DNA of 64,000 nt, taken from Bryobacterales bacterium (GTDB taxonomy: Bacteria > Acidobacteriota > Terriglobia > Bryobacterales > UBA6623). Shown here one piece after another: positions 1 through 64,000 of this stretch. How positions within the stretch are numbered: the first letter of the stretch is position 1; the number at the start of each line of letters is the position of its first letter. Both the position numbers and the translations under genes were made by a program. The DNA is taken from the NCBI GenBank assembly GCA_965226385.1, contig OZ245359.1, positions 905,116-969,115 on the forward strand, given 5' to 3'. A model generated the notes under the pieces. That model made no database searches. It was not told the origin of the DNA and saw only the letters and a program-made list of their open reading frames with translations.

Positions 1-1153
1 CAAGAAGTTCCCTCTGGCCGATCTGCTACGGCAGTCGATTTACACCCGCCTCGCAGGCTACGAGGATCTCAACGACGCTGTTCGAGTGTCCGCTGACCCG
101 ACGTTTCGCTTGATCGGCTCAAAGAAGAACTGGGATCGCGGCGGGGCACTCACCTCGCGACGGCAAAGTTTCGAGGCTGAGCTGCTGGCCAGTGAAGAGA
201 ACCTGCTGGGGCTGATGGCGGTGAATCGCGAGTTGGTCGCTCAGGCCGAAGCGCAGGACGAGTCCGAGCGCGTCGTGCTGGACATGGACTCGACCGAAAG
301 CCCGGTCCACGGCCAACAAGAGGGCAGTGCCTACAACGGACATTTCGAGTCGGTCTGTTATCACCCCTTGCTACTGTTCAACCAGCACGGCGATTGTCTT
401 GCTGCGAAGTTGCGCCCCGGCAACGTGTCCAGCGCCGAGGACTGGGGCGAGCTCCTACTGCCGGAGATCGAGCGCCAACAGGCCGAGGGCAAACGAGTGA
501 CGTTCCGGGCTGACGCCGCCTTCGCCAAGCCGGAGCTTTACGAGGCCCTCGAAGAGCGTGATGCGGACTACGTGATCCGCATCCCGGCCAACAAGAACCT
601 AGAGTTGGAGATCGAAGATATCCTGTTCCGTCCGCTGGGCAGGCCGAGCACAAAGCCCCTGGTGCGCTACAAGAGCTTCCGGTATCAAGCCGCGAGTTGG
701 TCGAAGTCCCGTCGGGTTGTCGCCAAAGTCGAGCATCATCTCGGTGAGCTGTTTCCGCGCGTCGGATTCATCGTGACAAACATGAGCTTGCCAAGCCGGT
801 CGGTGGTGCGCTTCTACAACAAGCGCGGCACGGCGGAACAGTGGATCAAGGAAGGCAAACAGGCGACCAACTGGACACGGCTGTCCTGCCACTGTTTTCG
901 AGCCAATGAAGTACGTCTACAACTCAGCGTGCTGGCCTATAACCTCGGCAACCTGTGGCGGCGACTCGGACTGCCGCACAGGATCAAGAGCTGGTCGCTG
1001 ACGAGTCTGCAGCACCGGCTGATGAAGACCGGCGGACGGTTGGTCAGGCACGCGCGGTATTACTGGCTCTTATTGGCCGAAGGACATCTGAGCCGGAAGC
1101 TGTTCGGCGACATGCTGCGGCGGATTTGGGCGTTACCTGTGCCGGGAGGGTGA
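1..1153 (+). CDS. IS1380-family DDE transposase, 5' end outside the window
   Basis: The frame of ORF 86..1153 stays open back to base 2 (KKFPLADLLRQSIYTRLAGYEDLNDAVRVSADPTF...). The blocks LAGYED-ND, YNGHF..YHPL, RADAAFA and NKRGTAEQWIKEGK match my recollection of IS1380 (DDE_Tnp_1_6) transposases. Stop TGA at 1151-1153. Confidence 0.8.
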   Translation, partial: KKFPLADLLRQSIYTRLAGYEDLNDAVRVSADPTFRLIGSKKNWDRGGALTSRRQSFEAELLASEENLLGLMAVNRELVAQAEAQDESERVVLDMDSTESPVHGQQEGSAYNGHFESVCYHPLLLFNQHGDCLAAKLRPGNVSSAEDWGELLLPEIERQQAEGKRVTFRADAAFAKPELYEALEERDADYVIRIPANKNLELEIEDILFRPLGRPSTKPLVRYKSFRYQAASWSKSRRVVAKVEHHLGELFPRVGFIVTNMSLPSRSVVRFYNKRGTAEQWIKEGKQATNWTRLSCHCFRANEVRLQLSVLAYNLGNLWRRLGLPHRIKSWSLTSLQHRLMKTGGRLVRHARYYWLLLAEGHLSRKLFGDMLRRIWALPVPGG

Positions 1154-1330
1154 TGTCGACGGCCCGAACAGCCAGCGTAAGCGGGTCGCCGAGGTCAGCG
1201 CGGGAGAGGTGTTGCCCAAAAGCCCTCTGCGGTCGCCGGAACGGTACGATCGGGCCGATTCGAAGGCTGCAGCGGCAGCGAAAGCAGTACCTGAACGTGG
1301 CCGCAGTGCAAAAACCGGTGCATAGAGGCC

Positions 1331-1864
1331 GTGGATCGGCTATCCTGTTCGTGCCGGGGTGGCCAAAATGGAAATTCTGGTGCGAAGGCCGTGCGCGTTT
1401 TCCCTGAAAGCAAAGGGGCCAGCGTGAGTTGCAGGGTTCTTCCGAAACAGAACGACACCGGTGTCCTGGAGATTGAACTTCAAGATCGTTACGGCAATCG
1501 TCCGGTTCGGATAGTGTTTACGGATGACGGTCAGATCAAGGCTATGAACGGAGGCAATTTGGTGAATCTGCAACCTTACAAAGCGCAAACCTGGTACGAC
1601 CTGGACATAAACGTCAAAACCAAAGATGCCGCCAACAGCAGCTTCAGCGTCGAGGTCAACGGTAATCCAGTTCTGAGGGGAGCGGCTTTCGCTGGAGCGG
1701 TCGAGTCGGTTGAGCGGCTCTCCTTGCGAACCGGCCCATTCCGGACGGACCCGACCCGACGGTTGGATCGATACGACAAGAGGCTGAAGGACTTGCCGAA
1801 CGCCGATGACCCCGTCGCCTTGGCGGTGTACCATGTCGACGATGTGGTCGCCACGCCGCGTTAG
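1331..1864 (+). pseudogene. Probable 3' remainder of a beta-rich hypothetical gene cut by the IS1380 element
   Basis: The ORF has protein-like composition (VLEIELQDRYGNRPVRIVFTDDGQIK...VEVNGNPVL) but no convincing start or signal peptide. It begins within about 250 nt of the transposase stop. GC-rich antisense ORFs overlap it, so coding status is uncertain. Confidence 0.35.
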
Positions 1865-1991
1865 ATCTTCGCAGGCCTGGACGTCCGACCCCAAAGGCCT
1901 CCTGGTGCCAGCTCGAACGGCAGTGGCGGCCGCTCATCGCCGGTGCCTCCATCCGCAGCAACTCATCGTTCGGGCGACTCTATCAATTATT

Positions 1992-2021
1992 GAAATGCCA
2001 TTGCAAAAAATGGCGAATTTC
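1992..2021. promoter_or_regulatory. Imperfect palindrome (candidate operator or weak hairpin) just upstream of the -35 box
   Basis: GCCATT (1997-2002) pairs with AATGGC (2009-2014). Outer arms GAAAT/ATTTC flank them. The site lies in an AT-rich patch of a GC-rich block. Confidence 0.25.
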
Positions 2022-2023
2022 TG

Positions 2024-2052
2024 TTGACATTCCATCTAGTCCCGATTATGAT
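2024..2052 (+). promoter_or_regulatory. Sigma70-like promoter for the TonB-dependent receptor gene
   Basis: TTGACA (2024-2029), a 17-nt spacer, then TATGAT (2047-2052), about 130 nt upstream of ATG 2184. Confidence 0.4.
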
Positions 2053-2183
2053 GCCATTGAGTAGGTTGTCACTCTCACAGGGGACGCCCATGGCCAAGAC
2101 TGTTTCAGGTTTGTCACGGGGTGTTGAAGGGGACGGCGATCAGTTGCTCAGGAGTTGAGATTTTCTGCAGGAGGTTAGCGACT

Positions 2184-5100
2184 ATGTCAAAGATAAAAGG
2201 GATTTCTGTCTTCCTGGCGATGTTGTTTTTGACAGCACCGCTACTGGCCCAAATCAACCGTGGCGCGATTCGAGGCAGCGTTACCGATCCGACCGGCGCC
2301 GCCGTGCCTGCCGTGGAAGTGCAGGCGCGCAACGTCGGCACCTCGATTAGTACCACGACAACAACCTCGGCTGAAGGCGACTTCAGCCTACGGAGCTTAT
2401 CGCCCGGCGTTTACGAATTGAGCGTTGCAGCGCCGGGATTCAAGACGGCTGTCGTAGACGGTGTGGATGTCCGGGTCGGCGAGACGATTCGGGTGAATAT
2501 TCCTCTGGAGCTCGGCGAAATTACCGAGACCATCGAAGTGCAGGGAGCCGCACTTGGGGTGCGGACCGAAACGGCGGAGGCGAGTACGGTGGTCACCTCG
2601 GAGGAGTACGACCATCTGCCCCTGGCGGCTATTTCCCGCATTCGCGTGCCCACCGACTTTGCGTTGTTCACTCCCGGGGTGCTGGGTAGCCAGCAGAGGC
2701 CTGGCGAGTCGCACAACGCCACCACCAGACTGTCAATCGACGGTTCGAAGAATGCCACGACCGACGTGCTAGTGGACGGCATGTCGGCCGGCCAATTTCA
2801 GAATTTCGGCTCCTTCACCGAGCAGTCCACGCCGGTAGATGGCATTTCCGAGTTCAACGTTATCAAAGGAGCGATCTCGGCCGAATACGGTCATATCCAG
2901 ACGGGGCTGATCAGCTTTAACCTCAAGTCCGGAACGAACGAGTTTCATGGGAGCCTGTTTGAGAGCTTCCGGAACACCCATTTGAACGCGCGGTCGTTCT
3001 TCGAAGGCGAGAAACTGGCGTTCCATCAGAACAACTTCGGCGCTACCGTGAGTGGTCCCGTTATCAAGGACCGCACGTTCTTCATGGTTTCCCTGGATGT
3101 CTCCTATTTCCGGGGTGCTTCGCAGATCAGGGTCTATGATTCGCCGACGGTGGAGTTCCTGAAAGGAGATTTCTCAGCTTTGAAGACGTCTAGGGGGGAG
3201 CCCCGGCTGATTTACGATCCAGCCACGAACGAGCCCGACGGCAAGGGTGGGGTCATACGGCAGCCGTTCCTGAACAACGTAATCCCCGCTAGCCACATGA
3301 GTCCGATTACGCGCCAGGTGGCCGACCTATACCCAGCGCCCAATCGGCCGGGCATCGATAACAACTTCGTCGGACGGGGCGGTGCAGCCGATTTGAACAA
3401 TTACTACTATGTCAACAAGTTCGACCATCGGTTCAACAATAAGCACAGCCTCTCGGTTTCGTACAACTGGACCTTCGTGCCGCGCGACACCTATAACAAT
3501 CCTTACGAAGGCACCGTGTTGCTGAATGGCCTGGTGCAAAATTTCAAGAGCCGGAACTTCCGAATCACGTACGACTATGTGATCAGTCCGACCATGTTGA
3601 ACCACTGGCAAGTCGGTTACAACCGGTTTCTGAACCCGGTGCGCACCTACAGCCATCAATTCACCCCCGACGTGAACTGGGTGGAGAAGCTGGGCGTGAA
3701 GGGAGTGAGCAATGGGGATGGCAGCCTGCCGGTTTTCAGGTTCAGTTCGGACGGTTATCCCCAGGCGGCAAGCCCGCGTTGGGACGCCGATGTTCAAGAC
3801 AACATCATGATGAGCAACACGACAAGTATGTTCCGCGGCCGCCACAACCTGAAGTTTGGATTTGAGGCGCGGCTGCAGGAGCATAACACGCGCAGGCAGC
3901 GCAACCAGAACGGCACGTTCCGATTCAGCTTCAAGGAGACCGCGCTCCAGGCCAGCACCACGACCGGCAACTCGTTCGCCAGCTTCCTGCTGGGATATGT
4001 GGATGAGGCCTCCGTTGATTCGCCGTTGAATGTCGGCTCCGTGAGGCCCTATTACGCCGGGTTTGTTCAGGACGATTTCAAGGTTTCCTCCCGACTTACG
4101 TTAAACCTGGGGCTGCGTTATGATCTGGAACTCCCGCCTTACGAACTGGTCGACCGCGCCTCGGTCTTTGATCTGAACACTCCCAATCCGGGGGCCGGCG
4201 GGTTGCCGGGCGCCATGGTTTTCCTGGGCGAGGGATCGGATCGCATCGGCAGCCGTACTTACGAGGACACGTATTACCGCAATTTCGCGCCTCGCTTGGG
4301 GTTGGCCTATCAATTTAATCCCCAGACAGTGATCCGCGCCAGCTACGGGATCATGTACTCCGTCACCCGGCTGCTGAATTCGTTTCTCGGATTCGGCGGG
4401 ACGCAGAGCTTCGAAAGCCTCAACAACGGGGACACGCCCGCCTTCCGGATTGAAGAGGGCATGCCGACCGATTTTCCCAAGCCGCCCTTCATCGATCCCA
4501 CGGTGGGGAACAACAACAACGTTACGACGAGAGTGAAAAGCGAAGCGTCACGCATGCCGCGGACGCAGAGCTGGCGTTTCGACGTTCAGCGGGAGCTGGG
4601 GCGCGGGGTGGTCGCGGAGGCGGCCTACGTTGGCACGCACGCTGTGCATCTCAATGACAGCAGCTTGCGGAATTTCAACCAGGTGGACGCCAGGCATCTT
4701 GCACTGGGCTCATTGCTGAGAGCCAACATCCATTCTGAACTCGCTCGCGAAGCAGGCATCGCGGTTCCGTATGAAGGGTTCAATGGCAGCGTGGCACAAG
4801 CGCTGCGGCCTTATCCCCAGGTGCGCACCATCACTTCGACCGAAGATAAGCTGGGCTCGTCCATTTACCATGCTTTTGAGGCCAAAGTGCAGAAGCGGTT
4901 TTCAAACGGCTTGCAGTATCTGTTCAGCTATACGAATTCGAAGCTCATCACGGACGTCAACGATAACTTGGGAGGGCTAACCAGTTCGGCCTTGCAGGAT
5001 AACGCCAACCGGCGGGCCGAGCGCGCCGTCGGGGCCTCTGACACACCGCAGAATTTCTGGATCAGCACGATCTACGAACTGCCGTACGGCCGAGGCGGGC

Positions 5101-5591
5101 AGCAGGGGGTGTTGCAAAACATTCTCGGCGGCTGGGCAGTCTCGGCCATCATCAACTACCAGAGCGGGATTCCATTGCGGATCACCCAGTCCAGGCGCCT
5201 GCCGACTTTCAACGCTGCCCAGCGGCCAGACCGCGAAGTCGGTGTGCCGGCCCGCGACCCAGGCCTCAGCTACGGATCTTACGATCCAGCCGTGGAACGC
5301 GTGTACAACCCGGAGGCCTTTACGCAAGCTGGAACCTACGCCTTTGGCAACGCTGCCCCGCGGTTGAGTGACGCCCGTGGATTCGGCTGGCGGAGGGAAG
5401 ACCTCAGTTTGACCAAGACTATGAACTTTCAGGAGCGATTTTCCCTGGAACTGACGGGCCAGATCTTCAACCTCTTGAACCGAAACCAGTGGGGCAGAAT
5501 CAACGACAATGTGAGCTCTTCCGGATTCGGCAAAGTAACGCGGGCCGGTCCGGGCCGGTTCGCGCAATTTGGTTTGAAGCTTCGTTTTTAG
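2184..5591 (+). CDS. TonB-dependent outer-membrane receptor with an N-terminal carboxypeptidase-regulatory-like domain
   Basis: ATG 2184 is preceded by AGGAGG (2169-2174). Signal peptide MSKIKGISVFLAMLFLTAPLLAQ. CarboxypepD_reg-like segment GSVTDPTGAAVPAVEVQARNVGT...GVYELSVAAPGFK. Long beta-barrel ending ...FGLKLRF with a terminal aromatic residue. The architecture is typical of Acidobacteria. Confidence 0.85.
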   Translation: MSKIKGISVFLAMLFLTAPLLAQINRGAIRGSVTDPTGAAVPAVEVQARNVGTSISTTTTTSAEGDFSLRSLSPGVYELSVAAPGFKTAVVDGVDVRVGETIRVNIPLELGEITETIEVQGAALGVRTETAEASTVVTSEEYDHLPLAAISRIRVPTDFALFTPGVLGSQQRPGESHNATTRLSIDGSKNATTDVLVDGMSAGQFQNFGSFTEQSTPVDGISEFNVIKGAISAEYGHIQTGLISFNLKSGTNEFHGSLFESFRNTHLNARSFFEGEKLAFHQNNFGATVSGPVIKDRTFFMVSLDVSYFRGASQIRVYDSPTVEFLKGDFSALKTSRGEPRLIYDPATNEPDGKGGVIRQPFLNNVIPASHMSPITRQVADLYPAPNRPGIDNNFVGRGGAADLNNYYYVNKFDHRFNNKHSLSVSYNWTFVPRDTYNNPYEGTVLLNGLVQNFKSRNFRITYDYVISPTMLNHWQVGYNRFLNPVRTYSHQFTPDVNWVEKLGVKGVSNGDGSLPVFRFSSDGYPQAASPRWDADVQDNIMMSNTTSMFRGRHNLKFGFEARLQEHNTRRQRNQNGTFRFSFKETALQASTTTGNSFASFLLGYVDEASVDSPLNVGSVRPYYAGFVQDDFKVSSRLTLNLGLRYDLELPPYELVDRASVFDLNTPNPGAGGLPGAMVFLGEGSDRIGSRTYEDTYYRNFAPRLGLAYQFNPQTVIRASYGIMYSVTRLLNSFLGFGGTQSFESLNNGDTPAFRIEEGMPTDFPKPPFIDPTVGNNNNVTTRVKSEASRMPRTQSWRFDVQRELGRGVVAEAAYVGTHAVHLNDSSLRNFNQVDARHLALGSLLRANIHSELAREAGIAVPYEGFNGSVAQALRPYPQVRTITSTEDKLGSSIYHAFEAKVQKRFSNGLQYLFSYTNSKLITDVNDNLGGLTSSALQDNANRRAERAVGASDTPQNFWISTIYELPYGRGGQQGVLQNILGGWAVSAIINYQSGIPLRITQSRRLPTFNAAQRPDREVGVPARDPGLSYGSYDPAVERVYNPEAFTQAGTYAFGNAAPRLSDARGFGWRREDLSLTKTMNFQERFSLELTGQIFNLLNRNQWGRINDNVSSSGFGKVTRAGPGRFAQFGLKLRF

Positions 5592-5628
5592 ACAGTTGTT
5601 TCCGCCTCCAGAGCACGGCGGTGAGCTA

Positions 5629-5660
5629 CCGGAGCACACATAGTAAGTGTGCTCCGGTTT
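5629..5660 (+). terminator. Rho-independent terminator after the receptor gene
   Basis: Perfect 11-bp stem CCGGAGCACAC / GTGTGCTCCGG with a 7-nt loop, followed by TTT. Confidence 0.6.
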
Positions 5661-5725
5661 CACTGTGAGAAGAATACGATCATCCTTTTGTCGAGGTCCA
5701 ATCTATAAGAACCAGGGAGGCCACA

Positions 5726-6880
5726 ATGTCTAGTTTTCTCAACCGGCGCCAGTTTTTGCGGGCCAGATGCAGGGTGCTGCCAATGGCCGTGGCTTTTATC
5801 GGCCTCGCGACGATCGTGTCGACCGGTGTGGCCCTGGTAGGCGGCATGGCCTCTGCCGAAGACGTGGTCGTCTACAAGGAAGCAGGGCGCTTCGGAGGCT
5901 GGCCGGCGAATCACGGGATTTGGTCTTGGGGCAACGAGATTGTGGTCGGTCATCGCTCGGCGCATTTTGAGGTTGTCCCAAGGGGACATGCCGTGGATCG
6001 CGACAAACCGCAAGAAGATTGGCAGTCGCGCAGTCTGGACGGGGGCAGGACGTGGCGTGTGGAGAAACCCCCCGCACTGGTACGCCCGGAACATGGCGGG
6101 CCGCAACCAGTCGACTTTCCGGGAGGGATTGACTTCACGCACCCGGATTTTGCTCTGATGTTTCGGTACTCGGGTGGTGGCCCGGCGTCCCGGTTTTATG
6201 TTTCCACCGACCGTTGCAAGACGTGGAAAGGCCCGTATAAGCTTCCGCTTTTCGGCCAGCCGCGAATCATGGCAAGGACTGATTATCTTATCAACAGCAA
6301 GCACGATTTGATGATCTTCCTAACGGCGGCGAAAAAGAACGGGCGAGAAGGCCACGTCTTCTGCGCTCGCACGAGGGACGGTGGCAAGAGTTGGCAGTTT
6401 GTCTCTTGGCTCGGTCCCGAGCCGGATGGCTACTCCATCATGCCTTCCACCGTGCGGCTCTCGCCAACCGAGTTGCTCACCACGATCCGGCGCAAGGAAG
6501 GGCCTCAGCACTGGATCGAGGCGTACATCACCGACGATGGCGGCAAGCATTGGCGCTGGTTGAACAAGCCGGCGCCCTCCACGGGCGGCTCGTCCGGCAA
6601 TCCGCCCAGCATGATCAAGCTCCAGGATGGCCGTCTGGCGATCACCTACGGTTATCGCTCGGACCCTTACGGCATCCGCGCGCGGCTGAGCAGCGACGAA
6701 GGACAGACCTGGGGAGAGGAGGTCATCTTACGCGACGACGGGGGCTGCTGGGATTTGGGCTACCCGCGCACCGTGCAGCGTCCAGACGGCAAGCTGGTGA
6801 CGGTCTACTATTTCAACGACGATCCGAACGAAGAGCGCTACATCGGGGCCACGATTTGGGATCCAGGAAAGAGAGATTAG
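5726..6880 (+). CDS. BNR/Asp-box repeat (sialidase-like) exported glycosidase-fold protein
   Basis: Tat-like signal MSSFLNRRQFLRA. Repeated SxDxGxTW boxes (SLDGGRTW, STDRCKTW, TRDGGKSW, TDDGGKHW, SSDEGQTW). Confidence 0.8.
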   Translation: MSSFLNRRQFLRARCRVLPMAVAFIGLATIVSTGVALVGGMASAEDVVVYKEAGRFGGWPANHGIWSWGNEIVVGHRSAHFEVVPRGHAVDRDKPQEDWQSRSLDGGRTWRVEKPPALVRPEHGGPQPVDFPGGIDFTHPDFALMFRYSGGGPASRFYVSTDRCKTWKGPYKLPLFGQPRIMARTDYLINSKHDLMIFLTAAKKNGREGHVFCARTRDGGKSWQFVSWLGPEPDGYSIMPSTVRLSPTELLTTIRRKEGPQHWIEAYITDDGGKHWRWLNKPAPSTGGSSGNPPSMIKLQDGRLAITYGYRSDPYGIRARLSSDEGQTWGEEVILRDDGGCWDLGYPRTVQRPDGKLVTVYYFNDDPNEERYIGATIWDPGKRD

Positions 6881-6884
6881 TGCC

Positions 6885-8126
6885 ATGACGCAGATCCATC
6901 GACGGCTGGGCCTGCTGCTGGCGATAACGGCGGGCTGCTGCTTCGCCCAACAGCCCTCTGTCGTCAAGCACGTGACGGTCTACAAAGAACCTGGACGGTT
7001 CGGCGGCTGGCCGGCGAACCACGGCATCTGGTCGTGGGGCGATGAGATCGTCGTGGGCTTTAGCCAAGCTTACTTCAAGAAGGTCGAAACCGGTCACGCG
7101 ATCGACCGCTCGAAGCCCTCGGTGCCGAGATTTGCGCGAAGCCTCGACGGGGGCGAAACGTGGAAGATCGAAGTTCCTTCGTTCCTGGACGCCAACGACA
7201 AGGAAAAAGAGCCGACCGACCCACCCGGCGGCATCGATTTCACGCATCCCGACTTTGCGATGACGCTGCGCATGGTGTCCAGCCGTGAAGGCTATTCCCG
7301 GTTCTACTACTCCACCGACAGCTGCCACACGTGGAAAGGACCTTATGAGCTGCCGACCTACGGGCGCAAGGTGATCTCGGCACGGACCGACTACATCGTC
7401 AATGGCGAGCACGATCTGATGGCGTTCATCACGTCGGGGAAGGAAAACGGGCGTGAGGGGCGGGTGTTCGTGACGCGAACCACCGACGGGGGAAAGACCT
7501 GGCCGTTTGTGGCCTGGATCGGCCCGGAGCCGCCCGGATTCTCGATCATGCCTTCGTCGGTGCGCTTGTCACCTTCCAAGATCCTCACGACCTTGCGTCA
7601 AAAAGAGGACGACAAGCACTGGATTGACGCCTATCTGAGCGAGGATGACGGCAAAAGCTGGCGGTATCTGAACCGTCCCGCGGAGTCGACCGGTGGTTTC
7701 GTCGGCAATCCGCCGAGCATGATCATGCTCAAGGATGGGCGGCTGGCGATGACATACGGCTATCGCTCGCCGCCATACGAAATACGCGCCCGGTTGAGTA
7801 GTGACAACGGGAAAACCTGGGGCAACGAGATCATCCTGCGGACCAAAGCCGGCTGCGAGGATCTAGGCTATCCGCGCACCGTGCAGCGGACCGACGGAAA
7901 AATCGTGACGCTATACTACATCAGCGACGAGCGTTACGCGGAGCGCTTTATCGAGGCGGTCATCTGGGATCCGGGAACAGGGAAAGGGCTCGGTTTCCAG
8001 GCGGATACCTCGGGGCTGCGAGTTGCTGCTGAGCTTCGGCGGCGCCGCGCCCGTGGGACACCTTCGAGCCCGTTCTATATGACCGTACCCCCACTTATCT
8101 TGTTTCGAACACCAGGAATCCAATGA
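6885..8126 (+). CDS. BNR/Asp-box repeat protein, tandem paralog of 5726..6880
   Basis: Collinear with the upstream gene at roughly two-thirds identity by eye. Asp-boxes SLDGGETW, STDSCHTW, TTDGGKTW, EDDGKSW, SSDNGKTW. It carries an extra C-terminal tail of about 50 aa that the paralog lacks. Confidence 0.8.
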   Translation: MTQIHRRLGLLLAITAGCCFAQQPSVVKHVTVYKEPGRFGGWPANHGIWSWGDEIVVGFSQAYFKKVETGHAIDRSKPSVPRFARSLDGGETWKIEVPSFLDANDKEKEPTDPPGGIDFTHPDFAMTLRMVSSREGYSRFYYSTDSCHTWKGPYELPTYGRKVISARTDYIVNGEHDLMAFITSGKENGREGRVFVTRTTDGGKTWPFVAWIGPEPPGFSIMPSSVRLSPSKILTTLRQKEDDKHWIDAYLSEDDGKSWRYLNRPAESTGGFVGNPPSMIMLKDGRLAMTYGYRSPPYEIRARLSSDNGKTWGNEIILRTKAGCEDLGYPRTVQRTDGKIVTLYYISDERYAERFIEAVIWDPGTGKGLGFQADTSGLRVAAELRRRRARGTPSSPFYMTVPPLILFRTPGIQ

Positions 8127-10663
8127 CTCGCCGAATCTATATCCTGTCGTTTTTCTTGTTGCTGTTTGTTTGGGGCATGGTCGCGCAGCGAGATCGTGTC
8201 GAGGCGGTCGAGGTTGGGAAGCACGACACCGAACTGCTGCCGAAAGGCAAAGAGGCCGATGGGATCGTGGGCGACTTCATTCTGCGCAACAACAGAGTCC
8301 ACGCCCTGATCTCTGGCGCGCAGCCTACGCGGCGCGCGAACATGCGCACCGAGAACAATTTTGTCACCCAGGGCTGCGTCTATGATCTCGACCTGCGCGG
8401 CGAGGACAATGACCAGATCACGGCGTTTCGGCCGGGCAACTTCGGTGGCGAGGTTTCGTGGGTCAAGGTCGCGAAAGACGGCTCAGACGGCGTGGGAGTT
8501 GTGGAAGTAGTGCGCACGGCGGAAAAGGGCGACGGCCTTTACACGCGGCACGAGTATCGATTGGAGCACGACTGGCAATACCTCCTGGTCATCTCTACCT
8601 ATCGCAATGAATCGCGGGCAGCCAAGAAAATGACCCCGCCCGCGGTGTGGAGAGGCTTCGAGGACTCACGGGAGTGGCAGGTCGGAAAGATTCACATGGC
8701 CGACAGTACCGATCCGTTTGACAGGAGAGGATACGCCTGGGGCAGCGCGCCGGATGGCGCGCCGATGGAGCCCGAGGTGATGCTGCAGCCGGGTGAGGAA
8801 AAGATCTATCGCACGGCGCTGGCCGTGGCCGATTCACCGCTGGCCGCCTACGGGCTGGTGGCGGGCTTGTCGGCCGAAACCGGGGAAGTTTCCGGCTCGG
8901 CTCTCGACCCCGCGGGAGCGCCCGCGATTCACGCCAGCCTGATTGTCCCAGTGGGCGGCCAGCCACTGCCTCACTATCCCGACGCCAAAGGGCGTTTCTC
9001 GTTCCGGCTGCCGGCTGGTTCCTACCAATTGACGTTTGACGACATCGGGCGTGACAAGATCGAGCGCTCTTTCGCTGTGAAGGCAAAATCGAAGATTGCG
9101 CTTGACCTGGCTGTCTCGACGGCCTCGGTGGTGCGGGGCGAGATTCGCGACGACAGCGGCAACTATTCCCCGGGCAAAGTGCAGTTTATCGGCGTCGACG
9201 GCACCGAAACGCCGGACTTCGGAACGGGCTACCGGGTCCACGGAGGTAGTCATCAATATCAAACCCACGACGGAAGATTCGCGCAACAGACGCCGCCGGG
9301 GCGCTATCTGCTGCGCATCACCAGGGGACCGGAGCACGACCTTTTTGAGCAGCGCATCGAAGTCGCCAAAGGACAGACGGTCGATGTCAAAGCGACGCTG
9401 AAGAGAACGGTAGATACGCGGGGCTGGGTTAGCACGGACTTCCACTCTCATTCCACGCCGAGCGGCGACAACTACTGCGCGACGGACGACCGCATTATCA
9501 ACATCGCCGCCGAACACATTGAATTCGCGCCGGCCACCGAACACAACCGCATCTACGACTGGCAGCCGCACATCGAGCGTCTAGGATTGACAAGGCATAT
9601 CAAAACCATCATTGGCATGGAGCTCACCGGCAGCGGCATCCATATGAATGCCTTTCCGCTCAAAAGGGACCCCTTCGCGCAGGATGGCGGTGCGCCGGTG
9701 TATAACTACGATCCCCGCATCAATGCAATCGTATTGCGAAACTGGGGCACTCCGAGCAGCTTTCCGGGCGGATCGCGTCACGACACCTATCAGAACGCCC
9801 GCGTCCGGGCGCCTCATTTCGGCGGAGGGTCGGACCGCTGGGTGCAGGCCAACCATCCGTCGGTAGGATATTTCTTTTTTGATCGCGACCGCGATGGCGT
9901 TGAGGATGGCGGCTTTGTAGGCTTCGAGGAAATGATCGACGCGGCCGAGGTGTGGAGCGCGGACATTCTTCTCGGCAGCCCTGCGATCGAACGATCTTTC
10001 GGCGGGCGGACCCGGAAGACGCCGAACCGGACTTTCGGCTGGCTGCAACTGCTGAACCAGGGTCGGCACGTCTGGTGTGTAGCCGTGAGCGACGCGCACC
10101 GTATTTTCCCCCGCGGCGTGGGCGGCTGGCGCACTTATGTCCCCAGCTCGACCGACGAGCCCTCCGAGATTGATTCTTCCGAGATTATTCGTAGCGCAAA
10201 AGCAGGGCGGATGATGATCACCAATGGCCCGTTTCTGGTCGTGACGACAGGTGACGGCTTGCCGATCGGCTCACACGTGATGGCGGAAGGAAGTCTGGAT
10301 CTGAAGATTCGCGTGCAGGCGCCTAATTGGATGGATATTGATCGGGTACAGGTGATGGTAAGCGGGCGGCAGCCCGAACAGTATAACTTCACCAAGGCAA
10401 AACACCCGGAGATGTTCAAAAGCGGAGTTATTCGCTTTGATCAAACGGTGAGCGTGAAAGTGCAGCGCGATGAGCACCTCATCGTGGTGGCCACTGGCGA
10501 AAATTCAGACATCAGCAAAGCCTGGGGACTGAGCCCAGTAGGGCAGATGCATCCGGTGGCGTTCACCAATCCGATTTACGTCGATGTTGATCGCAGCGGT
10601 TTCCAGGCCAATGGGGATACGCTCGGCTACCCGTTGATGACCGCTGCGGCTAGGGGCGACTAG
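8123..10663 (+). CDS. CehA/McbA-like PHP-domain metallohydrolase with N-terminal beta-sandwich domains
   Basis: ATG overlaps the upstream stop (ATGA). N-terminal hydrophobic anchor. PHP-type metal motif STDFHSHSTPSGD...EHIEFAPATEHN. Later histidines AVSDAH. Confidence 0.7.
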   Translation: MTRRIYILSFFLLLFVWGMVAQRDRVEAVEVGKHDTELLPKGKEADGIVGDFILRNNRVHALISGAQPTRRANMRTENNFVTQGCVYDLDLRGEDNDQITAFRPGNFGGEVSWVKVAKDGSDGVGVVEVVRTAEKGDGLYTRHEYRLEHDWQYLLVISTYRNESRAAKKMTPPAVWRGFEDSREWQVGKIHMADSTDPFDRRGYAWGSAPDGAPMEPEVMLQPGEEKIYRTALAVADSPLAAYGLVAGLSAETGEVSGSALDPAGAPAIHASLIVPVGGQPLPHYPDAKGRFSFRLPAGSYQLTFDDIGRDKIERSFAVKAKSKIALDLAVSTASVVRGEIRDDSGNYSPGKVQFIGVDGTETPDFGTGYRVHGGSHQYQTHDGRFAQQTPPGRYLLRITRGPEHDLFEQRIEVAKGQTVDVKATLKRTVDTRGWVSTDFHSHSTPSGDNYCATDDRIINIAAEHIEFAPATEHNRIYDWQPHIERLGLTRHIKTIIGMELTGSGIHMNAFPLKRDPFAQDGGAPVYNYDPRINAIVLRNWGTPSSFPGGSRHDTYQNARVRAPHFGGGSDRWVQANHPSVGYFFFDRDRDGVEDGGFVGFEEMIDAAEVWSADILLGSPAIERSFGGRTRKTPNRTFGWLQLLNQGRHVWCVAVSDAHRIFPRGVGGWRTYVPSSTDEPSEIDSSEIIRSAKAGRMMITNGPFLVVTTGDGLPIGSHVMAEGSLDLKIRVQAPNWMDIDRVQVMVSGRQPEQYNFTKAKHPEMFKSGVIRFDQTVSVKVQRDEHLIVVATGENSDISKAWGLSPVGQMHPVAFTNPIYVDVDRSGFQANGDTLGYPLMTAAARGD

Positions 10664-10941
10664 AACGGGCTGTGGCAACCCACTCTTGTCCAGATTAGCT
10701 TCCGCGTGGGTGGTTGAGCCTCTGGTAGGTTGGGTAGTTTCCAGAAAGCAATCCCGACCGAACCAAGGAGGTTGGCCGCCTTGATTTTGTGCCGCTGAGT
10801 CCCTGGTAATAGGCCAGGCGAGAGCTGGTGTTCAGTGGATCGATTCGTGAGTGTTCCGAAGTCGCATTTCGCCACTTTCGTATATAATTCCCAATAATTT
10901 GGTAAAATCCGCCGAAATTATGTGAAATACAACACCGGGAC

Positions 10942-11170
10942 TTGCTTTCAGCGAGCCTGGACACCCGCTTGACCTTGACATCGCTACTCTTCGCAGCAAT
11001 CATGAAGTGCACTCGACCTCCGGGACCACTCGACTGCCATAGCTGCCACAGCCCAAATAGTCCGAAACTTCGTAGATACTCCAACGTGTATCCTGAGTTG
11101 TCGCAAATGCTGAAGGATGCTAACGTCGTGCTGGCCTACAACTCCGACTATGATCAGCGGATACTTAACC
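10942..11170 (+). pseudogene. 5' piece of a DEDDh-type 3'-5' exonuclease gene, decayed and interrupted by an IS relic
   Basis: ...VYPELSQMLKDANVVLAYNSDYDQRILN resembles the ExoII block (vlVaHNa.FD..fL). The upstream part shows no clean frame. Confidence 0.35.
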
Positions 11171-12741
11171 TTGGTTCGTCAAAAGCATCTTAACAGGATT
11201 AGAACCCTGTCGATGTCAGGTTGATTTCAGACGCTAATCGCCGTTTTTCCGTGTTTCAGGGGCATCTATTTGCCGTTTGTTTGCCTGATTACTGTCTGAG
11301 TCCCATTTGTAGTGCCAAGATATTCCAATATAGGCATTTTCTTCTTACATTTCCCCCTGCACGCCTGTAAGGCTGCTATTACAGGCCACCCAACCAGCAG
11401 TTATGTACATCAGAACTACCAAAACTCATACCACCGGCGACAAGCCAGGTTACAGCCACCGCCTGGTACATTCCGAGCGTAGCGGTGACAAGGTTCAGCA
11501 GAAAACCCTATTAAATCTCGGAACCGATTAGCGGGTACCAAAGGAAAACTGGAAACAGGTCGCTGACCTTGCCGAGCAGCTCCTGGACGGCCAGAGGCCT
11601 CTGTTTTCTCCCGCAGCAGGCATTATGGCAGCCGCGGAGGATCTTGTCCGCAGACTGCATGCTCGTGGATTCCAACCCGGCAGACAGGCAGCTACAGCAC
11701 AGCACGACAGGAGCGCGACTGTTGATCTTGACACGCTGGACCAGGAGGACTCCCGTTCGGTAGGCTGCGAGCGGATTTGCTTGCAGGCCTTGGAAGAACT
11801 TGGCTTCCAGGAGCTGCTGCGGAGCTTGGGTGCAAGTGCTCGTGACAGCCGCCTTGCGGTGGCACTGGTGGTGGCGAAAATGATCAATCCTTCCAGCGAG
11901 CGTGAGGCACGGCTCTATGCAGTAAGCGCAGGCAAGAAGATCACTGCGAACGCCATTCTTAAGAAAAACCGTCAGCAATTCGAGGCTGCCCTGCAACACC
12001 TCCACGACGGCCTTTCCAAGCCAGGGTTCCTGAAAAACCATGACCGGGTCCAGCAGAGTATTGGGCGCATCATGCAGCGCTACCCGAAAGTATCGCGGCA
12101 GTATGACGTCCGGGTCACCAAGGACACTACCACCAAGGGCAGCGCTACCAGGGGGGTCGGGACCAAGCCTCCACAGTCACCTTTTCCCGCAAGCAGCAAT
12201 ACGATGATGCCGCTGCCGGGGTCGGCTCCTATGTGCTACGCACCAGCCATAGCGACTGGAATCTGGAGCGGATCCTGCGAGCCTATTGGAGGCTCACTGA
12301 AATTGAGGCAATGTTCCGGTCCTTGAAATCTGAATTGGGGCTGCGCCCGAGCTGGCATAGCAAGGACAGTCGTATCTCAAGCCACCTTTTCATCACCGTT
12401 CTGGCATACCATGGGGGCATCTGATCCGGACCCGCCTCAAAGCCCAAGGCATCAACCTGAGCTGGCAATCGATCCGCACTCGGATGCGTTCCTGGGTACG
12501 CATCACCACTACCGTTCGTCAGGTGAATGGTGCTCTGCTTGTCAACCGCCAGGATGTCCGTCCGCTAGCGAAAGTTACAATGATCTCCCGGGCTGCCGGT
12601 GTAGAACCGCGTATTCATCGCCGCAAAAGCCTTGTAGTCAAGTAACAGAATCTGTAAAAAGTGGTGCCAATTGGTCAGATCTGTATCCTGGAACCGACAT
12701 GTTTTCAATCAGTTACAAGAATAGATTACTTCAATATGACG
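11171..12741 (+). mobile_element. IS1634-like insertion sequence relic (approximate ends)
   Basis: It separates the two exonuclease pieces. The termini share GTTCGTCA in inverted orientation. It contains a degraded IS1634-type transposase gene. Confidence 0.5.
11403..12645 (+). pseudogene. IS1634-family transposase, multiple frameshifts and an internal deletion
   Basis: N-terminus MYIRTTKTHTTGDKPGYSHRLVHSERSGDKVQQKTLLNLG then a stop. Middle LDQEDSRSVGCERICLQALEELGFQELL. C-terminus ...YWRLTEIEAMFRSLKSELGLRPSWHSKDSRISSHLFITVLAYH then HLIRTRLKAQGINLSWQSIR in another frame. Total length is well short of a full gene. Confidence 0.6.
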
Positions 12742-12751
12742 AACTAGGGTT

Positions 12752-12973
12752 GAGCAGTCGGCTGTACGTCACGGATTGGAGATGCCTCAAGTCAACTGGC
12801 AGTGCGTCATGAAGCACTACGCACAGTTGCGACGATTGGCTCAATGGGTGAAACTGGACGGGGCAGCTCGGACCGAGGGCGTGCGGTCAACCAAACCAGC
12901 GCATCGAGCACTGAGCGATTGCAGGACCACGCTGAAGTTGTTGCAGAGGGTATGGCACTTAAGCACAAGCTAG
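12752..12973 (+). pseudogene. 3' piece of the DEDDh exonuclease gene
   Basis: HGLEMPQVNWQCVMKHYAQL...KPAHRALSDCRTTLKLLQRV carries the ExoIII H-x4-D block. Confidence 0.45.
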
Positions 12974-13458
12974 AGAAATGGGACGGCTCGCTGGTGTTCC
13001 CATCAGCGTACGTTAATCGGTCGGATTGACGGGATACAATCGCGTATCAATGGCAGGCATCAGGCACAAAGCTATGTGGTAGTTCGCTGCCACCCCGCTT
13101 CCACCATACTGGTCTGAATTATTTACGAACGCTCAGACAGTAGTGGATTCCAGCATGATCTCGGCGACTTGACCGGGGTTACGAGATTTTCTGGGCTGTT
13201 TCCAGGGTTGCGGCAGGTTCACAACTGATCCGGTCCAGACAGAACTTCACTCGCTGACAACGCACATTTCTCCTGATTGCGCAAGGGCCAAGCGGTATTG
13301 CAACTCGTCAGCTGTTGGGAACGTTGTCACAGATTGCACCCCCCGTAGATCGAAGACTTTCTGTTGCACTGAGGTCGGCACCGTACAACACGGAAGCAAC
13401 TGGTCGTCGTATAGGCCAGCGTCACTTCAATGAGCACGACGGTAGCTAGGTCGGGAAC

Positions 13459-14541
13459 CTATGACCTACTCGAAACCAAATCCGATACCGGCCGGATCAC
13501 AAGCTTGTTCGCCACTGTAGCTGGCAGTGTTGTCAGCAGCACGAAGCGGACATCGGTTGCCGGATCAGCCCAGGCGAGAGTACCCGTGGCACCGCCGTGC
13601 CAGAACGTCCCCTCGGAGCACCCCGCTCCGGCACTGCCGCCAAGTGCGAAGCCGAGGCCTCGCGTTACCCCAAGCTGCGTGGTATGGCTCCGGACCATGA
13701 GCGCAGCGGTCTCCGAACGCAGGACCTGGGCGTCGTCCGGGACGAGGAACTCAAAGAAGAACTTGGACACATCAGACGCGCTGGCGTGCACCCCGCCCCA
13801 AGGAGAAGCTAAGCCACGCCAGTACGGGCTGTTCCAGTCCCAATGTGCAGCCTCGGGCTTGCCCTGCCCTCCGTGAGGCGGCCCTTGCTCCACTTGGCTG
13901 CGCTGTGTGTCTGCGAGATCAAATCTTCCCAAACCCAAGGCCGTACGATCCATTCCGAGTGCCCGGAATAAATTGCGATCCATGAAGTCGGGGAATGGCG
14001 TTCCCGTGATCCGCTCGCAAATCTCGGCCAGCAAAAGGATGCCCATACTCTGATAGGAGTACCGCTTGCCTGGCTCGAATAGTAGATCTGTCCGAATAGC
14101 GCGCTCGACGAACTCGCTCAACGGTGCGTTGCGCCGTCGCAACTCAACATTCTCTGGGAGCTGATCCGGCAGGCCCGAGGTATGTGTTAGCAGGTGTTTC
14201 ACGGTGATGCGGGATCTGGCTCCTTGGCGAAACTCGGGAATAAAGCGACGCACAGGATCCACCAGCTTCAATTCGCCTCGGTCGGCCAGCAGCATCGCGC
14301 CAGCCGCCGTCATGGGTTTGCTGATTGAGGCAAGTAGGAATATCGAGTCAGCGGACCAGGCACTGCCGTAGGACTGGCTGAAAACCTGTGCCCCTCGACG
14401 TACATCAAGCACCGCGCCGAGAACAGCCCCGCTATCAACATGTCGCTTGATCAGGTTGCTGGCGGCATCCACGTTGCCACGTGCTACTGCAGTTGATGCA
14501 GCTAGAACCAATGTTCTGGAGAAAAAGGTCCGCCGTTTCAC
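13459..14541 (-). CDS. Serine hydrolase of the beta-lactamase/transpeptidase-like family, exported
   Basis: S-x-x-K (ASISKPMT). YSYQS and HGGATG blocks. N-terminus MKRRTFFSRTLVLAAS is Tat-like. The GTG start overlaps the stop of the upstream relic (GTGA). The gene is markedly GC-richer than its neighbours. Confidence 0.8.
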   Translation of the reverse strand: MKRRTFFSRTLVLAASTAVARGNVDAASNLIKRHVDSGAVLGAVLDVRRGAQVFSQSYGSAWSADSIFLLASISKPMTAAGAMLLADRGELKLVDPVRRFIPEFRQGARSRITVKHLLTHTSGLPDQLPENVELRRRNAPLSEFVERAIRTDLLFEPGKRYSYQSMGILLLAEICERITGTPFPDFMDRNLFRALGMDRTALGLGRFDLADTQRSQVEQGPPHGGQGKPEAAHWDWNSPYWRGLASPWGGVHASASDVSKFFFEFLVPDDAQVLRSETAALMVRSHTTQLGVTRGLGFALGGSAGAGCSEGTFWHGGATGTLAWADPATDVRFVLLTTLPATVANKLVIRPVSDLVSSRS

Positions 14542-15110
14542 GAAACAACAATCCTATCACCCCGCACATAACGGGTGTTGCCGATGTAGATGTATCTCTC
14601 ATCCCTTAAGTTATGAACCATGTTGCAACTCTCCCATGCGGCCATGCAAAGTGTACACATACAGTTACAGCAGAGCTTCGAGCTTCCCGGCGAAGGCATG
14701 GCCTTGGAAATGTGCGGTGGATTGATGCCAGCCAAGCTGAGTACTGTCGGCACTAAGTCGACAAAATCGACAAGTTGCTTGCTCTCTCTGGCCTCCGCGT
14801 ATTCAGACGGATGGAATCGCCGGAACCTCTCCAGCACATACAGGATCATCGGAACATTGATCCCGGGGTTGTAAGCCCAACACTTGCCTTGCAGCATGCC
14901 TGGACCGGTGTCGGCCCAATAGGACACGATCGTGTCCTCCTCCAAGCCGTCCTCCCGCGACTAGGCCAGCACATTGCCGACCAATGCATCCATTTCGGTA
15001 ATCTTGTTGTGAGACTGCGCCCAGTCCTGCCTGCTCTCCTTGGTGCCGGGATGGTACCCGGAATCTTCACGCTCGCAGGGTAGTAGACGACCTTGTACTG
15101 CCACACCCGA
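14538..15110 (-). pseudogene. Sulfatase relic: N-terminal catalytic part missing, in-frame TAG and several frameshifts
   Basis: ...[35 protein letters not shown]...VDFVDLVPTVLSLAGINPP. Then HFQGHAFAG in a second frame and RDERYIYIGN in a third. No CxPxR segment upstream. Confidence 0.6.
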
Positions 15111-15652
15111 ATCCGGAGCTCAACTTACGAACTTCAGACAGTCATCAGCGAGCATCATAGTGAATAAACACACTGAACCCTGAAATAACGACGATTGCCG
15201 TCCGAAACCAACCTACCCTCGACTGGATTTTCACCCTGTTATCAAGATTTTGTCGAACCAAGGTGAAGAGGTGTACTTGATAAGGTAGCCAGCCTTATGA
15301 CCAACTGGTCAGGTAACGGGTGCCGGGATCTGTCCACAAAAGGTCACTTTTGTGTTTAAGTCCCTGATAAAGTCTTCAAAACGATAATCAAGGGCTGAAC
15401 TCCCTTGATTTTTATAAAGCCTGAGCCTGGGAAAGGACTGAACCAGCATATTCTAATCCCTCAAGAAGCTTCAGGAATACAGGATTTGATGATTATCAGG
15501 GAATCAGCTTCTACACTGAAGTCGTGATCAGCCCGGTGATGGAAGGGAAGCTGCTCACTTCCCTTCAACGGTCAACTGTCAGTGATTAAAATCATGGAGC
15601 AGACTGCGCTGTGATACAGCTACGGTTACCCACAGGATTATTCCAGAGAAGA

Positions 15653-16090
15653 CTACTCAACCCTGTTGGCCTTGAAAGTGACTGGGCGGCCCATGCCACG
15701 ACCTCGACCACCGCCACCTTGAGCGCGACCGCCTTGGCCACCTTGGCCTCCGCCAGGACGATCCATTGAGCGAGTCAACTCCATTTCATCGCCCATGAGC
15801 TTCCCTTCAAACTTGAAACGCATCTGCCTTTGGCCACGCTGTAAGAGCTGTATGAAGGAAACTTCATCTCCGTTGATTTTGCCTTCCTGGATTTCGGCCT
15901 CACCCATCATGTCACTGGCAATAGTACCGGTCAGTGACTCTCCTTCCGCTTTCAGGTCGAAGGTCACCACCATCTTTCCGTTAGGATTTTCAAGTGTTGC
16001 TTCCCATTTCCCGTCAACTCCTGCCGCCCTCAACCTATTTACAGATACTGCAGCAGCAGCAGAACACAATGTAAAAACTCTACGATTCAT
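15653..16090 (-). CDS. Small secreted hypothetical protein with a Gly/Gln/Arg-rich tail
   Basis: Signal peptide MNRRVFTLCSAAAAVSVNRLRAAG. Beta-rich body. GGGQGGQGGRAQGGGGRGRG tail. Confidence 0.6.
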   Translation of the reverse strand: MNRRVFTLCSAAAAVSVNRLRAAGVDGKWEATLENPNGKMVVTFDLKAEGESLTGTIASDMMGEAEIQEGKINGDEVSFIQLLQRGQRQMRFKFEGKLMGDEMELTRSMDRPGGGQGGQGGRAQGGGGRGRGMGRPVTFKANRVE

Positions 16091-16291
16091 TTATTTCAAG
16101 CTCTCCCCAGTAGCTACATGAATAAGCGTAAATCGTTTGGCAAGGTTATGCAGTTACATTTTTTTGAGTTACTGGTCTGCCAGGCAACCAGTAACCGAAT
16201 GTCACTGATGACCAGTGTTGCTGCAAGAAATAGCGAGCAGGTCAGAAACCTCCAACCAGGCTTGCCAAAACAGAACGATTGCAGACCCTGC

Positions 16292-18310
16292 CTACAACCC
16301 GGTTGTCAACCCAAGGCCGAATTTTCCATTGAGCGCTTTTGCCAAGCTCATGGAAACCTTGAACCTTGACCCGACTCCCAACTTCTCGTATATTTCCCGG
16401 GTTCTTTCATACTCTGTCGGCATTTGCCCATAGAATGTCAGTCGACGAGGAGCCAGCAATGCTGCAACATCTGGCAAATCGACATGTCGCATTGCTCCAA
16501 GCAGGATCGGCCCTTCAAAATGAGATCTGGGAGCCTGAACCATAATCACTTGCTCGACTGTCTCGTCCAGAAGTGCTGCATAAAGCGTCCAGCTAGAGGC
16601 CTGCCCGATGCCACTCAGAACAACTTGATGCTCACTACCAGCATGCTCTTTCAGCACCTGGATTCCAGCCAGTATGCTACCGATTCGGATCGTATCTACA
16701 GTGCTGCCGGTCTGCATTGCATTGCGAAGTAGTGTTTTCCAACTGGACTTTGACCAGCCTTCATTCGCGGTTCCAGGTGGATAGAGGACCAGGACTGGGT
16801 TGCGTCCAAACCGCGAGAGATTTCGCAGCATACTCGTTACAGCGCGTGGGTCTTCATCTGGTGAAGCTACGTGCAGGAGTGCTGGACCATCTGCGTCTTC
16901 AGGCACTTGCAGAAGTGCTTCGACAGCAACCTGCCCATCGTAATCAAGTTGAAGTGCCAAATAACCATCTGGAGCATCAAGGGTTCCAGGTCTCGTCTCA
17001 GGGACCGGGCTATTCGCAGGGATTGCATGAAGTACACTCTCACGGATCGTCGTGAGCAGCTCTTCCCTACGGCTATACCAAGCTTCCTTGCCCTGCCAAA
17101 CGACCGGTTCAGGGTCTGGAATAAAGAACTCGTGCACCTTGTAATTCAAGGCATCTTCGGGGGGCTCACCGCCAAACACAGCAAGTTCCGATGCCTCCAC
17201 TTCCTCGTATTGTGTGTCGATGTCACGGGGTTCGATTTGCATCAACCAACGGTCTAGCCACTGAACTGCTTCGGTGCGTAGAAAATCAGAGTCTTCATGC
17301 CCACTCTCGACGACCAGGTTGCTAAACCTGTCCTCTGCTTCATACAACCCGTACAAGCTCGCAATCACTTCTTCAAACTCTTCATAACCTGCGACAGGAA
17401 ATAGTGCATCCTGTCTGCCGTGCGCCGTCAGCAGCGGCCGCGGAGAGATCAATGCTCCCAGATGGAGCATGTCCTGCATTCTGAAGTTCACAGGGAACAT
17501 GCAGTCGCAGTGCCTTTTCTGGGTGTCATCAGCCACATGAGCTGCAGTAGTACTTATCCCCATGATCGGAACCACAGCCTTGATCCTTGGCTCAACTGCA
17601 GCAGCAAACCAACTCATAGCAGCTCCACCTGACCGTCCCGTGATGGCGAAGCGTTCGGCGTCCACTTCTTCTCGACTCTCAAGGTAGTCCAATGCTCGAA
17701 TCACATTCCAGACCTCCACTCCTGCAGGGCTGTAAGCTCGCGTGTACCACTCGTACATCTCCTGAATAGAACTACCATGATGTAACCCAACTGTTTCAGC
17801 AATCTGGATAGGATCAATTACCAGAGTTGCGTAGCCATGTTTGGCAAGCGTGTGACCATGCCTTTGATAGGAAGCCTTTGCACCATGCGGGGAATAACCA
17901 TGACCGCAAACGTAAATGACAGCTGGTACAGGCCCTTCACGTTCTGTAGGCATATAGAGGTTGGCGGTAACGTAAACATGTGGCATGCTCTGAAATGCGA
18001 TTTTTTCAATGACATACCCCGGGCGCTCAATGCTGCCCCGTACCTCGACATGCAATGGGGTCCTCGGCTTCTCCAGATCAAGACCAAGCATGTCCCGCAA
18101 TTCGGAGAGTCGGCGCTCACGCACGGATTCCCAGGCATCCTGTGATGAGATTTCTGCAATTGCCTGATCCGTGATATTCCTGGCTTTACTGGCCAGGTAT
18201 GACATCATCTGCTCGTGAGAAGTGACAGGTTCTGTTGATTGACAAGCAACCAGCACTACAACAGTGGTGGCGAGTAATACTTTGTTTATTTGAGTGGTTT
18301 CAATGTGCAT
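16292..18310 (-). CDS. Alpha/beta hydrolase (acetyl-xylan-esterase / dienelactone-hydrolase-like) with a C-terminal extension
   Basis: Signal/anchor at the N-terminus. Nucleophile elbow GRSGGA. Conserved H near ESGHED. Confidence 0.7.
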   Translation of the reverse strand: MHIETTQINKVLLATTVVVLVACQSTEPVTSHEQMMSYLASKARNITDQAIAEISSQDAWESVRERRLSELRDMLGLDLEKPRTPLHVEVRGSIERPGYVIEKIAFQSMPHVYVTANLYMPTEREGPVPAVIYVCGHGYSPHGAKASYQRHGHTLAKHGYATLVIDPIQIAETVGLHHGSSIQEMYEWYTRAYSPAGVEVWNVIRALDYLESREEVDAERFAITGRSGGAAMSWFAAAVEPRIKAVVPIMGISTTAAHVADDTQKRHCDCMFPVNFRMQDMLHLGALISPRPLLTAHGRQDALFPVAGYEEFEEVIASLYGLYEAEDRFSNLVVESGHEDSDFLRTEAVQWLDRWLMQIEPRDIDTQYEEVEASELAVFGGEPPEDALNYKVHEFFIPDPEPVVWQGKEAWYSRREELLTTIRESVLHAIPANSPVPETRPGTLDAPDGYLALQLDYDGQVAVEALLQVPEDADGPALLHVASPDEDPRAVTSMLRNLSRFGRNPVLVLYPPGTANEGWSKSSWKTLLRNAMQTGSTVDTIRIGSILAGIQVLKEHAGSEHQVVLSGIGQASSWTLYAALLDETVEQVIMVQAPRSHFEGPILLGAMRHVDLPDVAALLAPRRLTFYGQMPTEYERTREIYEKLGVGSRFKVSMSLAKALNGKFGLGLTTGL

Positions 18311-18312
18311 TG

Positions 18313-19005
18313 TTATTTCCTACGTACACTTGACAAGGAGCGTGTAAACCTGTAGTTACCTGCCAGTACTCGCTGGATCTGAGCACTTGATATTCTACCC
18401 TCTCGCAGTATGCGCACCTTTTCTAATGTGAGATCAACAATCGTGGAAGGACTTGGATGTGCCACTCGACCGGCATCAAGAACAAGGGGTACTCGGTGTC
18501 CAAGTTGTGCAACCACTTGATCAGAACTGAGTGCACCGGGCCAGCCTGAACGATTAGCACTGGTTCCAGTCAGCGCTTGTCTGGAAAGCCTTACCAACGA
18601 GCGCACCAAAGGTGAGTGTGGCAGACGTACAGCGACTGTCCCAGTCCCGGCCGTAACGATGTCTGGAACTCCTCGACAAGCAGGCAGGACAATCGTCAGT
18701 GGTCCAGGCCAAAACGCTCGAACCAGCTTGTCAAAACCTGGTGGATACCCTTCCACAATTCCATCAAGTCTGTCCAGAGAGTCAATGAACAGAGGTACAG
18801 GCTTGGTCTCAGGACGAGTTTTTATTCGAAACAAACTGCGTAAAGCAGTTTCCCTGCTCGCATCCGCCAGCAAGCCATAGATTGTGTCTGTCGGTGCAGC
18901 AATCACTTGGCCTTGCTTGATGTACAGGGAGGCAAGTCGTAGCGTCTCAAGCCTGGCTTGATAGCAACTCACCTGGATACGCAAGCACCTCCCCATGGAA
19001 AACAT
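18313..19005 (-). CDS. tsaC: L-threonylcarbamoyladenylate synthase (YrdC/Sua5/TsaC family)
   Basis: QVIAAPTDTIYGLLADA, GPLTIVL, AVRLPHSP and TSANRSG blocks. Start chosen at an internal Met (19005 or 18996) to avoid overlapping the divergent gene. Confidence 0.75.
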   Translation of the reverse strand: MFSMGRCLRIQVSCYQARLETLRLASLYIKQGQVIAAPTDTIYGLLADASRETALRSLFRIKTRPETKPVPLFIDSLDRLDGIVEGYPPGFDKLVRAFWPGPLTIVLPACRGVPDIVTAGTGTVAVRLPHSPLVRSLVRLSRQALTGTSANRSGWPGALSSDQVVAQLGHRVPLVLDAGRVAHPSPSTIVDLTLEKVRILREGRISSAQIQRVLAGNYRFTRSLSSVRRK

Positions 19006-19036
19006 ATTACGCTGAAAAAACCCAGGCTGCCTTTTA

Positions 19037-19825
19037 ATGCTCAACCAATCGGAAGTCATCACAAGCCGCAGTAATGCATGGATCAAGCTTATTCAAAAAA
19101 TTGCATCCCGTGGTATTACCAGTAAGAACGGGGCTGTAATCGCAGAATCCCCACACCTGCTCAGCGAGTCACTTCGCTCCAGCATTGAGATTGAACGGGT
19201 CTTCGTAAACCAGCGTATGGAGAGCAAGGTAGCTGGAAACCTGCCAACCCATCAACAGATCCCACTGCATGTCATCGCTGACAAGCTGTTTGATGAAATT
19301 GCCACGACTACACGGAATCAGGGTGTGCTTGCTCTGATAAAACTTCCAGACTGGGAACCAGAGAATGTCTTCACTGGCATGACACTGGCTCTTGATGGTG
19401 TCCAGGATCCCGGCAATGCAGGCATGATCATTCGCTCAGCAGAGGCATTTGGGGCATCCGGGATCGTGTTACTGAAAGGCTCGGTAGCACCTTCCAATCC
19501 AAAACTTCTGAGAGCCTCAGCCGGATCCCTTTTCCGGTTGCCATTCCTTCATGGCGTAGAGCATGAGCGCTTTCTGGAGTTGACAAGCAGTCACAGGAAA
19601 AACCTGTTTGCATCTGTTCAAACAGGTGCCCTCCCGGTTCACAAAGCCCTTTTGGATACGGATTCTGCAGTCATCATAGGATCCGAGACACACGGTATCT
19701 CACCAGGGTTGCAGGAAAGCTCAACCCTGCTTGCCATTCCCACCAGAACTGTGGAATCTCTGAATGCTGCTGCTGCCGCTACAACCATCCTGTATGAATT
19801 TCATCGAAGACAGTTGCTGCCATGA
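19037..19825 (+). CDS. TrmH/SpoU-family RNA 2'-O-methyltransferase
   Basis: SpoU motifs DGVQDPGNAGMIIRSAEAFG, IIGSETHGIS and IPTRTVESLNAAAAATTILYE. Confidence 0.8.
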   Translation: MLNQSEVITSRSNAWIKLIQKIASRGITSKNGAVIAESPHLLSESLRSSIEIERVFVNQRMESKVAGNLPTHQQIPLHVIADKLFDEIATTTRNQGVLALIKLPDWEPENVFTGMTLALDGVQDPGNAGMIIRSAEAFGASGIVLLKGSVAPSNPKLLRASAGSLFRLPFLHGVEHERFLELTSSHRKNLFASVQTGALPVHKALLDTDSAVIIGSETHGISPGLQESSTLLAIPTRTVESLNAAAAATTILYEFHRRQLLP

Positions 19826-21153
19826 ACCTGTTTGAGCCCCAGGACATTGAGATAGCGGATTCATCACGACCCCTCCCTGAAAGAATGCGTCCCCGCACAC
19901 TTGAGGAGTTCATCGGGCAGGAGCATCTTCTGGGGGAAGGGAAACCGTTACGTAATCAGATTGAATCGGACAATCTTGCCTCAATCATCTTCTGGGGACC
20001 ACCAGGAACCGGTAAGACTTCGCTTGCCCGCATCATTGCTCGCAAAACCAACTGCCAGTTCATTTCCTTTAGTGGTGTCCTGAGCAGCATCAAGGAGGTC
20101 AAGGTGGTTCTTGAAGCCGCCAAGCGCTTACGCCAGACTGGCTTACGAACCATTGTGTTTGTCGATGAGATCCATCGCTTCAACAAAGCCCAGCAAGATG
20201 CCTTCCTGCCTTTCGTCGAAAGCGGTGACATCATTCTCATCGGTGCCACCACGGAAAACCCATCTTTCGAAGTCATCTCGGCCTTGTTATCACGCACCAA
20301 GGTCTATACCTTGCAGCTACTGGACATTCCACAACTGGTCCAGATGCAGCGGGCCGCCCTTCAGGATGCAGAACGTGGGCTGTCAATTGCTGGACTAGAA
20401 GTCCCTGTCAGGATCCTTGAACGGATTGCGGCCTACTCAAATGGAGATGCAAGGATCGCTCTGCTGGCACTCGAAACGCTCATAAACGCCGTCCAGGACA
20501 GCCCACTCAATGAGGCATTGCTGGAAGATGTCCTGCAGCGCCGGTTGCCTCGATATGACAAGAAAGGGGAAGAGCATTTCAACTTGATTTCTGCACTGCA
20601 CAAGTCAGTCCGTTCGAGCGATCCGGATGCCGCACTGTACTGGCTTGCCCGCATGCTGGAAGGCGGTGAAGACAGGATATACATTGGTCGCCGACTGGTT
20701 CGCATGGCAGCCGAAGATATCGGACTCGCAGATCCTCGTGCTGTTGAGCTTGCCATGGCTGGAGTTAATGCCTTCCAGTTAGTTGGGGAACCCGAAGGGG
20801 ACCTGTTTCTGGCTCAGGTAGCTGTCTACCTGGCGGTTGCCCCCAAATCCGACTCTGTCTACAGGGGACTCAACGAAGCACTGCAAGACATTCAAAAGGG
20901 ACCTGCTCCGGATGTCCCACTGCAACTGCGCAATGCCCCAACTCGCTTGATGTCGGAGTTGGGATATTCAAAAGGCTATGAACACGCCCACCAGCAATAC
21001 GATGCAATCACAGGCATGTCCTGCCTGCCGGAGTGGCTTGAGGGCAAACAGTACTATCGCCCAACATTGCGGGGAATTGAAGAACGCATGGCAAAACGAC
21101 TTGAGGAAATCAAGAAACAAAAACAAGCTCTACGTCAGAAAAACCGTGGTTGA
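19822..21153 (+). CDS. rarA: Replication-associated recombination protein A (AAA+ ATPase RarA/MgsA)
   Basis: Walker A GPPGTGKTS. Walker B VFVDEIHRFNKAQQD. MgsA C-terminal blocks HFNLISALHKSVRSSDPDAALYWLARML and GYEHAH. Confidence 0.9.
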   Translation: MNLFEPQDIEIADSSRPLPERMRPRTLEEFIGQEHLLGEGKPLRNQIESDNLASIIFWGPPGTGKTSLARIIARKTNCQFISFSGVLSSIKEVKVVLEAAKRLRQTGLRTIVFVDEIHRFNKAQQDAFLPFVESGDIILIGATTENPSFEVISALLSRTKVYTLQLLDIPQLVQMQRAALQDAERGLSIAGLEVPVRILERIAAYSNGDARIALLALETLINAVQDSPLNEALLEDVLQRRLPRYDKKGEEHFNLISALHKSVRSSDPDAALYWLARMLEGGEDRIYIGRRLVRMAAEDIGLADPRAVELAMAGVNAFQLVGEPEGDLFLAQVAVYLAVAPKSDSVYRGLNEALQDIQKGPAPDVPLQLRNAPTRLMSELGYSKGYEHAHQQYDAITGMSCLPEWLEGKQYYRPTLRGIEERMAKRLEEIKKQKQALRQKNRG

Positions 21154-21232
21154 TGCAGCCTTTCCAGCAGTTTGAAACTTGAGTTTCCGTGCCAGTTCCG
21201 GCAGTGTCCCAGGAGCAACTGGATGAGGCCGT

Positions 21233-22834
21233 TCACGATTGAGTCCGGTTTGCAGTAGCCGATTCAAGAGGCTGATGCAACCGCAGCAACTCCAGTCGCA
21301 CTGAATCACGGAGTGCGTCCCAGCTTGCCTCAAGGACATCATCGGACACACCCACTGTAGTCCAGTTGGTCTTGTTGTCCGCCCAGTTGATCAGGACTCG
21401 AACCTTGGCCGCTGTGCCCTTGCCAGGGTTCAGCACGCGTACCTTGTAGTCCACCAGGCGAATGTTGGCAACCTCTGGATAGTCATGTGACAGACACTGC
21501 CGCAGAGCCGCAGCCATTGCGTCGAATGGCCCGGAAGCCTTGACCTGTGCCTCATGAGTGCCAGCAGGTGTGGAGACCTTCATTTTGATCTCACACTCGG
21601 AGCGTTCACGTCCAGACTTGTCGATCTTCATTTCCATGGAACTGAGTTGGAACAGGTTCCGATCCTGAGCAAGTTCCTGGCGAACCAGCAACTCCATTGA
21701 ACCGTCAGCTGATTCCAGTTCATAGCCATCGAACTCCATCTGCTTGATCCGTTCAAGCAGCTTTTTACGGGCATCATCGCTCAGCTGCTTCTCCCAGCCC
21801 ATCTCCTGCAGTTTGAACGTGATATTGCTTCGGCCGGACAGGTCACTGACCAATACACGGCGAACATTACCTACATCTTCCGGCTTGATATGTTCGTAAG
21901 TCTCGGGATCGCGCATTACAGCACTGACATGAATGCCACCCTTGTGGGCAAAAGCACTTTTCCCGACAAATGCAGCACCGTTTGCAAGTGGCAGGTTGGC
22001 CACATCCGCAACGTACTTCGCAACGTAATGCATCTCTGAAACCTGATCCTGGCCAATCGTAGTGTGTCCGAGCTTCAATTCAAGGTTGCAGATCGTGGCA
22101 ACCAGATTGCAGTTCCCGCAGCGTTCCCCGTAGCCGTTAATTGTTCCCTGCACATGCGTAGCACCCAGTTCCACCGCTGCTATCGCATTAGCAACAGCAA
22201 GCTCTGAATCGTTATGGGTATGGATCCCCAGGACTCCATCAAAGTTCTTGCGCACATCGGCAACAACCTCACCCAGCCGTGCCGTCAGTGTCCCGCCATT
22301 GGTATCACACAGCACAAGGGAATCAGCTCCAGCTTGTTGTGCAGCTTCCAGGGTACGGAAAGCAAAGTCCCGGCTTGAAAGATAACCGTCGAAGAAATGC
22401 TCTGCATCGTATACGACTTCCCGACCCAGGGACTTGAGGTAAACCACGGTTGAGTGAATCATCTCGAGATTCTGCTCTTCGGAGACTCGCAGTGCGTTCC
22501 TAGTATGCAGGTCCCAGCTTTTGCCAAAAATGCAGACTACTGGTGTTTCAGAATCAACAAGCATTTTGACATTCGGGTCTTGTTCGACCTTGTTCGCCGC
22601 ATGCCTGGTTGAACCGAAAGCGACCAGCCGTGCATGCTCAAGACTCAGATCGGTCTTCGCACGGTCAAAAAATTCCGCATCACGCGGGTTGGAGCCTGGC
22701 CAACCACCCTCAATGTAATCAATCTTGATGTTGTCCAGCTTGTGCGCAATATCCAGTTTGTCTGTTACCGAGAACGAGATGTTCTCGCCTTGCGTACCAT
22801 CCCGTAAGGTAGTGTCGTAGATAACAATGCGCAT
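21233..22834 (-). CDS. cimA: Citramalate synthase / 2-isopropylmalate synthase family (CimA-type)
   Basis: MRIVIYDTTLRDGTQGE, HTHNDSELAVANAIAAV, and a LeuA-dimer-like C-terminal domain. Adjacent to ilvC. Confidence 0.8.
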   Translation of the reverse strand: MRIVIYDTTLRDGTQGENISFSVTDKLDIAHKLDNIKIDYIEGGWPGSNPRDAEFFDRAKTDLSLEHARLVAFGSTRHAANKVEQDPNVKMLVDSETPVVCIFGKSWDLHTRNALRVSEEQNLEMIHSTVVYLKSLGREVVYDAEHFFDGYLSSRDFAFRTLEAAQQAGADSLVLCDTNGGTLTARLGEVVADVRKNFDGVLGIHTHNDSELAVANAIAAVELGATHVQGTINGYGERCGNCNLVATICNLELKLGHTTIGQDQVSEMHYVAKYVADVANLPLANGAAFVGKSAFAHKGGIHVSAVMRDPETYEHIKPEDVGNVRRVLVSDLSGRSNITFKLQEMGWEKQLSDDARKKLLERIKQMEFDGYELESADGSMELLVRQELAQDRNLFQLSSMEMKIDKSGRERSECEIKMKVSTPAGTHEAQVKASGPFDAMAAALRQCLSHDYPEVANIRLVDYKVRVLNPGKGTAAKVRVLINWADNKTNWTTVGVSDDVLEASWDALRDSVRLELLRLHQPLESATANRTQS

Positions 22835-22852
22835 GGCTGTATCCTGACCGAA

Positions 22853-23890
22853 TCAATCACCTTCAGCCGGTGCCAGAGGTGTTGATTCAGGCTTTTCCTT
22901 CTTGAGAAACGGCATCATTGCACGCAACCCGCTGCCAACTTGTTCGATCAGTTGATTCTCCTGCTCCTTGCGAGTGTCAAGGAACTTCTGCCGACCACTA
23001 CGATTTTCCGCCATCCATTCCTTGGCAAATTCGCCGGACTGGATCTCTTCAAGGATCTTTTTCATCCTGTCCCTAACGGACTGATCTATAACACGGTTAC
23101 CACGTGAGTAGTCCCCATATTCTGCCGTGTCGGATATCGAATAACGCATGTAACTCAGTCCCCCTTCGTAGATCAGGTCCACGATCAGCTTCAGCTCATG
23201 CAAGCACTCGAAATAGGCAATCTCAGGCTGGTAACCAGCCTCGACGAGGGTATGGAATCCTGCCCGGATCAACTCTGTGCAGCCACCACAAAGTACAGCC
23301 TGCTCGCCGAAAAGATCACTTTCTGTCTCTTCCTTGAAAGTTGTCTCAATTACACCAGCTTTCAGGCAGCCGAGACCCAGGGCATAAGCAAGAGCCTGCT
23401 CTTTAGCCAGGCCGGTAACATCCTGTGCCACCGCAACAAGCGCTGGCACTCCGACACCTTCCACAAACAACTCACGAACACGATGGCCCGGGGCCTTGGG
23501 AGCCACCATCGCGACATCGACATTGGCTGGAGGAGTGATTTCTTTCCAGTGAATCGCAAATCCATGCGCAAACATGATGGTGTCACCAGCTTCGAGATGC
23601 GGTGCGATTTCACTTTTATATAAACCCGGTTGTATGTGATCGGGAAGCAAGATCATTACAACCTGTGCGGCCTTAGTCGCATCTGCTACTGTCTCGACTG
23701 CTAATCCAGCCCTCTCTGCCTTGGGCCAGGAACTGGAACCCTCATACAGGCCCACGACTACGTCAAGGCCGCTTTCCTGCAGGTTCAAAGCATGGGCATG
23801 TCCCTGGCTGCCATAGCCAATGACTGCGATTTTCTTGCCTTTCAGAAGATCAAGATTTCCATCCACTTCGTAGTAGATTGTTGCGGGCAT
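22853..23890 (-). CDS. ilvC: Ketol-acid reductoisomerase
   Basis: [22 protein letters not shown], and class I length (345 aa). Confidence 0.95.
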
Positions 23891-23945
23891 TATAAAATTT
23901 ATTTCCTTTCAGAGTTCTGGGATCTCACCAGTTCCGGTGAAGAAT

Positions 23946-24473
23946 CTAGGACTTGGACAACAAGGCCTCTTCTAACTGTGGAATGGGCAGTTTGTTGTGC
24001 TTGGCACGAGCCATTGCCATTGCACCGGAACGCACCATTTCGAGTGTTCCGTAATTGTGCAAAAGCGAAATCAGAGCATTCAGCTTATCTGGAGAGCCAG
24101 TAACTTCAAGTGTAAACGAGTCGGGAGAAGCATCGACAACCCTTGCCCTGAAGATTTCTGCTTCATTGAGCAGTGTCGCACGCTTATCCTGGGAGACTGT
24201 GATTTTGATCAATGCCAGTTCGCGACGGACAGCCTGCGAATCTGTCAAATCCACAGCCTTGATGACATTCACAAGACGGGTGATCTGCTTGATCAGCAGT
24301 TCTCTTCCCTGGTCGCTGACGTTCGCGACGATAGTCATACTCGATAGCGTCGGATCCAAGGTCTTGGCAACTGTCAGGCTCTCAATGTTATAGCCTCTTG
24401 ATGTCAGCACGCCAGCTACTCTCATCAAGGCACCGGGTTGGTTTTCAACCAGTAGTGATATTAATTGCTGCAT
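23946..24473 (-). CDS. ilvN: Acetolactate synthase small (regulatory) subunit
   Basis: N-terminal ACT domain LVENQPGALMRVAGVLTSRGYNIESL. Positioned between ilvB and ilvC. Confidence 0.9.
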   Translation of the reverse strand: MQQLISLLVENQPGALMRVAGVLTSRGYNIESLTVAKTLDPTLSSMTIVANVSDQGRELLIKQITRLVNVIKAVDLTDSQAVRRELALIKITVSQDKRATLLNEAEIFRARVVDASPDSFTLEVTGSPDKLNALISLLHNYGTLEMVRSGAMAMARAKHNKLPIPQLEEALLSKS

Positions 24474-24491
24474 GATAAATTCCCCGAGTTC

Positions 24492-26231
24492 CTAGTCGCC
24501 TGCCAGTGCGTGGGCAACAGGAGTTGCAGGCTGCAGGATCATCTCGCTAACGGCACCACCCGAGGGCACCATCGGGTAGACACATTCCTTGGGAGTCACT
24601 TGTACATTTAGCAAGTAAGGCCCAGGGGTATTGAATGTCTCATGGAGTGCATCATCCAGGTCTGCGGGCTTGCTGACAGAGCCAGCCTCGATTCCGAATG
24701 CAGCCCCAAGCAGTTTGGCATCAGGGAAAGACGCAATGTCCACCTGGCTGTAGCGTTCACTGAAAAACAGTTCCTGCCACTGGCGAACCATGCCAAGAGT
24801 GTTGTTATTCATCACGATAATCTTGACTGGAAGCTGGTTGGCGGCAATCGTCCCGAGCTCGGGAAGCGACATCATGAATCCACCGTCACCGACAATGCCA
24901 AGTACGGTCTTGTCCGGACAGGCAAACTTTGCACCCACTGCTGCCGGTAAGCCGAAACCCATTGAACCCAGCCCGCTGGAGGACTGCCACAAGCGCGGGT
25001 GGTTGAAGCTCAGATACTGTGCAGCCCACATCTGGTGCTGGCCGACATCAACGGTGACAATCGCATCACCGTGCAAAATCGCGTCAAGCTTCTCCATCAA
25101 CTGCTGAGGCTTGATGTGCTCATCCGAAGGCTCATAAGAGAACGGGTTTTCCCTCTTCATTGTCTGAAGGTGTCCCATCCATGCACGACGTACATCACGA
25201 CATTCTGCTCCCTGCGTCTTGCTGGTGCGTTCCAAGCACTCGTTCAAGCGCTCCAGGACAGTCCGGGCATCACCAACCAAACCGATATCCGCCCGTCGGT
25301 TCTTGTTGATCTCGGCGGGGTCGATATCCACATGAAGCACCTTTGCTTCGGGCGCAAAGGCATCTAGGCGACCGGTGACTCGGTCATCAAACCGAACTCC
25401 AATACCAATCAGGGAATCACATTGGGTCACCCCCATGTTGGCGGCATAACTGCCATGCATCCCAAGCATCGAAATGAAGTTCGGATGTGAAGTTGGCATG
25501 GAGCCAAGTCCCATCACTGTGTGCGCAACTGGAGCTTCCAGTAACTCACTAAACCGGATCAGTTCTTCACTCGCACCTGAAGAGACAATGCCCCCTCCTG
25601 CATAGATATAGGGGCGCTCGGCCTGCCAGAGAAACTTGACTGCTTCATCCAGTGCATCCTGTTCCGGACCTACAGGCAACTCATAACCACGGAGAGGTCG
25701 CATTTCCTGGGAATCCTGATACTCTACCTTGGAAAGCAGAACGTCCTTGGTCACATCGACAAGCACGGGGCCTGGCCGCCCACTACTAGCAAGGTAAAAC
25801 GCTTCGTGAATAATCTGTGCCAACTCGCAAATATCCTTGACGAGGTAGTTGTGCTTGGTTGCTGACCGGGAGATTCCGAAGGTATCAGCCTCCTGGAATG
25901 CATCCCGACCAATCAAGGCCTGTGGAACTTGTCCCGTGATGGCCACTATGGGAATTGAATCCATCAGGGCATCAACAAGTCCTGTTGTAAGATTAGTGGC
26001 CCCCGGTCCGGATGTAGCCATACAAACGCCCACCTTGCCAGTGGCACGGGCATACCCCTGAGCTGCAAATGCTGCATTCTGCTCATGTCGCACGAGAACA
26101 TGCTTCAGGGGATGGTCATAGAGAACATCGTAAATAGGCAACGTCACGCCGCCCGGATAGCCAAAAACAATCCCCGTCCCCTCTCGGGCCAAACTTTCCA
26201 CTAGAATCTGGGATCCACTCAATAACGCCAT
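24492..26231 (-). CDS. ilvB: Acetolactate synthase large subunit
   Basis: ThDP enzyme blocks GYPGG and GIVGDGGFMM...NNNTLGMV. Start taken at MALLSGSQILVESL (26231) rather than ORF start 26297. Confidence 0.9.
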   Translation of the reverse strand: MALLSGSQILVESLAREGTGIVFGYPGGVTLPIYDVLYDHPLKHVLVRHEQNAAFAAQGYARATGKVGVCMATSGPGATNLTTGLVDALMDSIPIVAITGQVPQALIGRDAFQEADTFGISRSATKHNYLVKDICELAQIIHEAFYLASSGRPGPVLVDVTKDVLLSKVEYQDSQEMRPLRGYELPVGPEQDALDEAVKFLWQAERPYIYAGGGIVSSGASEELIRFSELLEAPVAHTVMGLGSMPTSHPNFISMLGMHGSYAANMGVTQCDSLIGIGVRFDDRVTGRLDAFAPEAKVLHVDIDPAEINKNRRADIGLVGDARTVLERLNECLERTSKTQGAECRDVRRAWMGHLQTMKRENPFSYEPSDEHIKPQQLMEKLDAILHGDAIVTVDVGQHQMWAAQYLSFNHPRLWQSSSGLGSMGFGLPAAVGAKFACPDKTVLGIVGDGGFMMSLPELGTIAANQLPVKIIVMNNNTLGMVRQWQELFFSERYSQVDIASFPDAKLLGAAFGIEAGSVSKPADLDDALHETFNTPGPYLLNVQVTPKECVYPMVPSGGAVSEMILQPATPVAHALAGD

Positions 26232-26709
26232 GGTTTCATTCTCTCGCTTTCTTGTCCCTTCACTTCTTCCATCTTCACTTGCAAGGGCAAGAATCAAAAG
26301 GCCCCCGACTTGATTGTCTTGATGCCCCGGTCGGCGGCCTGCTCAGTGTTTAAACTGGATGTGCCTCAGCCGAGGCTGGGTACAGCGACAAGAATAATAT
26401 TGTCAATACGGAGATTTATGACAGGAGCAGCATTTGTGCAACCACTTCCCTGCTGCCTTGAAGGCTCTGGGTCAGGTTCATTACAGGCTTGAATTGACGT
26501 ATTCTCGCCGGGAACATTCTTTAGAGGAACCCTAAAGGAACTGCGTGTCGAACAGCTACGACGACTGCTTGCACATGGTTCTGTCATGAGGTGCATTGCC
26601 TCTGTGAATCCAGCTTGGAACAAGCCAACTCACTTGTTTCAATGTAACTGGAAAGGACGGATAACGTCAAGAATCCACAACTTAATATTGACAAATATGG
26701 ATACCGGCA

Positions 26710-26719
26710 TTATCAAATG
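26710..26719. repeat. Left copy of the 10-bp target-site duplication TTATCAAATG
   Basis: An identical 10-mer directly abuts the outer edge of both inverted repeats. Confidence 0.85.
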
Positions 26720-26767
26720 GGCCTTATATACCAAAGTGCTCAGAAACGGAATCTGGCGGGAATGTTC
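26720..26767. repeat. Left 48-bp terminal inverted repeat of the IS1595-type transposon
   Basis: GGCCTTATATACCAAAGTGCTCAGAAACGGAATCTGGCGGGAATGTTC is the exact reverse complement of 30563-30610. Confidence 0.9.
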
Positions 26768-28093
26768 CGGGCAATCCTACTCGCGGATACCTTCGCGCTT
26801 GAGCTTGGCAATGAACGCGGCTTGGCTAATCGTGCCCTTGGATGAGTTGCAGGCTGAGCACAGCAACTGGAGGTTGTCTAGGTGATCGGTTCCTCCCTTG
26901 GAACGCGGCGTGATGTGGTCCACTGTCAAGTTACGGAACGGGAAGTGGTGATTGCAACCGGCGCATAGGCCCTCCTGCCTGCCGTAGAGGGTGTGGCGGG
27001 GCGTCTTGTACGGCGGTAGTTTGCCAACGTCCGTCCGTCTCGGGATGTCTGTTCTGGCTGTCACCATGTCGGGGCGGTAGAGCGTCCCAAGGAGTCCGTC
27101 CAGTCTCAGCTTGACCAGATCTATTGCCTTAGTGGACAGGTCAATTCCCACCCATTGGCGGTTCAGCCGTTCGGCTGCCACAGGTGCCGTGGCACACCCA
27201 CAGAATGGGTCCAGCACGATATCACCCTCGTTGGATGAGGATTCAATGATTCTCGACAGCAATCCAAGCGGCTTTTGGGTTGGATAGCCTACGCGCTCGG
27301 ATTCATTGTCAAGCCACTTGATATCCTCATCAACGCCCTCAGTGGAATTCCACAGCACGCCTTGCGTTCCCGGCTGGAATGCCCATAAGTCCTGCTAGAG
27401 AACCCCATGCGAACTGCTCAGGTACTGCTTGTACCGAGGCATCTTACCCGCCGTCCTTGGGTGGATGATCAACGAGAGGGCGTCCAACTTGTCAAGTACC
27501 CGCTGCACTGAGTCATTAGCTGTGTCGAACTTGATCAGGGAACGGATCGAGGATGGTATTGCCCAATGACGGCCATGCGGTGTTGGGTCGTATCCCCGCC
27601 ACGGCTCCCCGCTTTCCCCAGCCCTTGTTCCTGATCCGGTCAAGACGTTTGACTGGTACTTGCCGTGACTGTCGGAGTAAGGGAAGTTCTTCTTGACATA
27701 GGTAGACGTGTACGGAGTGCGACCCGGATGGAACGTGAACCTCTTGCCTTTCGAATAGAACAGCAAGGTATCGTGGATCGGTCCATATTGCTTGGTTAGC
27801 TTGTTGTGGGCGTTACTCCTGCGCCATATAATCTCGCTGCGGAAGTTGTCTGGTCCGAACACCGCATCCATGAGTTCCTTGAGGTAGTGGCTGGCCGTTG
27901 GATCGCAAGGCAGGTAGATACTGCCGGTGGGCTTGAGTACTCGCTTCATTTCGAGCAGGCGGATCGCCATCATGACGAGATAGGACTTCATGGACTTCCC
28001 ATGCGCCAGTCCTGTCGCGTCAATCCCGCTCGATAGCGCCGGTTCCCTGTCCGCTAGTGTCCTGACCTTCAAATAGATTGAATTAATTTGCAA

Positions 28094-29170
28094 AGTGTGC
28101 CATACTGCTTCTCGCGGGAGGGAGCACTATGGCACGACCGGTTGCAGTTCTCGATCTGCATCCCGAGGAACAACGGGAGTTGGAACGGCGGGTCCGCGCC
28201 GCGACCACTTCCCGGCGCGACTGCCTGCGCGCGCGGATCGTGCTGCTGCGCGCCGAGGGCGTTAAGCAGCGGGACGTCGCCGAGCGCCTCGGGGTCAGCG
28301 TCGCGTGTGTGAACAAGTGGTCGCAGCGCTTTGACCGCGAGGGCCTTGCGGGCCTGCAGGACATGCCCGGCCGCGGACGGCGGCCCACGATCCCCTTGGA
28401 AACCGTGGAGAAAGTCGTCACCGAAGCGGGGCGGACGCCGCCCGGACGCCAGCGCTGGAGCACCAGCAGGGCCTCAAGCCGCACCGCACCAAGACATTCA
28501 AACTCTCCAGCGACAAACAGTTCGAAAGCAAGTTCTGGGATGTGATCGGCTTGACCCGCCCGAGAAGTCCGTGGTGCTGTGCTGCGACGAGAAGAGCCAA
28601 TGCCAGGCGCTGGAGCGCACCCAGCCCGCCCTGCCGCTTGGTGTCGGACACATTCGCACCCGCACTCACGACTACATTCGGCACGGCACCGTGTGCCTGT
28701 TTGCGGCGATGAGCTACCTGGAAGGCAAGCTGATCTACCGCACCGAGGCGCGGCACACCCATCTGGAGTGGCTGCGATTCCTCAAGCAAATCGACCGGGA
28801 GGTTCCGAACGGTCTCCAGATTCACATCGTCGCGGACAACTATTGCACGCACAAGCACGCGAAGGTGCGGGACTGGCTGGGCAAGCACAAGCGCTTCCAC
28901 ATGCACTTCACGCCCACCTCGAGTTCCTGGCTGAACCTGGTGGAGCGGTTCTTCGCTGACCTGACGGCGGACTGCGTGCGGGACGGCAGCTTCGGGAGCG
29001 TCAAGGAACTGACGGACGCGATCACGGCCTACCTGATGGAGCGCAACGAGAATCCGAAGCCGTACCGCTGGAAGGCCAAGGGCGAGGAGATTCTCGCCAA
29101 GATCCACCGGGCGCGCCAGGCTCTCGAGAGCGAAGGTGGTTAATTAATATTATTTAGCGATCAGCACACT
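28094..29170 (+). mobile_element. IS630-family element relic nested in the methyltransferase gene (approximate ends)
   Basis: Termini AGTGTGC / GCACACT are inverted. The size of about 1.08 kb fits IS630. It splits the MTase reading frame. Confidence 0.6.
28129..29143 (+). pseudogene. IS630-family (DDE_3) transposase with two internal deletions
   Basis: The HTH part MARPVAVLDLHPEEQRELERRVRAATTSRRDCLRARIVLLRAEG runs to ...RWST. The frame is then lost: about 20 codons are missing before GLKPHRTKTFKLSSDKQFESKFWDVIGL. About 7 nt are missing before DPPEKSVVLCCDEKSQCQALERTQP. The rest, ...HFTPTSSSWLNLVERFF..., is intact. Confidence 0.75.
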
Positions 29171-29368
29171 AGGATTCCGATCCAAGCTAGATCGACGTCA
29201 CCCAGAGTCCAAGTGTCCTTGAAGGCAGCGCCTGCCGCCTCTGATCCTATGGGAGCCTCGTAATTGCGATTCGAGTTGAATGGAGGGTCCAAGTAGATCA
29301 GGTCTACGCTCTCGGAATTCATGCCACGGAGGACGTCCAGATTGTCCCCGGTGAACAGCGTGCGGTTC

Positions 29369-29527
29369 TTAACGTTCGGCTCCGCCATGCTCGTTCCGTT
29401 TCTTGCGAGGCAGCCCGTAGGCGAACATGCGCCGGACGGCCTCCTTGACCGGAAGGTTGATTCTCAGGACACGCGTTTCCGGTCGCCCCGGACGGTTCCG
29501 CTTGGTCTTGCGCACCAGCTTGCTCAT
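29369..29527 (-). CDS. Unannotated 52-codon basic ORF between the transposase and the methyltransferase
   Basis: MSKLVRKTKRNRPGRPETRVLRINLPVKEAVRRMFAYGLPRKKRNEHGGAER. Its ATG overlaps the transposase stop (ATGA at 29524-29527). Its 3' end overlaps the MTase ATG (29388) by about 20 nt. It is too short for the ORF track. Confidence 0.35.
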   Translation of the reverse strand: MSKLVRKTKRNRPGRPETRVLRINLPVKEAVRRMFAYGLPRKKRNEHGGAER

Positions 29528-30477
29528 GCAGTCAGCCTCTTGTACGTGAGCACCTTGCCGTCCATGTTACGGACCATATGTCCCCTCTGGTCCATGGTAT
29601 CCATGCTGCGGATTCCGGCGCGTCCGGTGAACTCGTTCAAGTACCGATGCAGGTGCTTACCTGTCATCCAGTGATAGATGCCGTAGTAGCCGCGCTTGAA
29701 CAGGGACCAGAACCCCTCGATGCTGTTGGTGTGGACCGAGCCGCGCACGTACTCGCCCGCTCCGCGGTTCACCGCGTCGTGAGTGTACTCCCACAGCTTC
29801 CCATAGGAACTGGACCCGTCCGTGTACACCGTGGAACCCGGCTCGACCGTATCCTCCACGAATCCTCCCAGAGTCTTGGCATCCGTTGCCGGAACCGGCT
29901 TCGCTGCCACATTGCCGCCACGCTCCTTGGCACCCACAACCGCCGTCTTGCCGACGGTTCCGCGACCGGCCTTGAGTTTCTTCGATTCGTGCTTGTTCCG
30001 CTCCTTGCCTCCGCTGTAAATCTCGTCGATCTCGACGATGCCGCTGAGCGTCGCCTCGCCGTCCCTGAACACCTCGCGGATTCTCTGGAGCATGTGCCAT
30101 GCGGCCTTCTGCGTGATGCCCAGCTCGCGATGCAGCTTCATGCTGGAGATCCCCTTGATGTTGGTCGCCGCCATGTAGAACGCAACAGCCCATGCCTGAT
30201 AGCCGAGCTTGCTGGATTGCATGATCGTTCCCTTGCGGACGCTGAACCGCTTGCGGCAGTCCTTGCAGGTGTACGGCATGGACGGATGGGACGGGCCATG
30301 TCCGTGGTTGCCGGAACCGCAGTCCGGGCAGGTCGGCCCGTTCTTCCAGCGCAGTTCCTCAAACCACCTTTCCGCCGTCGCGTCGTCCGGGAACTCGTGA
30401 AGCAGCTCGATGATCGTGACTCCCTTGCGGTCCGCCCACCCAGGCCCCTTCGTCGTATGGTTGCTGTGTCTCCTCAT
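29524..30477 (-). CDS. IS1595-family transposase, apparently intact
   Basis: N-terminal Zn-finger region WKNGPTCPDCGS...YTCKDCRKRFSVRKGTIMQSSKLGYQAWAVAFY. ISXO2-like DDE part VEIDEIYSGG...STVYTDGSSSY...HTNSIEGFWSLFKRGYYGIYHWMTGKHLHRYLNEF. Start at MRRHSNH (30477) or 30483. Confidence 0.85.
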   Translation of the reverse strand: MRRHSNHTTKGPGWADRKGVTIIELLHEFPDDATAERWFEELRWKNGPTCPDCGSGNHGHGPSHPSMPYTCKDCRKRFSVRKGTIMQSSKLGYQAWAVAFYMAATNIKGISSMKLHRELGITQKAAWHMLQRIREVFRDGEATLSGIVEIDEIYSGGKERNKHESKKLKAGRGTVGKTAVVGAKERGGNVAAKPVPATDAKTLGGFVEDTVEPGSTVYTDGSSSYGKLWEYTHDAVNRGAGEYVRGSVHTNSIEGFWSLFKRGYYGIYHWMTGKHLHRYLNEFTGRAGIRSMDTMDQRGHMVRNMDGKVLTYKRLTA

Positions 30478-30562
30478 GAGCATTATAATACCACAAACTG
30501 CAAGTGGAGTCAAGCGCTAATGCACTGATTCTAAAAGTCTTTATATGCGTTCTGCCTGTACC

Positions 30563-30610
30563 GAACATTCCCGCCAGATTCCGTTTCTGAGCACTTTGGT
30601 ATATAAGGCC
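30563..30610. repeat. Right 48-bp terminal inverted repeat
   Basis: Exact reverse complement of 26720-26767. Confidence 0.9.
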
Positions 30611-30620
30611 TTATCAAATG
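30611..30620. repeat. Right copy of the 10-bp target-site duplication TTATCAAATG
   Basis: Identical to 26710-26719. Confidence 0.85.
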
Positions 30621-31399
30621 CCGTAAATAAGCACAATCATGGGCATGAATGGGGTGTCAATCAGAAATTGAAGAAGGGAGTTTTTTCTCACCAAGAATGC
30701 GGCAATGCCCATTGGGGGTTAGAAGCCGACTGGAAACAGGATATCCCAGATATTGCTCCGGCTAGACTTTAGATGCACATTCCGGTCTGAAATCAATACC
30801 CTTCACGCAACCACAGTTCGACAAACCAGAAGAGCGGCGGGGTACTGGTGGTTTCGTCAAGATCTCAAGCACCTTGACGGGCACAGGCACGGTCGAGTGT
30901 CGCAACTTTCGCTCCAGGTGGAGTTTTAACGCTATAGCCCGGACATGCAACCGGAACCACCGGTTCACAGCCTGAGGTCATTCTCATTAGCCGAACCTAG
31001 CGATTTCGATGCTGCCGCCACGCGGCGGCGGCATGCGCCAATCCCTTTGATTTGGTAGTAATTCCTTACGAGCAGTCCAGATACGTCGTTAATAACGCTC
31101 TTATCACACTGCTCTGATTGAAGAGTACCTTCGCCTACTCAAAACCTGGGCGCGGATTGAGGAACGGGTACTAAATGCTGTACAGAGTCTGAGCAATTGC
31201 CTCCCCCCTTGACACCGTTGATGTCTGGACATCTTTTCCTTCCAACGCTTGGTGCGGGAGTCACACCACATGCTGGCCAACACAGTCCTAGAGGAATCCG
31301 AACTGGTAGCCTTAGCCTCTGGGTTATGTGTGCTGTAAGGGCACGCAGAACAATGAGGTGCAGTCCAAACACAGCTAAACTACATCAACGGTATAAAAC

Positions 31400-32179
31400 A
31401 TGAATCTTCAAGGAAAGACTGCACTTGTTACAGGTGCCAGTAAGGGGGTTGGACAGGGGATCGCTGAACGCCTAGCGGAATTGGGCTGCGATCTGGCTAT
31501 TCATTACAACTCTGATCGTGCAGGTGCTGAACAAACCGCAGAGACTGTACGGGCCTCAGGGCAACAAGCCATCCTCTTGCAAGCCGACCTGACAGACTCC
31601 AAACAAATCAATCGCATGTTTCAGGAAACTTTGACGAAAATCGAAAGGCTGAACATCCTGGTTAACAATGCCGGTAGACAGGTCTGGGCACCACTCCTCG
31701 AACTGTCAGAAAAAGACTGGGACAGTGTGATAGACACCAATCTCAAGGGCTGTTTCCTTTGCACACAACATGCCGGTCGCCACATGAAGCAGCATGGCGG
31801 TGGATGCATCATCAACATTGGATCAGGGTGCAACAGGGTCGCTTTTCCGAACCTTGTCAGCTATACGGCAAGCAAGGGAGGGATGGAACAATTCACCAAG
31901 GTTGCAGCAGTCGAACTGGGAGTGCATGGCATCACAGTGAACTGTGTCGCTCCAGGAGCAATCCTGATTGCCAGAACCCGTCTTGAGGCAGATGACTATG
32001 AAGGACAGTGGGGCAAACTAACACCTATGGGAAGAGTGGGAATTCCGGGTGATGTCGCAGCGACTGTTGCATTTCTTTGTACCAAGGAAGCAGAGTTCAT
32101 TACTGGCCAGACAATCATGGTAGATGGTGGGTTGTTTACAAGAGGCCCGTGGGCCTACTCGGCACAAGATGAACTGTAG
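31400..32179 (+). CDS. Short-chain dehydrogenase/reductase (FabG-like)
   Basis: [10 protein letters not shown] cofactor motif, NNAG, and the S...YTASK catalytic motif. Confidence 0.85.
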
Positions 32180-32227
32180 GCAACACCCTGAACCAAATCA
32201 CGCGAAACACATTGTGCTTCAGGATCG

Positions 32228-33826
32228 TTACGAGTAATCCTTTCCAGTCAAACTGTCCAGAACCGATTGCTGCCACTGCTCAAGCTGTGTGGCAAGATCC
32301 TCAACAACCTGCATGTTGGATTCCTGCAGATCAGTGCTCTCGGCTTGATCCTTGTCAAGGTCAAACAACTCCATCACCGGGCTGCTTGCATCTGTCTCAC
32401 CTTCTCCAGCTACTACTAGTTTGAAGCGATTATCGACTATTGCCCTGGGTCCCAGATAATCCTCATCCAAAATCTCGGAGTACCTGTAATTGCGAAAGTT
32501 TCGAGTCGCGATTCCGTTCATGAGTTTGGCCAGCGGTGTAGTCCCTTCCTGCAGGTTCGAGGCCAGGTATGGTTCAAGTTGCTGTTCCCGTACATTGTCA
32601 ACTGAATGGTTCCAGAAACAGATCGGCTTCGGTCTTTCCTGCATACTACCCTCGATTAAGGGTAGAAGGCTGATACCGTCCAGTGGTCTGTCAGGCAGCG
32701 GTTCATCTACCAGATCGCAAAGTGTCGGGAAAATATCACTTGTAACAGCGTTAACCTCAGTGTTCCTTGGTTCGGGGATCCGTTGAGGCCATTCAATGAC
32801 ACTGGGAACCCTGACACCTCCTTCATAAACACGACCCTTCTGTCCACGGAATGGACTGGCATAACTGCCATCCCCAGGGGCTCCGTTGTCACTGCAGTAC
32901 CACAGCAGAGTGTTTTCCCGAAGTTCCTCCTCCTGGAGAAATGTCCTGAGTTGGCCCATTGCACGGTCCATGGCCGTGATTTCAGCAAACCGTGCCCGCA
33001 ACACCTGATCCAGTGGAAGCTGGGTGGGCAATCCTGTCTTCATCGAAGTCAGCCGGGTTTCTTGTGATTTCAGTTCTTCAGGCAGGTTCTCGTACAGTGC
33101 CAGATCCTCATCCAGCCCACTGTAGGGCTCATGTGGAGACCCAAACCAGACAACCGCAAAGAAGGGTCGTCCCTGCTGTTTCGCTTTCTGGATGAAACGA
33201 GTGGCTTCCTCGATCACAATCCTAGAGCTTTCGCCTTCATGACGTTCGGGTGGTCCACCATTGCGGGAGAGGTATGGATTCATTTCAAAAAAATTGTCAT
33301 GCGAGAGCCAGTCCTCGAACCCCATCGCCCCCGGATTGGTTGGTGAATCAGCCTTGACCGGACCCAAATGCCATTTCCCGAAATGACCACATGCATAACC
33401 ATGTTGGCCGAGAACCTGGGCAATGCTGATTTCTTCCGGTCGAATGGAGCAATTCGGCGTGAATGTGCCATACCGGTTCGGATGCCGTCCAGTGATCACA
33501 CTGCCTCGTGTCGGTGAACAGACTGGGGCAGCTGAATAAAATCGGTCCATCCGCAACCCTGTTGCCGCCATCTCATCCAAAACTGGAGTCTGAAGATCGG
33601 GGTGGTCATAATAGCCGGTCTCGTGCCAACCATGGTCATCGCCCATGCAAAGGATAATGTTCGGAAGTTCTTCAACCTCGGATGAAGTTGGGGTGCAGGC
33701 TGATACTCCTGCACAAGCTGCTGTAAGCTGCACAAACTCTCGACGTGTAAGTGACCCTTGCATTTTCAATATCCCTCCATGACGCGCTTGAACAAACCTG
33801 GACACTTGCCTGAGCATCCTGTCCAA
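32228..33826 (-). CDS. Sulfatase (arylsulfatase A family), exported
   Basis: Tat-like MQGSLTRREFVQLTAACAG. FGly motif CSPTRGSVITGR. GKWHLG. DNGAP. The start may be the internal Met at about 33763. Confidence 0.85.
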   Translation of the reverse strand: MDRMLRQVSRFVQARHGGILKMQGSLTRREFVQLTAACAGVSACTPTSSEVEELPNIILCMGDDHGWHETGYYDHPDLQTPVLDEMAATGLRMDRFYSAAPVCSPTRGSVITGRHPNRYGTFTPNCSIRPEEISIAQVLGQHGYACGHFGKWHLGPVKADSPTNPGAMGFEDWLSHDNFFEMNPYLSRNGGPPERHEGESSRIVIEEATRFIQKAKQQGRPFFAVVWFGSPHEPYSGLDEDLALYENLPEELKSQETRLTSMKTGLPTQLPLDQVLRARFAEITAMDRAMGQLRTFLQEEELRENTLLWYCSDNGAPGDGSYASPFRGQKGRVYEGGVRVPSVIEWPQRIPEPRNTEVNAVTSDIFPTLCDLVDEPLPDRPLDGISLLPLIEGSMQERPKPICFWNHSVDNVREQQLEPYLASNLQEGTTPLAKLMNGIATRNFRNYRYSEILDEDYLGPRAIVDNRFKLVVAGEGETDASSPVMELFDLDKDQAESTDLQESNMQVVEDLATQLEQWQQSVLDSLTGKDYS

Positions 33827-33994
33827 GCAGGAAAATCTAGTTCTGCACTAGGATACCCTGCAGCACTGTATAGACTGGTGGAAAAGTTCATGCTCCGCAA
33901 TCTCTGCGTCCATTGACTGAGATGCTTCGGGAGCAACCACAATCACAACTTCCATGGCACTTTCCATCAATCTTCAATGCGATAGGATACCCAG

Positions 33995-35221
33995 TTGACA
34001 GCCAATGGCTCTTCCGGTTCCCGGTTTGGCTGGTTCAGCCAGTTCACACCCGGGTTGCTCCTGGCAGCCACTGGAGTAGGAGCCGGGGATTTGATGACTG
34101 GCTCACTGGCTGGTTCAGAACTCGGTGTCTCAATCCTTTGGGCGGTCATTGCCGGGGCGTTATTAAAATTTGTACTCAGTGAAGGTGTGGCAAGGTGGCA
34201 GCTTGCCACTGGTGAAACCATCCTTGAGGGCTGGAACAACCGGCTCGGGGCCCCGATACGCTGGCTTTTCCTGGGTTACCTGACGCTGTTCAGCATCATC
34301 GTGGGCCGTGCCTTGGGAAGCGCCTGCGGGGTTGCTGCAACCGGACTGCTTCCATTGGGAAACAGTACAGATCAATCCATCATGATCTGGGCCATCATTC
34401 ACTCCCTGGCTGGAGTACTGTTCGTACTACGCGGCAATTTCAGGTTCTTCGAGTCTATAATGTCGATCCTGATCGGCATGATGTTTGTAACTGTCATTGG
34501 CACAACGATATTGACTGCACCTCCCATTGGGAAAATACTTGCAGGGTTTGTCCCAACCTTGCCTCAAACGGGGTGGTCCTGGATCCTCGCTCTTATGGGT
34601 GGGGTCGGAGGCACAGTCACCTTGTTGTCGTACGGGTACTGGATCCAGGAAAAGCATCGTGAAGGACCAGCCATGTTGCGCACATGTCGCATTGACCTGG
34701 CAGCTGGTAATGGTGTCACAGCGCTTTTCGGAATTTGCGTTGTGATCCTCGGTTCACAGATCGAAGTTGCAGGGGGCGGCTCAAAGCTTGCCTTGCAACT
34801 GGCAGAGCGTCTCGAACTTGCTATTGGCCCCAGCGGCAAGTGGCTGTTCTTGATTGGGTTCTGGGGAGCCGTGTTTTCAAGTCTGCTGGGAGTGTGGCAA
34901 AGCATCCCCTACATGTTTGCGGATTTCATCCGCTTGTGGAAGGGTTCAACAGTTGAACTTCGGCATTCAAAGTCATACCGTTTTTACGTACTGTTTATCG
35001 CAATCGTGCCATTGTTTCTTTTCAATGCACCCGTGCAGCAAATTCAATGGACCTATGGAGTGGTTGGCTCTCTCTTTCTACCACTGCTTGCACTGACACT
35101 GCTACTTCTGAATAACCGGAGTTCGTGGGTGGGCCAGCAATGCCGCAACCCAGCCTGGATCAATATAGTACTGGTTGCAACCTTGGTGTTCTTTTCTGCA
35201 CTGCCCTTGATTGGCCGATAA
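33995..35221 (+). CDS. Nramp-family divalent metal transporter
   Basis: Polytopic membrane protein. N-terminal ATGVGAGDLMTGSLAGSELGVSILWAV block, as in distant Nramp/MntH homologs. Confidence 0.7.
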   Translation: MTANGSSGSRFGWFSQFTPGLLLAATGVGAGDLMTGSLAGSELGVSILWAVIAGALLKFVLSEGVARWQLATGETILEGWNNRLGAPIRWLFLGYLTLFSIIVGRALGSACGVAATGLLPLGNSTDQSIMIWAIIHSLAGVLFVLRGNFRFFESIMSILIGMMFVTVIGTTILTAPPIGKILAGFVPTLPQTGWSWILALMGGVGGTVTLLSYGYWIQEKHREGPAMLRTCRIDLAAGNGVTALFGICVVILGSQIEVAGGGSKLALQLAERLELAIGPSGKWLFLIGFWGAVFSSLLGVWQSIPYMFADFIRLWKGSTVELRHSKSYRFYVLFIAIVPLFLFNAPVQQIQWTYGVVGSLFLPLLALTLLLLNNRSSWVGQQCRNPAWINIVLVATLVFFSALPLIGR

Positions 35222-35251
35222 CTCGCATTGAATGATCAACTCGCACGCAAC

Positions 35252-36109
35252 TCAGCGGACTCTGAGATCCATCTTGCTGCGTAGCAGGTCAAAATAGCGC
35301 AGGTTGCGCGGATGCACGATCTTGACAGTATGTTCGGCTTTAAATGCTCGAATCAGATCATGGGGTTTTATTGGACGCCCAATCTGACCGTCCACACTGA
35401 GGTAGTTATTCTCATATTCAACAGAAAACCGTAGTTCAATTCGAGCAGACTCAGGAAGAACGATCGAACGGTTGGAAAGGCTATGCGGACAGATGGGAGT
35501 CAGACAGATACCCGGCACAGAGGAGTACATGACTGGCCCGCCAGCGGACAGCGAATAAGCTGTCGACCCTGTCGGGGTCGCAATAATCAATCCATCACAA
35601 CGGTAAGAACAAACAAACTCAGCGTCGACATATGCCTCCACATCCAGCAAGCGGACGACACTGCTGTTTGCAGCAACAACATCATTCAAAGCAAAAAACC
35701 TGTCAATGGACTCTCCGTCCCTGACAAGGTGGGCTTCCAGCATCATCCGCGAATCAGTTTTGAAATCTCCTGCAAGTACACCATCCAGAACACTGATCAT
35801 CTCGTCCGGGCCGGTGGTCATCATGAACCCCAACCCCCCGAGGTTGACGGCAAGAAGAGGGATTTCTCGTGGACCTACCGCACGAGCTACGGATAGCAGC
35901 GTACCGTCTCCACCCAACACAACAATCAGGTCACAGCATTCAGGGAGCTCATCCCGCTCAAGGCCATCCTGTCGCTCCAGGTAGGAGGCCGTATCGGTAT
36001 CAACAGCGACATCTATTTGGCGCTGCTCACACCATCCCAATAGCTGTCCAAGCAGTGCAGGAATGTCAGTGCGTTCCGGCTTGCTAACGATGCCAATGCT
36101 TCGAATCAT
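35252..36109 (-). CDS. nadK: NAD kinase
   Basis: LIVVLGGDGTLLSVAR, NLGGLGFM and ATPTGSTAYSLSAGGP. ATG 36109 overlaps the tlyA stop (ATGA). Confidence 0.9.
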   Translation of the reverse strand: MIRSIGIVSKPERTDIPALLGQLLGWCEQRQIDVAVDTDTASYLERQDGLERDELPECCDLIVVLGGDGTLLSVARAVGPREIPLLAVNLGGLGFMMTTGPDEMISVLDGVLAGDFKTDSRMMLEAHLVRDGESIDRFFALNDVVAANSSVVRLLDVEAYVDAEFVCSYRCDGLIIATPTGSTAYSLSAGGPVMYSSVPGICLTPICPHSLSNRSIVLPESARIELRFSVEYENNYLSVDGQIGRPIKPHDLIRAFKAEHTVKIVHPRNLRYFDLLRSKMDLRVR

Positions 36110-36867
36110 AGTGCCGTCTGACCGACCGGTTGAGACCACTGCCTGCCATACAGCAAAAACTCACGGTTTCCTCGTGCTCCCAGAATAGGGCTTTCAATAC
36201 TGTCCACCCTGTCAAAACCACAGGTAGTCATGACTTGGGAAACCTTTTCGACAATTTGGTTGTGCAGTGAGGTATCGCGTACAATTCCACCCTTGCCTAC
36301 TTGTCCCTTGCCCACTTCAAACTGCGGCTTGGCAAGAATTACTGCCTCGGCATCAGCGTTTAATACGAGTGGCAACCGGGGCAGGATCTGTGTTACTGAT
36401 ATGAAGCTGACATCACAAGACACAAAATCAACCTTTTCCCCGATGTCTTCCAGGGCAAGGTAACGAGCATTCAGTTTCTCCAGCACATTCACCCGCTTAT
36501 CCTGCCTGATCTCCCAGTGCAGTTGTCCCACGCCAACATCCACAGCATGCACCCGGGTAGCACCATGTTGAAGAAGGCAGTCTGTAAAGCCACCTGTCGA
36601 GGCACCAATATCAAGACAAGAGGATCCTTTCACTTGGATTGAGAAGTACTGAATTGCCTCATTGAGCTTTAGGCCTGCGCGACTAACAAATGGGGGTCGC
36701 TGCTGAATCAACCGAATGAGGGCATCCGCAGCTATGGACTTGCCAGGTTTGTCAATCTTTTGCTCATCGACAAGCACTTCCCCGGCCAGAACCATGGCCT
36801 GGGCACGATGCCTGGTTTCCACCATTCCCCTGTTGACCAACAACTGATCTAAACGCAAGCGTTCCAA
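36106..36867 (-). CDS. tlyA: TlyA-family rRNA (cytidine-2'-O)-methyltransferase
   Basis: S4-like N-terminus RLDQLLVNRGMVETRHRAQAMVLAGEVLVD. FtsJ-like DIGASTGGFTDCLLQHGA. Confidence 0.85.
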   Translation of the reverse strand: MERLRLDQLLVNRGMVETRHRAQAMVLAGEVLVDEQKIDKPGKSIAADALIRLIQQRPPFVSRAGLKLNEAIQYFSIQVKGSSCLDIGASTGGFTDCLLQHGATRVHAVDVGVGQLHWEIRQDKRVNVLEKLNARYLALEDIGEKVDFVSCDVSFISVTQILPRLPLVLNADAEAVILAKPQFEVGKGQVGKGGIVRDTSLHNQIVEKVSQVMTTCGFDRVDSIESPILGARGNREFLLYGRQWSQPVGQTAL

Positions 36868-36961
36868 AGCGATTCTGCCTGCATTATCTCATGTTCAAGG
36901 CTTCAATCCTTATCCTATATAAGACTATTCAACCTTGGCTGTTCATAGATACAGGAAGCAA

Positions 36962-37654
36962 TCAAGGCAGATTTAGTTCTGTAACCGTGATGCTGCCTCC
37001 AAAACAAAGATCAATGTCTTTCCCGTTTGATCGACCACGTTCACGATAGCTACCTGTATAGGAATAGTGTTCCTGGTCATTGCTGTAGTCGAGTTGCATC
37101 GGTGTCATGTCAACTTCGCATTTGACCACTGGAGGCACCATTTCTTGAGAGTCAGGCAGGCAAGGCAAGTTCACATTCCAGAAGTGCCCTTCCTTCTGTG
37201 GGTACAACAGCAATTCCGGCAGAATGTGGCGTACCCATCCTGTTGTACGCTGCCAGTCTTGCCTAGTCAACTCACGGTTGCGATATTGCGAAAAGGCAAT
37301 GCCCGGGATACCGTGCAGTGCTGCCTCACGGACCGCTGCGACTGTTCCTGAATAGAGTACATCAACTCCCAGGTTCGCCCCGTTATTGATTCCTGCAAGA
37401 ACCCAGTCAAAGCTGTCCGGGAACTTGTGCAGGGCAAGACGTACACAGTCCGCCGGTGAGGCGTGTACTGCAAAGACAATACCTGATTTTTGGCTGACCT
37501 TGACTGGTCTGTCCGTCGTTACCTGATGGCTACAGCCTGAACACTCAACGGATGGTGCAACCATTACAGTCTGTGATTGCGCAGGGACCGCTGCAGCAAG
37601 AGCGGACAGTCCCATCGCTTCGAGTCCATCATCGTTGGTTAGCAGTAATCGCAT
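36962..37654 (-). CDS. surE: 5'/3'-nucleotidase SurE
   Basis: MRLLLTNDDGLEAMG, GINNGANLG and YSGTVAAVREAALHGIPGIAFS. Start at 37654 rather than ORF start 37753, which would run into the IS. Confidence 0.85.
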   Translation of the reverse strand: MRLLLTNDDGLEAMGLSALAAAVPAQSQTVMVAPSVECSGCSHQVTTDRPVKVSQKSGIVFAVHASPADCVRLALHKFPDSFDWVLAGINNGANLGVDVLYSGTVAAVREAALHGIPGIAFSQYRNRELTRQDWQRTTGWVRHILPELLLYPQKEGHFWNVNLPCLPDSQEMVPPVVKCEVDMTPMQLDYSNDQEHYSYTGSYRERGRSNGKDIDLCFGGSITVTELNLP

Positions 37655-37687
37655 ATCGCGAGCACTCGGAAGTCCCATCTTCTCAAA

Positions 37688-37696
37688 TAGAACAAA
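37688..37696. repeat. Left 9-bp direct repeat TAGAACAAA flanking IS1595 copy 2
   Basis: The same 9-mer occurs at 38612-38620, immediately outside the other IR. Confidence 0.7.
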
Positions 37697-38611
37697 CCTA
37701 GGTATGCACTTAGCTCTAGCTCGAAGGGTCGCTCCGATTGATAAGTTCGTCATACGTAACAGGTTCGTGTGAGATCAATTGCTCGGCCAAACGGTAGAAG
37801 ATTTTCCCCACATGCCGCGATTTGCGCCAGTTGAACCGAAACGTGAACTCGTCGAGATAACCTTGCAGGTGTTTCGATCCGACGCTTCCGTGATGGGTCC
37901 CCAGTAACCAGCGTTTCAACAGCGAGATGACCAAGTGGACGTGGGGGAATTCCGCTTCCGTCAAGGCCGGATCCGCGTGCGTCAGACTGACCCGATGCAC
38001 GTAGCCAGCCCGCTGCAAGCCGGCATAGCCCTTCCACCCGTCTGTATGCACCGTGCTGCCCGGCTCCACGCAGTCGCGGACAAACTCGCCCAAACTGCTC
38101 GCCGAGGCATCTGCGATGTGGCGCAAGCGAATCCATCCCATCGCGTCACCGTCCAGTTCCACGGCCACCACCACCAGGCTCTTGCGGGCCAGCTGGCGTC
38201 CGCGGACACCAGCCTCTGCCCCGCCTAGGTACGTCTCGTCGATTTCCACTTCTCCCTGCAGGCGTTCTCGGTCGAGCCGGACCATCGCGGCTCGCAACTT
38301 CTGCAGCAGCAGCCAAGCGGTCCGATAGCTGCCGAGGCCCAGGGACCGCTGCAACCCGGCTGCACTCAGGCCGGTCTTCTGGGTGCAGGCCAGCCACGCC
38401 CGCGTGCCTGCGCATTGCGGGCAGACGAAACCCTGCGACCACCGCAAATCGGTCAAGTACTCGCAACAATCCTGCTCAGTGGCGAATCGCGCCGAGAACT
38501 CCAGCAGATTCTTCGGGAAACTAGCTGAGGCTTTCCGGAGGATTGCTCCGATCACACGGCTCTCAATCCGAGGCACAAATCGAGTTTACTAGAGCTAAGT
38601 GCATACCTAAG
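37697..38611 (-). mobile_element. IS1595-family insertion sequence (915 bp) upstream of surE
   Basis: 23-bp IRs, CCTAGGTATGCACTTAGCTCTAG versus the reverse complement of 38589-38611, with 1 mismatch. 9-bp direct repeats. GC-rich against AT-richer flanks. Confidence 0.85.
37716..38576 (-). CDS. IS1595-family transposase, probably carrying an internal deletion after the Zn-finger
   Basis: WSQGFVCPQCAGTRAW is followed directly by LACTQKTGLSAAGLQRSLGLGSYRTAW, so about 40 residues expected between them seem absent. The DDE part EIDETYLGG...STVHTDGWKGY...HLQGYLDEFTFRFN is present. Confidence 0.7.
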   Translation of the reverse strand: MPRIESRVIGAILRKASASFPKNLLEFSARFATEQDCCEYLTDLRWSQGFVCPQCAGTRAWLACTQKTGLSAAGLQRSLGLGSYRTAWLLLQKLRAAMVRLDRERLQGEVEIDETYLGGAEAGVRGRQLARKSLVVVAVELDGDAMGWIRLRHIADASASSLGEFVRDCVEPGSTVHTDGWKGYAGLQRAGYVHRVSLTHADPALTEAEFPHVHLVISLLKRWLLGTHHGSVGSKHLQGYLDEFTFRFNWRKSRHVGKIFYRLAEQLISHEPVTYDELINRSDPSS

Positions 38612-38620
38612 TAGAACAAA
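38612..38620. repeat. Right 9-bp direct repeat TAGAACAAA
   Basis: Matches 37688-37696. Confidence 0.7.
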
Positions 38621-38652
38621 ATCAACCGGGAAGACCTCAGATTTTGGTGATA

Positions 38653-39335
38653 TCAAGGAGTACTGCTTGTCATTTGACAGAATAATTCGGCAGCAGGTAT
38701 AAAATCAGGGTCTTTCTGGAGGGCTCCAAGCAGCACTTTGCGGGCTTCCTGAGTATTCCTGGTCTGCAGGTAGTACTGAGCAAGGTTAACGGAGTGGTTC
38801 AGGTTCTAAGGTGCAAGGAGTACTGCACGTCTGAATTCCCAAAGAGCCTGTCGGGATTTACCTGTCTGCATGTACAGGATTCCCAGGCTTGTCCGAAGTT
38901 CTGCCGTGTCGAAACCCAATTCAGAAGAAACTTCGAAGCTCGACAATGCTTTTTGAAGCTCGCTCTTGCGGCGAGTACGGATCCAAGGTTGAAGTGATGT
39001 TCACTCACTGCTGGTGAGAGACTGACTGAAGTTTGAAACTCAGATTCTGCAGCTTCAAGATTCCCTTCAGCAAAGAATGCGGAACCCAACTGGCTGTGAG
39101 CCATGGAATCATCCAGTACAAGTTCCAAGGCTTGACGCAATATATCCTTTGCTGCCTGGATCTCATTTTTGTGAAACAGCAAAGTGCCGAGGTTCACCAG
39201 CGCGTCCGGCTGGTGGGGTCGAACTAACAGGGATTGCCTCAGCAATCTTTCGGCACGATCAAGTTCACCGTCGTTGAGAAGGACAGCAGCCAGGAGGTTC
39301 TGTACCTCTGGATCAGCATTCCCTGCTGCCATCAT
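38653..39335 (-). pseudogene. TPR-repeat protein with one homopolymer frameshift and one in-frame TAG (or a consensus error)
   Basis: TPR periodicity holds through 39335-38955. It continues as QKALSSFEVSSELGFDTAELRTSLGILYMQTGKSRQALWEFRRAVLLAP*NLNHSVNLAQYYLQTRNTQEARKVLLGALQKDP after a -1 shift at the T5 run 38950-38954. In-frame TAG at 38806-38808. Confidence 0.55.
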
Positions 39336-39374
39336 ATGATCCAGGTACTGTCTTGTATGGTGCGTAAGTCCACG

Positions 39375-40188
39375 CTAGGCTAATGTTGCTGCGAGTCCAA
39401 CCAGATCACGGCCGGGAACTCCGGCATACCAATGCCCGTAGTCAAACGGCAAGGGGCTGCCTTGTCCATTCAATGTATCCTCAATAACACGTTCGACTGG
39501 CGTGTATCCCCGATACATCTTGCGGATGGCCCCGGTCTCATCAACAAGGAAAGAAGTCGGAATCTGCAAGTCCTGATCCTTGCGACGGTTTACAAAATGC
39601 CGTTTTAACACTGAAAAACCCGAATAATGTCACTGTCTGCAAAAGCCCTAGAAACGGTAATCCGTATTCCTGGACAAAACTCCTGACTTGGCTGTGATCT
39701 TGTGGCCCATCCACGGAAATCGCAATCAGGTCAATCCCTGCTTGCTGAAACTCCCTCCAACTCTCCACATATTCACTGAGTTCCTTGTGGCAAGGCTGAC
39801 ACCATGTTGCCCAGAAATTGATGACTGTGCGTTTCTTGATCAATCTTGAATCAATGAAGCCGCCTGCCAGGTTTTCAATATGGAAGGAAGGCAACGGCAT
39901 TGAGTCCAGGAGCCAGTTTTCGTGTTCTTCAGGTCTCCCTTGCACCTTTGCCGTTGTGGCAGAAGGGAAACCTTTCGGTTGCAGGAATCCTGTTACTCCC
40001 CTGCCCTCGGTCAGAATCAGTACATCCCCGTTCGGTAGATCATCAAATCTCTCCTCATCACCACAATGAATATTGTCCTTATCCTGAACTACTCCTGCAC
40101 AAGAATTAATCCACACCAAGGCATTCCAACACAAGGCAAGGGCAAATACCTGGGGAATAGAAACCGTCCAACAGTCTGATGTTGACAA
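39375..40188 (-). pseudogene. TlpA/redoxin-like thiol-disulfide oxidoreductase split over three frames
   Basis: Lipoprotein-like N-terminus. FWATWCQPC active site. The sequence reads ...YGLPFLGL / FADSDIIRVF / SVLKRHFVNRRKDQDLQIPTSFLVDETG in three frames. The shifts fall at A4 (39641-39644) and A5 (39614-39618) runs. Confidence 0.6.
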
Positions 40189-40402
40189 TGTTGCTATCCA
40201 GGTCTTCGGAGATCTGCTCTCTGGTATTTGAACCTTGGAGTTTCAGGTTCACCAGCATTTCAAGATGATCCCTGAAATCAATCATTTCATGTTCATAATG
40301 TATTGGAACGTTTAGGCCAACGCTGCGTGCCGGTATTATCAGTCGATTGACGGAAGGTGGCAGAACTGACCAATTGTCTGGCGACAACCATTGAATGTCC
40401 AA
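40106..40402 (-). CDS. Hypothetical 98-aa ORF, doubtful
   Basis: Open frame between the dehydratase stop and the redoxin start, overlapping the latter by about 80 nt. No recognisable motif. Confidence 0.2.
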   Translation of the reverse strand: MDIQWLSPDNWSVLPPSVNRLIIPARSVGLNVPIHYEHEMIDFRDHLEMLVNLKLQGSNTREQISEDLDSNIVNIRLLDGFYSPGICPCLVLECLGVD

Positions 40403-40411
40403 CTCATTCGT

Positions 40412-42367
40412 TCAAGTTCGGGTGCCTCGATCAATCGCTTCGACAATCGCATCCACATCGTAGACGCAGCCAGTCCAGGTACCGCCACTGCAGGCTTGCA
40501 TTGCTGCCCATAGACGAGTTTCCGCAGGCAGACTGGGGTGGGGTGAAAGGTCAGTTCGCAGACTACGTCCAGCTAGTACTTGTTCCCCTTCACCTACCTC
40601 AAACATCTGATCGTTGTGCCCAACCAGATCAATTCGTCCAGTCAGGTTCTTGCAGTCGATTTCCAGGTTCAGAATATCTCCTTCAATCAACTTGCCAACT
40701 GGTCCTCCTGCCAATGCTTCAGGACCAATGTGTCCAATACACGCACCTGCCGAAACCCCGGAAAAACGGGCATCAGTAATGACTGCAACTTGCTTGCCGT
40801 GGCGAAGATGCCTGAGTGTCGAGGTGATCTGGTAAATCTCTTCCATGCCTGAACCAAGGGGACCACAGCAGATCAAGACCATGATGTCTCCGGATTGTAT
40901 CGATCCATTCTTGATCGCTTCAATGGCAGCCGTCTCCCGAATAAATATCCTGGCTGGACCAGTCTTTCTATAAACACCGTCTCTATCAATCACCGTGGGA
41001 TCAATAGACGTACTCTTCACCACTGAACCTTCAGGAGCAAGGTTCCCGCGACAAAATGTCATCGTACTGGTCAGACCGCGTCTGGTTGCAGATTCCGGAG
41101 TGTAAATGACTTCCTCCGGGTTAACGCCATCCAGCTCCTGCAGAAGGCTACGGAATCGAGTGCGCCGTTCACTGGACTCCCACTCCTCTAGAGACTGTTC
41201 AAGTGTGATGCCTGTCGCAGTGAGCACTGAAAGATCCAGCAGATTCTGTGATCTCAATTGCAACATTACCTCCGGCACTCCTCCAGCCAGGAAAACCCGT
41301 ACCGTAGGATGCCCAGCCGGTCCATTTGGCAACACGTCAACGAGACGCACAACCTGCCTGTTTACTTGCTCCCAGTCTTCGACGCTCGGTAGCTTGAGTC
41401 CTGCACTGTGAGCAACAGCAGGAAGGTGCAGCAACAGATTAGTCGAACCACCAAAAGCAGCATGGATAACCATGGCATTGCGTATTGCTTTATCCGTGAG
41501 TATGTCCTTGATCGTGATACCTGCAGCTTTCTGCGCCATAACTGCTGAAGCAGCCCTGCGTGCAGACTGCTTCCAGACTGGTTGACCGGAAGGTGCAAGT
41601 GCTGTATGAGTAAGTGCCAGACCAAGCGCCTCTGCAATAACCTGTGCTGTTGCCGCGGTTCCCAGGAACTGGCAGCCCCCTCCTGGACTGCCACATGCCC
41701 TACAACCGTATTCCTGTGCTTTTTCGAGACTGAGTTCTCCTTGAGCAAATCGTGCCCCGATGGTTTGCACTTTCCCAGCATCTTCAGCCCCGCGCGCCGG
41801 GAGTGCTACACCACCCGGTACAAGCACACACGGCAGACCCTGCATGGAGGCCAGGGCCATCATCATGGCTGGCAATCCCTTGTCACAGGTAGCAACCCCG
41901 ATCACTCCACTGCGCGTCGGTAATGAGCGAATCAACCTGCCAAGTACCTGTGCAGCATCATTACGGTAGGGCAGTGAGTCCATCATCCCGGTCGTACCCT
42001 GAGTTCGACCATCACACGGGTCACTGCAATATCCAGCAAAAGGTATGGCTCCGTGATCCCTGAGTTTCAAAGCCGCTTCACGCATCAACAGTCCGACTTC
42101 GAAATGTCCAGTGTGATAACCGAGAGCTATGGGTGAACCATCTTCTGCCCGCAATCCCCCTTGGGTACTGAGAATGAGATATTCATCACTCCCCAGCTGT
42201 GCAGGATCCCAGCCCATGCCGGCATTTTGGGTCCAGCCAAACAGATCTCCACTGGGGCGCGTACGCAGCATTTCAGGTGTCAGGGGCAGCAGACCGGATG
42301 GCCCTGAGGCATTGGATTGAATCTCGTAAATCGAGGAAGATTCCTCATGCAGTGAATCGGACATCAA
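40412..42367 (-). CDS. IlvD/Edd-family dehydratase of the YjhG/YagF (D-xylonate dehydratase) type
   Basis: Collinear with E. coli YjhG as I recall it: [93 protein letters not shown] and [20 protein letters not shown]. Confidence 0.85.
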
Positions 42368-42469
42368 GGATTAGTTTGCCGTACTGGCATCTTCTTTGGC
42401 AAAACATCCCTTTTACGGATTTAATTTACAGGCTGATGCAAGCTTTTCCCACACCGGGCACAAGCTGGT

Positions 42470-43900
42470 GTGACAACAATAAAATCCATGCAGTACGTTC
42501 GACTTGCAATTGGCCTGCTCCTCACATTTTCAGTTTGGGGTGCCCCGCCTAACATCGTCTTGATCATGGTAGACGACCTTGGTCCGGAATGGATTTCAAG
42601 TTATGGCGGTGAAGACATCGAAACACCAAATATCGACAAGCTTGCAGAAGGGGGAATTTTGTTCAGAAATGCCTACTCAATGCCGCAATGCACACCTACA
42701 CGAGCCACACTACTGACCGGCCAATACCCCTTCCGCCACGGCTGGACAAATCACTGGGACGTCCCACGCTGGGGTGCCGGATGCCACTTCGATCCCAAGT
42801 ACAACATTTCATTCGCGCGTCAGCTCAGGAAAGTCGGTTACAAGACGGCAATAGCAGGCAAGTGGCAAATCAATGATTTCAGGGTGCAACCCAGGATTCT
42901 TTACGAACATGGCTTTGATGAATGGTCGGTCTGGACTGGAGGAGAAGGCGGGAACCCAATTAGCGATGAACGCTACTGGGATCCATATATCTATACCAAC
43001 ACTACTTCAAGCCGCACCTATGAAAGCAAGTTTGGGCCTGACTTGTACAACGACTTCCTGGTCGACTTCATTCACAGGAACAGGAACAGTCCCATGTTGC
43101 TTTATTACCCGATGGCACTGACTCATGGCCCCCTGGTTCACACTCCTCATGAACCATATGCCGAGACAAGACTGGAAAAACACAAGGGCATGGTTCGCTA
43201 CACCGACTACCTTGTCGGCAGGCTTGTCAAGGCGTTCGACGATGCAGGTGTTCGTAAAAACACGATCATTGTCTTTACGACAGACAATGGCACTTCCCGT
43301 GGCATTCAAGGCCGAATGAACGGCCGGATGATTGAAGGAGGTAAGGCCAAGTTGACAGAAAACGGCCCCCGTCAACCCTTTATCGTGAATGGTCCGGGTC
43401 TGGTTCCTGCTGGGGTTCAGACAGATGAACTGACTGATTTTTCGGACCTTCTGCCTACCTTCTGCGAACTGTCTGGTGCTCCTCTTCCTGATGGAGTCAC
43501 GCTGGACGGCAAATCTCTGGCCAAGGTGATCCTCGGTAAAACCAGAGCTGGACCCAGGGACTGGATCCTGGCCATGGGCTTTGGACCGGCACTACTTGAT
43601 GAGCAAGGTGTCCGAGGCGTAGACAACTACTCACCCCGAGTAATCCGGGATAAGCGATACAAGATTCACATTCATGATGGCAAGGTACTGAGATTCCATG
43701 ACCTGAAACAGGATCCGGGTGAGACTACAAATCTTTTGAAAAGCAACCAGCCAGCACATCAGGAAGCAATGAAGAAGTTGAAGGCGATTGCAAGCAAACT
43801 GCCAGTGAAGGATGCCAGACCCAAATATGACACCCTGCCAGCTCAACCCTGGGACGTAACGATCGAAGAGATGAGGCAGAAACGGTCTCCTGCCCAGTAG
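42470..43900 (+). CDS. Sulfatase, exported
   Basis: Signal peptide, then PNIVLIMVDDLG. FGly motif CTPTRATLLTGQ. GKWQ. TTDNGT. Confidence 0.85.
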   Translation: MTTIKSMQYVRLAIGLLLTFSVWGAPPNIVLIMVDDLGPEWISSYGGEDIETPNIDKLAEGGILFRNAYSMPQCTPTRATLLTGQYPFRHGWTNHWDVPRWGAGCHFDPKYNISFARQLRKVGYKTAIAGKWQINDFRVQPRILYEHGFDEWSVWTGGEGGNPISDERYWDPYIYTNTTSSRTYESKFGPDLYNDFLVDFIHRNRNSPMLLYYPMALTHGPLVHTPHEPYAETRLEKHKGMVRYTDYLVGRLVKAFDDAGVRKNTIIVFTTDNGTSRGIQGRMNGRMIEGGKAKLTENGPRQPFIVNGPGLVPAGVQTDELTDFSDLLPTFCELSGAPLPDGVTLDGKSLAKVILGKTRAGPRDWILAMGFGPALLDEQGVRGVDNYSPRVIRDKRYKIHIHDGKVLRFHDLKQDPGETTNLLKSNQPAHQEAMKKLKAIASKLPVKDARPKYDTLPAQPWDVTIEEMRQKRSPAQ

Positions 43901-43952
43901 GCCTGCCGAATGCTTTCTCACCTGAACGCGAAATACAATAGATCAGAGACTC

Positions 43953-44360
43953 ATGCCCACCCGCGTAATGGCATTGGATTGGGGAATGCAACACATCGGC
44001 ATTGCAGTTTGCGACGAGCTGGGCATTTCGACAAGAGGGCTCCCGACCCTGAAGCGAAAAAATATTCTCCACGACCTGGAACACCTGACCAAGTTGATCA
44101 GGGACATTGAAATCAAGCGAATTGTCGTGGGCAAGCCACTGAACATGGATGGCACACAAAGCCGCTCATCCAATCTTGCTGGCCAGTTCGCAAGGCGTCT
44201 CGCCAAGCATGCAGCGGTTGAAGTAGAGATGTGGGATGAACGGTTAACCAGTTGGGAAGCCGAATCAATAATTGGAATACAATCTACTACATTCGGGGCT
44301 ACTGACCAAATGGCAGCAGTCCTTCTACTGGAAAGCTACCTTGCTGCAAATAGCACATAG
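43953..44360 (+). CDS. ruvX: Holliday-junction resolvase-like RuvX (YqgF)
   Basis: VMALDWGMQHIGIAVCDELG, IVVGKPLNMDGT and WDERLTSWEAE. Confidence 0.85.
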   Translation: MPTRVMALDWGMQHIGIAVCDELGISTRGLPTLKRKNILHDLEHLTKLIRDIEIKRIVVGKPLNMDGTQSRSSNLAGQFARRLAKHAAVEVEMWDERLTSWEAESIIGIQSTTFGATDQMAAVLLLESYLAANST

Positions 44361-45330
44361 CCTGATTGGGTTCGTCATTCTCTTCCTGCTTACGGGCTGT
44401 GGTGTGTCAACTGAGCCTTTTCAAGAACCTGTCGTCCTTGAAATCACCCCCGGTGCAAGTTCAATACAGATTGCAGAGCAACTCACTTCCCACGGAGTGA
44501 TTTCCTCCAAATGGCCGTTCCTGATCCTGCGAGTACTCAACAACAAAACAAACCTGCAGGCAGGAGAGTATGTATTCGAACAGCAGACTTCAGCAAGTCA
44601 AGCATTTAAAGTTATTTCTGAAGGCCACGTCTTACTACACCCAATCACCATCCGGGAAGGATTGAATCGCTTTGACTTTGCAGAAACACTTGCTACAAAC
44701 GGACTGGCAAACAGGGATAAGGTTCTTGACTTGATCTCAGACCCAACCCTGGGTAGGGACATCATTCCCCAAGCAACATCCCTTGAGGGCTTTCTTTTTC
44801 CGGAAACATACCTTTTAGCCAAGTACTCTACAGCAGAAGACTTGATTCAATCCATGCTTAACCGCTTCCGGCTTGTCCTGCAAGAAGCTACTGAGCAAAG
44901 GACAGTAGAGATAGATCCCTGGGAAGCGCTGATCCTGGCTTCAATGATTGAGAAAGAAGCTGTGGACGAGGAAGAAGCGAAGCTTGTTGCCGCGGTGTTT
45001 CATAACCGCATCAATAAAAAAATACGCATGCAGTGCGATCCGACAATCATTTACGGACTGTTACTTGAAAACCGTTTCCGGGGAAAGATTTACCTTTCCG
45101 ATTTGAAAGATCCCCATCCTTACAACACTTATATCCATTCGGGTTTGCCCCCAGGGCCCATCACTAATCCCGGCAAGGCTTCCCTGTTCGCTGCATTTGC
45201 CCCTGCTGAAACGGATTATCTGTTCTTTGTCGCTAAACCGGCCCCTGAGAGGGGGCACCAGTTCTCAAAGTCCAATCGAGAACACAATCGAGGTGTACAA
45301 AAACTGCGGCAATCCAAACGCTCCAAGTAA
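44272..45330 (+). CDS. mltG: Endolytic murein transglycosylase MltG (YceG family); start uncertain
   Basis: Single N-terminal TM LIGFVILFLLTG. EGFLFPETY, ILASMIEKEA, RMQCDPTIIYG and YNTYIHSGLPPGPITNPG. The true start is probably a non-ATG codon near 44340-44370, overlapping the ruvX end. Confidence 0.8.
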   Translation: MEYNLLHSGLLTKWQQSFYWKATLLQIAHSLIGFVILFLLTGCGVSTEPFQEPVVLEITPGASSIQIAEQLTSHGVISSKWPFLILRVLNNKTNLQAGEYVFEQQTSASQAFKVISEGHVLLHPITIREGLNRFDFAETLATNGLANRDKVLDLISDPTLGRDIIPQATSLEGFLFPETYLLAKYSTAEDLIQSMLNRFRLVLQEATEQRTVEIDPWEALILASMIEKEAVDEEEAKLVAAVFHNRINKKIRMQCDPTIIYGLLLENRFRGKIYLSDLKDPHPYNTYIHSGLPPGPITNPGKASLFAAFAPAETDYLFFVAKPAPERGHQFSKSNREHNRGVQKLRQSKRSK

Positions 45331-45345
45331 CTCTGCTCTGGCAAC

Positions 45346-45849
45346 ATGACTGCTGTTGTAAAACCAACGATCCGAGGCTGTGTACTGGAGTTTCTCAAGC
45401 AGAACCAGATTGAGTGTGTGGACCGGGAGACTTTTCAGCGGATTCAAAACTACGTATTCCATCGCATGGACGGCAAAAGGAGGCTGTCAAAGCAATACCT
45501 GCTGGATATCCTGCTCAGCACCAAACTCGAAGTGGATCGAAGAGTGGGAGGGTTTCCAGTTAATTTACGGAACAAGGTCAAGACGGGGAGTTTGACGGAG
45601 ACCAGGAAGTCATTGATTGCCATGTCCAACGAGTACAAGCAAGCGACTGATCAATTGCACGCCAAAGATATCCACAGAGCAGTTATATACTCCAAGGAAC
45701 ACATCCGGCTTTCGCTAGGGAGCAAGATCAGCGAAGAAAAACGCACAGAGAAACAGGAAATTCTGGACTGGCTTCTCGTATGGCTTGAGAATCCACGAAT
45801 TTTTGAAAACTGGATATCTGTCAAGGATGGATTGGTTTGCGAGCGCTAA
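45346..45849 (+). CDS. Hypothetical cytoplasmic protein (167 aa)
   Basis: Backbone-like composition and a clean ORF. No motif recognised. Confidence 0.5.
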   Translation: MTAVVKPTIRGCVLEFLKQNQIECVDRETFQRIQNYVFHRMDGKRRLSKQYLLDILLSTKLEVDRRVGGFPVNLRNKVKTGSLTETRKSLIAMSNEYKQATDQLHAKDIHRAVIYSKEHIRLSLGSKISEEKRTEKQEILDWLLVWLENPRIFENWISVKDGLVCER

Positions 45850-45892
45850 TTCCAATTCAATGGAAAGCTGGATTGCTGTTAACCTGCATTTC

Positions 45893-46120
45893 TCATACCA
45901 GTTGAACGTGCGTGGTTTGAGACCAGATGCCGCCGAGAGGCTGCTTGCTGAGTCTGCAGTACACACGATTGGCATCCGATACGGAACTTCGCCGCACACC
46001 GAGAATCTCGAAGAACACGGTGTAGAAGCTCTGCGTTTCACCCTTCTCGTAGGCTGCGCCCTACCATTCGTCGGAGAATGCGGCAACACGGGCACGAACT
46101 TCGTTCCACGATAGGCGCAT
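45893..46120 (-). pseudogene. N-terminal relic of an MmeI-like (type IIL/IIG) restriction-modification enzyme
   Basis: MRLSWNEVRARVAAFSDEW*GAAYEKGETQSFYTVFFEILGVRR matches the conserved MmeI-family N-terminus (SWNEIR..A..F..EW....E..EAQSFW.DFF.VFGV.RR). In-frame TAG at 46061-46063. Truncated after about 75 codons, where composition changes. Confidence 0.6.
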
Positions 46121-46123
46121 GGC

Positions 46124-47053
46124 CTACAGGCCTTCCAACTCAAAATAATCTTCGTCGATCCGTTTTACCTCATGACAGATCCTGGTGCGTACGCCAACAT
46201 CGTGCGAGACCATCAGGCGCGCCAATTCTTCCCCGTCGATCAGAACAATGCGCTTGGGACTCCGCGCCACATAAACCTTGGCGGCATGAGTGAAAGTGGC
46301 CGTGGTAACGAACACACCCTTGGTCGTGCCTGCCAAATCAATCGCCCCTGCGAAGTTGCGCAAGGCGCCTTCGCCCACGGTGTTGCCAACGGCGCATTTC
46401 TTGGCCTGAAGATAAACCTCGTCAAGGCCAAGCGCATCTTCCCTGATCGTGCCGTCGACCCCGCCGTCGCCCGAACGCCCGGTAACTCGGCCCATATCAG
46501 CATTGCCGCCGCCATAGCCCATGGCGATCAGCAGATCCACAACCACCCGTTCGAGAAATGCGGGCTCCGCCTCACGAACTCTGTCCAGTACCTCCGACTC
46601 CAACACATAGCGCAATTGTTTGGCGGCGCGGTCCAACGCTTCCTCCGGCGTATCCGCCCCATCGTCAGGCGGCACAGGTGCATTCTCGGCCTTTGGCGAC
46701 GACGTATGCTTCTTTGCCTTCCACACAACATAAGCCGGGTAGTTGCTCAGTAAATTCAAGTTGATCTGCGGTGGTGCTTGAGCCAGCAGTCGTTCGCCTT
46801 CAGCAGTCAGTCGGTACATACCACGCCGGACCTTTTCCGCCAAACCCGCTCCCACCATGTGAAACATCGCCCAACTAACCCGGTTCACGAACACTGGCTG
46901 CCGACCGCTGGGAAGCAACTCTCGCAAATCGTCAGCAGTCAAACCCTCGGCGGCGGCAACACGGGTGCGCACCTTGGAGATTGGTGTCTCTACGCCGCCA
47001 GACAGCACTTTGAGAGTCGGCAGCATAAGCGATTGATAGTGAGGGACTGGCAT
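46124..47053 (-). CDS. mrr: Mrr-family restriction endonuclease (modification-dependent type IV)
   Basis: Mrr_N winged helix MPVPHYQSLMLPTLKVL...VFVNRVSWAMFHMVGAGL. Mrr_cat GGVDGTIREDALGLDEVYLQAKK...GVFVTTATFT...IVLIDGEELARLM. Confidence 0.85.
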   Translation of the reverse strand: MPVPHYQSLMLPTLKVLSGGVETPISKVRTRVAAAEGLTADDLRELLPSGRQPVFVNRVSWAMFHMVGAGLAEKVRRGMYRLTAEGERLLAQAPPQINLNLLSNYPAYVVWKAKKHTSSPKAENAPVPPDDGADTPEEALDRAAKQLRYVLESEVLDRVREAEPAFLERVVVDLLIAMGYGGGNADMGRVTGRSGDGGVDGTIREDALGLDEVYLQAKKCAVGNTVGEGALRNFAGAIDLAGTTKGVFVTTATFTHAAKVYVARSPKRIVLIDGEELARLMVSHDVGVRTRICHEVKRIDEDYFELEGL

Positions 47054-47076
47054 AGGATTGTCTTTTGTCGTTCTGT

Positions 47077-47382
47077 CTACGCCGCCATCTGCCGGGGCTT
47101 GACGCGCTCGACGATCTGTCGGCTCACATCGATCTCGGTCCTGCGAAGCTCGTAGGTCTTTTGCAGGTTCAGCCAGACCTGTGACGTCGTCCCGAAGTAG
47201 TGCGCCAGGCGCAACGCCACATTGGCAGTCACGCCCCGCTGACCGTGCAGGCTCGCCGTGATACGGTTCACCGGCACATCCAGCGCCTTAGCTAGTGCGT
47301 TGGCCGAGAGTCTGAGCATCTCGAGTTCCTTGCGCAATATCTCTCCCGGATGCACCGGTCTCATACCATTCCTCGCGTTCAT
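47077..47382 (-). CDS. higA: HigA-family antitoxin (XRE HTH)
   Basis: PVHPGEILRKELEMLRLSANALAKALDVPVNRITASLHGQRGVTANVALRLAHYFGTTSQVWLNLQ. Confidence 0.85.
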   Translation of the reverse strand: MNARNGMRPVHPGEILRKELEMLRLSANALAKALDVPVNRITASLHGQRGVTANVALRLAHYFGTTSQVWLNLQKTYELRRTEIDVSRQIVERVKPRQMAA

Positions 47383-47394
47383 GTCCTCAAGCCA

Positions 47395-47692
47395 TTAGTG
47401 ATAATCAATGATCTCTACATCGTAAGGTCCGTCGTCTTCCCAACGGAAACCTATCCGCCACTGCACATTGATCCTTATGCTGTGTTGGCCTACGCGGTCA
47501 CCCTGTTGTGCTTCCAGTCGGTTGCTAGGTAAACCTGCAAGGTCATTGAGGGACTCCGCACTGTCCAGATAGGTGAGACAGCGTGAGGCTTGATCGGCGA
47601 TCCTTGAAGCTGCTGCATCCACACCTCGAACGCCGCGATGCGATGCCGAAGAAGTGTCGGGTGTTCCGGTCCTTGAAGCTGCTTTGCCATGG
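47395..47692 (-). pseudogene. higB: HigB (RelE-fold) toxin, 5' part out of frame
   Basis: C-terminal two-thirds HRGVRGVDAAASRIADQASRCLTYLDSAESLNDLAGLPSNRLEAQQGDRVGQHSIRINVQWRIGFRWEDDGPYDVEIIDYH. The N-terminal SFKDRNTRHFFGIAS lies in a second frame and the ATG in a third. Confidence 0.65.
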
Positions 47693-47899
47693 GGGAGCAA
47701 GGCTCATTAGAGTTCCGACAAACTCTCCTTCAAGCATTGGCTCGCCAACTTCCAAAAGCATTTCCACCACTTCGCGTAGGTTAGTATTGAGCTCATCGAG
47801 AGTGTCGGCTTGGGAGTGAGCTCCAGGGAATCCGGGAAAGTAGCCCACATAGAGACCAGTCTCACGATCCTGTTCTACAACCGCCGTGTATTCTTTCAC
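47691..47899 (-). CDS. HicB-like antitoxin domain (UPF0150), no own stop and no hicA partner
   Basis: MKEYTAVVEQDRETGLYVGYFPGFPGAHSQADTLDELNTNLREVVEMLLEVGEPM. ORF 47543..47899 runs on into the higB 5' region. Confidence 0.6.
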
Positions 47900-47976
47900 A
47901 ATTGCATGGCACCCCTTTTCTTTCCTGATTACCTAGAAGCCTCAGCCAAAGTTAGCAGTCGATATGGTAGCGGGAG

Positions 47977-48028
47977 GACATTGTCACGTTAATCGGGTTT
48001 GGCCGCAAAGGACCACATTGATTCCCTT
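47977..48028 (+). repeat. Solo terminal fragment of an IS6-family element (direct repeat of 56603-56654)
   Basis: 52 bp, GACATTGTCACGTTAATCGGGTTTGGCCGCAAAGGACCACATTGATTCCCTT, with 1 mismatch to the end of the IS6 copy at 56603. Confidence 0.8.
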
Positions 48029-48636
48029 CAAAGTCGGCCGTGTCCTCGACCTCTACCACCTCACTTGGCAAGGCACCCCCCCTGCGCGACGACGAGTTCG
48101 TCGTCTCGACCGACGAGAAAACTAGCCCAAGAAGGTCGAGCACGAGTACAAGCGCTACGTGGCTTGGGCGTAACCTGGCCGCTCTTGACGTCCACTGCGT
48201 CAAGCTGTTCGGGCGTTGCGAGTTCTACTCCGGCATCGTACCGTTCGACCGCCGCGTCGAGCAGGTCATGCAACAGGATCCGTACCGCCGCGACCGCCGT
48301 GTCTTCTGGATCGTTGACAATGGCTCCTCGCATCGCGGGCTCAGCTCGACCCACTGTCTTCGAGACCGCTACTCCAACCTTCTCCTCGTCCACGGTCCCG
48401 TTCACGCCAGTTGGCTCAACCAAATCGAAGTCTACTTCTCAGTGCTGCAGCGCAAGGCGCTCACGCCGAACGATTTCGCCTTGCTCGACGAACTCGCCGA
48501 GCGCCTGCAGTCGTTCGAGCGCCACTACGAAGCGATCGCCAAGCCGTTCGAGTGGAAGTTCACGCGTGATGACTTGCAGAAGCTACTCAAGCAAATGAAG
48601 GCACCCGGTCTCCCGCGGTACCAGCTCACCATCTAG
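48029..48636 (+). pseudogene. 5'-truncated IS630-family transposase relic
   Basis: DEKTS..., then KKVEHEYKRY in another frame. LAALDVH..., FWIVDNGSSHRG, HASWLNQIEVYFSVLQRKALTPNDF and PFEWKFTRDDL. The HTH half is absent. Confidence 0.7.
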
Positions 48637-48742
48637 CTGGACAATTCGTTACCGAATTTATGAAACTGAGTACTTAGGAGTAGTCGGCGCGGCACGCGCG
48701 GGCTGCAAAGTTTCTTTGACGCACGCTGAGACTGGGCGTAAC

Positions 48743-49102
48743 ATGAAAAGCATGGGACACATAGTAGCAATTGTTGCGTGGCTGACCCTGGTGGGGGGCG
48801 TAGTACCGTGTCCTCTCATGCTCGCGAACCCGATGCCAGGCGCTCACGACTGTTGCGATCATCCGGATCAGCATTCCGACAACAACCCAACCGGCTGCGA
48901 GGTGCAGTGTGCACAGGCGGCTGAACGCGTTGCCTTGCAGCATGAACTCAGGAACCCGGATGAGAAGCCATTCGAATCCGGTCCGTCGACTGCCGACTCG
49001 TCCTCTCCGATTCGAGGATACTCCGCGAGAACGCTGATCCGGCTTGCTCTCGTCTGTCCACACCCACCGCATTACATCCTTAACGCCAGCTTTCTGGTTT
49101 AG
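48743..49102 (+). CDS. Small exported Cys/His-rich protein upstream of the efflux operon
   Basis: Signal-like MKSMGHIVAIVAWLTLVGG, then PCP...HDCCDHPDQH...CEVQC. A comparable antisense ORF exists, so the coding call is tentative. Confidence 0.4.
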   Translation: MKSMGHIVAIVAWLTLVGGVVPCPLMLANPMPGAHDCCDHPDQHSDNNPTGCEVQCAQAAERVALQHELRNPDEKPFESGPSTADSSSPIRGYSARTLIRLALVCPHPPHYILNASFLV

Positions 49103-49270
49103 GGTCTAGTCCCCTGCAAGGCCGCTGCGATTAGCCCTTCGGAGTTCGCCTCATTGCATTCCGCGGGCCATATCGCCGGATGTCTCTTACATCGAGACAA
49201 CCCGGCGCGGTCACCCCGAGGACATTGACTTCGGGATTACAGATTCCCCACAGACCCTAGGAGATTAGTA

Positions 49271-50557
49271 ATGCTACTTCGCTTTTGTGCGCTACTGCTG
49301 CTCGCGGTAGGAACACCAGCGCAAACTTATTCAACCAACAACGACATTCGTTTAAGGAAACTCGTCGAGCAAGCGCTGGACCGCAACCCTCGTGTGCGCG
49401 AGTCGTTCTTGCGCTATCAAGCGGGACTACAGCGAATTCCTCAAGTCACATCGCTTCCCGATCCCATACTCAGCGTGACCCAATTCGCACGCACACCAGA
49501 GACCCGGGTCGGTCCGCAGACAACCGTCCTGTCGCTCTCGCAGAAGTTTCCATGGTTTGGCAAGCTCTCGGACCAAGGCAAGGTAGCCGCGAAGAGCGCG
49601 GCAGTACTTAGCGAGCTTCACCAGGCTCATCGAGCCGAAGTGGTTCACCAAGTGAAGCTTGCCTATTACGACCTTGCCTACATTGATCGCGCGATTGTCA
49701 TCACAAAGAAAGACGAACAACTCTTGGGGCACTATGAGACTCTCGCTCAAGCCCGCTACTCGCAAGGAGTTGGGCTTCAGCAGGCCGTCATCAAGTTACA
49801 AGCGGAGATCACTCGTGACCGTAACCGGCTGCAAGTGCTCAAGCAACAGCGCGTCGATTCAGAAGCCGCTCTGAATACTGTTCGCGACCAGCCTGCAGGC
49901 ACGACGATTGCCCCGATCGAGGGACTGAACACACCCCAGGTGAAGATCGACCTTGATGAACTGTACGCGATGGGGCGCGACGCCCGTCCCGAGGTCAAAG
50001 CCGCATTTCTGGAAATCGAGAAGCACGAAAAGCGCATCCATTTGGCCAAACGGCAATACTGGCCGGATCTTATGCTCGGCGTTTCGTGGGGTAACATCAA
50101 CGGCCAACGCGATCAGCTTGGTCTACTAAGCCCGCCTGACGACAATGGCAAAGATGTCTACAGCGTCGCTGTAGGCGTGAACCTGCCCATCTTTCGGCGC
50201 AAGTACGACGCCGGCATCCAGGAAGCCACGGAAACCTTCGGAGCCGCGCGCGAAGCTTATCGGGACATCGTGAACGAAGTCGGCCTGTCGGTGCGGTCGG
50301 TTGGCTTTCGCATCCAAACGATCGAAGAGCAACTCGATCTCTTCAAGAAGGCGCTGTTGCCCCAAACCGAGCAAGCGCTCCGATCTACCGAAACGGCGTA
50401 CGCGACCGGCACTACGGGAGTACTTGACCTACTCGATAGCGAGCGCATGCTTCTCGAAGTTCGGCTTGGACTTGCTCGTCTACAGAGCGACTACCTAAAA
50501 GCACTGGCCAACATGGAGCGGGCCATTGGTTCGGCCTTTCCGGAGGAGAAACCATGA
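49271..50557 (+). CDS. TolC-family outer-membrane efflux protein (CusC/CzcC-like)
   Basis: Signal peptide, two OEP repeats and coiled-coil-rich composition. Stop overlaps the next ATG (ATGA). Confidence 0.8.
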   Translation: MLLRFCALLLLAVGTPAQTYSTNNDIRLRKLVEQALDRNPRVRESFLRYQAGLQRIPQVTSLPDPILSVTQFARTPETRVGPQTTVLSLSQKFPWFGKLSDQGKVAAKSAAVLSELHQAHRAEVVHQVKLAYYDLAYIDRAIVITKKDEQLLGHYETLAQARYSQGVGLQQAVIKLQAEITRDRNRLQVLKQQRVDSEAALNTVRDQPAGTTIAPIEGLNTPQVKIDLDELYAMGRDARPEVKAAFLEIEKHEKRIHLAKRQYWPDLMLGVSWGNINGQRDQLGLLSPPDDNGKDVYSVAVGVNLPIFRRKYDAGIQEATETFGAAREAYRDIVNEVGLSVRSVGFRIQTIEEQLDLFKKALLPQTEQALRSTETAYATGTTGVLDLLDSERMLLEVRLGLARLQSDYLKALANMERAIGSAFPEEKP

Positions 50558-52047
50558 ACGCGAAGCTGAAAGGCACGGCACTGCTCGCAGTGGGCATGGC
50601 GGTAGGACTGGGCTTATCCGCGGCCTTGATCTGGAATCCCCTGGGCTGGATGTGGATCGACCGTTCTCTCGGCCGACCTCATCAGGCTGGCGAAGTTACG
50701 GACACTTCCGAAACAGGTCTCTACACCTGCGGTATGCATCAGCAGGTCGTTCAGGAGGGGCCCGGCGATTGTCCCATTTGCGGTATGAGACTCAAGCCGC
50801 TTGGTATGCAAGCAGGCGACAGAGAGCCGACGCCACCTACTGGAGAGCGCAAGATTCACCACTGGCGCGCCCCGATGGATCCCAGCTATGTTTCAGACAA
50901 ACCTGGCAAGTCTCCCATGGGTATGGACCTCGTTCCAGTCTATGAAGACGAGGCTCCCACTGAGGGTGGAGTCCGCGTAAGCCAGAGCTTCCTGCAAAAC
51001 TTCGCCGTTCGGACCATGAAGGTGCACCGTGGTTCTTTGCCGATCGAGATTCGCACTGTCGGCACCCTCGCGCACAACGAAGAAAAGGTCGTGTCGATCA
51101 ACACAAAGTTTGAAGGCTGGATCGAGAAGGCGTACTTCAACAACGTAGGTGAGCACGTAAACAAGGGCGATGTACTCTTCGAGATCTATTCTCCTCAACT
51201 CGTGACCACCCAGCGGGAATACCTTGCCGCGATGGACTACGTCGCCCGGCTCACAGGAAATGAAGCCTACCCGGACGCGATCGAGCGCGCCAAGTCTCTG
51301 CTCGAATCAGCTCGGGAGCGCCTTCGCTACTGGGACATCAGCACTAACCAAATCAAGGCCCTCGAAGAGACGAAGGAGGCCAACCGGACCCTAAGTTTCA
51401 TCTCCCCCGCATCAGGCTCGATCGTTGCCAAGATGAGCGACTCGCTCGAAGGGATGAAGCTCAGCCCAGGAATGACCATATTAAAGCTTGCGCATCATGC
51501 AACCCTTTGGGCCGAGGCGGAGTTTTTCGAGCGGGACATTCGGCATGTTCGAGCGGGCCAAACGGTCACGGTGGAAGTTGACGCCTATCCCGGGCGGCGT
51601 TGGAGCGGGAGAATACTCCTGTTCCGCCCGGCGGTAAAACCGCAAACACGAACCCTCACTACCCTCGTTGAGGTCGCCAACAAAGACCTCAAGCTCAGGC
51701 CCCAGATGTTCGCGAACATCACTCTGCGTGCGGGAGGCGTCTCAAATTCCGTCCTGGTTCCCGACCAGGCGGTCCTGCATAGCGGCGAACGAGCTGTCGT
51801 CGTTGTGGCCAAAGCCGAAGGTCTCTTTGAGCCCCGTGAAGTGCATCTCGGCATCGAGAGCAACGGCATGCAGGAAATCACCTACGGCCTGTCGTCGGGC
51901 GAGACGATTGTGACCTCCTCGCAGTTTCTCATCAACTCTGAGAGCAACCTAAATGCAGCCATCAGCCAACTGCTCAGTGAACGAGCCGGTGAAGGAACGG
52001 GCGGTTCACCGATGCCCCCGCATACCAGCATTGAACAGCAACAGTGA
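50554..52047 (+). CDS. RND periplasmic adaptor (CusB-like) with an N-terminal metal-binding motif
   Basis: YTCGMHQQVVQEGPGDCPICGMRLKP, then HWRAPMDPSYVSDKPGKSPMGMDLVPVY (compare E. coli CusB KSPFMDMDLVP). HlyD-like barrel-sandwich follows. Confidence 0.85.
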   Translation: MNAKLKGTALLAVGMAVGLGLSAALIWNPLGWMWIDRSLGRPHQAGEVTDTSETGLYTCGMHQQVVQEGPGDCPICGMRLKPLGMQAGDREPTPPTGERKIHHWRAPMDPSYVSDKPGKSPMGMDLVPVYEDEAPTEGGVRVSQSFLQNFAVRTMKVHRGSLPIEIRTVGTLAHNEEKVVSINTKFEGWIEKAYFNNVGEHVNKGDVLFEIYSPQLVTTQREYLAAMDYVARLTGNEAYPDAIERAKSLLESARERLRYWDISTNQIKALEETKEANRTLSFISPASGSIVAKMSDSLEGMKLSPGMTILKLAHHATLWAEAEFFERDIRHVRAGQTVTVEVDAYPGRRWSGRILLFRPAVKPQTRTLTTLVEVANKDLKLRPQMFANITLRAGGVSNSVLVPDQAVLHSGERAVVVVAKAEGLFEPREVHLGIESNGMQEITYGLSSGETIVTSSQFLINSESNLNAAISQLLSERAGEGTGGSPMPPHTSIEQQQ

Positions 52048-52057
52048 GGACGAGGCT

Positions 52058-55000
52058 ATGTTTGAACGCATCATAGATTGGTCGATCCAGAACAAGTTCC
52101 TGGTGGTGCTGGGCACCCTGTTCATCGCGGCGGCTGGCCTCTACTCTCTGTCGCGTACACCGCTCGACGCCATCCCGGATCTGTCCGATGTCCAAGTCAT
52201 TATCTATACCGAGTATTCTGGCCAGGCGCCGCGCATCGTCGAAGACCAGGTTACTTACCCGCTCACTACGCAGATGCTTGCCGTACCCTTCGCCAAGGTC
52301 GTGCGCGGCTACTCGTTCTTCGGTTTCTCGTTCGTCTACATCATCTTCGAAGACGGCACGGACATGTACTGGGCTCGAAGCCGTGTTCTCGAATACCTCA
52401 ACTACGTCTCGGGGAATCTGCCCGCGGGCGTCAGGCCAACGCTCGGGCCTGACGCCACCGGCGTCGGCTGGGCGTTCATGTACGTACTCAAGTCTGATCG
52501 TCACGACTTGAGTGAACTTCGTTCGATTCAGGACTGGTTTCTCAAATATGAGCTGACCAGTGTACCCGGTGTCTCCGAGGTAGCCAGTGTCGGCGGCTTC
52601 GTGCGCCAGTACCAAATCACCATCGACCCAGCCAAGCTTCGCGCGTACGACATTCCTATTTCGAAGATTCGCAGCGCAGTCCAAAACAGCAATAGTGACG
52701 TGGGTGGCCGCCTGCTTGAGGTTGCGGAAAAAGAGTTCATGATTCGAGGGCTGGGCTATATCCAGTCACTCGACGATATCCGCGGGATCGCACTCGCTGT
52801 TAATCTGAATGGCACTCCAGTTTTGCTCCAGGACGTAGCCCGGGTCAGCATCGGACCCGACATCCGGCGGGGATTGGTGGACTGGAACGGCGAAGGGGAG
52901 ACTGTCGGCGGCATTGTTGTTGTTCGCTATGGCGCGGACACTCTTCAGGTCATCAAGGATGTTAAGGCAAAGCTCGAAGAGGTCAAACCGGGGCTTCCCG
53001 AAGGCGTCGAAATCGAAGTTGCGTACGACCGCTCAACGCTCATTGAGCGTGCGGTCGCAAGTCTGCAGTCAAGCCTGAGTCAGCAGTTTCTGATCGTGGG
53101 CCTTGTCTGTCTGGTATTCCTGTTTCATGTCCGAAGCGGGCTTGTCGCCATCATCACACTCCCTGTGGGGATTCTGATGGCGTTTGTCGCCATTTACCTT
53201 CAGGGTCTCAACGTCAACATCATGTCGCTCGGCGGTATCGCCGTCGCCATCGGCACAATGGTCGATGCCGGCATTGTGATGGTCGAGAACGCGCATAAGC
53301 ACATCGCGCGTGACGGCGGGAAGAAGTCCCATTGGGAGATCATCGCAGCCTCGTCGAAAGAAGTCGGTCCGTCACTCTTCTTCTCGCTACTGATCATCAC
53401 CGTCTCGTTCATGCCGGTATTTACGTTGGAGGCTCAGGAAGGTCGCCTCTTCAAGCCACTGGCGTTTACGAAGACCTACTCAATGGCCGCCGCCGCTTTG
53501 CTGGCGATCACACTCGTTCCCGTCCTCGTCGGTTACTGCGTGCGCGGACGTATTCGACCTGAGAAAAAGAACCCAATCAGTCGACTGCTGATCTATCTGT
53601 ACAAGCCTCTCCTGGCTTTCACCTTTCGCTTTAAGTTCCCGGTTCTTGCTCTCGTTGTACTCGCGCTGGCGGTGACGGCGGCACCGCTCACCCGTCTTGG
53701 TTCAGAGTTCATGCCGCCCCTTTGGGAGGGCGACCTGCTCTATATGCCCACAACGCTTCCCGGCATTTCGATTACGAAGGCGCGAGAGGTTCTGCAGCAG
53801 ACCGACAAGATCATCAAAACGTTCCCCGAGGTTCATCACGTTTTCGGAAAGGTCGGCCGTGCTGACACCGCTACCGACCCGGCGCCGCTCTCAATGATTG
53901 AAACCACCATCGTACTCAAGCCGGAGAGCGAGTGGCGAGAGGGCATGACTCCTGAAAAATTGGTGGACGAGATGAACGCCGCCATCCAAGTCCCAGGGCT
54001 CACCAACGCCTGGACCATGCCCATCAAGACCCGCATTGACATGCTTTCGACCGGCATTAAGACTCCTGTGGGTATCAAGATCGCCGGTGCCGACCTCACA
54101 GAGCTGGAACGCCTTGGCAAGGAAATTGAGCAAGTCGTGCGGAATGTCCCCGGCACGCTGAGTGTGTATGCCGAGCGTGTTATGGGCGGAAACTACCTCG
54201 ACTTTATGATCAATCGGGAGGCTATCGCTCGCTATGGCCTCACCGTGCAAGACGTCCATGACGTCATTCAAACCGCTATCGGCGGGATGAACATCACGAC
54301 CACGGTTGAGGGCCTCGAACGCTACCCCGTCAACCTGCGTTATAGCCGCGAGCTTCGAGATGACCTTCCGGCCCTGCGCTCCGTGCTGGTGCCAACTCCC
54401 GGCGGACAGCACATCCCGCTCGGTCAGCTCGCCGACCTCAAGTACGCAGTTGGCCCGCCTGGGATCAAGAGCGAGAACGCCAAGCCCAATGCCTGGGTCT
54501 ACATCGACATTCGCAATATCGATGTCGGTACGTACGTGGAGCGTGCACAGCGTGCCGTATCTGAGAATGTCAAGATCCCATCCGGCTTCACCATCTCGTG
54601 GAGCGGCCAATACGAATACATGCTGCGAGCACAACAACGGCTGCTGTATGTGATTCCGCTGGCGCTCCTCATTATCTTCATGATCCTTTACATGCATACG
54701 GGCTCTGTCACCGAGACAGTGCTTGTTCTACTAGGCGTCCCTTTCGCGCTCACAGGATCGGTTTGGCTGCTCTACGTTCTTGACTTCAACCTGAGCGTTG
54801 CCGTCTGGGTCGGCATGATTGCTCTCGCGGGACTTTACGTCGAGACTGCCATCGTGTTGCTTCTTTACCTCAATATCTCGTACAAAGACTACAAAGAACG
54901 CGGCCTGCTCACGAATCGCGCGGCGCTCATAGAGGCCATCCACGACGGTTCGGTCAAGCGCGTGCGCCCGATCCTGATGACCATTGCCACGGATGTTATC

Positions 55001-55204
55001 GGGCTGCTTCCCATCATGTGGAGTACCGGAACCGGGGCGGACGTGATGAAACGCATCGCCACGCCGCTTGTTGGAGGCGTCATCACGTCTGGCATAGTGG
55101 TGCTCGTCATCTACCCGGTTATCTATTACCTCTGGAAAGCCCGTGGACTACCCAAAGGTGAGCCGTTTCGCGGCATTCGAAGATTCAAGGAGACTCAGGC
55201 ATGA
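52058..55204 (+). CDS. CusA/CzcA-family heavy-metal efflux RND transporter
   Basis: 1048 aa with 12-TM RND topology. MFERIIDWSIQNKFLVVLGTL, and AIGTMVDAGIVMVEN in TM4. Start at 52058 after the cusB stop and a GAGG-rich RBS. Confidence 0.9.
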   Translation: MFERIIDWSIQNKFLVVLGTLFIAAAGLYSLSRTPLDAIPDLSDVQVIIYTEYSGQAPRIVEDQVTYPLTTQMLAVPFAKVVRGYSFFGFSFVYIIFEDGTDMYWARSRVLEYLNYVSGNLPAGVRPTLGPDATGVGWAFMYVLKSDRHDLSELRSIQDWFLKYELTSVPGVSEVASVGGFVRQYQITIDPAKLRAYDIPISKIRSAVQNSNSDVGGRLLEVAEKEFMIRGLGYIQSLDDIRGIALAVNLNGTPVLLQDVARVSIGPDIRRGLVDWNGEGETVGGIVVVRYGADTLQVIKDVKAKLEEVKPGLPEGVEIEVAYDRSTLIERAVASLQSSLSQQFLIVGLVCLVFLFHVRSGLVAIITLPVGILMAFVAIYLQGLNVNIMSLGGIAVAIGTMVDAGIVMVENAHKHIARDGGKKSHWEIIAASSKEVGPSLFFSLLIITVSFMPVFTLEAQEGRLFKPLAFTKTYSMAAAALLAITLVPVLVGYCVRGRIRPEKKNPISRLLIYLYKPLLAFTFRFKFPVLALVVLALAVTAAPLTRLGSEFMPPLWEGDLLYMPTTLPGISITKAREVLQQTDKIIKTFPEVHHVFGKVGRADTATDPAPLSMIETTIVLKPESEWREGMTPEKLVDEMNAAIQVPGLTNAWTMPIKTRIDMLSTGIKTPVGIKIAGADLTELERLGKEIEQVVRNVPGTLSVYAERVMGGNYLDFMINREAIARYGLTVQDVHDVIQTAIGGMNITTTVEGLERYPVNLRYSRELRDDLPALRSVLVPTPGGQHIPLGQLADLKYAVGPPGIKSENAKPNAWVYIDIRNIDVGTYVERAQRAVSENVKIPSGFTISWSGQYEYMLRAQQRLLYVIPLALLIIFMILYMHTGSVTETVLVLLGVPFALTGSVWLLYVLDFNLSVAVWVGMIALAGLYVETAIVLLLYLNISYKDYKERGLLTNRAALIEAIHDGSVKRVRPILMTIATDVIGLLPIMWSTGTGADVMKRIATPLVGGVITSGIVVLVIYPVIYYLWKARGLPKGEPFRGIRRFKETQA

Positions 55205-55911
55205 AGACGCTTATCTTGCTGCTACTGACAACAGGACTCGTGAGCGCGCAGACAAATTTCGAAGTCGTTCACAAGAAAAGTCTCTGGTTCGATCAGAAGG
55301 GCACCGTCCGAATCGACGACTCTGGAATCTCGTTCCAGCCGGTCGGCAAGGAGGAAGAGAGCCGCACTTGGGCGTACGAAGATATCCAGTCGCTGGACCG
55401 TGTGATCTCGACTGAGTTTCGGCTGCTCAGCTACGAAGATGTCGCCTGGAAGCTCGGCCTGGACCGACGTTATCGCTTTGTCCTTACTTCCGGGAAGTTG
55501 ACCGACGAGGTTTGGGACTACGTGGCTGCTCGCATAGACAGACCCATCACGGACCGGGCTGCAAGTCGGCCCGTCTCGGCCGAGCAGCACACAGAGCAGG
55601 AGCTTCCAGTGAAGCATCTGACGACACTGGGCGGGTCGGAAGGAGTTTTGTTTTTATCACCTGAGCGAATCATGTATCAGACAGACGCGAGGAAGAAGTC
55701 TCGCGATTGGCTGGTTATACGGGATGTTCAGTCGGTGTGGTCCGCTGACCCGTACCGTCTGGAGATTCACGTCTATGAGGACACCCGGGGCACGTTTCGA
55801 GCGGCCAAGGTATACAGGTTCGCGCTCAAGAAGCCTCTTGACGCTGAATTCTATTGGCGTTTCAAGCTCAAGCTCTATGAGGTGGACCGGCGTAGGGACC
55901 TGATGCCGTGA
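55201..55911 (+). CDS. Exported hypothetical protein with an internal two-domain duplication, coupled to the RND gene
   Basis: ATGA overlap with the RND stop. Signal MKTLILLLLTTGLVSAQ. The halves align (WAYEDIQSLDRV..RYRFVLTSGKL versus WLVIRDVQSVWS..VYRFALKKPL). Confidence 0.6.
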   Translation: MKTLILLLLTTGLVSAQTNFEVVHKKSLWFDQKGTVRIDDSGISFQPVGKEEESRTWAYEDIQSLDRVISTEFRLLSYEDVAWKLGLDRRYRFVLTSGKLTDEVWDYVAARIDRPITDRAASRPVSAEQHTEQELPVKHLTTLGGSEGVLFLSPERIMYQTDARKKSRDWLVIRDVQSVWSADPYRLEIHVYEDTRGTFRAAKVYRFALKKPLDAEFYWRFKLKLYEVDRRRDLMP

Positions 55912-55930
55912 GGGGTAGCCCCGACGAGAT

Positions 55931-56422
55931 TCAACGATACGAATCCCGCAGTTCCGTAAACGGCTGGACGACACCACCGTGCTCGGAGCGGAATCGCTCC
56001 GCCGCGGCTTGACTACTGAAAGCCAGAATGCTCGGCGAGCAGCGATCGAACTGCATGCCGCTCGCTTCCTTGTGAGCGTCCATGAGAAAATGCTCGCGCA
56101 TACAAAGATTGATCGCACTGCCTACGACAACGTAGGCGGCTCCCGGAGCTAGGGTCTTGCCAGAGTCGTAGTCATACAAGCCACTCACCATGACATCTGA
56201 GCCAGTCTGCTGCTGCGCTCGAAGCGCGCACGCAGCGCAACAAAATGTTTGTGCCTGTCCATCGACGACGCCGTCGGTGCGGGATTCCGTGTGAACCGGC
56301 CGGCCACATACCGAACAGACCGCTTCTGCTGCAGACGACATGGTTTGCCAACCGACATAGAGGAGCCCGGTACCGGCTATGACGAGCAACAGTATCCCGA
56401 CTACGGTTGACGACCTAGCCAT
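55931..56422 (-). CDS. Membrane-anchored TRASH-motif / NosL-like putative metallochaperone
   Basis: N-terminal TM. C-x2-C-x21-C-x3-C (CSVCGRPVH...TFCCAAC). The C-terminal half resembles NosL (YVVVGS...AFSSQAAAERFRSEHGGVV). Confidence 0.55.
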   Translation of the reverse strand: MARSSTVVGILLLVIAGTGLLYVGWQTMSSAAEAVCSVCGRPVHTESRTDGVVDGQAQTFCCAACALRAQQQTGSDVMVSGLYDYDSGKTLAPGAAYVVVGSAINLCMREHFLMDAHKEASGMQFDRCSPSILAFSSQAAAERFRSEHGGVVQPFTELRDSYR

Positions 56423-56602
56423 ACGACTCTAGCTTAGCCTCTCTGGTCAGAGCAGGACTGGTCCTCAAAGTGGAAACGCAGGCCAGTCTTCGAGAGGTTC
56501 CAACCACACCCTCGTAGGCATGATTCTAGAATGTCGGTTTGCGTGGCGCTTCTTCGTCTCGATTGGCCAGTGAAGCCTCGCTCGGCTAGCATCTCCGACA
56601 GT

Positions 56603-57383
56603 GACATTGTCACGTTAATCGGGTTTGGCCGCAAAGGACCGCATTGATTCCCTTTCAGGCGGCCGCACTCGTACTTTCCGAAATCGTTTGAACGTGAGTC
56701 TGTTGCGTAAATGACGCTGGACGTAAAAGGTATAGTAAACAGCGGATTGGATGTTCAGGAGGCGTTGGACCGAACCCGGTGATTTGAAACGCTGCTGTTT
56801 TCGCTCTCGACGTCTGCCCGGCTGATGCTAATTCTCGGCACGATTATTCGCACGCTTATCATCAATGTGTTGAGCCGTCAGGCCGAAGGTTCGAATTGCG
56901 AAGTGATAGGATCCGAGTTTATTGGTTGCGAACTGGGTTGGCGCCCAACCTTGTTTCCTCAGCAGCTTGCGCATCAACTTCAACGCTGCTATGGCGTTCC
57001 GCTTCGATTGCATGAGGAAATACAGGACCTCGCATTCATTGTCGACGGCGCGTCAGAACCAATGGCGTTGCCCATGAATCACGATGACCATCTCATCAAG
57101 ATGCCAATAGTCGCTGGGCGTGGGTCGCTTGTGGCACAGGTTCCGGGCATTCGGCGCACCAAATTTGAGGAACCAGCACCGTACGCTCTCGTAGGAAACA
57201 TCCAGACCCTGCGCCGCAGTAGATCCTCCACATCCCGATAGCTCAGAGTAAACCTGGCATAGAACCGAACGGCTTGTCAAATGATGTCCAGTGGAAAGCG
57301 GTGCCGTTTGAAGGAGATGTCGTCCATCCCAAAAGGCTGCACCTGAATCCAGATCTGGTTAGAGCACAAAACGTGACAATGCC
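56603..57383 (-). mobile_element. IS6-family insertion sequence (781 bp), inactivated
   Basis: Terminal IRs GACATTGTCACGTT (56603-56616) and AACGTGACAATGCC (57370-57383), 13/14 complementary. Size and single-ORF layout are typical of IS6/IS26. Confidence 0.8.
56615..57327 (-). pseudogene. IS6-family transposase with three premature stops and one frameshift
   Basis: MDDISFKRHRFPLDII*QAVRFYARFTLSYRDVEDLLRRR, then a shift at the C3 run 57207-57209. GLDVSYESVRCWFLKFG...WHLDEMVIVIHGQRHWF*RAVDNECEVL...NNRAEN*HQPGRRRERKQQRFKS. Confidence 0.8.
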
Positions 57384-57533
57384 CAACTGAACTCGTCGAA
57401 CCAGCGCGATCCTCGGGCAAGGAATATCCGAGAAAACCACAAAATAAACTTCCGATACGTAGAGGAAATCAATGGCCGGACAAAACTGAATCTGACATCA
57501 GGAGCATATGCAGTCCATGCCGACTAATCCAAC

Positions 57534-59972
57534 TCAGGTCAAATTCACTGGATCGACATCAATCACGAGAGCCGTTGCAGGCCACTCTTTCTCAAGAGCA
57601 TATTTTCTGGCCTTGGTGAGCAGTTCTGCGATGGCTTTATGCTCCTGGGACTTCATCAGGAATTGGTAACGGTATTCCGTACGCAGCTTGACCATGGGAG
57701 CCTCGGCAGGTCCCAGAATCCGTAACCCTTTCGGCAGCGGATGCAGGCTGGCACTTAACTCCTGGCTCAGTGATACTGCTTCAGAAAGCACACGACTGCG
57801 AACAATCATTGATGCCATTACCGTGAACGGGGGATACCAGAGCATTTTACGAAACTGCACTTCACGTTCGTAAAAGGCCTGGTAATCCTGATCCTTGACT
57901 AATTCGATTGCATAATGATCCGGGTTGACAGTTTGTAGCAGGACCAGGCCGGGTTTGCTTCCTCGCCCTGCCCGACCCGCGACTTGAGTCAGTAATTGAA
58001 AAGTACGCTCCGCAGCCCGAAAGTCTGGAACCCCCAGTCCAATGTCCGCATCAACAACCCCGACAAGTGTGACGTTGGGAATATCATGGCCCTTGGCAAT
58101 CATCTGCGTACCAACCAGCAAGTTGTATTCGCCTTCCCTGAACGCCTGCAGAATTGATACGTAGTCATGGCGCCCCCGCACAGAATCACGGTCAAGGCGT
58201 GCAATACGCGCTTGAGGGAAGCTCTCATTCAGAGCATCTTCAACCTTCTGGGTTCCAGTCCCCTGGAACTGCAGGAATTCCCGTTCACAGTCTGGACATC
58301 TGCTTGGCACCGGCTCTTCATGGTCACAGTAGTGACACAGTAGTCGTTGCCCATTCTTGTGGTAAGTCAAGGCGACAGAGCAGTTGTTGCACTCGATCCT
58401 GTTACCGCAACTGCGACATAGCAGGAATCTCGAAAAACCCCTGCGATTCAGCAGGATCATGGCCTGCTCGTCCCTGTTGATGCAGCCTTGAACTGCATCT
58501 ACAAGTTCCCCTGAAAACAAACCGCTCTTCCCGGTTTTTGCAAATTCCTGTCGCATATCGATCAGGCTTACACTCGGCAATGGTCTGGCGTGTATTCTTG
58601 CCGGGAGGGAAAGCAAGGTGTATTTGCCGGTCTCGGTATTCCTTCTGGATTCAAGGCTGGGAGTTGCCGACCCCAAGACTACGACTGCACCAGCATTCCT
58701 GGCGCGTACGATGGCAACATTGCGCCCGTGATAGCGAGGAGCCTCATCCTGCTTGTATCCGTTGTCATGCTCCTCATCAACGATTACAAGACCCAGATTG
58801 CTCAAGGGTGCAAAGACACTACTGCGGGTTCCGAGTACAACCTGCGCCTGTCCGGATCTGATACGCCTCCACTGTTCTGCGCGTTGCATTCCACTCATGC
58901 CACTGTGTAAAATCGCGATGTTCTCTCCAAAACAATCAAAAAACCGTGATGCCGAAGCTGGGGTCAAGCCAATTTCAGGAACCATCAGCAAGGCAGAGCG
59001 GCCACGACGGACAGTTTCCTCAGTAGCTCTCAAGTAAACTTCCGTCTTTCCAGAACCCGTGACTCCATGTAGCAGAAATGTTTGAAATCGATCCTTCTCT
59101 ATGCCCTTCCTGATCGCTTCCAGTGCAGATCGCTGATCCGGATTCAGGTTGATTTCACCGACCTGCACGTTCAACTGCTGTTGCTTCCTGACAACTGTCA
59201 GTTCCACCAACCCTTCCCTGGCAAGCTTTCTTGCAACACTGACAACATCCTTACGCTCCACCAACAGTGACCTGAGGTCGTGAGATCCTGGATTGGCACG
59301 CAAGAAGCCCAGCAACCACTTCTCACCCTTGGTCTTTCGTCCAGCACTTGATGCATTTGCTATTGCACTTACAGTCAGGATCCCGTCACGAGACTGTGTA
59401 GGATCCCGCATAGCTTGTTTTTCCTTAACAGTAATGAGTCCACGTTGCTGCAATCGACGCAAATACTGGGCAGACTTTTCCTGTTTCCTTAGCAGATGTA
59501 CCCAAGTCAGCGGTCTTCTCCTGAGTGCCAGTAGTAGAGAAACTGCAGGATCCTGAACCTGTCCTGTACTCTTGAATCTGTCTGCCGCTTCAACCCCTGC
59601 CGGCGTAAGAGAAACAGTTTTTCTGGAGCGCATTTCATCGCCCAAGGGCAGCATTGATTTCAGGACGATACCAATCGGTGTGCAGTAATAGGAACTGATC
59701 CAGCGGCCCAAATCGATTAATTCAGGGCTTAGAACCGCTTCATCATCCAACAGTTGCTGGATGGGGCGAACCTTGAACGCAGGTTTCATCGAGTGTGTGG
59801 AGAGAACGACACCGGTCAGTGTTCGTGCACCAAATTGAACAACTACACGGCAGCCTGTCTGCACACCTTCACACAGGGCTTCTGACAACCCGTACGTGTA
59901 AGTCTTGTCTAGTGGAACCGACAGGGCAATTTCGCAAAACGACGGCAGCTTCCCGCTGGTCGATTGCTCCAT
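57534..59972 (-). CDS. priA: Primosomal protein N' (replication restart helicase)
   Basis: GVTGSGKTEVY, VIVDEEHD, and Cys-rich insert CRSCGNRIECNNCSVALTYHKNGQRLLCHYCDHEEPVPSRCPDC. Confidence 0.95.
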   Translation of the reverse strand: MEQSTSGKLPSFCEIALSVPLDKTYTYGLSEALCEGVQTGCRVVVQFGARTLTGVVLSTHSMKPAFKVRPIQQLLDDEAVLSPELIDLGRWISSYYCTPIGIVLKSMLPLGDEMRSRKTVSLTPAGVEAADRFKSTGQVQDPAVSLLLALRRRPLTWVHLLRKQEKSAQYLRRLQQRGLITVKEKQAMRDPTQSRDGILTVSAIANASSAGRKTKGEKWLLGFLRANPGSHDLRSLLVERKDVVSVARKLAREGLVELTVVRKQQQLNVQVGEINLNPDQRSALEAIRKGIEKDRFQTFLLHGVTGSGKTEVYLRATEETVRRGRSALLMVPEIGLTPASASRFFDCFGENIAILHSGMSGMQRAEQWRRIRSGQAQVVLGTRSSVFAPLSNLGLVIVDEEHDNGYKQDEAPRYHGRNVAIVRARNAGAVVVLGSATPSLESRRNTETGKYTLLSLPARIHARPLPSVSLIDMRQEFAKTGKSGLFSGELVDAVQGCINRDEQAMILLNRRGFSRFLLCRSCGNRIECNNCSVALTYHKNGQRLLCHYCDHEEPVPSRCPDCEREFLQFQGTGTQKVEDALNESFPQARIARLDRDSVRGRHDYVSILQAFREGEYNLLVGTQMIAKGHDIPNVTLVGVVDADIGLGVPDFRAAERTFQLLTQVAGRAGRGSKPGLVLLQTVNPDHYAIELVKDQDYQAFYEREVQFRKMLWYPPFTVMASMIVRSRVLSEAVSLSQELSASLHPLPKGLRILGPAEAPMVKLRTEYRYQFLMKSQEHKAIAELLTKARKYALEKEWPATALVIDVDPVNLT

Positions 59973-60691
59973 CAGTCCAGGTGCTGGTTAATCAGTTCGG
60001 CCCAGATTGTATAGCCGGCATCATTGATATGTAAATTGTCTTCCACAAACAACTCCGGACGTGGCATGCCATCAGTTCCCAGCATTGGAGTGTCGATATC
60101 GACATACTCAAGCCTTTCATCGCTCTCGGTGATTGACTTGATAGCAGTATTCGTTTCCCGAATACTCTCAATGAGATTCCAGCGCCTGATGCTTGGCTTG
60201 ATACAGACAAAAACTATCTTGGTTGCAGGCAAGGCCTCATGTATGCGAGCCACCAGTGCCTGATAATCGGCAACTACAATTTCCAGGGTTTTGCCACTGG
60301 CAAGATCGTTGTCCCCCTCATATACAAAAACCACGGAAGGTTCCAGTGGCACCACAATGCGATCCACGTAACGCAGTGCATCTGCCATGTGAGATCCACC
60401 AAATCCACGGTTGACAACTTGCTTGCCCTCAAAGAACTGATCCAGATTCCAGCGTCGAAAACTGGAACTGCCTAAAAAGACAGCTGCACCTTTCGGGGGA
60501 GGATTCGTACGGTCACTTTCTTCAAAAGCCAGCATGGCTTCTTCCCAGCGATCCTCCTCAGCAACAGGTTCAACTTCCTGCTCAACAACAGGTTCTTCTT
60601 GCTGTGTTTGGCCACATGCGAAAAAGCATGTCACTGCAAGTAACAGCATCAATGTGCGACTAGTCATAAAATGTTTCATCAGGTGTTTCAT
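59972..60691 (-). CDS. SGNH/GDSL-family hydrolase, exported
   Basis: Signal/lipobox ...LLAVTCFFACG. Block I FLGSSSF, block II GFGGSH, block III EGDND, block V DNLHIN. Confidence 0.75.
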   Translation of the reverse strand: MKHLMKHFMTSRTLMLLLAVTCFFACGQTQQEEPVVEQEVEPVAEEDRWEEAMLAFEESDRTNPPPKGAAVFLGSSSFRRWNLDQFFEGKQVVNRGFGGSHMADALRYVDRIVVPLEPSVVFVYEGDNDLASGKTLEIVVADYQALVARIHEALPATKIVFVCIKPSIRRWNLIESIRETNTAIKSITESDERLEYVDIDTPMLGTDGMPRPELFVEDNLHINDAGYTIWAELINQHLD

Positions 60692-60780
60692 CTAGCATAG
60701 TATCGTCCTGCGTACTGTTCTTGAGCAATGGAGTGTACATTCTCTAAACTGACCTGTCTGTCCTGCACAGAACCATTAGC

Positions 60781-61734
60781 ATGAAATTCGAGATTCCCAA
60801 CAAGGTCTGGCTCATCCTGGGGGCATCTCTGGATGTTTCAGGCTGCATCCTGGTCTTTCTTTCACTATCTGAGGGTGGAGAAACCCTCTGGACAGGAGTT
60901 GGCCTGATTGCCTCGGGTTCATTCATGCTGCGTAAGGGGTTTGCAGCTTTGCAACAAACAGGAACATCCCCGTCGGTTGAGGAAGGCTCCATTCAACAAT
61001 CCGTAAAAGACAGGAATGTTGAGCCTGAACTCAAGCTTCCTGCACCACGTAATGTCAGTATCACCAGCCGTGGAATCCTCATTGTATCGGTCTGGGTTAT
61101 CATCCTTTCCATTTTCGGGGTCATGGCTTTCCGTCACTTCGAGTTACTCCCCCCACCAACCAACAAGGATCTGATTGAGAGCAACGGATCTTCGGCAACA
61201 GCCACGATCCATGCTCGTGAAACCCTGGAGCTTGCAGATGGACGCAATCTGCATTTCATCGGCTATCACTTCGTAACAAGGGCAGGCTCCACAGTGCGAA
61301 CAAGAAGAAGCGTACCAGTGAGTACTTTCAGCCAGCTTCCGGAAGGAAAAGAGTTGAAGGTTCGTTACGTAGCTTACGACCCACAGATGCATTACCTGCC
61401 GGAAATCACTTCCACTGTCCCTACCCAACTCATCTACTTGATCAGTGGTCTCCTGCTCATTGCTGCGGGATTCACGGATGCACAACGAAGGTTTCATCGC
61501 CGACTTGTTTCCTCCGGCATCCCACTCTCGGGCTTCATTGCCAACGTCAAACGCAGGGGCGGTGTGCGGTCATTCCTGATCAATTACAACGTTGCTGGCG
61601 AGCGCATGACTCTGAAGGCAACTGAACGGAACCCTGAACTGCACAACGGCCAGACAGTCACGTTACTATACGACCAAAAAAACCCTGGACGAGCCGTTCT
61701 TTATCGACTGGCTATGTACCGGGCCAGGGGTTGA
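60781..61734 (+). CDS. Membrane protein with DUF3592-like modules
   Basis: Several TM helices alternate with beta-rich segments (ATIHARETLELADGRNLHFIGYHFVTRAG...KVRYVAYDP; GFIANVKRRGGVRSFLINYNVAGE...TLLYDQKNP). Confidence 0.55.
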   Translation: MKFEIPNKVWLILGASLDVSGCILVFLSLSEGGETLWTGVGLIASGSFMLRKGFAALQQTGTSPSVEEGSIQQSVKDRNVEPELKLPAPRNVSITSRGILIVSVWVIILSIFGVMAFRHFELLPPPTNKDLIESNGSSATATIHARETLELADGRNLHFIGYHFVTRAGSTVRTRRSVPVSTFSQLPEGKELKVRYVAYDPQMHYLPEITSTVPTQLIYLISGLLLIAAGFTDAQRRFHRRLVSSGIPLSGFIANVKRRGGVRSFLINYNVAGERMTLKATERNPELHNGQTVTLLYDQKNPGRAVLYRLAMYRARG

Positions 61735-61765
61735 TTGCACTGTAAATCCCTGCCAACGCGAATAT

Positions 61766-63088
61766 TCACTTCTCTTCCGACTCGGATTTTCCGTAAAACA
61801 CGAGCGTCACATCCACTCGCCCACTGGATTCATTGGCATTAAATCTCCAGTCCGTACGCATCAGATTCTCCAGCATCGCTTCTGATTTCACACGGTTCAA
61901 AAAGTAAGCTGGATAGCGGATGTCGAAAGGATCCCCCGACTGCATACCCCAGCGTTTTCTAATAGCTGGCTCGGAAAGTATGTCAAGCCCCTCAATAATC
62001 AACCTCGAAAAGACATACAGTGTGCCAGGAGCTATTTGAATATCTAGGTTTACTTGCCTTGCATCATGATCCACCCGCTCCTCGAAGGTTGCCTGTGCCT
62101 TCATGTACCCATGCTGCTTCATACCTTCACTGACGGCCGCCATAGTGTCATAGGCCGCTTTCATGTTGGCCACCTCACCTGGAACAATCCGGTTGACCTT
62201 TGCGAGACTGTCCGGGTCTACTGGCATGGGTTGTGGCCAGGACACTTCACCGAACAAATAGACTTCACCCTGCTCGACATGTACATCAACCAGCAGTCCT
62301 TCCGAGTCCGGGTCCTTGCTGGTTTCGCAGGGGCAGAAAATCACATTCATATATCCGTACTCGGTATAAAGTGGCCTGGCATTGTAGTGAAGCAACTCCT
62401 TGAACCTGGCTTCACTGTAGGCCTCGCCTCTTGCTGCCTGGTTGAAAGTGCGCTGTAGTTCAGTCATTTCAACTTGCCCCGTATTACTGAACTTTACGAA
62501 CGAGATGTTATTTGTAGCCTTCCAAGGATTTATCAACATTTCGAACTGGCCTTCAGAAACAGGGACCAACTTGTGTTCAATCTCCTCTTCATGTCCCTGG
62601 CTTAGCCACCAGCCCTGCAGCGCATTGACCAGAGTTGCAGTCATCTGGCCGCCTAGAGGTGCATGATCCGTGTATAGCGGCACAACATCCTGCAGCATGG
62701 CGTTGAGTACTGCATCTTCCGTTCCAAAACCCTCGAAACGTACAGGGTAAAGCTCAACTGTCTCCGCGACGCTGAATGTCAGGCTGTACCCATCACTGAA
62801 AGGGTCGAAACGATAGCGTAACTGCTCGAAGACACCCGTTGCATTCAATTTGCGTAGAGCCAGATCAAAGTCCCGTTTCCTTACCTGTTCCCCTAGCTGA
62901 AGCCCGGAAGCCTCCAACAGCCCTTCCGTCGCAAAGTGCTGGTTGCCCTCGAACTGGATCGCTCGCAAGGGAAATGTGTCCTCAGCCAGCAAGGAAGCAG
63001 CTAACAGGAACGCAAGGACAACCAAAAGTAAGTCACCTGCTAAGGGCTTGCGTGACCTTATGTCATGCATCAGAAAGTTAGACAGCAC
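61766..63088 (-). CDS. POTRA-repeat protein without an obvious beta-barrel
   Basis: Signal/anchor, then POTRA-like LRAIQFEGNQHFATEGLLEASGLQLGEQVRKRDFDLALRKLNATGVFEQLRYRF and later repeats. 440 aa is too short for a BamA-type barrel. Confidence 0.55.
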   Translation of the reverse strand: MLSNFLMHDIRSRKPLAGDLLLVVLAFLLAASLLAEDTFPLRAIQFEGNQHFATEGLLEASGLQLGEQVRKRDFDLALRKLNATGVFEQLRYRFDPFSDGYSLTFSVAETVELYPVRFEGFGTEDAVLNAMLQDVVPLYTDHAPLGGQMTATLVNALQGWWLSQGHEEEIEHKLVPVSEGQFEMLINPWKATNNISFVKFSNTGQVEMTELQRTFNQAARGEAYSEARFKELLHYNARPLYTEYGYMNVIFCPCETSKDPDSEGLLVDVHVEQGEVYLFGEVSWPQPMPVDPDSLAKVNRIVPGEVANMKAAYDTMAAVSEGMKQHGYMKAQATFEERVDHDARQVNLDIQIAPGTLYVFSRLIIEGLDILSEPAIRKRWGMQSGDPFDIRYPAYFLNRVKSEAMLENLMRTDWRFNANESSGRVDVTLVFYGKSESEEK

Positions 63089-63103
63089 ACAAGAGTGTTG
63101 CAG

Positions 63104-64000
63104 TTACTCGTAAAGTGCATCAATCGTTGTTGCATAGCGTTCATTGACCGCACTTCTGCGGACTTTCATGGTCGGGGTAAGTTCACCAGCCTCTATCGAG
63201 AACTCTTGACCAAGCAGCGCAATCTTCTTGATTTGCTCGTAACTGGGCATGTCACTGCACAGTCGACTAACTTCATGCATGACATGTTCCTGAACACGGG
63301 AATCATCACAAAGTTCTTCGTCACTTGAACATTTTATGCCTTGAGTCTCTGCCCATTTCCGCAAGCTATCAAAATCAGGAACAATCAATGCACTCGGGAA
63401 TCGGCGCTGCTCGGCAATGACTACCGCTGTCCCAATGAGTCGGCTGCTCTTGAGAAGGTTCTCAATCGGAGCAGGAACAATATACTTGCCACCGGACGTC
63501 TTGAACATATCTTTCTTGCGATCGGTAATGGAGAGATAACCATCCTCATCAAGATTGCCAATATCTCCGGTATGGAACCACTCACCGTCCATCACTTCTG
63601 CAGTTTGCTTTTCCGACTTGAAATATCCCTGCATGACGTTGGGTCCGCGGACAAGTATTTCTCCGTCCTCAGCGATCTGGACTTCGACATTGGGAATGAT
63701 CTGGCCGACTGTACCAAAGCGCATTCTCTCCAGGGTGTTCAGTGAGACAAGGGGGGATGTTTCAGTCAGGCCGTAGCCTTCACAGATCGGTAAACCGATG
63801 GCATAGAAAAACTCTGCCAGATGGTGACCAAGCGGTGCTGCACCGGAAACAAACTTGCGCATGCGTCCACCCAGACGACCACGAAGTTTTCCAAACACCA
63901 GTTTCTCAGCCATTCTGTACCGGAAGCCCAGGCCTAAAGGGAGAGGTTCACCCTTCAGCCTGTAGGGCGCAGATTCCTTTCCAACACGGACCGCCCACTC
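63104..64000 (-). CDS. Long-chain-fatty-acid--CoA ligase (AMP-binding), N-terminus outside the window
   Basis: VSGAAPL, EGYGLTETSP, WFHTGDIG and DRKKDMFKTSGGKYIVP. The frame is open to base 64000. Confidence 0.85.
   Translation of the reverse strand, partial: EWAVRVGKESAPYRLKGEPLPLGLGFRYRMAEKLVFGKLRGRLGGRMRKFVSGAAPLGHHLAEFFYAIGLPICEGYGLTETSPLVSLNTLERMRFGTVGQIIPNVEVQIAEDGEILVRGPNVMQGYFKSEKQTAEVMDGEWFHTGDIGNLDEDGYLSITDRKKDMFKTSGGKYIVPAPIENLLKSSRLIGTAVVIAEQRRFPSALIVPDFDSLRKWAETQGIKCSSDEELCDDSRVQEHVMHEVSRLCSDMPSYEQIKKIALLGQEFSIEAGELTPTMKVRRSAVNERYATTIDALYE

Follow-up and report, generated by a model that had tools for sequence, protein, structure and literature searches.

The 64,000-nucleotide stretch of DNA analysed here (hereafter the window) carries, in a Bryobacterales-like acidobacterial genome, a passenger-carrying IS1595 transposon (tIS) with a dead methylase-HNH cargo gene, a nested IS630 element and an 8-bp target-site duplication (TSD); we put the probability of this reading at roughly 0.85. 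The feature is a real, recently mobile element. In its native form, of ~2.78 kb, 49-nt inverted repeats (IRs; [A/G]GGCCTTATATACC...) enclose a transposase gene with a promoter-like site ahead of it, a 52-codon ORF translationally coupled to the transposase, and a single cargo gene, whose product is predicted from profiles and alignments to join a beta-class N6/N4 DNA methyltransferase to an HNH nuclease at the C-terminus. The class is already known; what is mildly interesting is the length of the IRs and the recurrent link to the methylase-HNH fusion.

Organization of the element

The transposase (Table 1) matched DDE_Tnp_IS1595 (PF12762, 2e-39), Zn_ribbon_IS1595 (PF12760, 1.2e-08) and, in NCBIfam, transpos_IS1595 (NF033547, 1.6e-54, 185 bits vs a cut-off of 75), which confirms by profile search the family named in the original prediction. 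Residues D153, D222, E256 and K263 do not vary among 20 relatives. By end sequence, the closest subgroup is presumably the passenger-carrying ISNwi1 type, whose consensus we take to be GGnnaTTAT ends together with a DDEK motif; the element ends, [A/G]GGCCTTATAT, fit this consensus. The transposase TGA overlaps the ATG of the 52-codon ORF as ATGA, and this ORF in turn shares 20 nt with the start of the methyltransferase gene (ATG at 29388), both overlaps being as first described. The product of the small ORF is very basic, with a conserved core NRPGRPETRVLxIxLxVxxAVRRMFAYGLP; it had no match in Pfam, PADLOC or NCBIfam and belongs to no family recognisable there. The promoter-like site lies between the transposase-side IR and the transposase start.

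The arms at 26720-26767 and 30563-30610 are 100% complementary over 48/48 nt, as had been claimed. A search of the whole window returned the 48-mer twice, at the two element ends (chance expectation 0), in agreement with the earlier remark that no internal IR copy exists. The element is also richer in GC than its flanks (0.55-0.63 vs 0.45-0.50), another point on which the original prediction held. Its true ends most likely lie one base further out on each side, at 26719 and 30611, giving a 49-nt IR with one terminal mismatch, because the base just beyond each GGCC goes with the lineage of the element and not with the target site; on the cargo side, this terminal G/C is invariant in all copies compared. 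Across 40 relatives, the IRs reach at most 36 nt (median 28 nt), so that the present 49 nt exceeds them all and the IR was rightly called unusually long.

Table 1 Features of the element (window coordinates; the 8-bp duplication and the 49-nt ends are the most likely readings)
Feature	Position	Strand	Basis or remark
Target-site duplication, left copy, TATCAAAT (8-bp reading)	26711..26718	.	single copy in empty site
Cargo-side terminal IR, GGGCCTTATATACCAAAGTGC...	26719..26767	+	49 nt = earlier 48-nt arm + terminal G
Methyltransferase-HNH C-terminal piece: N6_N4_Mtase motif I region (DPFCGCAT) + HNH nuclease	26777..27394	-	profiles, alignment
In-frame TAG nonsense codon	27395..27397	-	homologues have Tyr here, ...GVL[Y]QD...
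Methyltransferase middle piece: target-recognition region + RVLKPTGSIY motif	27398..28056	-	N6_N4_Mtase 3.7e-14; alignment, frame picked up again at ...LADREP beyond the IS630
IS630-family IS, 1113 bp, nested in methyltransferase gene	28057..29169	+	HTH_23, HTH_29, DDE_3 profiles
Methyltransferase N-terminal piece (motif IV, DPPF)	29170..29388	-	ORF list + homologue alignment
52-codon backbone ORF	29369..29527	-	conserved in window, L001, L006 with synonymous changes
IS1595-family transposase, 319 aa, intact (Zn ribbon + DDE)	29524..30483 (or to 30513)	-	Pfam/NCBIfam profiles; P0001 100% identical
Promoter-like site TTGACT-17-TATTAT with TG	30485..30513	-	consensus match only, 10/12 positions
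Transposase-side terminal IR	30563..30611	-	49 nt; terminal base A, other end G
Target-site duplication, right copy, TATCAAAT	30612..30619	.	single copy in empty site

The cargo gene is interrupted twice

The methyltransferase-HNH gene had been described as part of a cargo operon. It is not a single ORF, and no intact operon exists: the gene lies in three pieces, interrupted by the IS630 element and by an in-frame TAG (Table 1), and its stop (26777-26779) falls 9 nt from the IR, close to where it had been placed. The C-terminal piece matched N6_N4_Mtase (2.1e-19), HNH_5 (1.4e-14) and HNH (2.6e-14), and displays the pattern CxxC...DH...N...CxxC; the profile search places this HNH with the IscB/Cas9-like type. 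The reconstructed protein combines N6_N4_Mtase and HNH/HNH_5 in one chain, as do more than 100 full-length homologues (~490-500 aa); this is the domain content expected of a type IIC/IIG-like restriction-modification enzyme made of one polypeptide. The cargo is thus a pseudogene with a nonsense codon and an IS insertion, and the window contains no functional copy of it.

The nested element, missed in the original prediction, is on the plus strand, contrary to the earlier picture of a tightly packed interior lying entirely on the minus strand. It resembles the IS630 family in its HTH and DDE_3 transposase, its size of ~1.1 kb, its imperfect terminal IRs (~30 nt, ~21/30 positions matching) and its CTAG target with duplicated TA (28055-56 and 29170-71); its GC content is 0.62-0.72. 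Its removal restores the host ORF (AWIGI/LADREP), and homologues run uninterrupted across the insertion point. It departs from the family in its broken transposase frame, split into two ORFs (28129-28545, 138 aa; 28331-29143, 270 aa) with 8-nt and 9-nt deletions relative to L112. Because of this broken frame, the window copy is probably non-autonomous.

Empty sites, a second copy and the order of events

Of ten related contigs, three have the site occupied and seven, from related strains, have it empty; the empty site reads ...GGCATTATCAAATG[C/T]CGTAAATAAGC... with a single target copy, as the original prediction anticipated. The difference between empty and occupied sites is the whole unit. 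A second copy lies at another locus of the same 4.77-Mb contig. It has the same cargo with the same TAG, is free of IS630 and measures 2775 bp between its GGCC ends; its truncated methyltransferase product is P0165 (292 aa). The proposal of a single 3.9-kb unit is therefore right in that one transposon was inserted whole, as indicated by the empty sites, the second copy and the lack of an internal IR or second transposase, and wrong in its size: the native element is ~2.8 kb, since the later IS630 insertion accounts for 1115 bp.

Sister elements have IRs ~90-98% identical to those of the window element. One form, L001/2/4, is a 1779-bp deletion derivative that still has a TSD. Another, L006 (4283 bp), holds an MmeI-like enzyme of 944 aa in the same cargo slot, and homology to it runs as far as the small ORF, breaking off precisely at its 3' end.

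From these data, the transposase would bind the IRs and insert the whole unit, a staggered cut duplicating the 8 bp TATCAAAT; no excision product was seen. The comparison of copies shows the order of events. The cargo gene gained its TAG codon before the element transposed, so that two loci of one genome share it. At the ilvB locus, an IS630-family element then entered a CTAG within the cargo gene, with duplication of TA, and finally lost 8 and 9 nt.

Duplication length and unity of the element

The 10-mer TTATCAAATG abuts the outer side of both arms, its left copy spanning 26710-26719 if all 10 bp are counted, so that the 10-bp direct repeat first reported is physically present. As a duplication, it is probably a canonical 8-bp TSD plus one terminal element base per side; by coincidence, the terminal A...C of the element would be identical to the bases that adjoin the target, which extends the apparent repeat to 10 bp. 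The window site alone does not discriminate between the two lengths, which were weighed on four complete copies, seven left flanks and 40 relatives. All 40 relatives combine GGG..TTATAT termini (GGG[AG]NTTATAT) with perfect 8-bp TSDs. The 8-bp TSD is perfect in 4/4 complete copies, and the 10-bp reading is mismatched in two of them; at the seven left flanks, the terminal base follows the element lineage. A 10-bp TSD is thus not supported as a distinguishing trait. One observation runs counter to the 8-bp model: at four sites, six of the eight flanking positions match the element termini, against ~36% per position in relatives, an excess with a binomial P of ~0.03 computed from the relatives' frequencies.

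That the element makes a true 10-bp duplication, through a lineage-specific change of transposase stagger within IS1595 and with ends GGCC...GGCC, is unlikely. Two independent sites, that of the window (CATTTGATAA, in transposase orientation) and that of L006 (CTTTCAAAAG), have a 10-bp repeat free of mismatches, and the remaining two match at 9/10; the empty site contains exactly one 10-mer, and a lineage with unusually long IRs could differ in other properties too. However, both mismatches fall at the outermost positions of the 10-mer. Outside GGCC on the transposase side, the sister lineages have G at five unrelated flanks and the window lineage has A at both of its sites; the cargo-side base is always C, and the termini aligned to those of relatives read GGGNNTTATAT, one base longer than GGCC. 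Moreover, 6/40 relatives (15%) with a clear 8-bp TSD would mimic a 10-bp repeat. A priori, the 48-mers could also have been the ends of two independent IS copies forming a composite, or part of an unrelated repeat family. The chance of this is negligible: the 48-mer has only its two copies in the window, with one IS1595 transposase and no further IR between them, the empty sites show one clean insertion, and identical ends bracket the same genes at the other locus. A composite transposon was likewise rejected as a class, the IS630 element being internal and unrelated.

Passenger genes in the clade and possible function of the cargo

A methylase(-HNH) homologue is carried by about 17 of the 80 transposase relatives, in three different orientations, and a nuclease-methylase passenger is not, in this clade, the rarity it had been taken for. 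Methylases and restriction genes are the commonest cargo families, methylases ranking top, and NotI- and NgoFVII-type restriction genes are present in related elements. A literature search returned no paper on the methylase-HNH architecture, and the searches made yielded no characterised homologue of the fusion. Judged from its domains, the cargo was most likely a single-chain restriction-modification (R-M) or addiction enzyme, whose methylation and cleavage would both have been guided by one recognition domain. It appears to be dispensable for transposition.

In some other IS families, nucleases aid spread or retention. The methylase-HNH protein might similarly be a functional partner of the transposon, its HNH domain cutting donor or target DNA, and the IscB/Cas9-like character of this domain, the position of four of the six closest methylase-HNH homologues next to an IS1595 transposase and the recurrence among transposase relatives all point in this direction. 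We nevertheless consider such a role very improbable: the nonsense codon shared by two loci implies that the element moved after the gene had died, sister elements either carry the MmeI-like cargo instead or are the deletion derivative that kept its TSD, most clade members hold other cargo, and two close homologues have no transposase nearby. Less remote, though still doubtful, is a solitary methyltransferase whose HNH part was an accessory of the nicking or homing type. Solitary enzymes are frequent among beta-class methylases, CcrM being one example. In line with this, there is no separate restriction gene, the best PDB/NCBIfam matches are of the CcrM, MboIIA and Mod types, and PADLOC matches span only the methylase part. 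On the other hand, the catalytic and zinc motifs of HNH are conserved in all full-length homologues, the slot occupied in L006 houses a bona fide single-chain R-M architecture, NotI/NgoFVII-type genes travel in related elements, and repeated gene decay fits a toxic or costly nuclease.

A broader scheme is advanced tentatively, at less than even odds. This IS1595 tIS clade, found widely in sponge-type and marine MAGs from many phyla, may be a dedicated shuttle for self-contained single-chain R-M enzymes, with cargo modules (methylase-HNH, MmeI-like) swapped at one fixed junction, immediately 3' to the conserved small ORF. The beta-class methylase-HNH fusion would then be a so far uncharacterised kind of R-M or addiction enzyme made of one polypeptide, with hitch-hiking on these elements as its main means of spread.

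Discussion

The case shows how a passenger-carrying IS1595 element enters a genome and then decays, here through a nonsense mutation and the insertion of another IS. Its value for annotation is that the occupied site, the empty site, the second copy, the sister elements and a dated decay series are all documented. The probable correction of an apparent 10-bp duplication to the 8 bp of the family is also a caution for programs that call TSDs automatically, since 15% of relatives would show this artefact too. In wider terms, the gain is modest but real: the commonest passengers of the clade are DNA methylases and restriction genes, and the methylase-HNH fusion recurs beside IS1595 transposases. 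Should the fusion prove to be an R-M system in a single gene, the part that small transposons play in moving restriction specificities between co-resident symbionts may be under-appreciated.

tIS have been defined, for the IS1595 and IS66 families, by one or more passenger genes that are unrelated to transposition and lie inside the IRs (bioRxiv 10.1101/2021.05.26.445724). Here, the passenger is found within the IRs and moves with the transposase as one unit, as seen from the empty site and the second copy. The TSD of the IS1595 family is 8 bp, with 7-9 bp in IS1016 (PMC12561309, PMC5704250), and MTnSag1 and tISCpe8 have 25-bp IRs and 8-bp direct repeats (PMC5704250). The window element shares with tIS of the family, these two among them, a single Zn-ribbon/DDE IS1595 transposase, a passenger inside its own IRs, GGnnnTTAT-type ends and, probably, the 8-bp duplication of AT-rich targets; its relatives span 1.7-8 kb. 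It differs from MTnSag1 and tISCpe8 in its IRs (49 nt vs 25 nt), in its passenger, a methylase-HNH fusion and not a resistance gene, in a further conserved ORF, of 52 codons, that is coupled to its transposase, and in the nested IS630 and dead cargo gene of the window copy.

Transposon-like mobile R-M units have been described by Furuta, Abe and Kobayashi (2010; PMC2853133). There too, R-M-type genes lie between long imperfect or perfect IRs, insertion was accompanied by an 8-bp duplication, shown against an empty site, and one unit had a transposase-like COG3677 gene. In contrast, the window element has an intact transposase that can be assigned to IS1595, it is present in more than one copy and is polymorphic between strains, and its R-M candidate is a single fused polypeptide, now inactivated. 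The cargo also recalls type IIG/IIL (MmeI-like) enzymes, which combine nuclease and methyltransferase in one polypeptide, presumably with one shared recognition module, and one of which fills the corresponding slot in L006. However, the folds and their order along the chain are different: MmeI joins an N-terminal PD-(D/E)XK nuclease to a gamma-class methylase, whereas the window cargo joins a beta-class N6_N4 methylase to a C-terminal HNH.

Ends and genes of the main element

The ends of the IS1595-family transposon at the ilvB locus are as originally observed: the two 48-nt inverted arms are perfectly complementary, and the same 10-mer, TTATCAAATG, abuts both on the outer side. The arm occurs only in these two copies in 64 kb (expected in shuffles, 0). 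Between them, the ORF proposed as the transposase matches Zn_ribbon_IS1595, DDE_Tnp_IS1595 and the NCBIfam model transpos_IS1595. The predicted gene overlaps are also found, with ATGA shared by the transposase stop and the start of the 52-codon ORF (hereafter small ORF), which in turn overlaps the methyltransferase ATG, and the GC content of the element exceeds that of its flanks, as had been stated. However, the element does not lie entirely on the minus strand, as had been claimed, since it contains plus-strand ORFs with HTH_23/HTH_29 and DDE_3 domains. Nor is the methyltransferase::HNH sequence one gene. Hence, the boundaries that had been observed are real, but the internal anatomy was misread.

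Features of the two IS1595-family elements, in window positions
Feature	Position	Strand	Remarks
Main element	26719-30611		Limits under the favoured 8-bp duplication
Its target-site duplication (TSD)	26711-26718 and 30612-30619		TATCAAAT, favoured 8-bp reading
48-nt arms	26720-26767 and 30563-30610		Perfectly complementary
IS1595 transposase ORF	29524-30483	-	ATG at 30483
Promoter-like site	30485-30513	-	TTGACT-17-TATTAT with extended TG
Nonsense codon in methyltransferase	27395-27397	in frame	TAG; Tyr in homologues
Nested IS630-family insertion	28057-29169	+	1113 bp, found at nucleotide level; compared with L112:2067-3196
Nested IS630 ORFs	28129-28545 and 28331-29143	+	HTH_23/HTH_29 and DDE_3 domains
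Second IS1595-family IS	37696-38611		916 bp, simple, 24-nt inverted repeats
Its transposase	37716-38576	-	286 aa
Its TSD	37688-37695 and 38612-38619		Clean 8 bp, TAGAACAA

The promoter-like site comes within 2 nt of the transposase ATG, a hint that the string of transposase, small ORF and cargo is transcribed without a leader or with a very short one.

A nested IS630 element and decay of the cargo gene

The plus-strand ORFs sit in a block of GC 0.62-0.72. Alignment with the reconstructed methyltransferase showed that the intact homologues P0121, P0122 and P0165 read ...AWIGI-[L/I]A[D/E][R/K].. without interruption, whereas this junction is broken in the window. Imperfect inverted repeats of about 30 nt (GTGTCCTGACCTTCAAATAG... 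/ GTGTGCTGATCGCTAAATAA...) border the insertion, and the TA of its CTAG target is duplicated, a signature of the IS630 family, to which we therefore assign it. It has the features of that family except an intact transposase; its own is broken, with deletions of 8 and 9 nt relative to the copy in L112, a contig of a strain from the same metagenome sample. Together with an independent in-frame TAG, the nested IS630 makes the methyltransferase::HNH gene a pseudogene in three pieces.

The L112 copy, with its 8 and 9 extra nt, has a 343-aa IS630 ORF. This was rejected as proof of an active copy, about 33 codons being out of frame between two compensating indels. Another strain (L108/L023) carries a further 54-nt deletion in the nested IS630. 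Sequence comparison thus indicates that the nested IS is decaying differently among co-existing strains.

Length of the target-site duplication

The original reading was a 10-bp duplication. Species-representative genomes were scanned, and 80 loci had transposases with 50-88% identity; 40 of these loci have definable termini (GGG[A/G]NTTATAT) flanked by a perfect duplication of 8 bp. These 40 relatives have a median length of 3.0 kb and 38 of them exceed 1.7 kb, and therefore carry passengers; their inverted repeats reach 36 nt at most (median 28 nt). Aligned to them, the ends of the window element extend one base beyond the 48-nt arms (cargo side, GGGCCTTATAT; transposase side, AGGCCTTATAT). 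On the cargo side, the base outside the terminal GGCC is always C; on the transposase side, five unrelated flanks of sister lineages (L001, L003, L006, L024, L025) have G, and the two window-lineage sites have A. By this comparison, the base follows the element, not the target.

With these one-base-longer ends, all four complete copies show perfect 8-bp duplications (ATTTGATA, TTATTTTA, TTTCAAAA and CTTTATTC, in transposase orientation), while the 10-bp reading leaves two of the copies mismatched, always at an outermost position. In favour of 10 bp, the 10-mer is present on both sides, and 6 of 8 flanking positions across the four sites coincide with the element termini, somewhat above expectation. 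The same coincidence would nevertheless make 6 of the 40 clear 8-bp relatives look like 10 bp, and the empty site is compatible with both models. Comparison of copies and relatives thus favours a duplication of 8 bp, which we consider probable (about 0.8).

Empty sites, a second copy and the order of events

Related contigs were picked by their encoding the neighbouring SDR protein. Three of them contain the main element, and seven have the predicted empty site, an ilvB-SDR spacer with a single target copy (...GGCATTATCAAATG[C/T]CGTAAATAAGC...). A search with the small ORF and P0165, the 292-aa truncated methyltransferase product of an IS630-free copy, showed that the same 4.77-Mb contig carries the element once more, at an unrelated locus with B12-binding / pantoate genes. 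This second copy measures 2775 bp between GGCC ends, lacks the IS630 and has the same TAG. Empty sites and second copy thus bear out the proposal of a single mobile unit, with the correction that the IS630 of the ilvB-locus copy is a later insertion.

The common TAG, and the IS630 in only one copy, allow an order of events to be deduced. A nonsense mutation arose in the cargo gene, followed by transposition of the element with the TAG already present. The IS630 then inserted into the ilvB-locus copy and subsequently acquired small deletions, with the further 54-nt deletion in one strain. As a copy still transposed with a dead cargo gene, transposition does not require the cargo.

At L113:4184-6084, a truncated, IS630-carrying copy is linked to genes of plasmid-like character (RepA_C, PhdYeFM/PIN). 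It was rejected as a third insertion site of the whole IS630-bearing composite, as the copy is truncated inside the transposase and the contig has 2x coverage; it may represent either a plasmid copy that has been rearranged or a chimera of the assembly. Exact scans for the inverted-repeat core CCTTATATRCCAAAGTGCWCAGRAACGGAA had no match in either JGI metagenome contigs or IMG/VR viral contigs, and so gave neither additional insertion sites nor a sign of phage carriage.

Sister elements and the small ORF

Transposase relatives number in the thousands, the closest sharing inverted repeats at about 90-98% identity; a plasmid collection held only relatives below 47% identity, labelled just "IS1595 family transposase". 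In a Bryobacterales MAG, a 1779-bp derivative (L001/2/4) keeps only methyltransferase remnants. In the 4283-bp element of L006, whose transposase is 87% identical, the place of the methylase-HNH after the small ORF is taken by an MmeI-like single-chain restriction-modification gene of 944 aa. At the nucleotide level, L006 and the window element are homologous exactly up to the 3' end of the small ORF and again from about 30 nt inside the other inverted repeat, which defines a backbone of inverted repeat, transposase, small ORF, cargo slot and inverted repeat.

The small-ORF core NRPGRPETRVLxIxLxVxxAVRRMFAYGLP is kept through synonymous changes, and the ORF is probably a real gene. It had no match in Pfam, PADLOC or NCBIfam, and a ribbon-helix-helix fold (RVLRINLPVKEAVRRMF) was rejected because the ORF is too short for a second helix.

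L003 and L025 have ends without matching duplications, and the different left flank of L003 (5480-5779) holds another IS1595 transposase fragment. These junctions suggest recombination between copies in the Bryobacterales MAG.

The methylase-HNH cargo and known systems

Restored, the cargo protein has about 496 aa. Its N6/N4 methyltransferase belongs to the beta class, DPPF coming first and DPFCGCAT late in the sequence, and is closest among solved structures to the CcrM, MboIIA and Mod types; an IscB/Cas9-like HNH with a zinc finger forms the C-terminus. The full-length homologues, of which there are very many, have invariant motifs, and a literature search for methylase-HNH fusions found no paper and no characterised member. 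We infer from sequence a putative one-polypeptide restriction-modification or addiction enzyme. Such a single gene would let a small transposon carry restriction and modification unseparated, a logic shared by the MmeI-like cargo of L006.

The 71 cargo ORFs of 39 relatives belong most often to DNA methylase families (N6_N4, 4; C5, 2; N6_Mtase, 2; D12, 1); HNH (3) and restriction genes of the NotI and NgoFVII types are also represented, as are nested ISs, a reverse transcriptase and a SocA-type antitoxin. Of the 80 transposase loci, about 17 contain a homologue of this methylase(-HNH), whose orientation is tandem, divergent or convergent; several of these genes are decayed. Four of the six closest methylase-HNH genes adjoin an IS1595 transposase and two do not. 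The JGI methylase relatives mostly lack the HNH part and lie on short contigs, with an IS1595 transposase in only 6 of 80, so that the association is unmeasurable from that set. We tentatively raise the possibility, which we hold at somewhat less than even odds, that this IS1595 clade shuttles single-chain restriction-modification enzymes, including the uncharacterised methylase-HNH type.

At L195:2739-6232, an FGE-sulfatase gene is interrupted by P0132, a close methylase-HNH homologue, together with a 58-aa ORF and a DUF2513 gene. There is no transposase near P0132, and this may be the same cargo in a form that is non-autonomous or mobilised in another way. The methylase-HNH of L194 again adjoins an FGE-sulfatase gene. 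In such other contexts, a short ORF of 58-90 aa, its start overlapping the methylase-HNH stop, follows at L012:7488-7742, L194:5611-5883, L195:5482-5658 and L196:5488-5673. No ORF overlaps this stop in the window element, where the inverted repeat begins 9 nt past it.

IS that carry passengers (tIS) are recognised as a class and are confined to the IS1595 and IS66 families (bioRxiv 10.1101/2021.05.26.445724), and the window element shows the characters of both IS1595 and tIS. Its 49-nt inverted repeats are longer than the 25 bp of tISCpe8 and MTnSag1, which have 8-bp direct repeats (PMC5704250). For MTnSag1, a copy-out/paste-in mechanism has been proposed. Transposon-like restriction-modification units with long inverted repeats and 8-bp duplications were described by Furuta et al. 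2010 (PMC2853133), who cite the IS1595 family paper for IS-associated R-M and M genes. The oddities claimed for the element thus largely dissolve: already decaying, it adds to a known class and is unusual only in its 49-nt inverted repeats, conserved small ORF and recurrent methylase-HNH partner.

Host, co-resident strains and a second IS1595 element

A second, simple IS1595-family IS of the window adjoins surE. Strains without the main element are also without this insertion.

IlvB is about 80% identical to Bryobacterales MAG proteins, which places the host near those MAGs. By record titles, the MAGs of the relatives span many phyla, among them Acidobacteriota, Chloroflexota, Rhodothermales, Alphaproteobacteria, Binatia and others. 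Samples ERZ25069191, ERZ25072854 and ERZ25068966 contain window-lineage strains and sister elements alike, which is compatible with exchange between co-resident bacteria.

Follow-up and report, generated by a model that had tools for sequence, protein, structure and literature searches.

Directly repeated relics of an IS6-family element bracket a predicted copper/silver efflux cassette in a Bryobacterales genome

The window, a stretch of 64,000 nt of contig OZ245359.1 of a Bryobacterales bacterium, carries an 11.7-kb insert (45850-57533) between MltG/unk167 and priA. The insert is larger than the segment bracketed by IS6-family sequences and reaches 2.1 kb further to the left than the first of these, designated copy A. 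The left part of this species-specific insert (45850-47921, minus strand; Pfam and PADLOC matches) encodes a type IV Mrr restriction enzyme (46124-47053), a HigA-like HTH gene (47077-47382), HigB (47395-47700), and an N-terminal HicB-like relic (about 47750-47899), all on the minus strand. GC3 of the Mrr gene is 64%, compared with 47-57% in flanking core genes. In 11 genus relatives, the MltG-PriA site has no such left segment, and the site between MltG/unk167 and priA is empty in nine of the ten same-genus relatives that keep synteny; PriA of the genus representatives is only 57-61% identical. Another genus member has a 3.5-kb insert there with an MqsA-like antitoxin and a ParA-like/TPR protein, as judged by eye, and the MltG/unk167-priA site is a recurrent insertion hotspot. 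The 11.7-kb block was found in no other species. There are no tRNA genes at 40000-64000 and no matches to Rfam families at 44000-60000.

The cargo of the insert (48716-56422) comprises six genes, namely, a Cys/His-rich ORF, cusCBA, a gene for a 236-aa protein, and a NosL/TRASH gene, and the gene list given for this interval in the first-pass annotation was borne out by profile searches. On the left, the conserved cassette starts at 48716, the point from which it shares nucleotide homology with the related loci L035 and L036. A promoter-like site was recognized by promoter scan at 48716-48744 (plus strand), followed by the small exported Cys/His-rich ORF (ATG at 48745, to 49102, plus strand), with homologs preceding cusC in L035-36 and L038-42. 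Coded on the same strand are cusC (49271-50557; PF02321, 156 bits), cusB (50554-52047; PF16576, 215 bits, and HMBD PF19335, with two HMBD motifs on the protein), and cusA (ATG at 52058 or 51953, to 55204; TIGR00914, 1179.6 bits, cutoff 701). The HME-RND pump, membrane-fusion protein, and outer-membrane factor are encoded in one operon of overlapping or adjacent genes, and cusCBA (49271-55204) is predicted from these matches to form a tripartite RND Cu(I)/Ag(I) efflux pump. The TM4 motif of CusA is AIGTMVDAGIVMVEN, of the A-x5-D-x6-E type, which we take to be the monovalent-cation signature of the HME classification. The cusA stop codon is overlapped by the gene of an exported 236-aa protein with no assigned function (55201-55911, plus strand), which had no match in Pfam and NCBIfam profile searches; this gene follows cusA in all eight of the closest loci and in 10 same-genus loci. 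The right cassette edge is formed by the gene of a NosL/TRASH-like membrane-anchored protein (55931-56422, minus strand; PF05573, 27 bits; PF12156 and PF24273 below cutoff), convergent with the cus operon, and its homologs (52-55%) have an equivalent position in L038-42. The pump is probably still functional from its own promoter. The cassette resembles E. coli CusCFBA and Sil in its CusC-, CusB-, and CusA-type proteins (TIGR00914) and in the type of TM4 motif. It differs from them in that no homolog of CusF was detected in it, and in having the Cys/His ORF, two HMBD motifs on CusB, the 236-aa protein, and the NosL/TRASH protein.

The cargo is a conserved, horizontally acquired foreign cassette. 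Its CusA is 84-90% identical to that of distant MAGs, but only 62-67% identical to same-genus orthologs, while genes flanking cus on the contigs with 84-90% CusA identity are merely 32-68% identical to this genome. The phylogenetic tree also splits the distant-MAG CusA from the genus orthologs (99*/100*), and GC3 is 62-70% in the cargo versus 47-57% in flanking core genes. The possibility that the efflux genes have syntenic orthologs in IS-free relatives, raised at first, did not materialize, as the site is empty there and the cus orthologs of genus relatives lie at sites other than MltG/unk167-priA. None of 88 related cus loci had an IS6 homolog closer than 10 kb, and elsewhere the cassette adjoins an integrase or IS of non-IS6 families. 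A plasmid search revealed no plasmid with the unit and only cusA-level similarity of 64-65% nt identity, and two metagenome pattern scans for the IS6 end gave no matches. The cus operon of the relative G004 abuts a gene for 598 aa, of which an 88%-identical copy is present in this genome (2,256,388-2,258,181), 1.2 kb from a third IS6 fragment. This gene was considered as the ancestral site of the cassette and rejected, because it is a transposase gene (DDE_Tnp_1) of 73% GC and is itself mobile.

The cargo lies between two copies of a 52-bp direct repeat, 47977-48028 and 56603-56654, which were 51/52 identical in pairwise comparison, with an A/G mismatch at position 39. The repeat had been reported correctly in the first-pass annotation, and its being a widespread repeat unrelated to IS6 ends, considered there as a counter-explanation, is at odds with a whole-genome search, in which the 52-mer pair was unique in the 4.43-Mb genome. 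The only further match is a fragment of about 250 bp with 77-80% identity (2,259,369-2,259,621), and the runner-up direct repeat within 44-61 kb has 29 nt and 76% identity. The right repeat belongs to IS6 copy B (56603-57383, minus strand; 781 bp), with terminal inverted repeats (IRs) of 14 bp, IRR GACATTGTCACGTT (56603-56616) and IRL GGCATTGTCACGTT (57370-57383), the latter at the position first described. They are alike at 13 of 14 positions, IRR position 2 being mutated. Copy B has the short conserved terminal IRs starting with GG and the size of the family, with one reading frame at about 56655-57327; IS6-family elements are about 700-890 bp long with a single transposase gene (PMC7986276). 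With stop codons read as X, the pseudogene scored 178.2 bits with the IS6 profile NF033587 (cutoff 125) and 84 bits with PF13610, and the transposase relic is so confirmed as IS6. The transposase is dead: it has three nonsense codons (TGA at 57277-79, TGA at 57053-55, and TAG at 56828-30) and deletions of 1 bp near 57219 and 22 bp near 56674, and its state of decay is identical in a second strain. The insert has copy B at its right border, 150 bp from priA, and no 8-bp target duplication flanks this copy (ccgacagt vs. caactgaa). No cognate intact transposase for either copy exists in the 4.43-Mb genome; the sole intact IS6-family gene (4,149,626-4,150,342) is 44% identical.

Intact relatives of copy B were identified in sister genera (e.g., L049 and L052-L054). 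They are 805 bp long, encode a transposase of 231 aa, have perfect 16-bp IRs, and share with copy B 85% nt identity, the IR GGCATTGTCACGTT, and gene layout; copies A and B differ from these intact elements in IRR G2A and in disabling mutations. Because the stop codon of the intact relatives aligns to 56655-56657, the 52-mer represents IR plus untranslated tail. The first description of the sequence at 56603 thus stands as to the 781-bp IS6 element and its terminal IR, but not as to the 3' end of the transposase gene. One intact relative has the 8-bp target duplication CAAGCGTC on both sides, while five others have none, and five copies, 99-100% identical, are present in one genome. The lineage of copies A and B is thus a real, active IS6. 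Its closest members are in the same bacterial family, not in the genomes of the cus donors. Solo IRR ends of this lineage, of about 80, 111, and 250 bp, are known both from other genomes and from other parts of this one.

Copy A (47977-48028, listed on the plus strand) is a stump of 52 bp, composed of the 14-bp IRR and 38 bp of untranslated tail and matching 56603-56654 at 51 of 52 positions. Its IRR end is in direct orientation to that of copy B, 8,626 bp away. Five derived bases, including IR position 2 G>A, are common to copies A and B and distinguish them from all intact relatives, and the two are sisters, each other's closest relatives. The fragment begins exactly at the IS tip and ends one base before the aligned transposase stop codon. 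That copy A was once complete is only inferred, because just 52 bp remain. An origin of this sequence as a short segmental copy or by gene conversion, without its ever having belonged to a full IS6, is very improbable: the bare 52 bp and the stop one base before the codon would fit such an origin, but the fragment starts precisely at the IS tip, longer solo IRR ends are known from the same lineage, and the inner junction shows microhomology of the kind left by a deletion into IS630.

Copy A adjoins relics of two other elements. To its left are the terminal 55 bp of an IS1595-family element (47922-47976, plus strand), which match the ends of at least five partial genomic IS1595 copies with 81-92% identity and are severed exactly at the tip of copy A. 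The IS1595 copy at genome position 1.568 Mb encodes a PF12762 domain (E 3.6e-22). A 430-bp repeat family touching 47922-47976 was tried as a structured RNA or the 5' end of a group II intron and rejected; it represents IS1595 3' ends and has no Rfam match. To the right is an IS630-family relic (48029-48677, plus strand; PF13358 and NF033545 matches), which lacks about 570 bp of its 5' part and has an internal deletion of about 60 bp and frameshifts. It is 75-83% nt identical to same-genus copies, in alignments starting at 48025-48036 and ending at 48677-48678. The fusion of a lone terminal piece of IS6 to a 5'-truncated IS630, as given in the first-pass annotation, is therefore correct, but two further claims made there failed. 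The weaker similarity continuing for about 20 bases beyond the 52-mer, where IS6 has CCCTTTCAGGCGGCCGCAC and the fused IS630 has GCCTGCAAGGCCGGCCGCAT, is a chance likeness of IS6 and IS630 and not IS6 sequence. The truncated neighbors had been explained by IS6-mediated adjacent deletions; the IS630 truncation is not of this kind, because its junction falls within both elements, on a patch of microhomology, and only the IS1595, overlooked at that time, is cut at the IS6 tip.

The best explanation of 47977-57383, unproven and given roughly even chances, is a fossil IS6-family (IS26-style) pseudo-compound structure, in which two direct sister IS6 copies would once have flanked acquired DNA with the six-gene Cu(I)/Ag(I) efflux cassette. 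The bracket could have originated from an IS6 cointegrate or from an IS6-plus-cargo unit inserted beside a resident IS6. The MltG/unk167-priA site may already have carried a defense/toxin-antitoxin islet ending in IS1595 when an IS6 with IRR position 2 G>A came to abut the IS1595, 55 bp from its end; this junction is observed, its mechanism presumed. The cus cassette would then have become bracketed by copy A and a sister copy 150 bp from priA, the bracket being visible and the event conjectural. The last three steps are shown: a genus-resident IS630 inserted 38 bp upstream of the cassette, a microhomology deletion took some 750 bp from copy A together with some 570 bp from IS630, and the transposase of copy B was lost. 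All six steps are older than the divergence of the sampled strains. Of the IS26-style unit first proposed, the direct orientation, IS6 ends, and foreign cargo hold. The translocatable-unit or pseudo-compound history itself cannot be shown, because there is no 8-bp duplication, no IS6 near the 88 cus loci, and no plasmid carrier. The further inserts at the hotspot and the 2.1 kb of insert to the left of copy A also count against it; the unique direct bracket, the sister relationship of copies A and B, the cut IS1595 end, the empty site in relatives, the foreign cargo, and the place of copy B at the border speak in its favor. The outer ends of the whole unit are agcgggag (47969-47976) and caactgaa (57384-57391), so the search for 8-bp target duplications recommended at the outset was negative here as around copy B. 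Such repeats are often missing in the IS6 family and are not obligatory, and its members flank cargo 'invariably as direct repeats' (PMC7986276).

A rather unlikely alternative is independent debris at a hotspot, where the cassette arrived otherwise (on an integrase-borne island, by recombination, or with IS630) and two resident active IS6 landed separately, in the same orientation by chance. It agrees with the other inserts at the MltG-PriA site in relatives and strains, with the travel of the cassette with non-IS6 elements elsewhere, with the lack of target duplications linking copies A and B, and with the nearest IS6 relatives being found in the same bacterial family and not among the cus donors. 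However, of only three relics of this IS6 lineage in 4.43 Mb, two bracket exactly the foreign cassette, they are direct and mutual closest relatives, and separate simple insertions should each leave an 8-bp duplication, which copy B does not have. Less probable still is the import of the 11.7-kb insert as one block, with the IS1595/IS6/IS630 junction and copy B built in a donor, in which case the IS6 history would be that of the donor. GC and GC3 of the Mrr and cus genes are similar and unlike those of flanking genes, and the left border at 45850 has no mobility gene, both in favor of such a block. The IS1595 end, on the other hand, shares 92% identity with a resident copy of this genome and the nearest IS630 relatives are in same-genus genomes, which suggests that the junctions were assembled in this lineage; the restriction of the block to this species also argues against import.

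Like IS26-type pseudo-compound transposons (Tn4352, Tn6023, Tn610, and Tn4003; reviewed in PMC7986276 and PMC8722046), the segment has direct IS6 ends flanking resistance cargo, no target duplications, and a neighboring element cut exactly at the IS tip. Unlike them, it has one copy of 52 bp and the other as a pseudogene, has lost mobility, and has no second occurrence found; its cargo is metal efflux on an environmental chromosome, not antibiotic resistance on an enterobacterial plasmid. The locus is an ordinary mobile-element relic and no new kind of system, and the understanding of IS6 elements is unchanged by it. It is a fully resolved case of layered IS decay (IS1595/IS6/IS630). The pseudo-compound pattern, familiar chiefly from clinical IS26, would with this locus also include metal resistance in an environmental lineage. 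At the hotspot by priA, the species, with low GC and a reduced genome, gained a foreign Cu/Ag pump instead of the genus-typical one. Possible, but somewhat doubtful, is a wider reading, in which the cargo is a cross-phylum mobile Cu/Ag cassette of fixed six-gene layout, the two uncharacterised accessory proteins are pump parts replacing CusF, and the locus is the first trace of an IS6-family vehicle in Acidobacteriota.

The island and its decay are fixed in all strain contigs examined, which number more than 10. The IS6-bracketed structure is old and immobile. In one strain contig (L151/L141), a resident multi-copy IS of 1.36 kb is present at 56590, 12 bp outside copy B. This contig, with the plasmid-like genes ParA, AAA_25, and DUF7146 beside NosL, was considered as a surviving cointegrate and rejected, because the break comes from the 1.36-kb IS and is either derived or due to a switch of the assembly at a repeat.

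The 52-bp direct repeat reported in the first-pass annotation is real: pairwise comparison of the copies at 47977-48028 (an IS6 stump, copy A) and 56603-56654 gave the same orientation and a single mismatch. No other direct repeat above 29 nt at 76% was found in 44-61 kb. The second 52-mer is the end of copy B, a 781-bp IS6-family element (56603-57383, minus strand). The repeat had been read as the terminal IR plus the 3' end of the transposase gene; it is instead IR plus untranslated tail, because the stop codon of intact relatives aligns to 56655-56657. The window has three occurrences of GRCATTGTCACGTT, all at ends that the first-pass annotation had named. Searched against the complete 4,427,227-bp genome, the element matches itself, the 52-mer, and, as the sole further hit, a terminal fragment of about 250 bp (genome 2,259,369-2,259,621, locus L045), which is 77-80% identical. 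This fragment stops at the ATG of a permease-like ORF of 436 aa, within AAAATGCC, and the start codon may be partly built from the IS6 end.

The assignment of the relic to IS6 is correct, as the minus-strand frame of copy B with stops read through scores 178.2 bits for NF033587, the IS6 family transposase model with a cutoff of 125, and 84 bits for PF13610. At the DNA level, 200 genomes of the order were searched, and other genera of the same family proved to have elements about 85% identical. Of the six full-length copies taken from these relatives, all have perfect 16-bp IRs (GGCATTGTCACGTTAA), four have an open 231-aa transposase, and one is flanked by an 8-bp duplication, CAAGCGTC, with none at the other five. 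In one relative's genome there are five copies, 99-100% identical, two of which form an inverted pair separated by 5.6 kb. Scored against an intact copy, copy B has stops at codons 17 (57277-79, CGA>TGA), 92 (57053-55, TGG>TGA), and 167 (56828-30, TCG>TAG), a 1-bp deletion near 57219, and a 22-bp deletion near 56674. Only one transposase frame of the IS6 family looks intact in the genome (4,149,626-4,150,342, 239 codons); it encodes a protein 44% identical to that of copy B, and a crude scan revealed no matching 14-bp inverted repeats.

Copies A and B have five states in common that differ from every intact relative, one of them G>A at IR position 2, and on these states are sister copies. The segment 47922-47976, left of copy A, is an 81-92% match to the ends of other partial elements in the genome, at least five in number, one of which encodes a PF12762 (IS1595) domain (E 3.6e-22). 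Such partial 3' ends are scattered at genome 1,568,514, 2,163,187, 2,794,773, 3,673,386, and 4,122,278; the two longest have about 430 bp in common at 82%. The IS1595 end breaks off precisely where the IS6 tip of copy A begins, as expected of IS6 insertion or IS6-mediated adjacent deletion. To the right, IS630 homology (75-83% nt to same-genus genomes) starts at 48025-48036 and runs to 48677, with about 570 bp of the 5' part lost. This junction is internal to both elements, and IS6 CCCTTTCAGGCGGCCGCAC resembles IS630 GCCTGCAAGGCCGGCCGCAT there, an indication that microhomology, rather than IS6, mediated the deletion. The same likeness explains some 20 bases of weaker similarity that had been taken as continued repeat. 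Thus the proposal that IS6-mediated deletions truncated the neighbours is possible for the IS1595 end, but not for IS630.

The cargo (48716-56422) encodes clear CusC, CusB with two HMBD motifs, and CusA (TIGR00914, 1179.6 bits; TM4 motif AIGTMVDAGIVMVEN), so the initial gene calls stand. Nucleotide homology to the closest contigs is 82.6% across 48716-55911 and starts at a promoter-like site, TTGACG-17-TAACAT. The window's Cys/His ORF, 236-aa gene, and NosL-like gene also occur with cusCBA in the closest loci. The global database has CusA proteins that are 84-90% identical, on contigs whose flanking genes are merely 32-68% identical to the window's genome. In the FastTree phylogeny, the window CusA and P0003 are grouped together (support 99*) in a clade of 30 rows, some of them from MAGs labelled Gemmatimonadota and Gammaproteobacteria. 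The ten orthologs of the genus fall in a clade of their own (100*), within which a named Bryobacterales MAG nests, so the host probably belongs to this order. GC3 is 62-70% in island genes, 47-57% in flanking genes, and 77-81% in donor-like cusA genes, a pattern that fits import, then amelioration. In same-genus genomes, cusCBA and the 236-aa gene lie at other places and in varying contexts, and CusA is 62-67% identical; no cus orthologs in syntenic position were found in these relatives. A 598-aa DDE_Tnp_1 transposase gene (genome 2,256,388-2,258,181) has a GC content of 73%, against 54% for the genome, and its protein is 88% identical to a copy adjoining the cus operon of relative G004, suggesting that an IS was recently shared.

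The order sulfatase-MltG-(unk167)-PriA-GDSL-DUF3592-POTRA is conserved in 11 same-genus genomes. In nine of them only 56-851 bp separate MltG/unk167 from PriA, so 45850-57533 is, judging by gene order, an 11.7-kb insertion; of the other two, one is rearranged and one, G016, carries 3.5 kb of inserted DNA there. This MltG-PriA insert (L022 5334-8463) encodes a ParA-like/TPR 607-aa protein, an MqsA-like zinc-ribbon protein with two HTH, and a 129-aa partner, identified by eye from translations. Toxin-antitoxin and defence islets seem to enter this site repeatedly, as at a hotspot. Separate landing of the IS6 copies at such a hotspot is the main rival explanation, possible but less probable than the best one. 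In the literature, IS6 copies are described as flanking cargo "invariably as direct repeats" because the family transposes through cointegrates (PMC7986276). The best explanation, with about an even chance of being right, would be a bracket built by IS6, now dead, that encloses an imported copper/silver cassette. Comparison of flanks gave no 8-bp target duplication around copy B or the whole unit, which is uninformative because repeats flanking IS6 members are often lost (PMC7986276). None of 88 related cus loci has an IS6 homolog within 10 kb, no plasmid carrying the unit was found, and metagenome contigs gave no match to the IS6 end. Of the relic IS26-style unit first proposed, the repeat and its IS6 identity hold, and the history as a mobile unit, with no second instance, stays inferred.

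A second strain (contig L034) is colinear at 98.7% identity, with the 52-mer and copy B lesions identical; island divergence is about 1%, equal to that of the flanks. Exact-protein look-ups found the island in all of more than 10 further strain contigs. Strain contig L151 (1-9837) departs from the window at 56590, 12 bp from copy B, with a 1,360-bp DDE_Tnp_1_4 IS of which the window's own genome contains at least 10 copies, 98-99.9% identical. Beyond it are 8.5 kb of plasmid-like DNA (63.5% GC; ParA/CbiA, AAA_25, DUF7146, RHH antitoxin), not present in the window's genome. The break may be a later event with real integration, or an assembly switch at the repeat. The most variable island part relative to L034 is the HigB/HicB-relic region 47601-47691 (4.5% vs about 1% elsewhere), where a 20-bp deletion and two 4-bp insertions suggest that the toxin gene is decaying still.
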